Shown here piece by piece: positions 1-64,000 of a stretch of DNA of 64,000 bases. The notes beneath the pieces were generated by a model. That model was not told the origin of the DNA. It searched no databases and worked only from the letters and a program-made list of their open reading frames with translations. Position 1 is the first letter of the stretch. Each line of letters begins with the position of its first letter. The DNA comes from Octopus sinensis (lineage: Eukaryota). The stretch spans positions 164,907-228,906 of the forward strand of contig NW_021831846.1 of NCBI RefSeq assembly GCF_006345805.1. The letters run 5' to 3'. The position numbers and the translations under genes are program-made.

Positions 1-494
1 CTAAATCAAAGTGAAATTTGATGACAGGCACAAGCACCATTCGAGTGTGATCGTTGCCAGCCTTGCATTACTGGCACTTGTGCCTCGTGCTAGTAGGGTG
101 CTAAGAGCACCATCTGAGCGTGATCGTTGCCAGAGTGGCTAACTAGCTTCTGTGCTGGTAGAATGTAGGAGGCACCATTCGAGCGGGATCGTTACCAGCA
201 TCACCTTACTGGCACCTGTGCCATTGTCATGTGTGTAAAATTCGAGCAAGGTCGTCGCCAGTACCACCTGACTGGCCCATGTGTAAAAATTCGAGCGAGG
301 TCATTGCCAGTACTGCCTGACTGGCCCCCACTACACTATCGGAGTGGTTGGCGTTAGGAAGGGCATCCAGCTGTAGAAACTCTGCCAGATCAAGACTGGA
401 GCTTGGTGCAGCCATCTGGTTCACCAGCCCACAGTCAAACCGTCCAACCCATGCTAGCATGGAGAACGGACGTTAAACGATGATGATGATGATG
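1..494 (+). mobile_element. RTE-LINE 3' UTR-derived repeat with (GAT)n tail
   Basis: ...TTGGCGTTAGGAAGGGCATCCAGCTGTAGAAAC...GGACGTTAAACGATGATGATG; family recurs at 6552-6935(-), 25485-25775, 35215-35518, 47500-48135, 49040-49391, 55640-56033. Confidence 0.72.
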
Positions 495-1654
495 AAACAA
501 AGTATCTGATAAGAGTCAATATTAATTACTTTCTTGCCAACCCTATATGTATACACACACACACACACACACATGTATATACACACATAAACACACACAA
601 TATATAATTATAGTAAGGGCATTGAGTAGCACTACAAGCTAGAAATAGACACCAAATGACTCTAAGAACTACATTATTTATCACATTGGCACAGGCTGAA
701 AGTGAGGGAAATGAACAAAGATTTTTTTAAATGGTTTAACCATAGAGCGATTTCTGCTTTAGGAATGTAACACCCTTTGCTGTCTTCAGTTTGGTAGAAC
801 TCAAAGTACATAATTATAAACATAGCGGTGCCCCAGCATGGCCACAGCTCATAAGCTGAAACTACAATCAATCATACCCATATGAACATAACGTATCCAC
901 AAGTGCATATACAAATGTTGACACTAGATCTAATTCATGCATCTCAACCACGTGTGAATAGGACCAAAATAATTCCTCAGTAATTAAATTGAAGTGATTT
1001 ATATTTATCTTCATAATCAAGGATAAAATCTATACATCTATATAAGATTTTATGAAGTAGCCAGCATGTAATATTAAATAAACCATTAAAAAAAAAAAAA
1101 CTTTAGTTCATTTCTCTCACTTTCAGCCCATGTCAATGTGATAAGAGCCATTGGCATCTATTTCTAGCATGTGGTGCTACTCATTAGTGCCCTTACTATA
1201 TTTAAATAATTATATATTTTGTATTAATTTTTACCTACATGCTGGCTACTTGATAAAATCTTATATAGATTTTATCCTTAATTATAAAGATATCTATATA
1301 TCTTAATTCATCACAGAAGTGATTCATTTCCACTAACTTTTTATAAAAAAAAGTGACAGGCGGGGGTCTATTTGTGCATTGTAATTCATCCCTAATCATC
1401 AGAGCTAAGATGATCTGCATAAGAAATGAGATCCACAGGATATGCAGTGGGGCAAGGAAGCTGAAACACCATCATATAATTCTGAAAAGCCCTTATGGAG
1501 AATGGCTATCCAGACCCTTTCACCAAATGCCAGGACATCACCAGACCACAAAACCTACACATTCAAGGATAATGCAGTTTTAGCAACTGGATAATCTATA
1601 GGAAGGGTCTGAATCTATGTATAATCTATAGGAATTGTCTCAATATATATCTAT

Positions 1655-1882
1655 TTCTTTATTACCCACAAGGGGCTAAACACAGAGGGGACAAACAAGG
1701 ACAGACATAGGTATTAAGTCGATTACATCGACCCCAGTGCGTAACTGGTACTTATTTAATCGACCCCGAAAGGATGAAAGGCAAAGTGACCTCGGTGGAA
1801 TTTGAACTCACAACGTAACGCAGACGAAATACCGCTAAGCATTTCACCCGGCGTGCTAACGTTTCTGCCAGCTCGCTGCCTT
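1655..1882 (-). mobile_element. SINE-like repeat (family D)
   Basis: Head GGCAGCGAGCTGGCAGAAACGTTAGCACGCCGGG...GAGTTCAAATTCC; fragments also at ~52866-52925 and ~27870-28000. Confidence 0.6.
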
Positions 1883-2240
1883 TTATTGTCTCAATATATA
1901 TCATTTAACATCCCCTTTTCTGTGCTGGCATAGGTTGGATAGTTTGACCAGAACAGATGAGCCAAAGGACTCCACCAAATTCTGTCTACTTCTGAATGGT
2001 TTCTGCAACTGGAGGCCAGTCTTAACAACCACCACCTAAGTGTACTGGGTGTATTTTATGTGGCACTAACGCCAGTGAGATTGCCAAATAGCTGCAGGAT
2101 AAGATCCTTCAACTGAGTGGAGTATAGACTGAAGGAATAAGAAACTATGATAGAGTGAGAGGAGCAAGTGTCTTGCTGAAGAGGTGAATACATGGCTTGC
2201 CCACCTAGAAAGAGATATGAGGCTCAGGTATAATGTTAGT

Positions 2241-2614
2241 GGACGGAAGCACTCCGTTGGTTACAACGACGAGGGTTCCGGTTGATCCGATTAGCGGAAC
2301 AGCCTGCTCGTGAAATTAACCTGTAAGTGGCTGAGCACTCCGCAGACACGTGTACCCTTAACGTAGTTCTCGGGGATATTCAGCGTGACACAGAGAGTGA
2401 TAAGGCCGGCCCTTTTAAAATACAGATACAACAGAAACAGGAAGTAAGAGTGAGAGAAAGTTGTGGTGAAAGAGTACAGCAGGGATCACCACCATCCCTG
2501 CCGGAGCCTCGTGGAGCTTTTAGGTGTTTTCGCTCAATAAACACTCACAACACCCGGTCTGGGAATTGAAACCGCGAGTCCGCTGCCCTAACCACTGGGC
2601 CATTGTGCCTCCAC
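2241..2614 (-). mobile_element. tRNA-derived SINE (family B), full length
   Basis: tRNA-like head (TGGCCCAGTGGTTAGGGC...); 11-bp TSD ATAATGTTAGT at 2230-2240 and 2615-2625. Confidence 0.85.
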
Positions 2615-2960
2615 ATAATGTTAGTATGAGAGAGAAGGATAGAAGAGCAGAAAAGGTGGATGTGTAGGTAAGTGGATTGTGAAAATAGTGTGACATGATT
2701 AGAGATGGGGAATGAATTGGATGCAGAGGATATCGGTTCAGTGTGGGGAGAAGTGAAGAAATGGGATAAAGTGTGTTGTGTGGACATGTTGAATTTTATT
2801 TGATATAGTTCTGATAGCCTCTGCATTTACTAAGATCTGATGTTTGATGTATTTCTTTTTGTTTTTGGTGAAATTGGAGTGTGGTAGAAGCGAGTTGGTT
2901 ACATTTATATTTGATGCCTTAATTTCTTCATGGTAATTTTATTTCAATTTTTGTTTGTAG

Positions 2961-3087
2961 GATGGTGGTTTGGAAGAAACTGATGTGACACAAGGTAGCA
3001 GGTTTAGCCGCTGGTTCAGTCAAACTGCCAACCATGACAACAACAGCAGGCGTTCCTCTATTGTTGAGGAGACAGGCTGTATACGAG
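2961..3087 (+). CDS. EIF4ENIF1: 4E-T exon: DGGLEETDVTQGSRFSRWFSQ...
   Basis: tttgtag acceptor, GTAGGT donor, phase 0 to 1, SRFSRWFS motif. Confidence 0.88.
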
Positions 3088-4844
3088 GTAGGTCCGCAAT
3101 AATCTCCCTGGTAGTACATGGGGGTAGCTATTGGTATAATAGTACTTGTATAGATACTCTGCTTAGCCCCGTAAGGGAGCAGATGCTCAGGAGCCATCTA
3201 AAGATCACATTTACCGAAACATCTGAATACAGATTTAAAAAAAAAAATTCAGCCTATGTTTGTTTTGAGCTAGGTTTTAATGGTGATAGTTTTTTCATTG
3301 CGGGGCATATTAATCCTAGATTTATTTAAAAAAAAAAAATCTAAACATTTACAAAAATGAAGTTTGACAGATCCATGTCCACAAATCATCTGATAGCTGT
3401 GCTTTTGAAGACCTGGAATAAAAAGAATTCTTCTGGAAAGAAGGTATGGATTAGCAAGAGGAAGGACATCCATCTGTAAAAGCATGCCTTGGTATGTACT
3501 CAAAGTTGTACTTGCATGGATAAACAGATCTAAAATAAGATACATATATGCTGCTGGACACCTGTCACTGAGGAAACCACAGCAGGGTGAAATCACATGA
3601 TCTGGCAGTCCTGTTGGCTGTAGCAGATGATCTTTGTCTGTCACTGATCTGTGCTTTCATGCAGCACAAGTCATGGGAGATCCTCTCGAGATAAATAATG
3701 CAGTATTTTGTGTTCTAACACAACCTCCATTTTAAGTTGATCAAGATTACCTTTTGGCATTAATACTTTTTTTTGTTGCTATTATATATGTATATATAAT
3801 GTGTGTGTTAGTGGAGAGTCCTGTTTTAATGCCCTATTAATTGAATATATATATATAAAATATTATTGTAAGAGCTCAAATTAAGGGAGGTATGGTTACT
3901 ACATTGACTAGGTAGGCCATGGAATTAAATAGAAGTTTCTTCATTGGTTTGAGCTTTTGGCAGTGGTTTTAATTAACCAGTTTCCCTTTAAAAAATTGAA
4001 CAATCAAGATTTTTTTTTCTTTAGTACTATGTCAAATTTGCAACCCTTGTTGGTTTCTATTTTATTTGAAAGCAGAGGTAGATGAAGATTTAGCTGATTG
4101 ATTTTGCATGTCAGATGCCTGCAATATCTCTGATATTTGTTCTTATCGCAGCAAATCCATAAAAGATGTTGGCCAAAGTTGTTTCAGGATTATATTATTT
4201 TGACTTGTTTTGGAAAATGAAATTAAGTGTTAAATTTTAGATCAAATTTAAGAGATTGGAATAAATATATATTTAATCCTGCATGTGAAGGTGCATGGCT
4301 CAGTGGTTAGTGTCGAGCTTACGATCGTGAGGTTGTGAGTTTGATTCCCAAACTGGACTGTGTTGTGTTCTTGAGCAAGACACTTTATTTCCCGTTGTTC
4401 CCGTTCACTCAGCTGTAGAAATGAGTTGCAACATCACTGGTGCAAAAGCTGTATCGGCCCCTTGCCTTTCCCTTGGATAACATCAGTGGTGTGGAGAGGG
4501 GAGGCTGGTATGCATGGGTGACTGCTGGCATTCCATAAACAACCTTGCCTGGACTTGTACCTCAGAGGGTAACTTTCTAGGTGCAATCCCATGGTCATTC
4601 ATGACCGAAGGGGTTTTCCTCAATCCTGCAATAATTATGGATTTACAACCTATGACTTACCAACCATTCTCTCTAAATTCATGTTGGCAAGTGGGCTGGG
4701 CGAAACAAAGCAATAGCCATTCATTTCTTGATGGAAACTATTTTTAACAATGTTTGAAATGCTAAATCTTCAAACTTTAGCCAGTAGTGTAAAATTTCTA
4801 AAACCAGAAACCAAAATAATACATTATAGACCTTGCTAGCAGGG

Positions 4845-4878
<34 letters not shown>

Positions 4879-7800
4879 TATATATAATTCTCTATTCGAA
4901 GTGAAAAATTAAATAATCACAAGAATTTGAGACGAGGATCCAGATGACCAAATTGTAAACTCTAATCTATTTAATCCCCACCTTTCCAGTATTTCCACTG
5001 CTCTGAATAGCTAACAAAGTAAATGCTTACATCACGGATTGAATTTTAATTTCCAATAAAGGTTGCTATAACAAGGATATTCTAGTTGAACTGCTATTGT
5101 ATGTTTACTATTTTTCATAACGTTCTTTCTATTTCTAAGATAAAATTGGAAAGCGTTTATTTGGGTTTGTGGGGAATCTCCTGAAAAAAATTATGCATAG
5201 GAAAGATTTATCTTTGAAATGAATTGTCATCAAGGTTACTATTTTGGCCCCTAATTCTTCCCAGTTAGCTGTTGTAAAATATTTCTAATCTTTTAAAACC
5301 TATTTCTTAAGATATATATATATCACCTGAGTATCTGTTTATTTTGAAAGTGATCAAAAAATTGTGAGGTATTTAATAAAATAATTATGGTTATTAAGCT
5401 GGTTTTTGGAACACGGCTTAAAGTTCTTGCATGAAACTAAAATAGGTATTAAGTACAGGTGCAAAATCAAGGTTTTGGAAACATTGGTTCCAAAGCTTTT
5501 TTGGATTACTGATTTTCTGAACCAGAGATGGTCATGCTCTAAATTAAATATTAAATTAACTTAATTAAATGCAATACATGTACCTGTACATTAGTATAAG
5601 TGATACAAGTTTATCATTACTGTACTGTGCAAATTACCTGTAAATTAGTCTGGTTGCCATGGGAATTGCAAATTCTTCATTAATTAATGTGGATTATAAG
5701 AGGTTCTGGACGATTAGTGTCTGGAAAGTCGGTGTTATGTCTTTATAAACACTTCAGAACAGATAGTTTTGTAAAACGAATCAGCAATAGTTTCAAGTGG
5801 GTTGGTTCCACAAGGAAGTAGGGCAGGGAAAAGACAAACCTTGTGCGTTCATGTTGTGACTGGTTACTGTGTATATTTACCTGACACAGCACTTGGGTTT
5901 GGAATTACTTATTCTGATGATTGATTGCTTATTTTGCAGTACACTTGATTTGAACAACTTGTTTTAAAAAATTGGTTCACGAAATTGCTAGAATTCTTAA
6001 CTCATTGCAGTGAGAACAGACTTCATCAAACCTTATAAAACTTCTTTGTGTGTGTGTGTGTGTGTAAATATTGTTTTTATTTGGATAACCTTGTGTATTT
6101 ATACAAAAGTAGAGTTCAAAACAAACTCCTTTTTGGTCAATTTCAGTGTGTGGAGTCAGCTGTGTGTTAAGCTTTGACATGTCATTGATAATTGAATTTT
6201 GAAATGACCAACTGCTCCAAAAATATCTTATACACATGCTTACACATATGTCCTACATTTTTAATGCCAAGTTTCATCTCACATGGCCTGATATTAGTTG
6301 AAAAGCAGTTCTAGTGATATTTTTTATCTTTAACCCTCTTTTTACTGTGAAAATCAGAAATATCCACTTGAGATTTCGTTACTCTTAACTGCAGGAAGCT
6401 GTTTTAATATGCCAGTCTACCAATCTCTCTTTTGTTGAGGAATGATGTTTGAAACTACATTTTGTTGTGATGAATCAAATTTATCAAGGCAACGTGACTT
6501 GCAGAAAATACTCATTCTATGTTATGATAGATATCTGATATTACCGGAATCATCATCATCATCATAGTTTAACGTCCGCTTTCTATGCTAGCATGGGTTG
6601 GACGATTTTGACTGAGGGCTGGCAAGCCAGACGGCTGCACCAGGCTCCAATCTTGATCTGGCAGAGTTTCTACAGCTCCGAGAGTGTAGTGGGTGCTTTT
6701 TACGTGCCACCGGCAAGAGGGGCCAGTCAGATGGTACTGGCAACGACCTTGCTCGAATCTTTTTACACGTGCCACCGGCACAGGTGCCAGTGAAGTGACG
6801 TTGGTAACGATCACACTCGAATGGTGCCCTTGTACATGCCACGGATACGGAAGCCAGTTGGCTGCTCTGGCAACGATCACGCTCGGATGGTGCTCTTGGC
6901 ACCCTACTAGCACAGGCATGAGTGCCAGTAAGGAATAATCTTGAAATTTAAACGATTGATTAGTTAGTTGGTTAGATATATAATGAATTGACTAAGAATT
7001 AAGCAGGGACAGACTCGAGGCAGACCTTGAAATTAAATTTTACAGTTAATGGGTTAACCTAGGTTTTCCATAAAAACACATTGAAATGGAAAGATTAGTC
7101 ATTCATACTTGGAGAAACTGAATATGTGGATGCAGGCTTGGCTGTGGTTAAGCCGTTTGCTTTGCAATCATGTTGTTCTGGGTTAATTTTCATGGGACAG
7201 CACCCTGAGAAAGTGCTTACTTCTATAGTACAGGGCCATTCAATGCCTTGTGTATTTGGTAAACAAAAACTGCATGGAAGCCAGTTGTGTGCATGTGCAT
7301 ATCCCAACCCACGACAGCATGGAAGGCTGGTGATAACATATTTATGTGTAATATACATATGTGTGTTTCTCTGCACTTGATAACCAGTATTGGTTTGTTT
7401 ACATTCTCGTAACTGAGCTGACTGGCAAAAAGAGACCTGTTGAATAAGTACCAGACATTAAGTACTGGAATCATTTTGCTTGGCCAAAACCAGTGATCTT
7501 TATAAAAAGTGAAAGAATATCCAAAGATAACATATTTACTGTTTAATAGTTTTAATGAAGTCTGTTCTATTATCTGTTATGTATTAATGTTTATGTTAAT
7601 CTTGTTTAATTACTGATTTTGAGTTTATACTAATTGAGTTAATTTTCATGCTGACATTTACATTTCTAACTGTATTTTTAAATATTTTCAATATTTGATG
7701 TTTGGTTTTCATATTTTTCTTAATGCAGAATATTGAATTTTTATTTGTGAAAACATTTTTACATTCTAGTATTTCATTTATTTCAAATCCATTTTCTATG

Positions 7801-9728
7801 TGATGCTTTTGTCTCAAAGTTGTCTGTAAAATGTGCTTAATGGTAGCTAGTTTTTACATTTTTGTTTTCCTTTGTGCAATTCATTCCACTTATCTGGCAA
7901 GGATACTTTTGACCACTTTCGAAGGGTAGGAGGGAAATGCGAGCTGATTGTAATAATGATATAACTAGAAGCTTAAGGTTTCTAAAATATTTTTTGGTGA
8001 AAATGAAAATAAGGAACTAATAGATTTTAAGTTGTTAATGTAGAAAGGCATACTTATTTCAAAGCATACAATATCTTATTTTTACATTTTGTTTTAAAGT
8101 TAATATTCCTGTTTCCTTTTCAATTTTTTTTTCATGTTTCTAAAATCACATTCTGCCCTAGAAGTATTAAGGAATAGAAGTAAAGCTTCAGCATCTATCT
8201 TCTGTCTCTTTTATTAAACTTTAGCTCAATTATTAAGCTAGGAAGTTGCTGGCAGAATCATCATCATCATGTCTGCCAAAATGCCCATTGGCTTTTCTTC
8301 CAGTTCTTTACGTTGTGAGCTTAATTCCTGCCAAGGTCCACTTCGCCTTTTTGGTTCTTTTTGGAGCCCATAAAATAAAGTACCAGTCAAATACTGGGGT
8401 TGATGAAAACAACTTGCTCCCTCCCTTAAAATTATTGGTTTTGTGTCAATTTGAAGCAAACTCTTTTACTAAACCTTAGATTAATTATTAACCTTTCTAT
8501 AATCATGGTGTCTCAGTATTGTGATTATAGAAATGTTAATAATTGATCACTGTATTGACCAGACTATTGGATATTGGAGATCGCTGGTTACAATGCGCTT
8601 TGCATTGTTTTAGCATTTAAATGCTCCCCCCCCCCCACTGATTGGGCTTTGACAAGAGCTGGCAAGACCATGGCTGCACCAAATTCCATTGTCTGCTTTT
8701 TATGTGGGACCACCACCAGTGCCTATTTACATGTCACCTTGGTTTTAGGATATCAATTCTGTTGAGGTGGGCAGGTCTTTTTTTAGTACCGCAATGCACC
8801 ACATATCTTGGCCCTCTGTCATCTCCTTTCTAAGGCTCAGCATTTTGAGATTGGCCTTCTATACTTTATCCCATATCTTCCTGGGTCTCCCTCTCACACA
8901 ACTTCCCTCCACTTTAAGTGATTGGCACTTATGCAACTGTCCTCATCCATCTGCATCATGTGACCAAATCCAGTGCAATCTGTTGTCATTCACATTGCAT
9001 ATTGTTCCTGTTAACCTTAACTTTTATCTCAATACTCGAGTGTTCTGTTGCACATGTACACTGACAACACATCCACTGGAGTATACCAGCTTCATTCCTC
9101 GTTAGTCTTCACACATCATTTGCATTCAGGTCCACATCTCACTACCATGTGGCATTGCAGTTCATATACATGCACTATACAATTTTCCTTTCCTTTTGGG
9201 AGAGAGACCTTTGCCAAGTAAAAATTCTGAACTTTCTCCATCCTGTTCTTATTCTAGAAATTATTTACAACTTCCAGAGATCCTCTGGGACATTAGAGGA
9301 AATCAGTTTCCATTTATCTGTGGTCTTAATGACTCCTGTAAATCTTCCACACAAGAACACTACCTTCTCTGTTAACCTTCATAGTATTCCACTGCATCTT
9401 GTGTGTCCATAGTCTGCACTGGGAACACTGAATGGAATCAATGTCTGGAATTACATTTTAGTTTAGTATCTTTTTTTTTTTTTTTTTTTCCTCCATAAAA
9501 GGAGACAGGCATGTGAACTAAAATCTTAGTTGTAAATCAGAGCTAGCATTCTTACCTCCATACTCTGATTTTCCAGATCTTTGCTTTTATAGTAAGCACT
9601 AAATTCTGTTCAAATTAAAATCTGGTAGTTGAGTGTTTTATCAAATTTATCTACTAATTATGGTAAGACTTAATTACTTCTTAGCAATTGATTTTTAAAG
9701 TTTAAATTTATTCACATGTGCACACACA

Positions 9729-9772
<44 letters not shown>

Positions 9773-12543
9773 CGCATAAATATACTTGTATGGTTGGTTA
9801 AAATTTTTTTTTTTTTGTTACATATTTTTTTCTTAATCTAATCAGATCTGATTGAAACACACAGTTCTACTACAATTTCCTCCTCCTCAACTTCCCCAAC
9901 TATTTTGGGAGTATCAAGTATGCATCCATCTCAGGACCCTCTCATCCAACATCGTAATCATCAACTTCAACAACTGCAGCAGCAGCAACAGCAGCAGCCA
10001 CAACATCACCCCCGTCCCTATCACCACAAGCCACCCTCACAGCAACAGCCATCACTCCCACCAGTTACACAGTTACAACAAATGCATTCATTGCAACCAT
10101 CTTCACTACCACCAGCATTACAACATCAACTATCGCAACCAATACAGCAGTCAGAAGACACTGGTAATTCCCTGTTTTCCTTGGGTCCCCACCCAGTGAA
10201 TAGTAGTACATTATCGCCACATCTACCATCTCGAGCACCACCGTCACCCCGATCGGAGCAGCAGCAGCAGCAGTCGTTAGGGCCGAGCATCCTGTCGGGT
10301 ATTGCTCCTTCACAGGGTAGTATTGTGTCCAGCAAAAGGGACATCTTGGAGTCACTTAATCAGGACACCACCACCACAACCATTACCACCACCAACACCA
10401 CCGCCAACAACAACATCAACAACCACCACCACCACCACCACCACCACCACCACCGCAGCAGCAACAACTCTGTATTGGAATCTCTTTTCAACTTAAACTG
10501 TCCAGTCCCTGAAAAACCAGATTCAGGTAAGCTTGACTTTTGTGGTCTACTGAAATGGTCGCATACTTATTTGTAACCTATCATCGACTATCTTTACACC
10601 CTTCCCCTGTTCCCCTCCCAGTTTTTGAGTTTGGAAACTGAGCTGGACATTTTTTCAATCTTACTCTGTAACTTAGTTACGATTATTATTATTATTGATG
10701 TTACAATGTAATTTCTCTCTAGGAATTGTCATACTGTTACTTAAAGGTTAACTCTTGTGTGCAAGTATGCTATTTTTTTTTTTTAATTCTTGTCCCTGTC
10801 CTACACATTTTAACCCTTTCGTTACAGTATTTTGAGATGCTCTGTGTTTCTTTCAATTATTTTAAATATAACAAAGAATTTAACAAAGTAAGTTAAGCTA
10901 GTGTTTTTTTAATTCAAAACTTAAGAAAACAGTACATTTGTACTACAGAACCAGAGCTGGTTTCAGCCGGGTTGGTAACAAAAGGGTTAAAACAGGTGTT
11001 TTTTTTTTTCTAAATTTTTTTGCATAGTATTAAGAAATGCTGTTTTACCTACAAATTTATCTGAAATCCCCTTACATCTACCTACCATTTAATGTTTTTA
11101 AGTAAATTGTAGATCTGATTAATGGGTGAATGGTCTTGAAATTCAGAATTAGGTGGTAGATTTGCCAGATTCATTGAAGAAACAGTGGGTAGCAGTTAGT
11201 CTTTGTAGAATTTCTCTAGCATGATTCAATGTTAAAAACGTTTGTACTTGATGTTTGTTGTCAATGTATGACTAATTTTTCAGAAACCTCCAGACTGTTC
11301 TGTCACATGGCATGGAGTTATACACACACACACACACACACACACACTCTAAGTTGATATAGCTGTACAAACTGTCTAGATGTGTGGGGAAGGGGTCACA
11401 TGAGACTTGAATTGTTTTATGTTAATTTCACCTGTTTTGATGCCATGCATGACCAACATTTCCACTCGTGCATGACCAAGGTTACCATTTGGCTTGATGG
11501 GGATTTTTGTTGTATCTCTTTCTCATCTTCTCTCTCGCCGCCACCCTTCCCTAGCCTGTTTCTCCTCCTCTTTCTTCTGTCTCCCATCCATTCCTCCATG
11601 GTGGCTTCCTGTCTGTCCCTCTTCAGTCTCGCATTAATCACTGATGAAATTTGCTTTACGTTAATGTTCAGAATACGTGTGAAAGTCAAGTTTTGATTGA
11701 ATATTTAATATCTCTGGGTGTAAGGGATATTAATGTACAAGGAATTAAAATTTTTGTTAAAATTTGATCTTTTTTCTTTTAGAAAAGCAAACAAAAAACA
11801 AACCTGAGCTGTATGCTAATTAAGACAGGCAACTATCACTGTATTAAAGGCCAATTACTCAAACTAAATTTTAATTATTAATCAGAAATTTTAGTGTTTA
11901 TAGTGTCTCAAAAATACAGATTCCTTAGACAGTACAATTTTTCTGCATGATATTGCAATATACGCACAGGTGTATTTCACTCTTAGAAATCTGTAGTTTT
12001 TTTTTTTTTTTTTTGAGACACTATATTAATTTGATTTAATACTAATATCTTAACATTTTCTGTTATAAAAATTATCAAATTGAATTAACATTTTTTTCGA
12101 AATTCTTTCAAAACTTTACTAAAAATTTTCATTGGTCATAGGTAACAATGTGAGTTTTTTCTTAACACAATTCTTTCAGATGGTTTTTGTTAAAAATTTT
12201 CTACAAAATGCCTCTATTTCTGCTGTTTTAAAAGCGTCTTCTGACCAATTTTTTCTTTTTTTTTCTTTCTCCCCTTGTCCCTTCTGATTCAATATTTTTA
12301 GGTAGTCCTACCAATGTCAATGTGCACGATGCTTCTGCTCAACTCAAGGCCTTACTGTTTGGTAAAGTTGGCCGAGATTCTGTTGCTGCCTCTCCAACGC
12401 CTGGTATAAATGCCTATGGTATGTAGACTCTTCTTTTGTATTCTCTTGCTTCTACTACTACTTCCTACAATTAAGACCTTTAGTTACTGGCTATTAAACT
12501 TACTGATTTCTAACGAGTACCAGATCATGCATTTTGGGAGGAG

Positions 12544-12583
<40 letters not shown>

Positions 12584-15500
12584 ATAATAACAAAGGGTAA
12601 AATTAATTAATTAAGAAGTAATTTATAATTTCACCAAGTAGAATTCGGTATGAAAAAAGGACCATTTCACGGTAAGTTTAAGTAATACTAATAAAAAGGG
12701 TTCAGCAAAGATTTGCTTCACCAGACACTGAAGTTTAGAAATAGCAGCCAAAAATCTTAGCTATTTCTTCTACTTTTAAAGTAGAAGAAATAGCTAAGAT
12801 TTTTGGCTGCTATTTCTAAAATTTGGTGTCTGGTGAAGCAAATCTTTGCTGAACCCTTTTTATTAGTGTGTGTGTGTGTGTGTGTGTGTATTTATTTATT
12901 TCTGCTTCCAAAATGCATGACCTGGTACCTGTTCTGCCAACGTTTGGACTGGTTTAACTTTTGCAGGCGTTCCCAACATCTGAACATCTCCCCGGCTGAA
13001 CTCTCGGCCCTTTGATGTCTCCGATGCCGCAAAGACATTATCATAAAACAGCCAACAACGGTGGAGCTGTGGTGGTGTGGCGTGCAGACCTCTACAAAGT
13101 TGAAGATCTCTGCCAACTTCGAGACCCCTCTTTCTGTTGCCCTTTGCCCCTCTAACCCCATGCCTGGCTACCAACAAACTGTGTCCTCCACTATCCACAA
13201 CCTCATCTCCTGTCTCCCTCCAGCCACATTATCTGCACTCCTCGCACTCCCACCCTTTGCTTCCTTCATGAAATCCACAAGCCCAACAACCCTGGCTGCC
13301 CCATCATCTCTGCCTGTAACTGCCCTACGGAACTGATCTTGAAATACCTTGACTTTTAGTATGAAAACCTACAAGTTAAATTGCTGAGTTGACTTAAAAC
13401 TGCTATATTCAAGGGCAATTACAGAAAAGTGAAATATAATGGGCTGCTTAGAGGCATAAGGTCCAAATTTTGAATGGGTGTACTTTTATTTGGGTACATA
13501 TCTGTGAAAGAGTGGTACTTGTTAATTAACTTGCCAGACACACTGGGGTCGAGGTCAGCAAGAGCAACTCCTTGCCACCCATGCAGCATAGAAATAAAAT
13601 AGATGTTATGAATTAAAAAAAAAATTTTTTTTTTAAATTTAAAGGGTATGACACAATATTTTGATATGTTTGTTAGCAGTCTTAACTGAAATATATTGGT
13701 TTCCAATTCTGGCACTGCAAGTTCGTGGAAGGGTGTAAGATGATTACATTGGCACCAGTGTCCAACTGGTACTTATTTTAACGACTCTCCAAATGAATAA
13801 TAATAATGAAATTATTGTATACAGTGCTCAGGTGCACCACAACTTGTCAGAAAGTGCATATAAAGTACATGCAGTAATGAAGAAATGTCTGGAAAGCGAA
13901 CAATGTATGAGTCAGATACATGCTTGTGTGTGTAAGGAGGGGAGAAAATCAGGTGTAGTGTTGGCGAATCTCAGAAAGCATGGAAGTTTTGAAGGATGCA
14001 GTGCTCCAACAACTAACAACTGATGCCGGCAGTTTGTTCCATGCTTCAGCAACTCTCAGCGTGAAAAAAAAAAATTCCTGAAGTCATGGGAGCTGTGCTG
14101 TTTTCTGACTTTGTAAATATGTCCACGGGTGTTAGATGGGTGGAGTTCGAAAAGGTGCTCAGAGTTATTGTTTGTACGATGGTTGATAATTTTATGGGTG
14201 TCTGCCAAGTCAGCTGCCAGATGTCGGAGTTTCAATGTGTCCATGCCCAGGGAAGTAAGGTGTTCAGGATATGGCAAATGAAAAGCAGAATTTGAACTAA
14301 ACGTAAAAACAGATGAAATGCCACTAAGCATTCTGTCCGGTGTGCTAATGGTTCTTGTAGTTCATCATTTTAGTCTTATCGGAAATATATGACAAGTATT
14401 TCATGTTATCATTAACATAGCCAAAATATATTGCTGCCATTAGGATAATCTAGATGTAGTGTAAACTTCCGTTTATGTAAAGCGATACTATGCCAAGGGA
14501 TCGAAGATTGCAGTTCTACCAAAATATGTGACAAATTCAAAGATAACAAAGCTCATATGTCTACCCCACTCCACCTCCAAATGTGGTGTGGATTCTGTTA
14601 ATTTTTCTGGTGATTGAAACCATTCCTTTCTTGACACTTTACCAGTTCATTCTTTAGTGTCAACATTTTTTCAAAAAACTTGGTAGCTGACCCCCCCCTT
14701 TTTTTTGTTTGTTTTTATTAACTAGCAGTATCGCCCGGCGTTGCTCGGGTTTGTGAGGGAAATAATTATAAAGCATTTTTAGAGTTATAGCCAAAAATAT
14801 GGTAAAATCGTAGACGCATCGTAGACATTTTTAGAGAGTTACTTTCCTTATATAATAGCGAAAAAAATGCATTAAAATGGAAAAAAATGTTAAATTTTTT
14901 TTAAATCGTAGACTCATCGTAGACGCGCGCTAATACCCAGAAGGGCTCGATATGAATCACGACTATAAGATACCCAGTTTTGGTTAAACTGCACCGCAAA
15001 ATGTGGGAGTAGTTAGGAATCTAAATCGTAGGAGACAGACACACAACTTCACTTTTATATATAAAGATATAAAACTGGACATCTTTTTTTTTTTTTTTTT
15101 CCCTCCTTTTGCAGGCATGCCAGGCCGTGTAAAGACGGTTGCTGAGATTGAAGCTGACCTCCACCACCAAATGAGTCCCAACGGTATGGTTACTGTAAGT
15201 CCTTTGGAAGTACCAGACTGCAGTGGTGATATGTCAGCCTTCAACAAACTCCTCTCTATGATGAAGGCAGCTGCTGTCGACAACTCTAAACCTCATGTAA
15301 GATAACCATCTCGTTATGCTCTCTTTCCTTATTCTTTCCTCTTCTCTCAATTCCTCTCTTTTATGTCAGTCCTTCCCTTTTTCTTTTTTTTTTTTGTGTG
15401 TTTTTGTATTAAACTGAAAACCATTTGAGAAAACATTTCACATAGGCGCAGGAGTGGCTGTGTGGTAAGTAGCTTGCTAACCAACCACATGGTTCTGGGT

Positions 15501-15611
15501 TCAGTCCCACTGCGTGGCATCTTGGACAGGTGTCTTCTGCTATAGCCCCGGGCTGACCAATGCCTTGTGAGTGGATTTGGTAGACGGAAACTAAAAGAAG
15601 CCTGTCGTATA

Positions 15612-15678
<67 letters not shown>

Positions 15679-18600
15679 TGTGTGTGTGTGTCTGTCCCCT
15701 AGCATTGCTTGACAACCGATGCTGGTGTGTTTATGTCCCCGTCACTTAGCGGTTCGGCAAATGAGACAGATAGAATAAGTACTGGGCTTACAAAGAATAA
15801 GTCCCGGGGTCGATTTGCTCGACTAAAGGCGGTGCTCCAGCATGGCTGCAGTCAAATGACTGAAACAAGTAAAAGAGTAAAGAATAAACCAAATGATCTT
15901 CAAATTCTTCAAACCTCTGTTGCTTGTTTCCTCTAACAGTTTTGCTAGATGGAACTGAGTTCATTAATGTCCTTGATCGAAGATCTTGGACACATGATGC
16001 TGAACATCTTGTGAATGAGGAATTAGCCAATATTGTAATGTAAATATTACCTGTCTTTGTGGGATTGTTGCTCTTTCCTCTCTCATATTTTTACTTCTCA
16101 CAATTATAGTTTTGAGTAGATTTCTACAAAAATGACTGTCAATTTTGAGATTCTGCTTGATATGTTAACAAATAAGTAATCCTGTCAGAAATAGAATTAA
16201 GTATGGAATAAAAATATCCATCCATCTTTTCCACCCATTATTCTGGGGAGGGTTGTCAGTTGAGTCCTCAGGCACCTCCTCCATAGGGTCCTATCACAAC
16301 TCTTATTACATTTTCCGGTTGGATTCTCAAGCATGACCAACTAAAACTATGGATATCATCCAACCATCTCGTTCTTGGGATGGCTCTCTTTACATCTGCC
16401 AGTTGGCTTGAAGAATCCATCTTGTGATTCTTTCCTTCAACATTATCAGATATCTGTATTACTGGAGCTGTAACCTTTCACTGTAGGGAAATAGTTGTAG
16501 CTTGACCTGCTGTGACTTCCTGATTTCTGAGTTATGCACTGTTGAATAGACTCAAGAGATTCATTGCAGAAAACCCTATTTCGGCTGTTTGTATTCAGGA
16601 TTGTACTCTTTGATCATTACCCAGCACTCATGACCATAAGTGGGGAGAAAATAGGTTAATTGTAATTTAAAGAAAGAAAATATTTTTATGAATTACAATT
16701 CTGGAATCTGTAAAGTTATTGCTTAATTGTTGCTTTTACATAATTTATACACTTTCAGAACAACTTTGTAGATACACTATAATTTCTGGTACCAACCCTT
16801 GGTACTGAAACGGAATAAACGGAATGGTGGTGCTGTCATGCATGCATGCATGCACACACACACACACACACACACACTATTATGGCAAATTTTATTAGCC
16901 TTTTTCCTGTCCTGTGTCACGTGAGACACAGGACATAATTCCCTAGCATGTCATCATATGATACACGTACCTAATTGTTTTTAAACCACCAGGGTCACTT
17001 GGGACTTATGAATGAAAGAAAAGCTTTATATTATTCAGAACAAAAACACATGGCTTACATAAGTCTGTAAACCAGCTAGGACGTTTAGGGTTAACTTATG
17101 AAAATGCTTTGGACAAGCAAAGGATTGTTCCAGCCTGCTGAAGTCTTAATTTCTTTAACATGCTACTGGGTTTGCCATTCACGTGAATACAGGCATTTTT
17201 AGGTAAATGCTTGTAGATGAGCTTTTTAGGGTATGATATGGCTGGGAGGTTTTCTCATCAAAGTTTGTCACATCTAAAATCCTAGTGTTGTTGTTGCTGA
17301 CACTCGTAGATTCATCTTTAGGTATCTCCAAAAATGGCCATTTGGCTGAATCGGAAGTCTCCCTCTCACCAGTGTACTACAACCATTATTTCTTGGACTC
17401 CCCCACTTCTTTCTCTCTTCCACTACTGTTCCAGCTAACTTCATACTCTCTGTTCCTAGTTGCACTAGTCCCATATAACTCTACCTCTATTAGATCTCAC
17501 TTCCCAGAACGTGTATTGAACTTTCCTCGACACTGTTATTGTTCACTTCTCTCCTTGTAGATATTGACTTACAGGTATTCAAATTGTCCATCAGCTGGAC
17601 AACTTGGACATAATTCTTACTGGTCTGGGACTGCTTACCCTTTCATTTTCATAAAGAAAAAGAAAATAATTGAAAATAGATGTAGGCATAGCTGTATGGT
17701 CATTTTCTTTGCAAATATGCCTTCAGGTTCTGCCCCACAATGTGGCCCCTTGGACAAGTCTCTTATGTCTTGTTAGGTTGACCAATGTTTTGTGAATGAA
17801 ATAGACAGTGTGGAAACCCATTGTGTGTTTCTCTGTCTTTACATTAGAAGCTATTCAAATGTTGTCAATGTCCTGTAACTTAGTGGTGCAATAAATAGAT
17901 ATTGCTAAAATAAGTACTAGACTTAAAAAAAAATAACAAAAAAAAATAAAATCAATGGAGTTGATGATTGACTAAGATGCTTTTCAAGGTGGTAGTATGG
18001 CTGCATTTTTGACAAACCTGTAAAAGTAAACTGAGGCCTGGCACCTGAGACACCTGTACTCGATTTGGTCTTAGTACCCACAAGCTTCAGCTGACAGTCC
18101 AGCAAATTAGCAATTTGTTTCACCTGATTAATACACAGAATTGTAAATCTGTGAATGATTTTGTATTATTTAAAATTTTTTTTGTCTTCTATCTTTCATT
18201 TTCTTCTTTCAGATTCCAGATCGCAGGTCACCTCCAAATCTTCCTGCTCAGCCTCCACCAACCATTCCATATTTAACATCTGGCCAAAATGAATTTTTGC
18301 ATGTAGGTTTAATTTGAATTGCCATTTCTATAATATATAGAAAAGTCTTATATACTTTCTATATTGCTCTTCACCAGTCCTCCCCTTAAGTAATTTTAGA
18401 AGTTTGCTCTTCAGAGATATGAGTTTAATGGTTGGAAATTGTACCATGTGCTACCCACAAATCTTTTTGTGCTGTGTGCAATATGCAGGGTATATAGCTG
18501 TAGAAAACCTGCCTTGTCCCTTCCATTACCATCTCAGCTGAAACTGCCTCTGACTCTGTAGTACAAATGTCTTGTTTCCATAAGATTTTAATGAAAATTT

Positions 18601-21600
18601 TCCACCAAACCTTAGTCACAATTTATGTTCCTAACACCAACTTAGTTATTTTACTAAATTCTTTGTTATATTTAAAATTAATTGAAAGAAACACATAGCA
18701 TCTCAAAATAAATATAGTAACGAAAGGGTTAATGAATTCATGCAAGCGTGGAAAAAATTAGGCCATTAAGATGATGGTTTTTTTTGTCTATCACTTGTAA
18801 ATTCAGTATTTTCTTCGTGAGCATGAACCCAATTATATTAAAAAAGGCTTCTCTTCTTGCATAGAGGTATGGATAACCTTCATGGTGTCGTCAGCTTTTA
18901 AGTGAAACATTACAACTTCCTTTCCAAGCTAATGAGATTAGAGATGAGGATATCTTTGGTGCCTTGCTTCAGAACTCTGCCATGATTTGAGCTGATGTTG
19001 GCTATGAATTTCAGCTATGGTGGTTAACTCTGTAAATGGCTAACTAGTTTTGGGACACAGTTAACTTGTGATAAGTCTGGTTCCACTCACTGATTTCATT
19101 ACTGTGTGGTATGATTTGCAGTTTGTGGTTGAGCAACTTGTGTCTCAACAAGATTTTGGTATCAGTTCTACTGCATGATGTCTTAGACAGGTGTCTTCTA
19201 ATATATCCCTGGGTTGATCAAAGCCTTGTGAGTGGATTTGGTAGATGGAACTGAAAGAAGCCTGTTGTGTGTGTTAGTGTCCCTTTGACTTTGTGTGAGA
19301 GTTAAAGTGTCACTGTCATACAAGCGGTGGCCTTTGTTTCCAGTCTTCTGTGAAAATGAAAATTTGTGTGGACTGGTGACAAGATGGGCATCAGTCATAG
19401 AAAACCTCGATAAACTCTGTCCAACCCTTGTAGGCATCGAGAAGTGGACTTTAAAATGATGATGATTTTCTAGTTGAGCCTAATGGTTAGCAATAGGTAC
19501 AGCATTCAAATGTGAAACTATATCCTAGACCATTTTTGTTTCTAAATTTACAGGCATTGAATCGCAACAAAGAACAGCAACTCCAGATTCAACAGCAGAC
19601 TCTGAATCAAATTCGAATGCAACAACAGCACCAACACCACCAGCACAACCAAGAACAGCAGCAGCAGCAAAAGTCCAATCAGCCACCAACACCACAGCAG
19701 CAACAACAACCGACACCTGTCTTGCAACAACCTACCTATGTGTCTGGAGTTACTCCAACTGGAAGTGGACAGCAGACCTCTTCTGATGCTATCCTAAACT
19801 TCATCAAACAGAACCCAGACATTATTGCAAAACCTGCATCACCGAACCCACAACTGGCAGCAGTTCTACAGCATGTCGGACACCGGAACCTTTCCCCTGG
19901 AGGACCTCCATTGCACCCTACAACATCTCAGTACCTGCAACAGAACTTGCTATCTGGCCAGCCTGGCTCTGTACACACCGCTCAGCCAAGAATCCCTTCT
20001 CCTATTAGTAAGTTTCCTCTGGTTCTCTTGTATTTAAAAACTACACACACAAAAGCAAATGTTATGATGGGGAAGAATTTCGGTAATATTGCTGCTACTT
20101 TTCCAGTTCTCCAAAGAATTCTTGGAGAGATGTAAGAATCTGTTAAAGATATTTATAACTAAGAACTAATACGGAAGTGAATATTTTTTTTTTTTCATTT
20201 AGTGAAAAACTCTTTCATTCTTTTATTTCTGAGCAATTTCAAATTTACAACAAAGTTCTAACATTTTGAAGATCAAGAATTTTTTTCCCCCCTATTTCTC
20301 TTCAACTTACTACTTACAGCAATTCTTGCAATTTCATAAATCTTTTATCAAAGCTGCTACAATAATATAATCGGTGTTTTTTAGGAGTCTTTGACACTTA
20401 GTGCTCTCCGGAATGATTAAATTTCCATAACTGCAGATAGATTTCGTCAGCCGGAGATAACTTGGAGTTAAACCACAAAAGCATATTTATTGCCACAGAT
20501 ACTAATACTGAAATGAACCACAATATCAATCTGGGAATAGTTTCTACTAGTACCATTGGTCTAGACCAGATCTCACGTAATCATATTACCAGAATGTTGT
20601 ATAGAAACTTCATTGCGCATTCAACTATATATTTGTTTGTCTATTGCACAATAGAGTAGAATCGATTTGTCTTGTATGATCTGGAGAAATGTAATTGAAC
20701 ATAAACGAATATCATACGATCTTAAGCGCTGAAAGTTTTCACATGCACAACTGTTCATCTTCAATTTGCCAATGGACTCAACAGATTTCTCTTTAATAGA
20801 TTTCTCTTTAGGAGCCTAAAGTCGTTTGAATTGCAAAAATCAGTTCAGCAAAAAGTAATGTTGTTTAGCCTCAGCTTAACCTTAACGGAGCAGACTTATT
20901 AATAGCCATTCCCCCTGTGTCCATTACACTTTTAAAAACCTTTTTAGGATTACATTATTCTGTGTTCGCCTTATATTATTTTAACTCCTTTTTAGCATTC
21001 AGATTTCTCTTCTCATTTATTCACATTGTTTTGAATTAATCAGTTATCTTGAAGCTTTGAGATTTCAATGATGTGATTTAGTTTTAGAATGACATTGTAG
21101 GTAGGTGTGAGAGGTCAAATTTGGCCAGCTTAGATATAAAATAGCTAGAATATTTGGGCCAGATATGGTTGGATTAAATCCTAAAGGGTTAAGATAGTGG
21201 AAGTGATTTTGTACTTTTAAAAGATCAGATGACCACATAGGAGTTTCCTTAATGGTCTGGAGCCTAAAATATAATCTGTTACTGGGATAGGATTCATCAA
21301 ATTTTGTTTTTCTCTCTGTAACTATATGTTTGGTGCTACTTAGGCATATAGTCTACTGCAGTATCCATAGCATTATGTAACAAATTTTAATTTTTTTCCT
21401 GTTTTTGGTCAGTGTTATGTCCTATTTGCTTCTATTTAGAAGTCAAAGGAAATGACTACTATTCCCCTTCAAACTTTGTGTTTGTGACTGGGACATCAAT
21501 GTTTTGAAACTGACCTATTTCCCATTACATTTCAGACAGATTCAGCATCTCAGTTGCTGAAGCAGAAATATCATTATAGGAAATATTCTGCTCACTGCCA

Positions 21601-24600
21601 CAGATTTGCTTGTCAATTGCTTGACCGTAACCAGTTGAACATGTCCCTTAATGGCTGACAATATGTGCATCCCTGATTATGAGCAGGAATTGTTGGGGAG
21701 CCTCATAGCCATGTGTTCTTTGGAATTTGGATAAATGTAACAAGAGCAAAGTTTGAAGAAATTATTAACCATTTTTCGTACTTTCTTGGTGTAAGCAAAT
21801 AGGAAATAATAGTTGCTATCCAAGGACAAAAATTGTGTTACACAGGGTAGTCTATGCTGGGAAACTACTTGATCTGAGATGCTAAAGTATAAATGGCCTG
21901 GTAGACTGCTTGCTAAAGTGGCAGCATTTGTTCTTTATATTTCAACTAGCAGTATCGCCCGGCGTTGCTCAGGTTTGTAAGGGAAATAACTATATAAGCA
22001 TTTTTAGAGATGTAAAGTATAATAGCCATCTCAATATGGCTAACCACAAAGGGGGGGTGTTACTGTAGCTTTTTACGTTCTGAGATTTAATAATGCATTT
22101 TTATAGAGTTACTTCCCTTATATAATAGCAAAAAAATGCATTAAAAATGGGGAAAAATGATGGTAAATTTTTTTTTTAATCGTAGACTCATCGTAGACGC
22201 GCGCTAAATACCCAGAAGGGCTCGATATGAATCACGACTATAAGATACCTGCTTTTGGTTACACTGCACTGCAAAATGTGGGAGTAGTTAGGAATCTAAA
22301 TCGTAGGAGACACACACAACTTCACTTTTATATATAAAGATGTCCTTTTACAATGTACTGGACTGCAAAAATGTATTGATAATTTTTGTTTTCTCACTTT
22401 TAATTTAAAATTTAACTAATGTACAAATTTTTTTTTATTGCAGTGTTTAGTCAACAACCACCTGTACACTTAAGTGCACCTGCACCTGTCCATCCTGGGC
22501 CCCTGGTGCAAAGCAGTCTTGGTCAGCCTATTAGTAATTTGACGGTAATAATCACATTCATCCTTTTTTTTTCTTTTTTAATTGCTTAGCCACAGGTCAC
22601 AGCCTTCATTGAGATCGGTTTAACTTCCCACCTATTCCTGGAATTCATTTTATGAGTGAGTGATCTTGGAGCTATGTGAACTGTATTTTTGCTCAAAAAC
22701 TCAACCCCCTGCCTAGTCAGGAATTGAAACCACTATCCTACATGTATGAGTGCAGCCACTATCCACTAGGCTATGCACCTTCACTATTAGTAATATATAA
22801 AGCAAGACAGTTTCTGAACATTTAGATTGCTTAATAAATTTTTCACTGTTTGTTACAGTTGCTAATAAACGCTAAAGCCATTTCTGAAGATCACTTGGAC
22901 ATGATAATGGAAATTTTAGGTGTTTATGTCATTAATCATTGAAATTGGTGTTTGCTTAATGAATTGATGAAATTATCTTTTTCCATTCTTCAGAGTGCAA
23001 CCAACATACGACCTCACAGTGTGCTTCCGCGCGTGAACAGCCCCAAGGATATGATGTCCTTTAAGAAGGATATGGAAGAACATGAACGATTTCTTAGAAA
23101 ACAACAAGAAAGGTCTTTGTTTTTATTATAAAGAGTCTGACTTTAACCCTTCAGCTTTCAGGTTACTCAGTCGAATACAAGGCTTATTTATCCACATTGC
23201 TTTGGATTAATCATGCATTCTTGTAGCTCCAAGATTTTGATGATTGTTTTTAGAATATTGCAGGGTAGGTGTGAGCGGTCAGGTCTGTCCACTTTGAACA
23301 TAAAAGCAGACTAAAGGGTTAAGCGTTTACTGTTTTGATAGATGGTGATGGCTTTGTCTGATGACTGGTTGAAGCCACAACCTAATAACAGTAGCTGGGT
23401 TATATTTTATTTTATCAACAGCTCTGTGCTGAATCTCGTAAAAAAACCATTTGAATGTCCAGTGGCTCAGTCCACATGGACTTAACCCTTTAGTGTTCAG
23501 ATTATCCTATCAAACAAAATGCTTCTTGATTCCCATTGATTTGAATTAATCATGCATTATCTCATATCTTCAAGATCTTGATGGTGTAATTACCTAATGT
23601 AGAATAACATTGTAGGGTAGGTGTGAGAGCCTGGATCTGGTCAGTTTGAACATAAAGCAGATTAAATATTTTGGCCGGTTTAAATACTAAAGGGTTAAAT
23701 AAGTGGCATAAGATGGTATATCATCACTGCGAGAGGCTAAAGAAGTATTAAGCTCTTGAGTCTTAGCTTGCAGAGCTGAATACTTTCTCTCAGATTCTTT
23801 GAGTGTATTTGTTTTCAGTTATTAATTGAAGAGGAAGTCATTGGTGATGGGTGAATATTGATTATTTAACTGGTTTAACATTTGAACCTATTATAGATCT
23901 TTTCGTCTATTTCAAACTTTTCTTGCAATTTCAATGAAATGCTCATTTACTCGAAGGGTAAATTTTTCAACTCTATTCCTACTTGTATATCATGGCAACT
24001 TGGCAACTTGGTTGCTTAACCCTTTCATTACTATATTTATTTTGAGATGCTCTGTGTTTCTTTCAATTACTTTAAATATAACAAAGAATTTAGTAAAATA
24101 ACTTAGTTATCATTAATCTAGTGTTAGGAACATAAATTGTGACTAAGATTTGGTGGAAGATTTTAATTCAGAACTTATGAAAACATGACATTTGTACTCA
24201 GAGCCAGGGCCGGTTTCAGCCGGGTTGGTAACGAAAGGGTTAATGAATTTGACATTTCTGCAGGTTAGGGAGAGAACATGTATTTGCAAGTCAATGATGC
24301 CTGTGTGTGGAGGGAGCACAATTCTTGAAGGATTGTGTAATTTTATTTTGGTGGTGTGAGAAATAACTCTTGTCGAGTATGTATATTTGGTAACTGAAGT
24401 TAGGGAGTTTGTCGAAGGAAGGGTTTTCTTTTTGTGAACTTAATGACTAACCTTTTGTTTTACAGATCCAAGTCTCCTGTCTCTATTAGCCGAGGAATTC
24501 CAACACCAGTCAATATGGGTCCCAAAGTAAGTAAAAATAAATAGATGTGCTTTTGAATTGATGACTCACTGTAATAGCATGCATCATTGTCAATCCTAAC

Positions 24601-27600
24601 ACACTTGATATATGAACTGAAGAAGTTCCCATGCTGTCAGTCCACTCAGAAGTAGCTATCAGATCTCTTGATCCTTCTAATATAATCAATGTAAAAACTA
24701 AGGTGTGTCACATTTTGACCCCCCCCCTCTCTCTCACTATTCATTGAGGCTTCTACTATTGCTCATGCTGAGGTGAGAGTAGTAGTAGGTATAGACGGTG
24801 AGGGTGGTGGCGGAGAGAGAGAGAGACAAAGAAACTTAGGGTTAGAGTTGAAGTTTTTATTAAAAGTGGTAGTGTTGATGGTGGCAGTGGGAGTAATAAC
24901 GAGAGGGACTGGACGAACGTACTGGACGGACATGGTGAACACAATTCTCTTATACACACATTTAGCCTTTTTGTGATGGTAATAGTAATAGTATGAGCTG
25001 TAGTAGTGATAGAGGCGGCGATGGTGGTGGTAGTAGCCAAGGCGGTCAGGGCTGATGGCGAGAGTAAGTGATATGAAAAATGGTGGTGGAGGAGAAGGCA
25101 GCAAAGTCAAAAGTATTGATGGTGGTGGCATCAGAAGTCTGGATGGTGTGTGTATGGCAGATGTGGGGGCGATGGTAGTAATGTTTATCATGCAGCTTTG
25201 ACATAAGTTCCAAGTCGACAAATTGTATCATTGTTTTAATGATAATTCTTCATTGCTTGAAAAATATTGAGTTTAATAAAATATAATATGAAGTGTCGTT
25301 GTTGGGCCCAAGGCCTAATGAAGATCCCTCCACTGGAGCTAGCTTAAAAACGGCGCTATCAGGCGGCTTTTAAGCTAGTTTTTAATATTTTAAACTAGTA
25401 TACTCGACCCAATTTTGAGATGCAGTTAAATTGGTTTCATGAAGCAGTAACTTTATTAAAGTGGTTATTTCAAACGGCACGTAAAAAGCACCATCCGTTC
25501 GTAGTTGTTGCCAGCCTCACCTGGCCCCCGTGCCGGTGGCACATAAAAAGCACCATCCGATCGTGGCCATTTGCCAGACTCGTCTGGCACCTGTGCCAGT
25601 GGCACATAAAAGCACCCACTACACTCATGGAGTGGTTGGCGTTAGGAAGGGCATCCATCCGTAGAAACATTGCCAGATCAGACTGGGCCTGGTGCAGCCT
25701 TCTGGCTTCCCAGACCCCAGTTGAACCGTCCAACCCATGCTAGCATGGAAAGCGGACGGTAAACGATGATGATGAATTTAAATTATCGTCTTTTCACATC
25801 CATTTCCCATTGATCAGCTGAGTGTTTCAGATCCAGCGATCTGCAGGACTGTGCTGAGCTCCAATATTAGCTTTTGCATGGTTTCTATGGCTGGGTGCCC
25901 TTCCCTCAGCCATTTGCTTGACAATGTGTACTGGATGCTTGTTCTTACATGAATCTATTGCTGATTTGTCTCAAAACTCCTAATTACAGCCAAAATCTGA
26001 AATATAGAGTTATTTAAACATTATTTAAATATCACCTTTTATGAGTTATAAAATCCATATTATATAACTTGCTAAACACTCGTGTTCAGGTGGTGGGGAC
26101 AAGTCTTATTTTATTTGATTTATCCTTTTTCTAAGTGATTATTATTGAATATGCTTGAATTGGAATGAGAGAAAAAAAACCCCAAAAAAACAAAAAAAAA
26201 ACTAGTCATTGGATTTTGGTATGATTAGGTCTGGTTTTGTCTGAAAATGTTTATTCATTAATTGCTTTGACTCCATGTGGAACCTGAGCTAGCAACAAGA
26301 AACCTCCAGCTTTCTTGATCTTTGGCAACAGATTGCAGTTGTTGCTAGATGTAGCTGCTTTCAGTTTTTGTGGACCTTTTCCATTTTGTTTTCGATCTAT
26401 CCAAATTCTGCCCCCAGGCCTGGTACTGCAAGCTTATAGAGCTTCATCTCTGCAGCAATTTAAGCTCTCTTTGGGGTTTGCAACAGTTCTAATCTCAGTG
26501 AGATTATTCCACATTGTAGCTAGTTTTTGCTTTTCACTTCAGAGCTCCTTATGCAATCTCTGAAGATCTCTTATCTGGCCCAGTTTCATGTTCTCTTTGT
26601 GTATCAGCAGCAATGTAAGATATTGATAGTGCAAGGTTACTAACTCTACATCTACCACCCTTCTTTCTCAACTGGATTTAGGATTGGCTGTGGTTAAAAA
26701 AATTTTGGAAGATAATCTTTTAAAAGAAACCATTGCTTTTACTTTTGCTGTCCAGCATAAAACAGCTGCAAATTGGAAAATCTAGTTCAGTCAATCATGT
26801 TATGGGTTAATGTTTGCATATATTTTAATACTTGTTGCCTTCTATTATTATTTTTGCACCTAGGGTGCATTATAGGATTTGATCCCAGTTCTTGACAAGT
26901 ATTTGATAGAATTTGGATTTTAAAAGGCCAAAACTGTAATGTATTTTGTCTCTAATGCTCTAAAAATTCTGAATCCACTGCTACCATTCATATTTAGTCA
27001 CTATTTCTATCAAAATCTGAAGCTTTTAGAATATAAAAAAGGTTGTGAAAATAAGATCATAGATGAGAGATTTGAAAAATATATCCCCGGAATTTGGGGA
27101 ACAAAGGATTTGTATTATGAAAATGTCGAACAGTGTCCAACAAGTGATTATCTTGTGAGATCTTATCTGATCACTAATGCAGTAATGAGATTTACATTGA
27201 TATTTTGATTTCAATGTGTGTGTATAGGTAGAGGCAACAGTCTTGTTGGGATGGTATTCTATGGTGCTGGCAAAATGGTTAAATTGCACTCTGTTGTCTC
27301 ATAGCTTGAGACAGTTTGAAAATAAAGACAAAATTGTCTTGGCATGATTGCTTTTGACTTAATTGTCCTTTAATTAGAGTTGGCCTGGGGGCTAAATAGC
27401 ATAATTGTTACACAAACAGTAGCAGTTTTTTGGACATAGGATAAATTAAAAAATGGGGTAAATCGAGTGATGTTCAACAGGATGGGATAGTAGCAGCACT
27501 AGAGTTCCAATCAGCTCAATTTAAATGAAATCCCTTTCAGGGAATCTGAAAACTAAGGGGTTTAGAATAACAATAATATTCCACTTTGGAAACTTCCATT

Positions 27601-30600
27601 ACTGAATTGAATTTTGAATGGCTTGAAATTTTGTCATGTGGGAAATGATGGTGATGACTTTGGCATTAGACACTAGAATATGGGGTAGAGATGCAGCTAA
27701 TGTTAATACACCTCCCATGGATGGGATTTAAATTCAGAACTCAACCCTTTGCCTGTCCAAAGCATTTTCATAAGTTTGTGCTAAACATCCATACTTATTT
27801 TCACACTTTTTAATTATTGGTGGTTAATTTGAATTAGTTGATGGGTTGTGATCAAGTTGATAGAATTGTTAGTGCGCTGGGCCAAATGCTTAGCAGTATT
27901 TCATCTGTTTTTTTATATTCTGAGTTAAATTCTGCTGAGGTCGACTTTGCCTTTCATCCTTTTGAGGCTGATGAAACTAGTACCAGTTGAGCACCGGGAG
28001 TGGGGGGGGGGGTGTCAATGCGATTGGCTAACCTAGTGGCTACCAACCTTTTCACTACCAAGGACCCTTTTTATTTAAATGAGTTTTCCCATGGATCCCT
28101 TTTAATATGTTTATCCAACCCCATGGTTCCGGGTTCAGTCCCACTGCGTGGCATCTTGGGCAAGTGTCTTCTGCTAAAGCCCCGGGCCGACCAATGCCTT
28201 GTGAGTAGATTTGGTAGATGGAAACTGAAAGAAGCCTGTTGTATATATGTATATATATGTATGTTTGTGTGTCTGTGTTTGTCCCCCTAGCATTGCTTGA
28301 CAACCGATGCTGGTGTGTTTACGTCCCCGTCACTTAGCGGTTCGGCAAAAAGATACGGATAGAATAAGTACTGGGATTACAAAGAATAAGTCCCGGGGTC
28401 GATTTGCTCGACTAAAGGCGGTGCTCCAGCATGGTCGCAGTCAAATGACTGAAACAAGTAAAAAAAAAATATATATATATATATATATATGAAATTTTGA
28501 ATTTCACAGACTCCCAGTACTATCTTTAGTGGACCACAGGTTGGAAACCACTGGACTAACCCTTTGACCCCAAATTTAAGGCCTTGTACCTTTAATAAAA
28601 AGGAATATCTGATCAGAATGTATTGCACTCAATAAAAACATGTATCCTGTGATCTGCATAGCACATTTTAAACATTGTACACAATTTTTACTACAACTGA
28701 TGCTTGCATCACATGACACACACACACACACACACACACACGCATGCGTTTGTTTGAGAATGTGCATCACATAATACAGGTTTTTATTGTGTGATGCATC
28801 CCATGATCATATATTACTCGCCAACTAAACCAAATCTCCTTCCCATGTATCACATATGAAGCACACGCACATACATTCCCCTATTTATGTTCTTAGTAGA
28901 ATGTCTATTGTATATGCTTCGTAGATGCCAGGGAAATGCCCTGTGTATCACATGATACACTGGACAGGTTGGAAGCACTCCGTCAGTTACGACGACGAGG
29001 GTCCCGGTTGATCGAATCAACGGAACAGCCTGCTCGTGAAATTAACGTGTAAGTGGCTGAGCACTCCACAGACACGTGTACCCTTAACGTAGTTCTCGGG
29101 GATATTCAGCGTGACACAGAGAGTGACAAGGCCGGCCCCTTGAAATACAGGTACAACAGAAACAGGAAGTAAGAGTGAGAGAAAGTTGTGGTGAAAGAGT
29201 ACAGCAGGGATCACCACCATCCCTGCCGGAGCCTCGTGGAGCTTTAGGTGTTTTCGCTCAATAAACACTCACAACGCCCGGTCTGGGAATCGAAACTGCG
29301 ATACTATGACCGCGAGTCCGCTGCCCTAACCACTGGGCCATTGCGCCTCCTTACTGGACAGGTAACGGGTGAATGTCACAGGTATAATAAAACACTGCAA
29401 GGCATTTTTGCCCAGTATTTTACCAATTCTGCCATCTACTATACTTTTCCATTGTTACGTTTCTGTTGTCCTAGTGGTATATATATATTTATTGTAATTT
29501 TACATTTTTTAGACTTCAGTATCGGTGGCTTTTACACCAACATCAGTGATTAGGAAGATGCATTCAGAAAAGGCTGTGGAGAAAGAACGCCAGGCCAAGC
29601 AGGATGGATGTAGTTTAAACAGTACGTTATTTCCTTTTTACATTTATATTTTCCGAATTTTGTTCTTTGCTCTGATAGCATATCTTTATATATAAAAGAG
29701 AGGTTGTGTGCTGTCTGTCTCCTACGATTTAGATTCCTAACTACTCCCACATTTTGCGGTGCAGTTTAACCAGTATCTTGTAGTCATGATTCATATCGAG
29801 CCCTTCTGGGTATTAGCGCGCGTCTACGATGAGTCTACAATTTAAAAAAAAATTTACACTCAATTTTCCCCATTTTAATGCATTTTTGGCATATATAAGG
29901 GAAGTAACTCTCTAAAAATTTATTATTAAATCTCAGAACGTAAAAAGCTACAGTAACAATATGTGGTTAGCCATATTGAGATGGCTATTATACTTTACAT
30001 CTCTAAAAATGCTTATATAGTTATTTCCCTTACAAACCCGAGCAACGCCGGGCGATACTGCTAGTTGTTTACAAATTTACTTTACAAACCTGAATATTTG
30101 GACTTGATCATTAACCCTTTAGCATTTAAAGCAGCTATATCTGGCCCAAATATTCTTGTTTTATGCTCAAACCGGCCAAATTACCCTACAGTATCATTCT
30201 AAAAATAAACAACCTCATCATCGAAATCTCGGTGTGAATGAATGTCTTACATCTGACAGAAAAATCTGAATACTAAAGGGTTAAACGTTTGATAATGGTG
30301 TTAACTAGTTTGACAATTCAACAGTTTTTTATTGTCACCCAGTGCAGTAATGTCTGTAGACTAGTCCAGATAGCTGTGTATGAGTTCAATGAAAAGATGT
30401 GCTTTACTTAAAAGCATTTGATGCAATATGCAATTTCTAAGTATCAAGGCTTTGAAGTAGGCTGTGCAAAGGTTTAAAAAGAAAAGTAACAAAAATTCTT
30501 TATCCTTGGGAAGTCTTGAATAGACATAATGAATGTATGAATTGCTAAATCCGTTGTCTTGGGACATTTCACCCGAATTACGTTCCCCTTGACAAGTAAT

Positions 30601-33600
30601 AGGATATGTCTTGACCCTACAGCATTCAGATTGCTCTGGCAACTGTAATGTTTATTTATTCATTGTTTTGATGAAATGATTGCTTATTGTTAGCCTGACA
30701 TTGTAGGATGGGACAGATCTGGCCAATTTGAACATGAAATGAGTAAAATAGTTGGCCTGAATGCTACCAGTTAAAAATTTAAGACACAGCACATGTTGAG
30801 CCAACAAGAGTCTCTCTGAAGCTGTTCAGCTTACTAAAACTAGCAGTCAAATCTTCCTCAGATCACATACTGTCATTTTAAAGAATATACTGGACAATGT
30901 AGTCTATGAAAATGGACAGTAAGGGTGGTCATTGCTGGAGCATTTTTGATCACATCTGCTCTGTTAAGGCTAGATCCCAACACAACATGGTATCTATGAC
31001 TAAATCTGATTTTGTTTCTTCAGTTGATCTCTACTATTACCTCCTTAACCTCTTAATTTCATTAACTTTTTTTTCTCTTTTTTTAGGTTACTCAGCTCAA
31101 AAAACTCTCATGAAAAACCAAATGTACATAGACAGTGTCCTCAAAGATTCCTACAGCAACAATGTCTGTTCAGACAGCTCTCGAAGCAGTCCTCTGTCAC
31201 TCATCTGTGACAAAAAAGACATTGGTCAGGGCCCCTCAGTGAATGGCCACCCTCTGCCAAGGGGCCAGGACGGATTGCCGAACCAACAACATTCTGGACA
31301 AACACCTTTCCTCCCTCAATCACATCCCAACCTCCCAATAGACTCTAGCATCATTGGCGGCAGCCTGAACATAAGTGGCTCTTGCAATTCTTCGGCAACA
31401 CCGTCACCTTCGTCAGCCAAGTCTTCAAAACTGACCCCTCACAAGGGCCCTATGTCTACTGCTGGATGTGGTGAGATCCTTGCTGCTCAACTCTTCAACC
31501 ATGAACAACAGGTAGGAACTGTTTTACTGTCTCTTAATCCACCACAACTTTCACTGTCATCTCACTTAATCTGCCTCCAGCACCACCACTCGTATCTCTT
31601 AATCCAGCACCACCACCACCACTCGTATCTCTTAATCCAGCACCACCACCACCACCACCACATCTCTTAATCCAGCACCACCACCACCACCACTCGTATC
31701 TCTTAATCCAGCACCACTCGTATCTCTTAATCCAGCACCACTCGTATCTCTTAATCCAGCACCACCACCACTCGTATCTCTTAATCTAGCACCACTCGTA
31801 TCTCTTAATCTAGCACCAGCACCACTCGTATCTCTTAATCCAGCACCACCACCACTCGTATCTCTTAATCTACCACCACCACCACCACCACTCGTATCTC
31901 TTAATCCAGCACCACCACCACCACCACTCATATCTCTTAATCCAGCACCACCACCACTCGTATCTCTTAATCCAGCACCACCACCACTCGTATCTCTTAA
32001 TCCAGCACCACCACCACTCGTATCTCTTAATCTAGCACCACCACCACCACCACTCGTATCTCTTAATCCAGCACCACCACCACTAATCCAGCACCACCAC
32101 CACTCGTATCTCTTAATCTAGCACCACCACTCGTATCTCTTAATCCAGCACCACCACCACCACTCGTATCTCTTAATCCAGCACCACCACCACCACTCGT
32201 ATCTCATAATCCAGCACCACCACCACCACTCGTATCTCTTAATCTAGCACCACCACCACCACTCGTATCTCTTAATCCAGCACCACCACCACCACTCGTA
32301 TCTCTTAATCTAGCACCACCACCACCACCACTCGTATCTCTTAATCCAGCACCACCACCACCACTCGTATCTCTTAATCTAGCACCACCACCACTCGTAT
32401 CTCTTAATCCAGCACCACCACCACCACCACTCGTATCTCTTAATCTAGCACCACCACCACTCGTATCTCTTAATCTAGCACCACCACCACCACTCGTATC
32501 TCTTAATCCAGCACCACCACCACTCGTATCTCTTAATCCAGCACCACCACCACCACTCGTATCTCTTAATCCATCACCACCACCACCACTCGTATCTCTT
32601 AATCTAGCACCACCACCACTCGTATCTCTTAATCCAGCACCACCACCACCACTCGTATCTCTTAATCCAGCACCACCACCACCACTCGTATCTCTTAATC
32701 TAGCACCACCACCACCACCACTCGTATCTCTTAATCCAGCACCACCACCACCACTCGTATCTCTTAATCTAGCACCACCACCACTCGTATCTCTTAATCC
32801 AGCACCACCACCACTCGTATCTCTTAATCCAGCACCACCACCACTCGTATCTCTTAATCCAGCACCACCACCACTCGTATCTCTTAATCCAGCACCACCA
32901 CCACTCGTATCTCTTAATCCAGCACCACTACCACTCGTATCTCTTAATCCACCACCACTCGTATCTCTTAATCCAACACCACCACCACCACTCGTATCTC
33001 TTAATCCAGCACCACCACCACCACTCGTATCTCTTAATCCAGCACCACCACCACCACTCGTATCTCTTAATCCACCACCACCACTCGTATCTCTTAATCC
33101 ACCACCACCACTCGTATCTCTTAATCCAGCAGCACTTCCACCTTTTTTTGTTTAAATATTTTCATCTGAAGCAGTTTTTAATGAATTGGGTGAGTCAATG
33201 GTACTCTCAATATGTGAATGCAAATGAGCTGAGACAGGTGTGGGTGGGTGGGAAACTAGATGCAAGAATCAGATTTTGTATATAAGACTACACTGGTACA
33301 GGCATTTCATGCATATGCATAGAGGATGTCAATTCCATGAAGTGTTGAATACTCAAAGTAAATGGAACTTGTGGTCAAGACGATAACCTGGGAGGAAGTG
33401 GTGAAGGTTGATCTCCAGATTTTTGACCTTCATAAAAGAATTGACAAAGAACTGCAATGAGTGGTGACATGTTGAAGACTGCTCCACTTGTGCAAGCGTA
33501 GCGGTATGGATGTTGAAGTTGAGATGTATGGTATATCTACATTGGGTCCATTGCTCATTGTGTTCCATTTATCTCAATTTATTGCTCTTCTCAATCACAA

Positions 33601-34344
33601 GTTCTGAGTTGAGTCTCGTTGAATAGTGCCTTGAGCAAGTGTCTTCTACTGTAGAGCCAAGCCAACCAAGTCCTTGTCACTGGATTTCGTAGATGAAAAC
33701 TGAAAGAAACCCATTGTGTGTCCGTGCCCCCCTCCTTGTTACACAGTGTTATGGCTATAAATGAGTAAAGGTGAAGTTACCTTCTTGAGTCACGTTGACT
33801 CTTAAGGGCTGGTTTCCATGGTGTAATAGGTCTCCAGCTGGAAGTGACACTGGTCTGTCACTGAATTACTCATTTTTGCCAGCCAAGTGGACTGGAGCAG
33901 CATGAAATGAAGTATTTTGCTCAATAACACAATGCATTGTCCAGGAATTGAAACTACAATCATGAGTCCAACACCTTAACCACTGAGCCATGCACTTCCA
34001 CAAATCAGTGTCTCTGTAATACAGCTAGTGTCATTCATTCCCAGTATTCTGCGAAAACATGTCTGGCCAGGGGGGAAATATTACCTCGCTTGGAAACAAG
34101 ATAAGGGTTTGTGACAGGAATGGCACCCAGCTGTAGAAAATCTGTCTCAATAAAACTCTGAGCCATGCAATCGTGGGTCATCTATGATTGCATGATAACA
34201 ATGATGATGATGACAATGCTTTTTAAAATTTTTTTTTTTAACATGGCACCTTGGGCATGTGTCTTCTATGACCTCTGGCCGACCAAAGCCTTGTGAGTGG
34301 ATTTGGTAGACAGAAACTGAAAGAAGCCTGTCATATTCATATAT

Positions 34345-34390
<46 letters not shown>

Positions 34391-37300
34391 TTACTTGGAA
34401 GAGGATGCGTGGCGTTTCGTCATATAATAGCAAAATATTAAATAAAACATATGCATATATACATACATGCCCGTCAAGTTCAACCTTCGCATATTCGCCG
34501 TGTCAGGCCGAAAACGAAATGTTCCCAAGATAAGAAAATCTTTCTAATCTAATTCATCCCGTAATCTGTACCAGTAATATTCTCATGCAAATTTGTCTGA
34601 TCTCTAGTGGTTAAGCTGTTTATTATTATTATTATTAGTATTAGTATTATCCCTTTGATCCCCAGTCGACAATTTGTTTATTATTATTATTAGTATTAGT
34701 ATTTTCAGCTTCGCCTCGTATTGCATATTCTGTATAATTTATTAGTTATTGTTGACCATCGGTTTCCGGCCTCGTGTCTCGCTAAATACAGAATAGATAT
34801 TTAAGTTTCTCCATACAGGGGTTTTTCAATGGCGGCCGATTTTCACGGGGTTCCACTATTCCCTTCTCTCTCTCTCCCTCTTTTACGTTGTCTGTCCTCC
34901 CCCCTTCCATTGCTAAGAGCATTTTTAAGCCAGCCTGTCAAGTTCAACCTTCGCATATTCCCGGTGCACCCGCCCTTGCCCACCCCCACCACCAATACCG
35001 GATATCTCTATATTTTTGCTCCATCTATACCGGATGTCGCTTCTCCCACCACCATTATAGGTGTCTACTCTTCGAACCCCCCTCTTCAATATGCTATTTC
35101 ACCATGCATTACCCCTCTCGTGATATCCTACGTTCTACTTGTCAAGAACCTGTCATCGTTTCTCCGAACACCCCTCTCCACTGGTGCTCCCCTATATTTC
35201 TGCACCCTCCCCCCACATAAAAAGCACCATCCGAACGTGGCCGATGCCAGCACTGCCCCGACTGGCTTCTGTGCAGGTGGCACATAAAAAGCACCAACTG
35301 ACCGTGGCCGATGCCAGACCCCTCTGGCACCTGTGCAGGTGGCACGTAAAAAGCACCCACTACACTCGCGGAGTGGTTGGCGTTAGGAAGGGCATCCAGC
35401 TGTAGAAACACTGCCAGACCAGACTGGAGCCTGGGGCAGCCCCTGGCTCCCCAGACCCCGGTCGAAACCGTCCAACCCGTGCTAGCGCGGAAAACGGACG
35501 TTAAATGATGATGATGATATATGTATGTACATACGTACCTACATCTATATGTATACATACATGCATATATAGGTACAGGACACCAAAAAAAACGTCGAAC
35601 ACAATGAGAAACGTAAACATAAACACAAAACCAAGGAAACGGACATCATATATACATACATACATACACACAGAGGCATATTTGTTGAAAATGCATCTAA
35701 ATTTGAAAAACTTAATTGTTTAAGATAAATTTATTTACAAATATACCAAACTAGTTTCAGCAATATTTTTTGTTCATCAATGGTAAAAATTTAGAATTAT
35801 GAATTTTAAATTTATTTTAAACAATTACAAGTTTTTCAAATTTAGGTACATTTTCAACAAATTTGCCTATAAATTTTCCTCTTATGTGTGTGTGTGTGTG
35901 TGTGTGTGTTTACATCCCTATAACTTAGCAGTCTGGCAAAAGACCAATAGAATAAGTACTAGGCTTACAAAGAATGTTCTGGGGTCAGTTTGTTTGACTA
36001 AAGGCAGTGCTCCAGCATGGCTGACTTGAAACAAGTAAAAGTGTGAACCGGATGCTTTTTATGTTATAATAATCTTTGCAGTCTAATTAGTTTTTTTAAT
36101 CTGTATTAAATTGCTCTCATCTGGGATTTCTTCTTTGTTTCAGAATCCTAGTCCTTCTCAAACTCTACCTAGCAGTCCGTGTGACCAGTCTAAGTCACTA
36201 CGGGCACTAATGGGTCAAGGTATGATGCAGAATCTCACTTCGCAACTCCTTCAGTCTGGTATTTCAAACACAGCGACCAGTGCAGCCCAGCAACAACTCT
36301 CATCAAGCTTGGCTGGACGACCAATTGTTAAAGGTAACATTTCAATAAATTCAGTGATTCATACTTGAGAAACGGGCATTAAGAACTTCGAGTACTTACT
36401 CTTCGCTTCTATTTAGGGTTAGCTGTACCCATGATCCCTTTTACTGAGAGTCTGTGATTGGGGAAAGGTGGAAGGTATCTTTTAAACCAGAGGCCTGGAC
36501 CAAACACTTGCAACACAGGACCCAGCTAAATACATCCAAAAGCCAGGTGGTACTGTGAAATGGGGTGACAGTCTGTGATCCAGGCAGGCCATGGTTGGAT
36601 TTTGAATGCAAGGAGCTGGAACAAAAATTGCAAGGCATCTCTTCTGGCATTCTTATAGTTCTGCCAATCCAATGTCTCTTTTTTTTTTAAATATAGCTTA
36701 GGTGCGAGTGTAGCTGTGTGGTAAAACGCTTGTTTCCCAGTTATGTGGTTCTGGGATCTGACCCACCTTGGGCAAGTGTTTTTGGCTGTAACCTTGGGCT
36801 GACGAAAGCCTTGTAAATAGAGCTGGTTGACAGAAGCTGAAAGATGTCCTCTGTGTGTGTGTGCGCATATATGCATTGGTTGGATGCTTGACAAGAGCTG
36901 GTGTGTCAGAGGGTTGCACCAGCTTTGGCATGGTTTCTCCAAGTAGATGCTCTTCTTAATGCCATCTGCTTTACAAGTTATGTCTTCTACTGTGTACTGA
37001 CACTAGTGAGGTCACTAAGTAACTCATAAGACAAGACCTCCCTCCTCAACTGAGAGGGGAAAAGAATTAGAGGAGGTGGCTTCGTTCCGGGTGATGAGAG
37101 GCTAAAGTATGATTGAGGGATAAGATTGAGTGTCTTGTTGTAGGGGAGGTATGTAGCTACGCCAGTTGGGAAAGAAAGAGGATAGTGAAGGTGTCAAGAG
37201 AAGTGTTATGAGTGGGTAAATAAGTTTCTGGGAATATATAGCACAGTGGGGCAGATAGATGGGGGTAGAGGGAAATGCAATGATTAGTGAATGCATTGGA

Positions 37301-38293
37301 GGCATGATCAGTCATGAACATCATTTGGAAAGGAAGACAGGTAGTAAGTATAGGTCAGGCAGGTAGTAGTAGTAGGTGGCAGCGAAGATGTAAAGTGTGT
37401 TGAGGATGGAAAGGATGTACAATGCCAGGGACAAAGTCACAGGAAAGCGACTCAGTGCCAGTGGATATAAAAGTGTTGTGAGCAGTGTTTTACTATTGGG
37501 TAATTATAGCTACCCTGTGACTGATTTCTGATTTTCAAAGCCTGGCATTCATAATGAAATTAGTAGGTAGTCATTGAAAAAAAGAAAAAGGGTGTGGAGA
37601 AAAAAATGTTACCCAATATTCCACATGCTATTATTTATAACTTTATCTACATCAAGCTCCACCATTAAAAGTAAATTATTTCGCATTCTCTCGAAGTTTC
37701 TAAATTGTGATGTAAACATACAATTCTTGTTGGTAAGAGCGAAGCTTCTAAAATAGATAGGCTTGAAGGATTGCTTTGGTACAATGGCAGAATGTCTGTC
37801 ATATTTACAAATGTAGGACCAAGTGCCACAGGTTGTCTTTAACTTTACTATCCAAAGGGTTTTTAACCCAATATTTACACACATGGAATTCCATTGTTTA
37901 AAATGTATAAAAAAATGTTATATATGGATATTATGTATTCATGTACACATACATTGATATCTTTTTGTTTGGTAAGTAGAGATGTCTGTCTGGTTGTTTG
38001 TCTTTCTGTTAACTTGTTTTTTTATTTCATGTAATATATATGTTCATGCATGTGTATTCATACTTTTATATATATATATATATATATACTCTTTTACTTG
38101 TTTCAGTCATTTGATTGCGGCCATGCTGGAGCACCGCCTTTAGTCGAGCAACTCGACCCTGGGACTTATTCTTTGTAAGCCCAGTACTTATTGTATCGGT
38201 CTCTTTTGTCGAACTGCTAAGTGACGGGAACATAAACACACCAGCATCGGTTGTCAAGCAATGCTAGGGAGACAAACACAGACACACACAGCG

Positions 38294-38363
<70 letters not shown>

Positions 38364-39645
38364 TATACATATATACGACAGGCTTCTTTCAGTTTCCGCC
38401 TACCAAATCCACTCACAAGGCTTTGGTCGGCCCGAGGCTATAGCAGAAGGACACTTGCCCAAGGTGCCACGCAGTGGGACTGAACCCGGAACCATGTGGT
38501 CGGTAAGCAAGCTACTTACCACACAGCCACTCCTGCGCCTATATATATATATATATACACACACACACATAAAAAGCATGGAGTCTGCTCTGCAGAGTGG
38601 TTGGTGTTTGGAAGGGCATCCAGCTTTGGTAGCATAGGGTAGTTTTCTACCTGGTTGGCTCCTGTCAACTGTCCTACCCATGCATGCATGGAAGACGGAT
38701 GTTAAAGAATGACACACACATGCGGATTTACACTTTCCCTCGCTCAACACTTGTTTCCACAGTCCCATATATATATATATATATAAATACACACCCACAT
38801 GCATGAACATATACATACACACTTTTGTATGTCCTCTGGACATGTATTTTTCTGTCTATAGGACAGCCTATATATTCATGCATACAAATGTATATTTATA
38901 AATATATGTACAACTTTATCTACACAAGCACACATAACTACATGTCTGTGTGCACATGCGTGCCACGTAAAATGTACTCTCCTCTCTGTGGGTTGGTTTG
39001 TGTTAGGAAGGGCATCTAATCGTAAAAACCGTGCCAGACAGACATAAGCCTGGTGCAGTCTTCTGCCTGGCCAGCTCCACACAAACCGTCCAACCCATGC
39101 CAGCATGGAAGGTAGATGTTAAACGATGATGGTGACCTCTATGCACATTTGTAAATACATAGACATGCCAAAACCTTTATACATTTACATACATTCATAT
39201 GTATGCATATAGAAAAACAAGCCCATATGTACATGCACGTGTGCACATAACCCTTTCATGTCCGCTTCCTATGTGGCATGGGCTGGTCAGGAGTCTTTGT
39301 CAGTGTTTTATGACCAGATGTCCTTGATGACATCCTTTAGCACCACTCCTAGCACAGTGACTGAAAAAAAAAATCAAGACAAATATGGCATACATGTTTG
39401 TTCATTCCTTATAGTTTACTTGTTTGTGTTTATATATGTGCCTATGTAGCTGTTTGCTTATGTCTATATATGTGTACATCTTTCTGTTCAGTTTTGACAC
39501 TTTTTTTTCAGTTTCTTTACCCCATGAGTAGAGCCTGGAGTTCACTATACTAACCGAAGCATAGGAGGAACACGTGCTACTTGCATTAAATGTCAACATT
39601 AACATAGTTTTTGCTGTATATGACACATGATTAACTAATTTTCTA

Positions 39646-39685
<40 letters not shown>

Positions 39686-40438
39686 TGTGGATTGTCATTA
39701 TTGACAAGTCTTTGCATTAGATTAATTATCCATCCAGCTACTTTGAATATATAAACTTTTAGCATTTAAATCAGTCAGGTATGGCCTCTCACACATATTC
39801 TCTACTGTCATTCTTAAAATATACAATCACGTCATTAAAATTTAAAAGCAATGCATGGTTATACTGTTTTGTATTTTAGAGATGAGGAATTATGTACAAT
39901 ATTTACATGGAGCGGATAGGTGTCCTCACCTTTTTATCACAATGTTTCGGCTGATGTACTCTCCAGGCTTCATCAGGGTTGGGTTTGAAATTCCACCAGA
40001 ACATTTGATGAAGAAGGCTGGAGAGTACATCAGCCGAAATGTTGTGAGGGCACATATTCATCCAATGCATGGTTAATTCCAAACAATGTGAATAAGCATT
40101 ACATTTAAGAGGAATCTTGATGCTAATGGGTTTAAACAAAGGTTTATAATATATGGAGTACCACTGATTGGTCTTGACACAAGGGGTTTCCCCATTGCCT
40201 TATCCAAAACAGTAGACTTGAACTCAATACCACAAGCCAAGGAAATATTTAATTTTGCACCAACACTGCTTCTTTGATGGTCGATTGTCTGTGCTGCTGG
40301 GACTTTGGATAAAATGCACTGCTATATTTCCCTCCCCAGATCTTTGTTTTTTAAAGGATTAAAAGCAAGATTGATAAGAGTGAGATTTGAACACAGCACA
40401 AAGAGCACCAGCTCAGCGCTAATGCAGCCTTCTCCCCC

Positions 40439-40473
<35 letters not shown>

Positions 40474-43400
40474 CTTTTCTTCAGTTGCCACATTCTAGAT
40501 CAGCGTAGTTGCTACTAAGTTTTTTCAATCTCAGCAGTGGTTATTAAAACAAAATTTTTTATTTTTGTAACTTTGTTTCATTTCATTGGACTGTGGCTGT
40601 GCTGGGGCAGGCATGGTTTTGAAGGGTCTTTTTAAAACAAATAAACCCCACTACTCTTAAGTGTGGTACTTATTCTGTCTCTTTTGCCTGTTATGGGTAT
40701 GTAAACAAATCAAGTCGAGCAATGGTGATGGGGACAAGTACAGACGTGTGTGTACACACTTATATGACTGGCCTCCACATAGTTCCCATCTATCAAATTA
40801 ATGGTTTAGTTAGCTCAGGGCTATAACAGACATTTGCCCATGAAATCCGGTGCTCTGCAAAGCAAACTTCTTATTCACTCAACTAAACCTGTGCCTATAA
40901 TTCTTTACTGCTTATTACCTGGAATTTATGGACTATGCTTTGGTACCTACATAGGACCAGGTGAAGTAAGTGCTTTGATGGTTGAATTTTCATCACATCC
41001 ATCACAAAGTAGAAAGTGGTGCCAAGATATAGATTGTTGACTTCTGAGCTAGTTGTCTTAATATAGTTTTCCTTTCCAGCCGTTTGTAGTGTGTGGTGGG
41101 CGAGTTTTAGCTTGAGTACTTTATTGAAACTGAGACGGAGCTCTAGTTCTAGCGTAAGAACTTTATTGAAAATAAGGAGATGGATCTGTAAATGTTTGAT
41201 ACATGAATATTGTGACCCAAGTGTGTAATTGATGAGAATAGGGTACCACTGTTTACACTGAAGCCAACTGTTGGTATTGTGTCTTGGTCTTTAATACATT
41301 GTCCTGCTCTCCTATTACATCTGAAAATATTAGACATTTTTTTGTTTTGGGCCCCTTTTTATTTCTTTTTCACTTCCTTTTAGTTTGATGCTATGCCTGT
41401 GTCATTTGAGCAAGTGATATTTTAGTCTCGTCCAAGTACCTTCAGCTTTGAGTAGCCGAGTCTTGTAAAATTAGGTATCATTTGCCTCCTCATTCTTTCA
41501 GCTGTAAAACAGTAAAACCCTTCAAGTCCTTGCTGTGCATTTAGTTGGCTGGCCCTGCTCACAGTTTAGATCACTCATCAGTAAAGCATTTGTGATACTC
41601 TTAGATTGGAAAGGAACTCTCTCTCCCATCATTGTTCGTTGTCTTAAGGTATTAGTTAAAGAAATAATTTCATTAAATAAAAGATCACAACACAGCCTAT
41701 CATTTGACTAACTCTGCAGTGGTCCCTGGTGTTTTGAGATATTTCTAAAAAAATATTGTTAGTCCCAGGTCAGTCTTGATTGATTTGTCATCTAAGAATT
41801 CTAGTATGGGTCAAGCTTTTTTACCTCTGGTATGTATCCTTCCTTTTTTTTAAGATTTTAGGTTGTAATTTGCGAGAGATTTGGTTGATATTTGTGGCAA
41901 ATTGAGTAACCACATGGAGACCTCTACAGTTCATTCCTTCATGGGATAGGTTTTGTTCTTGCATTTTATTTATTTAAAAAAAAATTTACAGCTGATTGTT
42001 CTTTACACTTTTAAGCATTCAGGGATGATATAGGATGGTAGTATGTCTTGTCAGTTAACCAAAGTCAGTCAACCAGACAGGACACTGGGTGAAACCGAGT
42101 TAAGAGCATCTTGGTCAAGTAAACTTTCATTGTAACTTTACAGCCATTATCTTTCTGGATGTTGATGTTAAGAAACAATTGAGATTTGATATTATTTTCA
42201 CTCTGCCCCCTACCCATTGCCCTCTCCCAATTGTTTTTTTTTGTTTTTTTTTGTCATGATTTCTATTTTGTTTGTTTTGGTCCACTTCTCCAGGGAGCAC
42301 AAGCACCACTAGTTGTCTTCGGCCTACCGCTGGTGTACAATCACTGACCTCCATGAACTCTACCAAAGGAGAAAGGCCTCTCAACTATCCAAGCAGCAGT
42401 ACTACTACCAACATGGAGTTAGCTAAAGTTCTAGATTTGCATCGTTTACAACAACAACAGCAGCAGCAGCAACAACAGCAACAACAACAACAACAACAAC
42501 ACCCATCTCAACAGCCAACTTCTCCGTTGATAAGCAATGCTGCTCATGGCATTTCTCAGTCTCTGAGTGTTAACAGCTCCCCGCCATTTGGCATTCCTGT
42601 CAGCAACCGGATGCCTCTACCACGTCCACTCCCCAACATCGGAGTGCATCCAGCGGCGAATGTCTTACAGATGCAGTTTATGTTGCACGGAAGAAGTAAG
42701 TAGCTACTGGGCTTCTGAAACGTGTCCAGTACCACTGTGACCCATCTTGTATTTCCTGCATTCTATAGTAGCATCATTTTTTAGATTGTCCCATGGTAAA
42801 GTGACCTGTCTTATATTAGTCATGTTCTGTGGTGATGTTGCCATTGCATTTCGGCCGTGTTCTATATTATGTAGTCAACCTCTATTAGGCATGTTCTATA
42901 TTTTGTAGCCATTGTATGTCATGCTCTATAGTGATGTAGTCATTGTATATTAGCCATGTTCTGTGGTGCTGTAGTCATCTTATTTGCTGTGTTCTATGGT
43001 GATGTAGCCATTGTGTATTAGCCAATAGTTATGTAATTCTTGGTAGTTAGGACTTACCTATGCATGTGAATACTGGGTCTGGCAAACTTTGTGCAAGAAA
43101 TCTTCATGGTTCAACAGAGAAGGTGGTTGCAGCCATGCATGGGGTGCAGAAAATAAGATAGGGGCTAGCAAGATATCTGTCATCCACCACGTGTGTCCCC
43201 ATCCCCGATCATCTTGACCGGGGTTGAAGAGGTTATGAACAAGAGGGTGAGGTTGATAATGTGCAACTCTCCTTCACTTTAAACAAGTCATCAATCACTT
43301 TCACCCAAGATGGCTAGGTGGTCCTCGTTTGTTCTGACGGACAAACATTACCCATATTCTGTAGTGATGTAGCCATTTTATATCACTGATTTTCCATATA

Positions 43401-45780
43401 AGTGTGGCCCCTGCACAGTATTAGCCATTCTGCTTTTACCATTCCTCCTTATCCCTGGCAAGGTCAGCAGTTTTATTAAATCTAATATTAACATCTGGTT
43501 AAATCCTTGTTAACTTTGGGGAGATATGTCTCCTGCAAAAGTTCACCAGCAAAATAATGTTCTGTTGCCTTATTTTTGACAATTTGCACTTGTTCGTTAT
43601 TAATTTTCCTGGAAAATTTATTCCAACCAATGTATTAAGGGTATGGGTCTTATTGTAATTATATTGTCACTGGGCTGACTATGATAACCGAAAGCCATGC
43701 TGGATTTTTAGGAATAACCATTTATTATCCCCAATTCTTAACCTAAACAACACGGCAAAAACAAAATCAACACCCGTTTATGTCGGTAGTTTTACATCTA
43801 ATTCCCTAAATGTATATTTAGAGTAATAAAAATTATTCCCCCTTACATTGCCGTAAATTTGTAATCCTTTTACTGTCTGCATTCTTTTACAATACTGTGG
43901 TGACTGATCATTAATGTCAATGTCTGTTCATGAAATCTAATTTGCTTCATCCTACAGTGATGGCATTTGATTCGATGCTGCGATTGTTTCTTTTTAGAAT
44001 GGCATTGTATGGTAGGTGTGGGAGACGGTATTTGGCCAGTTTGAGCATAGGATGGGTAGAATATTTGGGCTGCATGTGGCCAGTTTAAATGGATTTTCTT
44101 TTTGTTTTTGTTTTTTGTTTTCTTGGAGAGGTGGCTGGGCGGTGGTGTCGCAGAACCAGTCCAGCTATGAAAGTGGTTGGTATCAAAAGCATTAGACTGG
44201 AGAACAAATAAGTTGCGACATCAGATTAAGCTGGTATTCAGCGAGTTAATCTTTTAAACTGCATTTAGTTGGACTCGAAACCCAATTGTCATATGTAACC
44301 TGTTCATTCCCACACAATAGACCATTCAAGACCTGTTACTTTATTTGTTGACGTCCTCATTATCACAATCATTAGTATTTAGCATCTAGTTTTTCTATGC
44401 TAGCATGAGTTGGACAGTCTTTTCACCACTTGTTGAGGTCTGAAGTCATTTCCTTTGTCAGGTTCCTCATTTTAAGATCGTTTTCCACTATTTATGTTTG
44501 TTCTTTTCTTTTTTTTTCTTATTCATTTTCATTTTTAGAAACTTGTTCTTTTACAGTTTCATATATCAGCTTGGGGCAAGTCACTCAATCATAAAGGTGT
44601 GGGGTTTTTCTTGCATCAACCTGTCAGGCAAATTAACCTGGAAGGTTGAAACTTCAGCGATCCATTTGGTCAGATAGTAGTCCAGTATTTCCATCTCAGT
44701 TCCATCCCTTGGTGTCTACCACTCCTAGAATTTGGGCACATGTACAAACTTTGCTGAACAAGGTATTCAGTGCTTCACCACTCAAAAGAAAGGAAAACCA
44801 CAATGGTTTCCATGCAACAATCAGATAGTGGAACTACGCAAAACATTGGGATAGGTGAAATTATTTTGCTTAAAGTAGGAAGTAAGGAAACTTGAATTTA
44901 ATTGACCATTGCATTAATTCATGAGTTCCATGTGTGTGTCTCTATCTGTGTGTCTATATTGCTTGCTTTCTGTCTATTGCAGTGGCTGCCATGCATGCAC
45001 AACGCTCGGCAGCTTTGGAGACACGCTTTCCAGGCAGCATGCGAGCGGTCTATCCTGGAGTGGTAGCACCACTGGTCCAGAGAACGTCCTTGGCTACAAC
45101 TTCTTCTATTGGTATGACACCAAACCCGGCAGCTGCTGGGGTTGTGAATGTGGGCATGGGACAAGCTGTCTCCTCACAGATACCTTCTTCCCTTCACAAG
45201 CAAGGTGAGTAATTTGAATGATAGGGGTAGGGTTCAAGCAGTGGCATTGGAGATGAATGTCTGGGGACTCCAGATGGTGGTGTTGAGACTCTGATAGTGT
45301 TGGTGGTAGCCTAGAAATCAGGTGGTGGTGTTAATGATACCCTGGGACTTGGAAGGAAGGTGGTGGTGACCTGATATTTGAATGTCGGTGGTGTTGGTAA
45401 TGGCTTAGAACTTGAATGTTGATGGTTGAGGTCTGGGATTTTGGATAGTGGTGTTGGTAGTGGGCCTGGAACTCAAATAGTGGTGGTACATCTGAAATTC
45501 TTTTATCTGTTCCTTTATATCCCCCCCCACCCAAGTCTACCTTTATTTTTTAATTTTTGTTTTTCCTAATTTTATCTTTATCGTTTCAGTCTCTGGAAGC
45601 AGTTCTCAGAAATCCAGCTCTTCATCATTAGGAAATATGACAAACACATCTGGAGCTGATGTACTGAAGTGGTTTGACAGTGACTCACTCCGGACCCAGC
45701 TTCCAAACATGCCTCTCCCGCCGCAGGGTCAGAAGGTTTTTACTGTGGATGAATTGGAGCGTAACCAGCAGGCTGTCTGA
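2961..45780 (+). CDS. EIF4ENIF1: eIF4E nuclear import factor 1 / 4E-transporter (4E-T), 5'-partial, 15 coding exons in window, 1151 aa
   Basis: join(2961..3087,9846..10526,12302..12403,15115..15296,18213..18302,19554..20007,22444..22544,22994..23112,24466..24526,29513..29621,31087..31511,36144..36333,42294..42695,44983..45204,45590..45780) = 3456 nt. All GT-AG, phases match, no internal stop. Motifs recognised from 4E-T proteins: SRFSRWFS, VKTVAEIEADL, DMSAFNKLL, FTPTSVIRKM, GRPIVKG, C-terminal LKWFDSD...KVFTVDELER. The eIF4E-binding YxxxxL motif is not in the window. Confidence 0.9.
4284..4621 (+). mobile_element. tRNA-derived SINE (family C)
   Basis: A/B-box head (TGGCTCAGTGGTTAG ... GAGTTTGATTCCC); 9-bp TSD AATCCTGCA; second copy at 55263-55601. 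Confidence 0.8.
6552..6935 (-). mobile_element. RTE 3' UTR-derived repeat, (GAT)n tail
   Basis: Inverted copy of the 1-494 family. Confidence 0.72.
8600..9420 (-). mobile_element. Decayed RTE-clade LINE 3' end (RT C-terminus plus UTR)
   Basis: Minus strand reads ...PHGSEMW...RLHW...KVEGSCVRGRPRKIWDKV...MLSLRKEMT with stops; runs into a diverged version of the (GAT)n-tail family. Confidence 0.7.
9846..10526 (+). CDS. EIF4ENIF1: 4E-T exon, Q/P/H-rich with His10 tract
   Basis: aatcag acceptor, GTAAGC donor, 681 nt, phase 1-1, matches ORF 9905..10576. Confidence 0.85.
10814..10986. mobile_element. piggyBac-like MITE (family 1)
   Basis: TTAA|CCCTTTCGTTAC ... GTAACAAAAGGG|TTAA. Confidence 0.7.
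12302..12403 (+). CDS. EIF4ENIF1: 4E-T exon: GSPTNVNVHDASAQLKALLFGK...
   Basis: Polypyrimidine + TAG acceptor, GTATAA donor, 102 nt, phase 1-1. Confidence 0.8.
12687..12867. repeat. 181-nt palindrome (90-bp arms, 1-nt centre)
   Basis: Arms are reverse complements except at 3 positions (on the + strand two G:U-compatible, one G:A). Confidence 0.92.
12932..13330 (+). pseudogene. Penelope-like element ORF fragment (pre-RT DKG region)
   Basis: LNISPAELSAL*...KDIIIK(fs)ANNGGAVVVWRADLYKVE.LCQLRDPSF corresponds to the Penelope-like IKPADKGGAVVVW motif; stop plus frameshift. Confidence 0.75.
13790..14290 (-). mobile_element. CR1/L2-clade LINE 3' fragment
   Basis: ORF 14056..14331: HLPYPEHLTSLGMDTLKLRHL..DL..THKII...HPSNTRGHIYK...FFF then AEAWNKLPASVV; short (ATT)n-like tail at ~13795. 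Confidence 0.75.
14722..15067 (-). mobile_element. Non-autonomous Helitron
   Basis: 5' TC, 3' hairpin (CCCGAGCAACGCCGGG) + CTAG, inserted between A and T; internal variant relative to other copies. Confidence 0.8.
15115..15296 (+). CDS. EIF4ENIF1: 4E-T exon: GMPGRVKTVAEIEADL...DMSAFNKLLSMMK
   Basis: Strong ttttgcag acceptor, GTAAGA donor, conserved 4E-T motifs. Confidence 0.9.
15445..15883 (+). mobile_element. Composite tRNA-derived SINE (family A) with internal (TG)n(TA)n
   Basis: Head GGCGCAGGAGTGGCTGTGTGG...GGGTTCAGTCCC, central microsatellite, tail ...GAAACAAGTAAAAGAG; ends approximate. Confidence 0.8.
16240..16640 (-). mobile_element. Decayed RTE-clade LINE C-terminal fragment
   Basis: Minus strand ...IQTAEIGF...IPRTRWLDDIHSFSWSCLRIQPE... 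resembles RTE (Expander/Rex3-type) C-termini. Confidence 0.6.
18213..18302 (+). CDS. EIF4ENIF1: 4E-T exon: IPDRRSPPNLPAQPPP...
   Basis: ttctttcag acceptor, GTAGGT donor, 90 nt, phase 0-0. Confidence 0.8.
19554..20007 (+). CDS. EIF4ENIF1: 4E-T exon, Q-rich
   Basis: ttacag acceptor, GTAAGT donor, within ORF 19512..20135. Confidence 0.87.
20985..21188. mobile_element. piggyBac-like MITE (family 2)
   Basis: TTAA flanks, right end CTAAAGGG; internal sequence shared with 23147, 23486, 30115. Confidence 0.6.
21946..22340 (-). mobile_element. Non-autonomous Helitron
   Basis: A|TC...CTAG|T ends, subterminal hairpin; same family as 29683. Confidence 0.82.
22444..22544 (+). CDS. EIF4ENIF1: 4E-T exon: MFSQQPPVHLSAP...
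   Basis: ttttattgcag acceptor, GTAATA donor, phase 1 to 0. Confidence 0.8.
22994..23112 (+). CDS. EIF4ENIF1: 4E-T exon: SATNIRPHSVLPRVNSPKD...
   Basis: ttcttcag acceptor, weak AG|GTCTTT donor, phase 0 to 2 matches next exon. Confidence 0.72.
23147..23318. mobile_element. piggyBac-like MITE (family 2)
   Basis: TTAA|CCCTTCAG ... CTAAAGGG|TTAA. Confidence 0.68.
23486..23694. mobile_element. piggyBac-like MITE (family 2)
   Basis: TTAA|CCCTTTAG ... CTAAAGGG|TTAA. Confidence 0.7.
24020..24239. mobile_element. piggyBac-like MITE (family 1)
   Basis: TTAA|CCCTTTCATTAC ... GTAACGAAAGGG|TTAA; a diverged inverted copy also lies at ~18530-18732. Confidence 0.72.
24466..24526 (+). CDS. EIF4ENIF1: 4E-T exon: RSKSPVSISRGIPTPVNMGPK
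   Basis: ttttacag acceptor, GTAAGT donor, phase 2 to 0. Confidence 0.8.
28034..28553. mobile_element. hAT-like MITE interrupted by a SINE
   Basis: Ends TAGTGGCTACCAACC ... GGTTGGAAACCACTG; 8-bp TSD GGCTAACC / GACTAACC; SINE at ~28105-28465 nested inside. Confidence 0.6.
28970..29352 (-). mobile_element. tRNA-derived SINE (family B), full length
   Basis: 11-bp TSD ACTGGACAGGT at 28959-28969 and 29353-29363; near-identical to 2241 and 53690 copies. Confidence 0.87.
29513..29621 (+). CDS. EIF4ENIF1: 4E-T exon: TSVSVAFTPTSVIRKMHSEK...
   Basis: tttttag acceptor, GTACGT donor, conserved FTPTSVIRKM motif. Confidence 0.88.
29683..30064 (+). mobile_element. Non-autonomous Helitron
   Basis: A|TCTTTATATATAAAAG ... 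CCCGAGCAACGCCGGGCGATACTGCTAG|T. Confidence 0.83.
30115..30280. mobile_element. piggyBac-like MITE (family 2, inverted)
   Basis: TTAA|CCCTTTAG ... CTAAAGGG|TTAA. Confidence 0.68.
31087..31511 (+). CDS. EIF4ENIF1: 4E-T exon, Ser/Pro-rich
   Basis: tttttttag acceptor, CAG|GTAGGA donor, within ORF 30906..31670. Confidence 0.83.
31567..33133. repeat. Minisatellite: ~50 units of TCGTATCTCTTAATC(C/T)AG + (CAC)n
   Basis: Counted by eye; 18-nt constant core with variable CAC copy number; starts ~55 nt after the 4E-T donor at 31512. Confidence 0.95.
36144..36333 (+). CDS. EIF4ENIF1: 4E-T exon ending GRPIVKG
   Basis: gtttcag acceptor, GTAACA donor, within ORF 36111..36368. Confidence 0.87.
38088..38540 (-). 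mobile_element. Composite SINE family A
   Basis: Reverse-complement copy of the 15445 element. Confidence 0.8.
39896..40075. mobile_element. Head-to-head Penelope-like pLTR fragments with hammerhead-like motifs
   Basis: - strand CTGATGA-A-GCCTG..CAGCC-GAAAC (39976..39944); + strand TTGATGAAGAA-GGCTG..CAGCC-GAAAT (40005-40040); 34-nt inverted arms. Confidence 0.5.
42294..42695 (+). CDS. EIF4ENIF1: 4E-T exon with ~Q17 tract
   Basis: ttctccag acceptor, GTAAGT donor, 402 nt, phase 1-1. Confidence 0.87.
44983..45204 (+). CDS. EIF4ENIF1: 4E-T penultimate coding exon
   Basis: attgcag acceptor, GTGAGT donor, 222 nt, phase 1-1. Confidence 0.83.
45590..45780 (+). CDS. EIF4ENIF1: 4E-T last coding exon (...LKWFDSD...KVFTVDELERNQQAV*)
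   Basis: gtttcag acceptor, TGA at 45778-45780; resembles the vertebrate 4E-T C-terminal LAKWFGSD...VISVDELE motif. Confidence 0.9.
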
Positions 45781-45830
45781 GAACCTTTCTATCTTTTCTT
45801 CTTTCCCCCCTCTCCCAACAACACTTGTTA

Positions 45831-45990
45831 TATATATGCGTGTGTGTATGTAATCATACATGTATATATGCGTGTGTGTATGTAATCATACATGTATATA
45901 TGCGTGTGTGTATGTAATCATACATGTATATATGCGTGTGTGTATGTAATCATACATGTATATATGCATGTGTATGTAATCATACACATA
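45831..45990 (+). repeat. 32-nt tandem repeat, 4 full plus 1 partial copy, in the 4E-T 3' UTR
   Basis: Unit TATATATGCGTGTGTGTATGTAATCATACATG, period 32 (45841, 45873, 45905, 45937). Confidence 0.88.
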
Positions 45991-46088
45991 TATATATGCA
46001 TGTGTGTAATTGTACATGTATATATGCATGTATGCAGCAACTGTCAGCTTGCATATCTACATATACAGATTACCTACAGTTGTGTGTA

Positions 46089-46122
<34 letters not shown>

Positions 46123-47499
46123 CACATGTGTGCATGTATATCGACGTGTTTACATGCATGTGTATATGCATGTCTACATATGCACATTGCATATAAGTGT
46201 ACATTTTCTTACTAATTTCTTGTTCTTGGTTTCTTCTCCCATCTCTTCTTCCTCCTCCTCTTCCTTTCCCCCTTACTTTCACTTTTGTATCTCAATTCTT
46301 GATCTGATAGGTCTCTCTTGGCTCAGGGTGTTTGCCAGAGAAAGTTTGTAAAAATAAAAAAAAACACTTAACCTTGTTCATTAAAAAAGAAAAACACAAA
46401 AAAAGAACAAACCAAAATTTCCAACCAAAAGGATTCTTTGGTGGAGTTAATGCTGTGGTCCCCTGGTCCCCTACCACCCACCCTTTTATTTTTTTCCAAA
46501 TTTTTTTCTTTTCTTTCCAAGAGACAAAAAAAAATGGAAAGTAAAAAAAAAAAAAAATCTGAACAAAATACATGTATAAAAAATTTTTTTGGGGTGGGTG
46601 ATGAGTTAAGAAGGGTGGGGGGTTTGGGACAAGGAAAGAAGAAAAAATAGATCCCGCCCTCCTTTTCTTCTTCCACACACAAATACTAAAAACAAAAAGC
46701 AACAGAAGGACTATTGTTCAATGTTTATCGTTCTTTTTTTTCCCTTTTTTTTTTTAAAAAATAAACTTTTTTTGAAAATATTTTTTCTTTTTTGTATCCT
46801 TCCGGTGTTTGCTTGAATTTTTTCGGAAAACAAAAAAAAAATTAAATATTCCCTAAAAAAAAACAAGAAAAAAATAGCTCCCATCCCTTCTGTTTGCTGT
46901 TAAAATTTCTTGCTATACTTGTTCATATGTTACATGCATGTTGAAGTCTCGTTTACCGGAGACGAAGCTGATGATGATAATAAAGATAAAACCAAAAAAA
47001 AAATTAGGAAAAATATTTTTTGAATATAAATGTTTTACTCTTCTGCTCCTTAATACCATATATAAACCATTTGATAAACAATATTTAGATGCGAGTTACT
47101 ATGTTTGTTTGGATAGTACAGTCACCATATGGCTTGTCTAATGTGCCCTGTACTCTTCTGCAATAGTACACATGTTATACAAGCCTGTCTGGTTACTGTA
47201 CTATACAAACCCTTAAACATAGTAGCTCACACTTAAATTCTGTGTTTATTAAATTTTTATCTCTTACTGGATCGATTAGGTTCTTTTTATTGCTCCTACC
47301 ATTAATGGAACTGTACAAATATGCAATCATTTGGGCATCCTGATGTATGGCACTTGCACAGGTAATGTTGTTTTGATGGAAGCAGTGAGCTAATGGTACA
47401 GCACAAACATTTGATCATTATAAGCAATTCATTTGTGTAGGTTGTTCAGCAAAAGCTGAATGCTCATGTCATCTTTGACAGAAGAGTCCATAAGACCCA

Positions 47500-48135
47500 G
47501 GCTGCTTCCTGCACCAGTTCCGCATAGCCCCTGCCCATTCAAAGTACCCTGGATTCCAGAACGTCCCGCTGTGCTTGAGGAGACCTGTTGAGTCAAGAAC
47601 ATGAACATCGAAATAAATATTAATGGAAATAGTAGTTGTGATACCTGTGCCGGTGGCACATAAAGAGCACCATCCGAACGTTGCCAGTGCCGCCTCGACT
47701 GGCTTCTGTGCCGGTAGCACATAAAAAGCACCATCCGAATGTGGCCGATGCCAGCGTCGCCCCAACTGGCTTCTGTGCCGGTGGCACATAAAAAGCACCA
47801 TCCAAACGTGGCCGATGCCAGTGCTGCCTCAGCTGGCTTCAGTGCCGGTGGCACATAAAAAGCACCATCCGAACGTGGCCGTTGCCAGCACCGCCTTGGT
47901 TGGCTTCCGTACCAGTGGTACGTTAAAAGCTCCAACTGATCGTGGCCGATGCCGGACCCCCCTCCCCCTGACACCTGTGCAGATGGCATGTAAAAAGTAC
48001 CCACTACACTCGCGGAGTGGTTGGCGTTAGGAAGGGCATCCAGCTGTAGAAACTCTGCCAGATCAGACTGGAGCCTGGTGCAGCCCATGGCTTCCCAGAC
48101 CCTGGTTGAACTGTCCAACCTGTGCTTGCGCGGAA
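47500..48135 (+). mobile_element. RTE 3' UTR-derived repeat with ~6 tandem subrepeats
   Basis: Repeated TGCCGGTGGCACATAAAAAGCACCATCCGAACGTGGCCGATGCCAG units; explains ORFs 47429, 47469, 47620, 47815. Confidence 0.72.
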
Positions 48136-48800
48136 AACTCTGTCCAAATTGGTGTGCTAAACAGAAATTGTCTTTTCTGTAGAGCAGTAGTTTTCAACCA
48201 GGGTTCCGCCAGAAGTTACAAAACTGCTAAAATCGGCAGTAATTTTTAAGTCTCTGTGCAGATACGTGTGCATAAGACTATTAAATTATTGCACAGGGGT
48301 TTCTCGAGCCAGTGGAATGTTTCCTTGGGGTTCTGCTCCAGCAAAAAGTTTGAAAAGCACTGCTATAGAGCTTTAAAATGTTTAAATGAAACAAATGGTA
48401 TGTGCTGCTTAGGCGGTCAGGTAACATTGCCAGTACTACCAGCTCCTTCTCTACATCTTACGCATCTTCTAAAAGGCACTTCTTCTTAGTTAAAGGATTT
48501 TCTGACCAATAGCAGACAATACAACTCTGCAAATGTCATCGTTTGGTGCATCTAAGAAAACCTGAATTTACACCGACGTCAAAGTTCAAGGGCAAATCCA
48601 TCACCTTATTGGTCCCCTGTTACCCACAAATGAACAAGCCCAGTTTCTCCAAATTTACTTTGAGCTTTATGAGTGATGTAGGCCAACAAACCCAAAGGAG
48701 GTGTCAACATTTCAGATGATGGGTCGGGTTAATGCTGACTGCTACAAGAGAGAGAGTATCCACTGACAGCTTTTCGGTGCATTAAAAAATCACATAACCC
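48135..48800 (+). pseudogene. Fossil autonomous Helitron Rep/helicase N-terminal fragment
   Basis: After removing the MITE at 48185-48362: FCRALKCLNETNGMCCLGGQVTLP...SKDFLTNSRQYNSA(F)QMSSFGA...PT(F)KVQGQIHHLIGPLLPTNEQAQFLQIYF, with stops and frameshifts; matches recalled Helitron Rep N-terminal motifs. Confidence 0.75.
48185..48362. mobile_element. hAT-like MITE
   Basis: TIRs CAGTAGTTTTCAACC / revcomp CAGTGCTTTTCAAAC; 8-bp TSD CTGTAGAG / CTATAGAG. Confidence 0.75.
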
Positions 48801-49002
48801 CTGCAGGTTAGGGCCTGAAGTGGTCCAAACAGATGTATAACCTGTGGCTTAGTTGAATTAGCCCATCATTTACTCCACAAATGTTTTGTTGTCAATGCTA
48901 CACTTTCCCATCTCACCTGTTTCAACATAACTGTAATATATTATATACAAACTATGCCATTTTAATCCCAAGCAATGCTGGGTATTTCTGCTAGTATATA
49001 TA

Positions 49003-49048
<46 letters not shown>

Positions 49049-51444
49049 CGAAATCGATCAACATCAATGGAATTTGTAGCTGTGATACCAGTGCCAGTGG
49101 CAAGTAAGAGAACCATCCGAACGTGGCCGTAGCCAGCGCCGCCCAGACTGGCCTCCGTGCCGGTGGCACATAAAGGGCATCATCCAATCGTGGCTGTTTG
49201 CCAGCCTCGTCTGGCATGTAAAAAGCACCCACTACACTCACGGAGTGGTTGGCGTTAGGAAGGGCATCCTGCCGTAGAAACACTGCCAGATCAGACTGGG
49301 CCTGGCGCAGCCTTCTGGCTTCCCAGAACCCAGTTGAACCGTCCAACCCATGCTAGCATGGAAAGTGGACGTTAAATGATGATGATGATGATATATATAT
49401 AAAATAGAATCTCTTAACTGCAAGCAGCCATGTAGCTGCTCTACTCCAACCACTTCCCTCAAACCTTAACCCCCAATCTAACACAGAGGTAACACCCTTC
49501 CTCCCTGGGTTTGTTGATTTGTGAGCTGCATGGTGACCTCGAGTGCCAGTGGCACAAAAAGAAGCAGTACACCCTGTAGAGGGGTTGGCATTAGGAAAGG
49601 TATCCAGCTGTGGAAACCATGCCAAAGCAGACCCTGGAGTCCGATTCAGTCCCTGACTCACCAGCTCCTTGTCAATCCATCCAATCCATGTCGGCATGGG
49701 TTAGAGATATCGTTAAAGGATAACGTTATCTCTCGTTAGTTGTGAAGTATTTATTTCATATTTCCGTCTCGGTGAAGTCTTGTGGCTTAGTGGTTAAGAC
49801 ATTCGGCTCATGAGCATAAGGTTGTGAGTTCAATTCTGGCATCGTGTTGTCCTGCAGCAAAACCCTTTATTTCTCGTTGTTGCATCTGTCCATTCAGCTG
49901 GCAAAGATGAGTTGTATCCGTAACTCAAAGGACCAGCCTTGACCACATTGTCTCAGGCTGAGTCTCCCTGAAAATTACGTTAAGTGTCTGCAGCATCCTC
50001 AGCCTCTTGCATGTGAATTTTCCCAAGCAGGATGTTCCTTTGATCGAATCAACTGGAAACCTTGTCGTTGGAACCAATGGAGACCCAGTTATTTTTCTCA
50101 TTGCTGTTTGTCCTCCCTGATCAGGGCTTCACTTCATTCAAAGATTTTGCATGTTGGACAAACAAATATATATGTGTGTGTGTATTATATATATAGTGGA
50201 GGCGCAATGGCCCAGTGGTTAAGGCAGTGGGCTCGCGGTCGTAGGATCGCAGTTTCGATTCCCAGACCAGGTGTTGTGAGTGTTTATTGAGCGAAAACAC
50301 CTAAAGAGGCTCCGGCAGGGGGTGGTGGTGGTGATCCCTGCTGTACTCTTTCGCCACAACTTTCTCTCACTCTTTCTTCTGTTGGCCTGCTTGCTTAGCC
50401 AGCGGGGTGGCGTCATTTGAAGGCTAAAACAATGCGAAGCGCATTGTGACCAGCGATGTGTAGCAACATTTGATAGCCTGGTCGGTCACGTGACATGATA
50501 TATATATATATATAGTGTGAGTATAAATTCCTTGTGCAGTTATAATTTTGTATAATTTTAGTTCAATATACAGCAGAATTAATCTGTATTATAATCAACC
50601 AGATGTACTTATTGTATACTAGCTTAAATGCTGTACTCTTAAGCTAGCTCCTGTGGAGGGCTAATTGGGTCCATGGCCCAAAACTGGAAAGGGCAATAAT
50701 AATAAAGCATTTGTTGGTACCCTATTAACATGGTATAAATTTAGAATATTCAAGTACCAAATGAAGGGCAGATTTTCAATCCCGGGATCATCCTAATTCC
50801 AAAAAAGGTATGTCTCTCTCTAGACTGAGATGCAGGGGTTCTGGACAGACAGAATTCCACGTTTATTATTTTCCACAGGTTTGTCCTAGATTTCCAGACT
50901 AATTCATCCCTTGTTTCATATGTTCTAAGTAAAACAAAGCATTCCTTTGAAGTCCCAAGTTACTGTGGTGGCTGGATGCCAGAGAGATGGGTCTTACGCA
51001 GCCCCTTATACACAGGACAGGCTGAGGGTTATCTTTTGATCTTTTGCCTGTTTCAGTCATTAAACTGTGGCCATGCTGGGGCACCACTTTCAAGAATTTA
51101 AGTCAAACGAATTGATCTCAACACTTTGTTTTAAATGCTTGGCACTTATTCTGTTGGTTTCTTTTGTTGAACAGCTAAGTTATGGGGACGTAAACAAACC
51201 AGCACTGGTTATCAAGCGGTAGTTGGGAACACACACACACACACACACACACATAATGGGGCAGGCATGGTTGTGTGGTAAGAAGTTTGCTTCCTAACCA
51301 CATGGTTCTGGGTTCAGTCCTACTGCATGGCAACTTGGGCAAGTGTCTTCTATAACCTCGGGCCTACCAAAGCCTTGTGAGTGGATTTGGTAGGACTGAA
51401 AGAAGCTCATCCTCTGTGGGGGTGTGTGTGTATACATATGTGTG

Positions 51445-51475
<31 letters not shown>

Positions 51476-52053
51476 CACACACGTTTGTCCCCCACCACTG
51501 CTTGACAACTGGTGTTGGTGTGTTTATATCCCTGTAACTTAGTGGGTTCGACAAGTGACCAGGCTTTTTTTACTTATGGATCTCTTTGATTATTTTATTT
51601 TGGTAGACCCCCCCCCACCATAGCCATTGAATGTTTAAAAACTTGTTTTACAGATATCTTTCAAAATCCCTATTTTGCTCTTCATACATTCACTTGTGTA
51701 GGCTGAACTGTACTGGAGTCAATTTGTTTGTCAAAAAATTCAAGGTGGTGCCCCAGCATGGCCACAGTCTGACTGAAACAAACAAAAGAATACATGCGCA
51801 TGTGTGGCAGGCTTCTTTCAGTTTCCATTTACCCTTTGGTTGGCTCGAGGCTATAGTTAGTTGACACTTGTCCAAGGTGCCACACAATCAGACTGAACCA
51901 GGAAGCAAACTTCTTACCACCCAGCCAAGCAGTGCCCAATGATCTGTTGCAGGGCTTCTGAGACTGATGGGAGGAAGGGAGCTGTCCCCAAAGCAGAAGA
52001 CTGGCCTGGCACAGGTGTTCCAGGTAGTGCTGTTGATTGAACTGACTCTACCC

Positions 52054-52321
52054 CAGTGTTTCTCAACCACTTTTTTTTTTAACCTATGAACCTCTCTGAT
52101 TACTATTTTATTCTAGTAGACCCCTATAGCCATTGGATGTTTAAAAACTAATCATAGGTGCAGGAGTGGCTGTGTGGTAAGTAGCTTGCTTACCAACCAC
52201 ATGGTTCCGGGTTCAGTCCCACTGCGTGGCATCTTGGGCAAGTGTCTTCTACTGTAGCCTCGGGCCAACCAAAGCCTTGTGAGTGGATTTGGTAGACGGA
52301 AACTGAAAGAAGCCCGTCGTA

Positions 52322-52359
<38 letters not shown>

Positions 52360-52772
52360 GTGTGTTTGTGTGTCTGTGTTTGTACCCCTAGCATTGCTTG
52401 ACAATGGTGTGTTTACGTCCCCGTCACTTAGCGGTTCGGCAAAAAGAGACCGATAGAATAAGTACTGGGCTTACAAAAAGAATAAGTCCCGGGGTCGATT
52501 TGCATGGCCGCAGTCAAATGACTGAAACAAGTAAAAGAGTAAAAAGAGAGAGATATAGATGCTTTTTTTCAAAATTCCTATTTTGTTTTTCGTACATTCA
52601 CTTGTGGAGGCTGAACTACGAGAAACGCCAGAGAAAAAAACCAACATGTTTCTTGCCATAAATACATGTAAAGCAAAATTTTTGCATGTGCCCTTGAAAT
52701 AATACTGTAAACCCTGTTTTGCTGCGTTGACCCCCCACCAAATCTTATATGGACTCCAGTTGAGAATCACTG
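52054..52772. mobile_element. hAT-like MITE interrupted by a SINE
   Basis: CAGTGTTTCTCAAC ... GTTGAGAATCACTG; 8-bp TSD CTCTACCC / CTCTACTC; SINE 52156-52550 nested. Confidence 0.62.
52156..52550 (+). mobile_element. Composite SINE family A
   Basis: Same head, microsatellite and tail. Confidence 0.8.
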
Positions 52773-53689
52773 CTCTACTCATTTTTATAGTATTGGTGTT
52801 TGCTTTTAATGCACAACCTTCTGGGACCATCACCACCTCCTGTATTGGTAAGCTATATACAGGGGTGGGCGAGCTGGCAGAACCGTTAGCACGCCGGGCG
52901 AAATGCGTAGCCGTATTTCGTTGCTTAATATGAGTGGAATGTTGCTGGTTCAATTCAGGAATGACTGTTTCCTTCAGCATGGTAAATATTAACTTATATA
53001 CCTTCTTTTGCTTCACCCCTTTATAAAAGACAGCGAGTTAAGTTTGTCACCCACATAAGCCCTGGTAGGATTTGTACTCATCACAGAGCCAGAACTTCTG
53101 GTCCCTTCTTACATTTCCCACTAATTCCCTTTTTTGCATTAGGACTCTTTTTTTTTTTTTTTTTTTTTTTTTTTACATCGATCCTTGCTCTGAGAGGATG
53201 AAAGGCAAAACTGAACATCGCTGGCAGAATCAGTTATCTATAGAATGAGATTTAGAAATTAAACTAGTCTTTTACGCAACCCCATAAATTAACCGTAAAC
53301 TTGAAGTGACGGAATTTATTTAAAAATAATTATTTTGAGTGATAAGATATTTCTGATTTCTGAATGGTTTTACTGATTAATTCTAGCATAGAATTAAAGT
53401 TATAGAACCTTAAAATGGCATATGGACTTTATAATGAGTCCCAAAGATAACTGAATTGAATCTGGACCAACATAGATGTATGCCGGAAATGGTTTGCTCT
53501 TTCCTGCTGTGATCAAAGATCATTGAAAGAATTTCAATAAGTTCATATTGATGAAAATCCAGTTAGAGCCAACCTACTGAATATAGGGAAGGGAAAAATC
53601 TAATTCTGTAACTTGAAGAAAGCAATTAGTTGAATCCTGAATATTAATTTAAGCATTTAGCATTCAAACACACCATATCCGACCCAAAT

Positions 53690-54073
53690 GTGGAGGCGCA
53701 ATGGCCCAGTGGTTAGGGCAGTGGACTCACGGTCGTAGGATCGCGGTTTCGATTCCCAGACCGGGCGTTGTGAGTGTTTATTGAGCGAAAACACCTAAAG
53801 CTCCACGAGGCTCCGGCAGGGATGGTGGTGATCCCTGCTGTACTCTTTCACCACAACCTTCTCTCACTCTTACTTCCTGTTTCTGTTGTACCTGTATTTC
53901 AAAGGGCTGGCCTTGTCATTCTCTGTGTCACGCTGAATATCCCCAAGAACAACGTTAAGGGTACACGTGTCTGTGGAGTGCTCAGCCACTTACACATTAA
54001 TTTCACGAGCAGGCTGTTCCGTTGATTCGGATCAACCGGAACCCTCGTCGTCGTAACCGACGGAGTGCTTCCC
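53690..54073 (+). mobile_element. tRNA-derived SINE (family B), full length
   Basis: 13-bp TSD ATCCGACCCAAAT at 53677-53689 and 54074-54086; inserted into a decayed family-2 MITE. Confidence 0.87.
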
Positions 54074-54426
54074 ATCCGACCCAAATATTCTATTCTGTGT
54101 TCTAAGTGGCCAGCTCGCGTCTCTCACACCTATCCTACAATGTCATTCTAAAGATAAGCAGTTACATCATCGAAAACTTGTAGCTACAGGATAATACATG
54201 ATTAATTCAAAGCAATATGAATAAATAAGCATTATATTTGTCTGAGTAATCTGAAGGCTAATGGGTCAATCTGATCTTGGCTATCTCTGCACATGTTTCT
54301 CTCTTGTTAGACCTCTTCAGCAGTAATGCTCTACAAGAGTAGGGTCCAATAAAATCCCTGCAGCATGCTCTCATATAATGCTTAAATCCAACACCTTTAT
54401 TCAAATATCACATAAATATTATATAT

Positions 54427-54826
54427 CTCTTTTACTTGTTTCAGTCATTTGACTGGCCATGCTGGAGCACCGCCTTTAGTCGAGCAAATCGACCCCAGGA
54501 CTTATTCTTTGGAAGCCTACTACTTATTCTATTGGTCTCTTTTGCCGAATCGCTAAGTTACGGGGATGTAAACACACCAGCATCGGTTGTCAAGCGATGC
54601 TGGGGGGACAAACATAGACACACAAACATATATATACACACATACATATGTATACATATATATGACAGGCTTCTTTCAGTTTCCGTCTACCAAATCTACT
54701 CACATGGCTTTGGTCGGCTCGAAGCTATAGTAGAAGACACTTACCCAAGGTGCCACGCAGTGGGACTGAACCTAGAACCATGTGGTTGGTAAGCAAGCTA
54801 CTTACCACACAGCCACTCCTATGCCT
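54427..54826 (-). mobile_element. Composite SINE family A
   Basis: Reverse-complement copy. Confidence 0.78.
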
Positions 54827-55262
54827 ATTTTTAAAAAATTTATTATTATTATTTATATTCCTACTATATTACATGCAGGCACTAATTTAACTCTTATTTT
54901 TCATGAAGATAGAAACCACTAGTAAATTCCTCCCAGTAATAATTATTTCTGAGCTCCATTATTGTACATCAACAGTGATTTTCTTCATGTGTTAAATGTA
55001 GAGAAGGCTATGTTGGACCTCCTTTGCTGAGGAGGTCCAACAATATAAACCGTGTGGTTTTGTTTCCACTTGTACTGTAACCAAAGTCAGATTAAACTGT
55101 TATTCAAATAATTGGTTTCTTCACCCCACATAACCAAATTTTATTTTCCCCGACATTGAGAGTATGGTTTAAGACTACAGACTAGAATAGGGAGAAATAA
55201 TATACTTTGTGTGTGTGTGTATGTATGTATATATATATAAATGATAAATGTGTATGTATGTA

Positions 55263-55601
55263 TGTGAAGGCACATGGCTCAGTAGTTAGAGCGTTGAGCT
55301 TACGATTGTGAGGCTGTAAGTTCGAATCCCGGACCGGGCTGCATGTTGTGTTTATGAGCAAGACACTTTATTTCACATTGCTCCAGTTCACTCAGCTGTA
55401 GAAATGAGTTGCTATGTCTATGGTGCGAAGCTGTATCGGCCCCTTTGCCTTTCCCTTGGATAACACTGGTGGCGTGGAGAGAGAAGGCTGGTATGCATGG
55501 GCGACTGTTGGTCTTCCATAAACAACCTTGCCCGGACTTGTGCCTGGGAGGGGAACTTTTTAGGTGCAACCCCATGGTCATTCATGACCGAAGGGGGTCT
55601 C
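55263..55601 (+). mobile_element. tRNA-derived SINE (family C)
   Basis: Colinear with the 4284-4621 copy; B-box GTTCGAATCCC. Confidence 0.8.
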
Positions 55602-57719
55602 AGCATGTATGTATGTATATATATGTGTGTGTGTGTATACTCATGCCTGTGCTAGTAGGGTGCCAAGAGCACCATCCGAGCGTGATCGTTGCCAGAACAG
55701 CCAACTGGCTTCCGTACCCGTGGCACGTACAAAGGCACCATTCGAGTGTGATCGTTACCAACGTCGCTTCACTGGCATGTGTAAAAAGATTCAAGCGAGG
55801 TCATTGCCAATACTGCCTGACTGGCCCCCTTGCTGGTGGCACGTAATAAGCACCCACTACACTCTTGGAGTGGTTGGCGTTAGGAAGGGCATCCAGCTGT
55901 AGAAACTCTGCCAAATCAAGATTGGAGCCTGGTGCAGCCGTCTGGCTCGCCAGCCCTCAGTCAAACTCGTCCAACCCATGCTAGCATGGAAAGCAGACGT
56001 TAAACGATGATGATGATGATGATGATGATGATTCAGGATTCAAGCAAATCAGGGCCTTATCACATACAAACAATATTTGAAGGACAAATACGTACTTACT
56101 GAAGTAAACACTGACTTATACTCCAGTTGTGTGTACAATCACAAATGGTCGACTGAATATTCAATGATTCTCAAGGTTGCACCTTGGCACAAACGCTGCA
56201 CCAATTGCACTGTACTCGACAGACTCCAGTTCCCTGCGAATTGGTTAAGAAGCGTGTTTTCCAAACATGCGTGATGCCTTGGGCAAGTATCTTCATTGGC
56301 TCTAGATCAACAAAAGTCTTGTGAATGGATTTAGTAGACAGAAACTGAAACAAGCTTGTCGGATGTGTGTACTTTTATTCTTTAACTTGTTTCAGTCGTT
56401 TGACTGTGGTCATGCTGGAGCACTGCTTTAAAGGGTGTTAGTTGAAGAAATCGACCCCAGGACTTATTCTTTGTAAGCCTAGTACTTATTCTATCGGTGT
56501 CTTTGCTGAACCGCTAAGTTACAGGGACATAAACACATCTGCATTAGTTGTCAAGCGATGGTGGAGACACACACACACATACGGCAGGCTTCTTCCAGTT
56601 TCCGTCTACCAAATCCTCTTATAAGGCTTTGGTTGGCCAAGGGCTATAGTAGAAGACACTTGCCCGAGGTGTCACACTGTGGAACTGAACCTGGAACCAT
56701 GTAGTTGGGAAGTAAGCTTCTTACCACACAGCCAAGCCTGCACCTATAATGTATAAAATGTGTGTCGCCCTGCCCAACACCGCTCGGCAACAAGTGTTGG
56801 TTTGTTTACATCACCATAACTTAGGGGTTCAGCAAAACAGACTTATAGCATAAGTACAAGGCTTAAAGTAAAAGGGTACTGGGATCGATTCATTCAACCA
56901 AACCCTTGAAGGGTGTGCCCCTGCATGGGTGAAAGTCCAACGACTGAAACAAATCCTTTCACAACACTCTGCTGGAAATTGAACTCACGACCTTATGCTC
57001 CCGAGCTGAATACCCTAACCACTAAGCCACATGCCGTTGCAAACAACAGCAACTACAACAACAATAGACATGGACCAACAAGGGAGTTTCTATGTGGTTG
57101 TTGGACCTGCTAGAAATCGTAGTCAAATTTCCCTTGACTCACTCACTATCTTCTGAAGAAATAATAAAAAAAAAAGAGTGACACGACAATAAATATTGTC
57201 ATAAGTACACTAATATTAAAAGACGGGATGGTCACGAGTGGATCGCCTTTTATCATGTATCTGATGGAAACAGACGAAGGTTTACCACCACCACCAACAA
57301 CAACTTGAATAAGGAGAAAAACAACAAATACACAGAAACAACAACGGCTTTTAAGCTTAAAATTACAATTTTATTAAATTCAAATTTTATTAAATGGCGG
57401 TGCCCCAGCATGGCCACAGCTCGTGACCTGAAACTAGATAAAATAAAAAAAAAACGTTTGGTTTACTGTATAACACACACACACAACCTCCCCATCCTCC
57501 CCTCTCTCTTTCTTTCTCTCTCTCTCTCTCTCTCTCTCCTAACCCCTAAGCTCTCTCTCACACAAATTCCCTATCATATTTCCTCTTCTCTCGTTCACTC
57601 TCTTTCTAATCTGCCTCACTCTCTTTCGCTTTTCCTTTCTTTCTTTCCATTGTTTCACTCTCACTTAAATTCTCCTTTTTCTCTCTCTCTCTCCCCCTCT
57701 AGTTCTTTTTGTCACTCTT

Positions 57720-57854
57720 CTATGTATGTGTGTGTGTATGTATGTATGTGTGTGTGTGTGTGTATATGTATGTATGTATGTGTGTGTGTGTATGTATGTG
57801 TGTATGTATGTATGTATGTATGTATGTATGTGTGTGTTTGTATGTATGTATGTA

Positions 57855-57887
<33 letters not shown>

Positions 57888-57970
57888 ATGTATGTATGTA
57901 TGTTTATATTTATGTATGTATGCATGCGTGTGTATGTATGTATGTATGTATGTATGTATGTATGTTTACT
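57720..57970. repeat. Compound (TATG)n/(TG)n microsatellite
   Basis: Direct reading; similar tracts at 60645-60760, 62070-62150 (ATCT)n, 62300-62590, 63255-63362. Confidence 0.95.
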
Positions 57971-58033
57971 TATCTATCTGTTATTATATTTTTCTTTTCC
58001 ATCTTTTTAATACGTTTCTTTCTCCTCCTCAGC

Positions 58034-58295
58034 TACTACTTAAGAAGAATGTACCCGGTGCACGCACTCACGTACCCGCGCATCCGCGCTAGCTAGTCAC
58101 GACTAGTCGATCCTTACTTTGTGTTTTTGTGTTTTATTTACTTGGTTTTTAAAAAAATTATTTACTTTGTGTAAAAAAATTATTTATTTTGTGTTTTATT
58201 TACTTTGCTCGGTAGTCGTTGTAGGATCGACTAGTCAGGACTAGCTAGCGCAGATGCGTGAGTGCGCACACCGGGACCACTCTTCCTAAGTAGTA
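58034..58295. mobile_element. Fold-back MITE with ~75-80 bp arms, TA-flanked
   Basis: Arm 58034-58114 is the near reverse complement of 58223-58295; TA at both ends; AT-rich spacer. Confidence 0.68.
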
Positions 58296-58313
58296 CCCAT
58301 TTCCCCCCTCTCC

Positions 58314-59420
58314 CTATATATATGTATGTGTGTGTGTGTGTGTGTGTACGTGTGGGTACCGTCGCATCACTTCTCTAAATTCTTCTTCAAGGCCATCTAT
58401 TACCAAAAGCGCCGCGGTTCCAACCCCTGTTGCAGGGTTCCCCGCATTGGGGTCTGCTGGTGCAGAATCTGTACCAGTTTGCTCTCTGCCATCATTCAGC
58501 CTCACGCCAGCGGTTCGATTTCGATTCCCGTTGACATCGACTTGTTCTGGTTGTTGTCCCCCATTTTGCTGTCGACGGACGAAGTTGAAAGCCCCAGGTG
58601 TAAAAATACCAAAATCTGGTCTCCCCACAAAACCATTGTTGTTATTATTATTATTCCATGGTCCAGTGCTTCCAGGCCAGTTACCACGTGGTACTGCACC
58701 GTTGTTGACACCACCCCATGGTGCCTGTTGACCGTTATTGTTCCATTGAGGATTTCTGCCCCATTGTCTTCCTGCAAAGCCGTTGTTGTTGTTCCATGGA
58801 TTTGCAGGATTCACTCCAACACCACCAGCACCAGCGCCACCAATTACTCCATTGGCACCATTTGCAGGATTCCAGGGACCGAAGTTTCCATTCGCATTGT
58901 TGTTGTTGTTGTTGATGCCTCTAAATAAATTGCATGTCTGTTGATTACCAGGTGAACAACGATGTAACACCGGATTGAAGATATTGTTGTTCTGTCTGCA
59001 CCGCCTCACAGTCGCTACTGCGTTTTGACATTGCAGAAATCGGCGGCATGTCGGGTCGTTAAAATCTTCGAAGAAGCCATTCGGAGCTGGACAAAAGTTC
59101 CTCACTTGGCCCTGAATGAGAACCACATCAGTCACTGAAATGGAAGAAATCGTGTATTAAGGATAGATATATCATTGAGAACAATAGATTTAGTTGGTGG
59201 TCTTGTTATCTCTATTCTAGCTTTTGGTGAAGTAGAAGAGGTCAGAAAGGGTCAAGTGGTGAAGACATTATTTCGGCCTAGCTAATGGCATCTGGAAAAT
59301 GTAAAACTGCTGTCAGAGAAAAACCATTGTTCCACCGTGGGAAAAGTTCTGTTGCAGTGTTAATTTAAATTTGGCTATGGTGGATCGAATCCACTTCATT
59401 CTTGCAAGATCCACTACATC

Positions 59421-59462
<42 letters not shown>

Positions 59463-60153
59463 TATATATATATATATGTGTGGTGTGTGTGGTTCAAAAC
59501 TGTACAAAAAGCAAAAAAGACAGGGATGGGAACAACAGAAAAGGTGTATTGATTTGACGCTCAGGAAAAACAGAAAAGTCTTTGACGTTCCGAGCCTACG
59601 CTCTTCTACAAAAGGAAATAAGGAGAGAAAACAGACTGAGAGAGGAATGAAAAAAAACCACGTGCCTGAATTAACAGTTGCAGATGTTGAATTGACCGGA
59701 AGGAAGGTAGTGGTTGGACACAAGGGAGACAGCAGTAACCCGGCTAAAGTGTGTGTGTACAAGCGTGTTTGTGTATACATACATACACATACATACACAC
59801 ATACATACATATATACATTGCCAAAAATTCTCAAATCTTTATTTAATTTGCTTTGTGGGAAGGATTGTTTCAACGAAGTCGTGTCTCGCCTTTACCTTCG
59901 AAATGAGGAGTAGATGAAACAGAGGCGACTGAAGAAGGGGAAGGTTCCTTGTGTTGTATATCTTGTACTCTATTTTTTCGTTGTTTAAGAAAAATGTCCA
60001 TTTCCTTGGCTTTGTTTTTATGTTTTCGTTTCTCATTGTGTTCGACGTTTTTTTTTTGGTGTCCTGTACCCATATATGCATGCATATATACATATAGATG
60101 TAGGTAATATATATATGTATGTATATATGCATATGTTTTATTTATTATTTTGT

Positions 60154-60187
<34 letters not shown>

Positions 60188-60674
60188 GGTGGATTCTCTT
60201 GTCGTGAACGCTAAATGAGAGTTTAGTAAAAGGAACAAGATGAGGATTCAGTGTTTGCTTGAGTGCTTGGGGATCATTTACTATGTGTTTCCTTGAGTGG
60301 ACAGTAAGGGGCCTGCTTTGCTTCTTTCCACAAAACCACAATGACAGGTAAGGTTTCCATTTAGAGGAGCAGTGTTGTGCCAGCGTGCCTTCATGCTTGC
60401 ACGAAGTTGGTTCTGGTGTTGGAGTCGATTTTGCTCAAATTTTTGCACTGAGAAGAAGCAGGACTGGCACCAGGCCCCGGGTTCTTATATTTTGTTTTCC
60501 CAGGAAGAAAAAGGAATGTTGCATCGTTTCACATTGTCTTTGAAGCACAAGAGTGGCTTTCCAGCTGGTCTTCTTGTTGGGAATTGGCCAAAGAGAAGTT
60601 GCTTTGGAATTCTGATATCACTCATAAGTGAGAGATGACCTGACCGTATGTATGTATGTATGTATGTATGTATG

Positions 60675-60708
<34 letters not shown>

Positions 60709-61900
60709 TGTATGTGCACATATATATAATAATATATATATATATATATATAAACATTTTTTTATAATTATGTAATACGAGGATAATTATTTGAAAAAAT
60801 TGTTGTTTAAGTACCGATAATGGTTCTTTAAACATGCCGAATCTACTTGGTAGAATTATTGATGATTAAATTAATTAATTTAATTTTACCCTTATTATTA
60901 TTGATTATATATATATATAATATATATATATAATATATATATATATATATGGTATATAATATGTTACTCTTTACTCTTTTACTTGTTTCAGTCATTTGAC
61001 TGCGGCCATGCTGGAGCACCGCCTTTAGTCGCACAACTCGACCCGGGACTTATTCTTTGAAGCCCAGTACTTATTCTATCGGTCTCTTTTGCCGAACCGC
61101 TAAGTGACGGGGACATAAACACACCAGCATCGGTTGTCAAGCAATGCTAGGGGGACAAACACAGACACACAAACATACACGCACACACATATATATATAC
61201 ATATATACGACAGGCTTCTTTCAGTTTCCGTCTAGCAAATCCACTCACAAGGCCTTGGTCGGCCCGGGGCTATAGCAGAAGACACTTGCCCAAGGTGCCA
61301 TGCAGTGGGACTGAGCCCGGAACCATGTGGTTGGTAAACAAGCTACTTACCACACCAGCCACTCCTGCGCCTATAATATATATATGTATGTATGTATGTA
61401 TGTATTGTATGTATGTATGATGTATGTATGTATGTATGTATGTGTATATTGTATATGTATATATATTATATATATATATATATAATATATATATGGTAAA
61501 GAATTATTAATTTAATAATATAAATTTATATTTCCGAGTAGTTTCGGTATGGAAAAAAAAACCCCATTATCGGTAAAAGCTTGTACCAAAATTTTTTTTT
61601 ATATAATTATAAATATAATTAAAGGTTTAGCAACAAGTTGCTTCACCACGTAACGAAAATTTAGAAATAGCTGCCAAAAAACAGCTAATTCTTTTTACTA
61701 CAAATATGACTCCACAGACAACAATATGGCAAAAAGAAGAACAAACAACGAAATTAAACAGTCTACGATAAATTATGGACGCGTTTCTGGATTAGAATTA
61801 TACAAATTCATTTCCTTCATCGGCATTGTAATGAAATAATACAAAGTAATAAAATGAGCGAGGACCAACCTAGTATGAAGATTGCTGCAAAGAGAATCAT
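58314..61900 (-). CDS. Secreted chitin-binding type-2 (ChtBD2/peritrophin-A-like) domain protein with Gly/Asn/Trp/Pro-rich repeats; C-terminus uncertain
   Basis: Exon 1 61900..61870 (MILFAAIFIL+G, donor GTTGGT) splices in phase 1 to exon 2 starting 59134 (ttccatttcag acceptor), giving MILFAAIFILVTDVVLIQG-QVRNFC. Six-Cys spacing CPAPNGFF..PTC..FLQC..RRC..FNP..RC..TC fits ChtBD2. The ORF runs to TAG at 58314 only through a (CA)n tract, so a donor at 58359 (GTACCC) is an alternative. Confidence 0.72.
60270..60650 (-). mobile_element. RTE-clade LINE C-terminal fragment with CCHH knuckle
   Basis: SGHLSLMSDIRIPKQLLFG...RRPAGKPLLCFKD...CNIPFSSWE, then TCHCGFV.RSKAG(fs)LTVHSRKH. Confidence 0.72.
60965..61372 (-). 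mobile_element. Composite SINE family A
   Basis: Reverse-complement copy in intron 1 of the chitin-binding gene; more diverged or partial copies at ~28105-28465, 51035-51560, 56375-56745, 63205-63500. Confidence 0.78.
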
Positions 61901-62061
61901 GATCCGTTCTGAACCGATGCAGTTTGTAAAGTGGATTTGATTGAAACACAGAATTGTGGGATCCTGGTGTGTGCTCGGTTGTTCTAGAATATTCTGTTGG
62001 TATGTTCTCTGTCCTCTCCACTTTATCCAACTCTGCTAATGCACACCCCTATGTTCTGCTG

Positions 62062-62068
62062 TTTTATA
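62062..62068 (-). promoter_or_regulatory. Candidate TATA box of the chitin-binding gene
   Basis: TATAAAA on - strand; the ~140-nt leader from ~62038 to the ATG at 61900 contains no upstream ATG. Confidence 0.5.
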
Positions 62069-62077
62069 ACAGCTCAA

Positions 62078-62108
<31 letters not shown>

Positions 62109-62117
62109 CCTATCTAC

Positions 62118-62152
<35 letters not shown>

Positions 62153-62506
62153 CTTATCTTCTTCTTCTTCTTCTCTGTAAATATAGACATCTCTCGGTGT
62201 ACCCCTGCCCACGCGGACATGCCCCCACCCTCCCCTTTCCCATTTGCTTCTAGGCGTATGTGTGTGTATGCATACATACATATATAAATGCATACATACT
62301 TACACACAGTGTGTGTGATTGTATGTATATAATGTGTATATATGTCTATGTATGTTTATATATACATATGTATATATATATATATGTATATATATATTAT
62401 ATGTATATATACATATAAATATATATGTGTATATATGCATAATATGTATATATATATATGTATTATATATAGGTATGTATATATGTATATATATGTATAT
62501 ATATTA

Positions 62507-62548
<42 letters not shown>

Positions 62549-62908
62549 TGTCTATGTAAAGTTATATATATATCTATAGTATATATATATAAACAAAAGA
62601 AGGAAATACGGAGTAGTAGCAGTCAAGTAAGTAAGAGAGCAGCAGAATAATGGAGTTATTGCTAGATGTACTTTGTAGAAAGGAAGAAACAATCCAATAT
62701 CAGCTTTTGCCCTTACCCTCCTCTCCGTGTCGTCAACTTTATTGACTTATCACCATCGTCATCGTCGTCATGGTTTCCTGTGTACTTTTCCAAGAGGATG
62801 TCTGCGTGTGCTCGTGATTACACGGGGACAGAAAGCAACTGGAGAAAGCATAGCACAAGCTTCCAGTTCAATATTCATTTGCGAGCGAAAGTTATAGAAA
62901 CATGTGCA

Positions 62909-63200
62909 TCTTTATATATAAAAGTCAAGTTGTGTGTCTGTCTGTCTCCTACGATTTAGATTCCTAACTACTCCCACATTTTGCGGTGCAGTTTAACCAA
63001 AACCGGGTATCTTATAGTCGTGATTCATATTGAGCCCTTCTGGGTATTAGCGTGCGTCTACGATGAGTCTACGATTTAAAAAAAATTTACCATCATTTTT
63101 TCCATTTTAATGCACTTTTTTCGCTATTATATAAGGGAAGTAACTCTCTAAAAATGTCTACGATGAGTCAACAATTTAAAAAAAAATTTACCATCATTTT
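62909..63200 (+). mobile_element. Non-autonomous Helitron, 3'-truncated
   Basis: Same 5' end A|TCTTTATATATAAAAG; CTAG end missing; short internal duplication. Confidence 0.7.
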
Positions 63201-63253
63201 TTTCCCATACCAACACCGGTTGTCAAGCTTTCGCGGAGGACAAATGCACGCGT

Positions 63254-63305
<52 letters not shown>

Positions 63306-63313
63306 CACACACA

Positions 63314-63363
<50 letters not shown>

Positions 63364-64000
63364 CGGACTTCTTTCAGTTTCCATCTACCAAATCTACTCA
63401 AGGCTTTGGTCGATCTGAGACTATAGTAGAAGACACTTGTCCAAGGTGGTACGCAGTTGGACTGAACTTGCAACTATGTGGTTGGGAGGAAAATGTCTTA
63501 TTTTACAGTTACGCCTTCGCGTATAAAACGGCAATCTTTATATTCAACTTAACGTAGATATATCAGAATACCTAATATTGCGCTATTTACTTTGAGAGGT
63601 CCTCTCATATGGACGCATGGTGCATAAAAGCACTCTTGTTTATATCGTTGGCAGACGAAAATCATTTGCTACGGGAACCGGAATTGCCAGGTCACGTTGT
63701 TTCGCTTTGCTCGGTCTTCTCAGTGGAAGACGTCCAGTCGCGTAGTGTTCTTGAGCAAAAAAAAAGCTTCATTTCATGCCGCTCTTGTTTACTCAGCAGT
63801 AAATGGGTGACCGTTCGATGAAATAGTTTTCCGACCAAACGAGAATGTTAACCTGCTCGCCTAGCCAGCGGGGTGGCGTCATTCGAAGTCTAAAACAACC
63901 TAAAGTGCATTGTGACCCAGGAGTTTTCATCTTTTTGGTAAAAAAAAAAAATCATCAACAGCATATGATATCATTACTGCGATACTGGTTCCTAGCCAAG

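What the first reader, a model, noticed from the sequence alone, without database searches (positions are those of the whole stretch)
21946..30064. Inverted Helitron pair brackets a 390-nt in-frame exon block: predicted 4E-T circRNA with an endless ORF
Seen: a Helitron on the - strand ends 103 nt before the acceptor of exon 22444, and a highly similar copy on the + strand starts 61 nt after the donor of exon 29621, so they are reverse-complementary in the pre-mRNA. The enclosed exons total 101+119+61+109 = 390 nt (130 codons), enter and exit in phase 1, and the back-splice junction codon is A+TG = ATG with no stop in frame. A third copy (14722-15067, -) ends 47 nt before exon 15115 and would give a 1116-nt circle, also in frame. 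Established: reverse-complementary intronic repeats close to exons promote back-splicing and exon-block skipping, and stop-free circles can undergo rolling-circle translation. Inference: Helitron-driven circularisation or in-frame skipping (20007 to 31087) of the module carrying the FTPTSVIRKM motif.
Basis: partly seen in the sequence, partly recalled or inferred. Interest (0 to 1): 0.72.

Follow-up and report, generated by a model that had tools for sequence, protein, structure and literature searches.

The report
Inverted Helitron pair around 4E-T exons
Two copies of a small transposon sit in opposite orientation just outside four coding exons of a 4E-T (translation repressor) gene, a layout known to favour circular RNA, but nothing here shows that a circle is made, and its "endless" reading frame is an ordinary by-product of old intron positions.

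Summary
Two ~390-bp non-autonomous Helitrons lie at 21946-22340 (-) and 29683-30064 (+). They are 94.7% identical at aligned bases. They end 103 nt before the acceptor of exon 22444 and start 61 nt after the donor of exon 29621. As RNA they can form about 361 intermolecular base pairs. The four enclosed exons total 390 nt, enter and leave in phase 1, and contain no stop. The gene is a 4E-T orthologue.

The interpretation remains an untested prediction of a known kind. Given three copies in this gene, an inverted pair around an in-frame block is expected 45% of the time. The in-frame property and the split A|TG codon are also present in the annelid Owenia, so they predate the Helitrons. Stop-free circles are common: 14% of human circRNAs have a host-frame rolling-circle ORF. 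Helitron-derived complementary matches around circRNAs are already reported in Drosophila.

One feature is unusual. All three intragenic copies lie within about 100 nt of an exon (P about 4e-4, post hoc).

Most likely outcome: low-level by-product back-splicing or skipping, damped by ADAR. This is a new member of a known kind, of low to moderate interest.

The parts
21946..22340 (-). Non-autonomous Helitron copy (395 bp) in intron E-F. It is the upstream arm of the inverted pair. Its 5' TC end lies 103 nt before the acceptor of exon F.
29683..30064 (+). Non-autonomous Helitron copy (382 bp) in intron I-J. It is the downstream arm. Its 5' TC end lies 61 nt after the donor of exon I.
14722..15067 (-). 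Third Helitron copy, a variant with a shorter 3' half, in intron B-C. It lies 47 nt before the acceptor of exon C and can also pair with the + copy (299 bp, ddG about -335 kcal/mol).
22444..22544 (+). 4E-T exon F, 101 nt, phase 1 to 0. This is the predicted back-splice acceptor. The peptide (M)FSQQPPVHL... is conserved in Owenia.
22994..23112 (+). 4E-T exon G, 119 nt, phase 0 to 2.
24466..24526 (+). 4E-T exon H, 61 nt, phase 2 to 0.
29513..29621 (+). 4E-T exon I, 109 nt, phase 0 to 1. This is the predicted back-splice donor. It carries the FTPTSVIRKM motif, which matches the end of the Pfam EIF4E-T profile.
19554..20007 (+). 4E-T exon E, 454 nt. It ends in A, the first base of the split Met codon. 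It would be the donor of the predicted skip isoform.
31087..31511 (+). 4E-T exon J, 425 nt. It would be the acceptor of the predicted skip isoform.
15115..15296 (+). 4E-T exon C, 182 nt, phase 1 to 0. It would be the acceptor of the alternative 1116-nt circle. It carries the DMSAFNKLL motif conserved in Owenia.
18213..18302 (+). 4E-T exon D, 90 nt, phase 0 to 0.
21118..21195 (.). Second, weaker inverted match across the same two introns (partner 30107-30182, 80 nt, 81%). It is part of a MITE-like repeat.
18518..18732 (.). Competing inverted pair (partner 24016-24239, 226 nt, 84.5%). It brackets exons E-G, which total 674 nt and are not in frame.

Best explanation
Two copies of one subfamily of a ~390-bp non-autonomous Helitron inserted independently, in opposite orientation, into introns E-F and I-J of a 4E-T (EIF4ENIF1) orthologue.

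In the pre-mRNA the two copies are reverse complements. They can zip into a duplex of about 360 bp that brings the exon F acceptor and the exon I donor to within about 165 nt of each other.

Shown here: the sequences, their termini, the exon structure and phases, the pairing energy, and the gene identity.

Inferred: the duplex sometimes forms before the flanking introns are removed. It would then yield low-level back-splicing (a 390-nt four-exon circle, or more rarely the 1116-nt circle using the third copy) and/or in-frame skipping of the 130-codon block that carries the FTPTSVIRKM motif. A long perfect duplex of this kind is also a prime ADAR and helicase substrate, which would weaken it.

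The stop-free frame and the junction ATG are passive consequences of an ancient phase-1/phase-1 exon block. They are not adaptations. Any translated product would be a minor by-product.
For: - Pair identity and termini.
- Cofold: 361 intermolecular bp, ddG -423 kcal/mol, longest helix 77 bp, no intramolecular pairs retained in the upstream arm.
- Canonical splice sites and a continuous 783-aa ORF over ten exons, extended to the stop codon over 14 exons.
- Cross-phylum support for the exon junctions from Owenia.
- Phases and the split A|TG codon are conserved in Owenia.
- No intra-intronic competitor for either arm, and a second inverted match across the same two introns.
- Complementary matches promote both back-splicing and skipping (PMC8330042).
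- Complementary matches around Drosophila circRNAs are enriched for Helitrons (PMC12404201).
- 14% of human circRNAs carry host-frame rolling-circle ORFs (PMC9242994).
Against: - No RNA data of any kind could be consulted.
- The downstream arm is transcribed 7.3 kb after the upstream acceptor, so co-transcriptional removal of intron E-F (2.4 kb) may usually win.
- The flanking introns (2.4 and 1.5 kb) are not long for this gene.
- Two upstream (-) copies compete for the single (+) copy, and other inverted pairs cross the region.
- If the source is an octopus, circRNAs are reported as low overall, consistent with ADAR repression (PMC9699675).
- In Drosophila several studies argue that complementary matches are not systematic drivers (cited in PMC12404201).
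Confidence: 0.55

Rival explanations
1. The pair is inert. The Helitrons are neutral intronic insertions. Linear co-transcriptional splicing, RNA helicases and competing structures prevent the long-range duplex from influencing splice-site choice, so no circle or skip isoform rises above noise.
For: Inverted orientation around an in-frame block is expected by chance in 45% of trials with three copies. There are four copies of the family in 64 kb, so such pairs must be common genome-wide. The arms are 7.3 kb apart. CircRNAs are reported as low in octopus (PMC9699675).
Against: The match is far longer and stronger than the 13-40 nt matches that suffice in worms and minigenes (PMC8330042). It lies 61-103 nt from the splice sites.
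Confidence: 0.3
2. The main molecular consequence is dsRNA biology rather than circularisation. The ~360-bp intronic duplex is hyper-edited by ADAR, and possibly diced into small RNAs. It may act as an ADAR-recruiting element for the neighbouring 4E-T exons, and editing in turn suppresses back-splicing.
For: Uninterrupted helices of 77, 50 and 38 bp within 361 paired bases. In octopus most A-to-I editing lies in introns and 3' UTRs with hairpin structures, and the authors link ADAR to low circRNA levels (PMC9699675).
Against: The organism was not established with tools; the octopus-like SINE is recognised from memory only. No editing data were available. This rival is compatible with the best explanation rather than exclusive of it.
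Confidence: 0.3
3. The pair is maintained by selection because the 390-nt circle is translated by rolling-circle translation into a concatemer of the 130-residue 4E-T module. Alternatively, the skip isoform lacking it has a regulatory role in P-body or mRNP assembly.
For: The frame is stop-free, with an ATG at the junction and other in-frame ATGs. The module contains the conserved FTPTSVIRKM motif. All three intragenic Helitrons are unexpectedly close to exons.
Against: The in-frame property predates the Helitrons. The arms differ by about 5% plus indels, with no sign of constraint. Rolling-circle products are reported to be mostly unstable and of low abundance (PMC9242994). Nothing specific on 4E-T circRNAs appeared among the ten listed papers, judged from titles and abstracts only.
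Confidence: 0.03

Closest known systems
Exon circularisation driven by reverse complementary matches (inverted Alu pairs in human; short matches in C. elegans zip-2; Helitron-enriched matches around Drosophila neuronal circRNAs)
   Same: Inverted copies of one transposon family lie in the two introns that flank a block of internal exons, close to canonical splice sites, with very strong predicted pairing. The same matches are known to promote skipping of the enclosed exons (PMC8330042). Helitrons are already reported as a source of such matches (PMC12404201).
   Different: No back-splice junction has been observed here. The match is unusually long (about 360 bp) and unusually close to the exons (61 and 103 nt). 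The host is probably a mollusc, a group in which repeat-driven circularisation has hardly been studied.
Rolling-circle ORF circRNAs (for example circPSAP, circPFAS and circABHD12 in Fan et al. 2022, PMC9242994)
   Same: The circle length is a multiple of three, it lies in the host reading frame, has no stop codon, and has in-frame ATGs.
   Different: Translation is wholly hypothetical here. No IRES-like element, m6A site or peptide evidence was examined. The property follows from conserved intron phases.
Non-autonomous animal Helitrons
   Same: 5' TC, 3' CTAG (CTRR), a short GC-rich palindrome 12 nt from the 3' end, insertion between A and T without target-site duplication, and no terminal inverted repeats.
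   Different: There is no Rep/helicase ORF, since the element is about 390 bp. The 3' hairpin is short: a 6-bp stem with a bulge, -4.5 kcal/mol, not better than shuffles.
4E-T / EIF4ENIF1 (human 4E-T, Drosophila CG32016)
   Same: Colinear matches to Pfam EIF4E-T. The C-terminal peptide matches the 4E-T peptide in PDB 6F9W. The gene is colinear with the Owenia gene whose model carries PF10477.
   Different: The protein is highly Q/H-rich and divergent. No single piece reaches Pfam's gathering score, and the whole protein is rejected by HMMER's filters. The N-terminal eIF4E-binding part lies outside the window.

Membership tests
Helitron (non-autonomous) | 5' terminus TC and 3' terminus CTRR | tested here: met
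   All four copies start TCTTTATATATAAAAG. The three complete copies end CTGCTAG.
Helitron (non-autonomous) | Insertion between A and T, with no target-site duplication and no terminal inverted repeats | tested here: met
   A precedes the TC in four of four copies and T follows the CTAG in three of three. The flanks are otherwise unrelated.
Helitron (non-autonomous) | Subterminal GC-rich hairpin about 10-12 nt from the 3' end | tested here: inconclusive
   CCCGAGC/GCCGGG forms a 6-bp stem with a bulge, 12 nt from the end, at -4.5 kcal/mol and z = -1.0 against shuffles. It is lost in the copy with a C>T change.
4E-T / EIF4ENIF1 | Match to Pfam PF10477 (EIF4E-T) | tested here: inconclusive
   Three colinear partial hits, each below the 28.5-bit cut-off: exon A to profile 362-395 (16.4 bits), exon C to 433-476 (12.3 bits), and the block to 634-661 (22.9 bits, E 4.9e-5). 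The whole protein gives no hit.
4E-T / EIF4ENIF1 | Conserved C-terminal LSM14-binding peptide | tested here: met
   The last exon, 45590-45777, matches PDB 6F9W chain B (4E-T peptide) with E = 0.0016: LKWFDSDSL...KVFTVDELE against AKWFGSDML...KVISVDELE.
4E-T / EIF4ENIF1 | Orthology to a gene annotated as EIF4E-T in another phylum | tested here: met
   The Owenia fusiformis locus L001 has an upstream model with PF10477, directly followed by P0001, which aligns to the block. Colinear matches include GSRFSRWF, DMSAFNKLL, PSPIMFSxQPP and PTSVIRKM.
4E-T / EIF4ENIF1 | N-terminal canonical eIF4E-binding motif YxxxxL-phi | not testable with these tools
   The first exon in the window corresponds to profile position 362. 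The N-terminus lies upstream of the window, and no convincing motif was found in the window.
circRNA locus flanked by reverse complementary matches | Reverse-complementary sequences in both flanking introns | tested here: met
   404-column inverted alignment with 361 predicted intermolecular bp.
circRNA locus flanked by reverse complementary matches | Canonical acceptor and donor at the predicted back-splice junction | tested here: met
   tttttattgcag|TG at 22444 and ACA|gtacgt at 29621.
circRNA locus flanked by reverse complementary matches | Observed back-splice junction (reads or RT-PCR, RNase R resistance) | not testable with these tools
   No transcriptome data for this genome are reachable. 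The organism itself could not be established.
Rolling-circle ORF circRNA | Circle length divisible by 3 with a frame free of stop codons and containing a start codon | tested here: met
   390 nt. Frame 2 is open around the circle, with an ATG at the junction and further in-frame ATGs. The 1116-nt circle is likewise open.
Rolling-circle ORF circRNA | Evidence of cap-independent translation (junction peptide, polysome association) | not testable with these tools
   No proteomic or ribosome-profiling data are available.

The most novel reading that the evidence does not exclude
This Helitron subfamily is not randomly placed. It either targets exon-proximal intron positions or is preferentially retained there, with its 5' end facing the exon in three of three intragenic copies at 47, 61 and 103 nt. 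The resulting very strong complementary match would then have been co-opted to produce a regulated in-frame 4E-T circle or skip isoform. That product would concatemerise or remove the conserved FTPTSVIRKM module, which probably corresponds to the PatL1-binding site, in an animal whose ADAR activity would tune the switch.
Probability: 0.05. Interest if true: 0.65.

Novelty: new member of a known kind. Interest (0 to 1): 0.25.

Why it matters
If the circle or the skip isoform exists, this would be a clean, easily tested case of transposon-driven back-splicing outside the usual model organisms. It sits in a gene that organises mRNA silencing complexes. The duplex is so long that it would also report on the antagonism between ADAR editing and circularisation.

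As it stands it is a well-formed prediction and not a discovery. Inverted repeat pairs around in-frame exon blocks are expected by chance in a repeat-rich genome. The stop-free frame carries no extra information. Helitron-derived matches around circRNAs have been reported before.

Tried and rejected
- Homologue search with a 423-aa Q-rich piece of the protein: no hits. A trimmed 371-aa query found a single relative, from Owenia.
- Pfam on the 423-aa and 783-aa models: nothing, although the pieces hit.
- PDB sequence search with the 423-aa piece and with exon A: nothing.
- Search for an eIF4E-binding YxxxxL-phi motif in all six frames: only spurious matches. The N-terminus is outside the window.
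- Organism identification. The SINE at about 27860-28000 looks like an octopus SINE from memory, but a full-text search for three of its substrings found no paper. No tool holds eukaryotic genomes for comparison, so 'cephalopod' stays a lead.
- Literature on EIF4ENIF1 circRNAs: among the ten listed papers, nothing specific was apparent from titles and abstracts; none was opened.
- Mapping FTPTSVIRKM to human residues 695-713, the PatL1 site in PMC7263148. This could not be verified in Kamenska et al.. It rests on the Pfam profile position (634-661 of 663) and on my recollection of the human sequence.
- The idea that the junction ATG is special was rejected. It is the normal split Met codon, shared with Owenia.
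- The idea that the sequence between Helitron and exon belongs to the element was rejected. The flanks of the four copies are unrelated.
Full report
OBSERVATION

The repeat pair is real. The repeat finder and blastn both show that 21943-22341 and 29682-30067 are reverse complements. The alignment covers 404 columns at 89.9% identity including gaps, with a 106-nt stretch at 99%. At aligned bases the two copies are 94.7% identical, K2P 0.055.

A third copy lies at 14722-15067 (-). A fourth, with a variant or truncated 3' end, lies at 62909-63208 (+).

In a four-way alignment every copy begins exactly at A|TCTTTATATATAAAAG. The three complete copies end ...CCCGAGCAACGCCGGGCGATACTGCTAG|T. The flanks are unrelated, and there is no target-site duplication and no terminal inverted repeat. 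This is the Helitron signature (TC...CTRR, inserted between A and T). The subterminal hairpin is in the right place but short and not statistically distinguishable from shuffles. At about 390 bp the elements are non-autonomous.

GENE AND EXONS

Ten exons with canonical AG/GT boundaries join into an uninterrupted 783-codon frame:
- A 2961-3087
- B 9846-10526
- C 15115-15296
- D 18213-18302
- E 19554-20007
- F 22444-22544
- G 22994-23112
- H 24466-24526
- I 29513-29621
- J 31087-31511

Four more phase-compatible exons reach the stop codon at 45778-45780: 36144-36333, 42294-42695, 44983-45204 and 45590-45780.

Three pieces hit Pfam EIF4E-T colinearly, each below the gathering score. They match profile positions 362-395, 433-476 and 634-661 of 663. 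The last exon matches the 4E-T peptide crystallised with LSM14 (PDB 6F9W chain B, E = 0.0016).

The only database relative is a partial protein of the annelid Owenia fusiformis. It aligns across the E|F, G|H and I regions through PSPIMFSxQPP, ERFLxKQ..RxKSP and PTSVIRKM. In the Owenia genome it lies directly after a gene model that carries PF10477. The upstream window exons also match that locus colinearly, through GSRFSRWF and KTVAExEAD...DMSAFNKLL.

The gene is therefore a 4E-T orthologue, and the four enclosed exons are genuine coding exons. The N-terminal eIF4E-binding part lies upstream of the window.

ARITHMETIC

Exons F-I total 101+119+61+109 = 390 nt. They enter in phase 1 and leave in phase 1. 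The circular frame has no stop, the junction codon is A+TG, and the junction peptide is ...QDGCSLN-M-FSQQPP. The C-I block is 1116 nt and also stop-free. Skipping from 20007 to 31087 is in frame. The distances are 103, 61 and 47 nt as stated.

HOW MUCH OF THIS IS BEYOND CHANCE

I dropped three elements at random, with random orientation, into the gene's real intron lengths. An inverted pair in different introns arises in 74% of trials. One bracketing an in-frame block arises in 45%. 31 of the 78 possible internal exon blocks are in frame. So orientation and frame carry no information.

The frame is also older than the Helitrons. In Owenia the corresponding block is likewise entered in phase 1 and left in phase 1. 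The intron even splits the same Met codon as A|TG. The ATG at the back-splice junction is thus the ordinary Met codon of the linear mRNA, because exon E also ends in A.

Proximity is the one unexpected feature. An inverted pair with both members within 103 nt of its block arises in 0.17% of trials. All three copies within 103 nt of any exon arises in 0.04%. In all three the 5' TC end faces the exon. This is a post hoc statistic on one gene, and I could not test it genome-wide.

PAIRING POTENTIAL AND COMPETITION

Co-folding the two arms as RNA gives 361 intermolecular base pairs and ddG of about -423 kcal/mol relative to the separately folded arms. Uninterrupted helices reach 77, 50 and 38 bp. 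The third copy pairs with the + copy over 299 bp, ddG about -335 kcal/mol.

No copy of opposite orientation lies within either flanking intron, so nothing sequesters an arm locally. A second, weaker inverted match (21118-21195 with 30107-30182) crosses the same two introns.

Competing cross-intron pairs exist:
- 18518-18732 with 24016-24239
- 10810-10978 with 18526-18732
- 6555-6793 with 25517-25775

All are shorter and more diverged. A likely branch site (ctaat) and the polypyrimidine tract of exon F lie in the 103-nt gap, outside the duplex.

MECHANISM AND ITS LIMITS

It is established that complementary matches in flanking introns promote both back-splicing and skipping of the enclosed exons (PMC8330042). 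In Drosophila, matches around neuronal circRNAs are enriched for Helitrons (PMC12404201). Stop-free circles can be translated in rolling-circle fashion, and 14% of human circRNAs have such a host-frame ORF; their products are reported to be mostly unstable (PMC9242994).

The locus therefore meets every sequence-level precondition. It is an instance of a known kind and not a new principle.

Several points argue against efficient circularisation:
- The downstream arm is made 7.3 kb after the upstream acceptor.
- The flanking introns are not long for this gene.
- A duplex of this length is an ideal ADAR substrate.

The window carries a SINE that I recognise from memory as octopus-like. I could not confirm this. 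In Octopus vulgaris circRNAs are reported as low overall, which the authors relate to ADAR, and editing concentrates in intronic hairpins (PMC9699675). Helitron expansion is documented in that genome (PMC13282606).

My best estimate is low-level by-product circle and/or skip isoform, with hyper-editing of the arms. An inert pair is the main rival. A selected, translated circle is unlikely.

CONTENT OF THE MODULE

The 130-residue block ends with AFTPTSVIRKMHSEK, the most conserved stretch shared with Owenia. It is matched by the last positions of the Pfam profile.

A conserved C-terminal motif of human 4E-T (residues 695-713) is required for PatL1 binding and contributes to P-body localisation (PMC7263148). 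I infer, but could not verify, that this is the same motif. A skip isoform would then lack PatL1 binding. A rolling-circle product would repeat the motif.

VERDICT

This is a new member of a known kind, with interest of about 0.25. The exon-hugging placement of the Helitrons is the only feature that deserves a genome-wide follow-up.

Noticed in passing
window 14722-15067, 21946-22340, 29683-30064: All three intragenic Helitron copies lie 47, 103 and 61 nt from an exon boundary, each with its 5' TC end facing that exon. Under uniform random insertion this has P of about 4e-4. The statistic is post hoc, and the cause is unknown: insertion bias, retention, or luck.
   Followed up: partly
window 31565-33142: A minisatellite of about 50 copies of a 30-33-nt unit (CACCACCACTCGTATCTCTTAATCCAGCAC) starts 54 nt after the donor of 4E-T exon J.
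   Followed up: partly
window 30113-30287; also 21100-21195, 23143-23219, 23482-23558, 23616-23676: A MITE-like repeat with TTAACCCTTTAG...CTAAAGGGTTAA ends (piggyBac-like TTAA target) lies directly after the + Helitron. Related copies are in neighbouring introns. One of them forms a second inverted match across the same two introns.
   Followed up: partly
window 15478-15874, 19148-19250, 28112-28463; 27860-28000: SINE-like repeats lie in direct orientation in three introns of the gene. One SINE fragment (…gaggtcgactttgcctttcatcc…) looks like an octopus SINE from memory. This is the only clue to the organism, and it is unconfirmed.
   Followed up: partly
window 58314-59135 (-): A long open exon on the minus strand encodes a chitin-binding Peritrophin-A domain (Pfam CBM_14, 27.1 bits, above the cut-off), followed by an N/G-rich low-complexity tail.
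   Followed up: partly
L001 (Owenia fusiformis GCA_903813345.2, CAIIXF020000012.1) 1-13200: The Owenia 4E-T gene appears to be split into two overlapping gene models: 1-10143 with PF10477, and 10001-13200 (P0001, labelled partial). Exons H and I of the window are a single exon in Owenia.
   Followed up: partly
window 9846-10526 and 19554-20007, 42294-42695: The 4E-T orthologue carries very long poly-Q, poly-H and poly-T tracts. These make HMMER reject the full-length protein even though individual exons hit the EIF4E-T profile.
   Followed up: no
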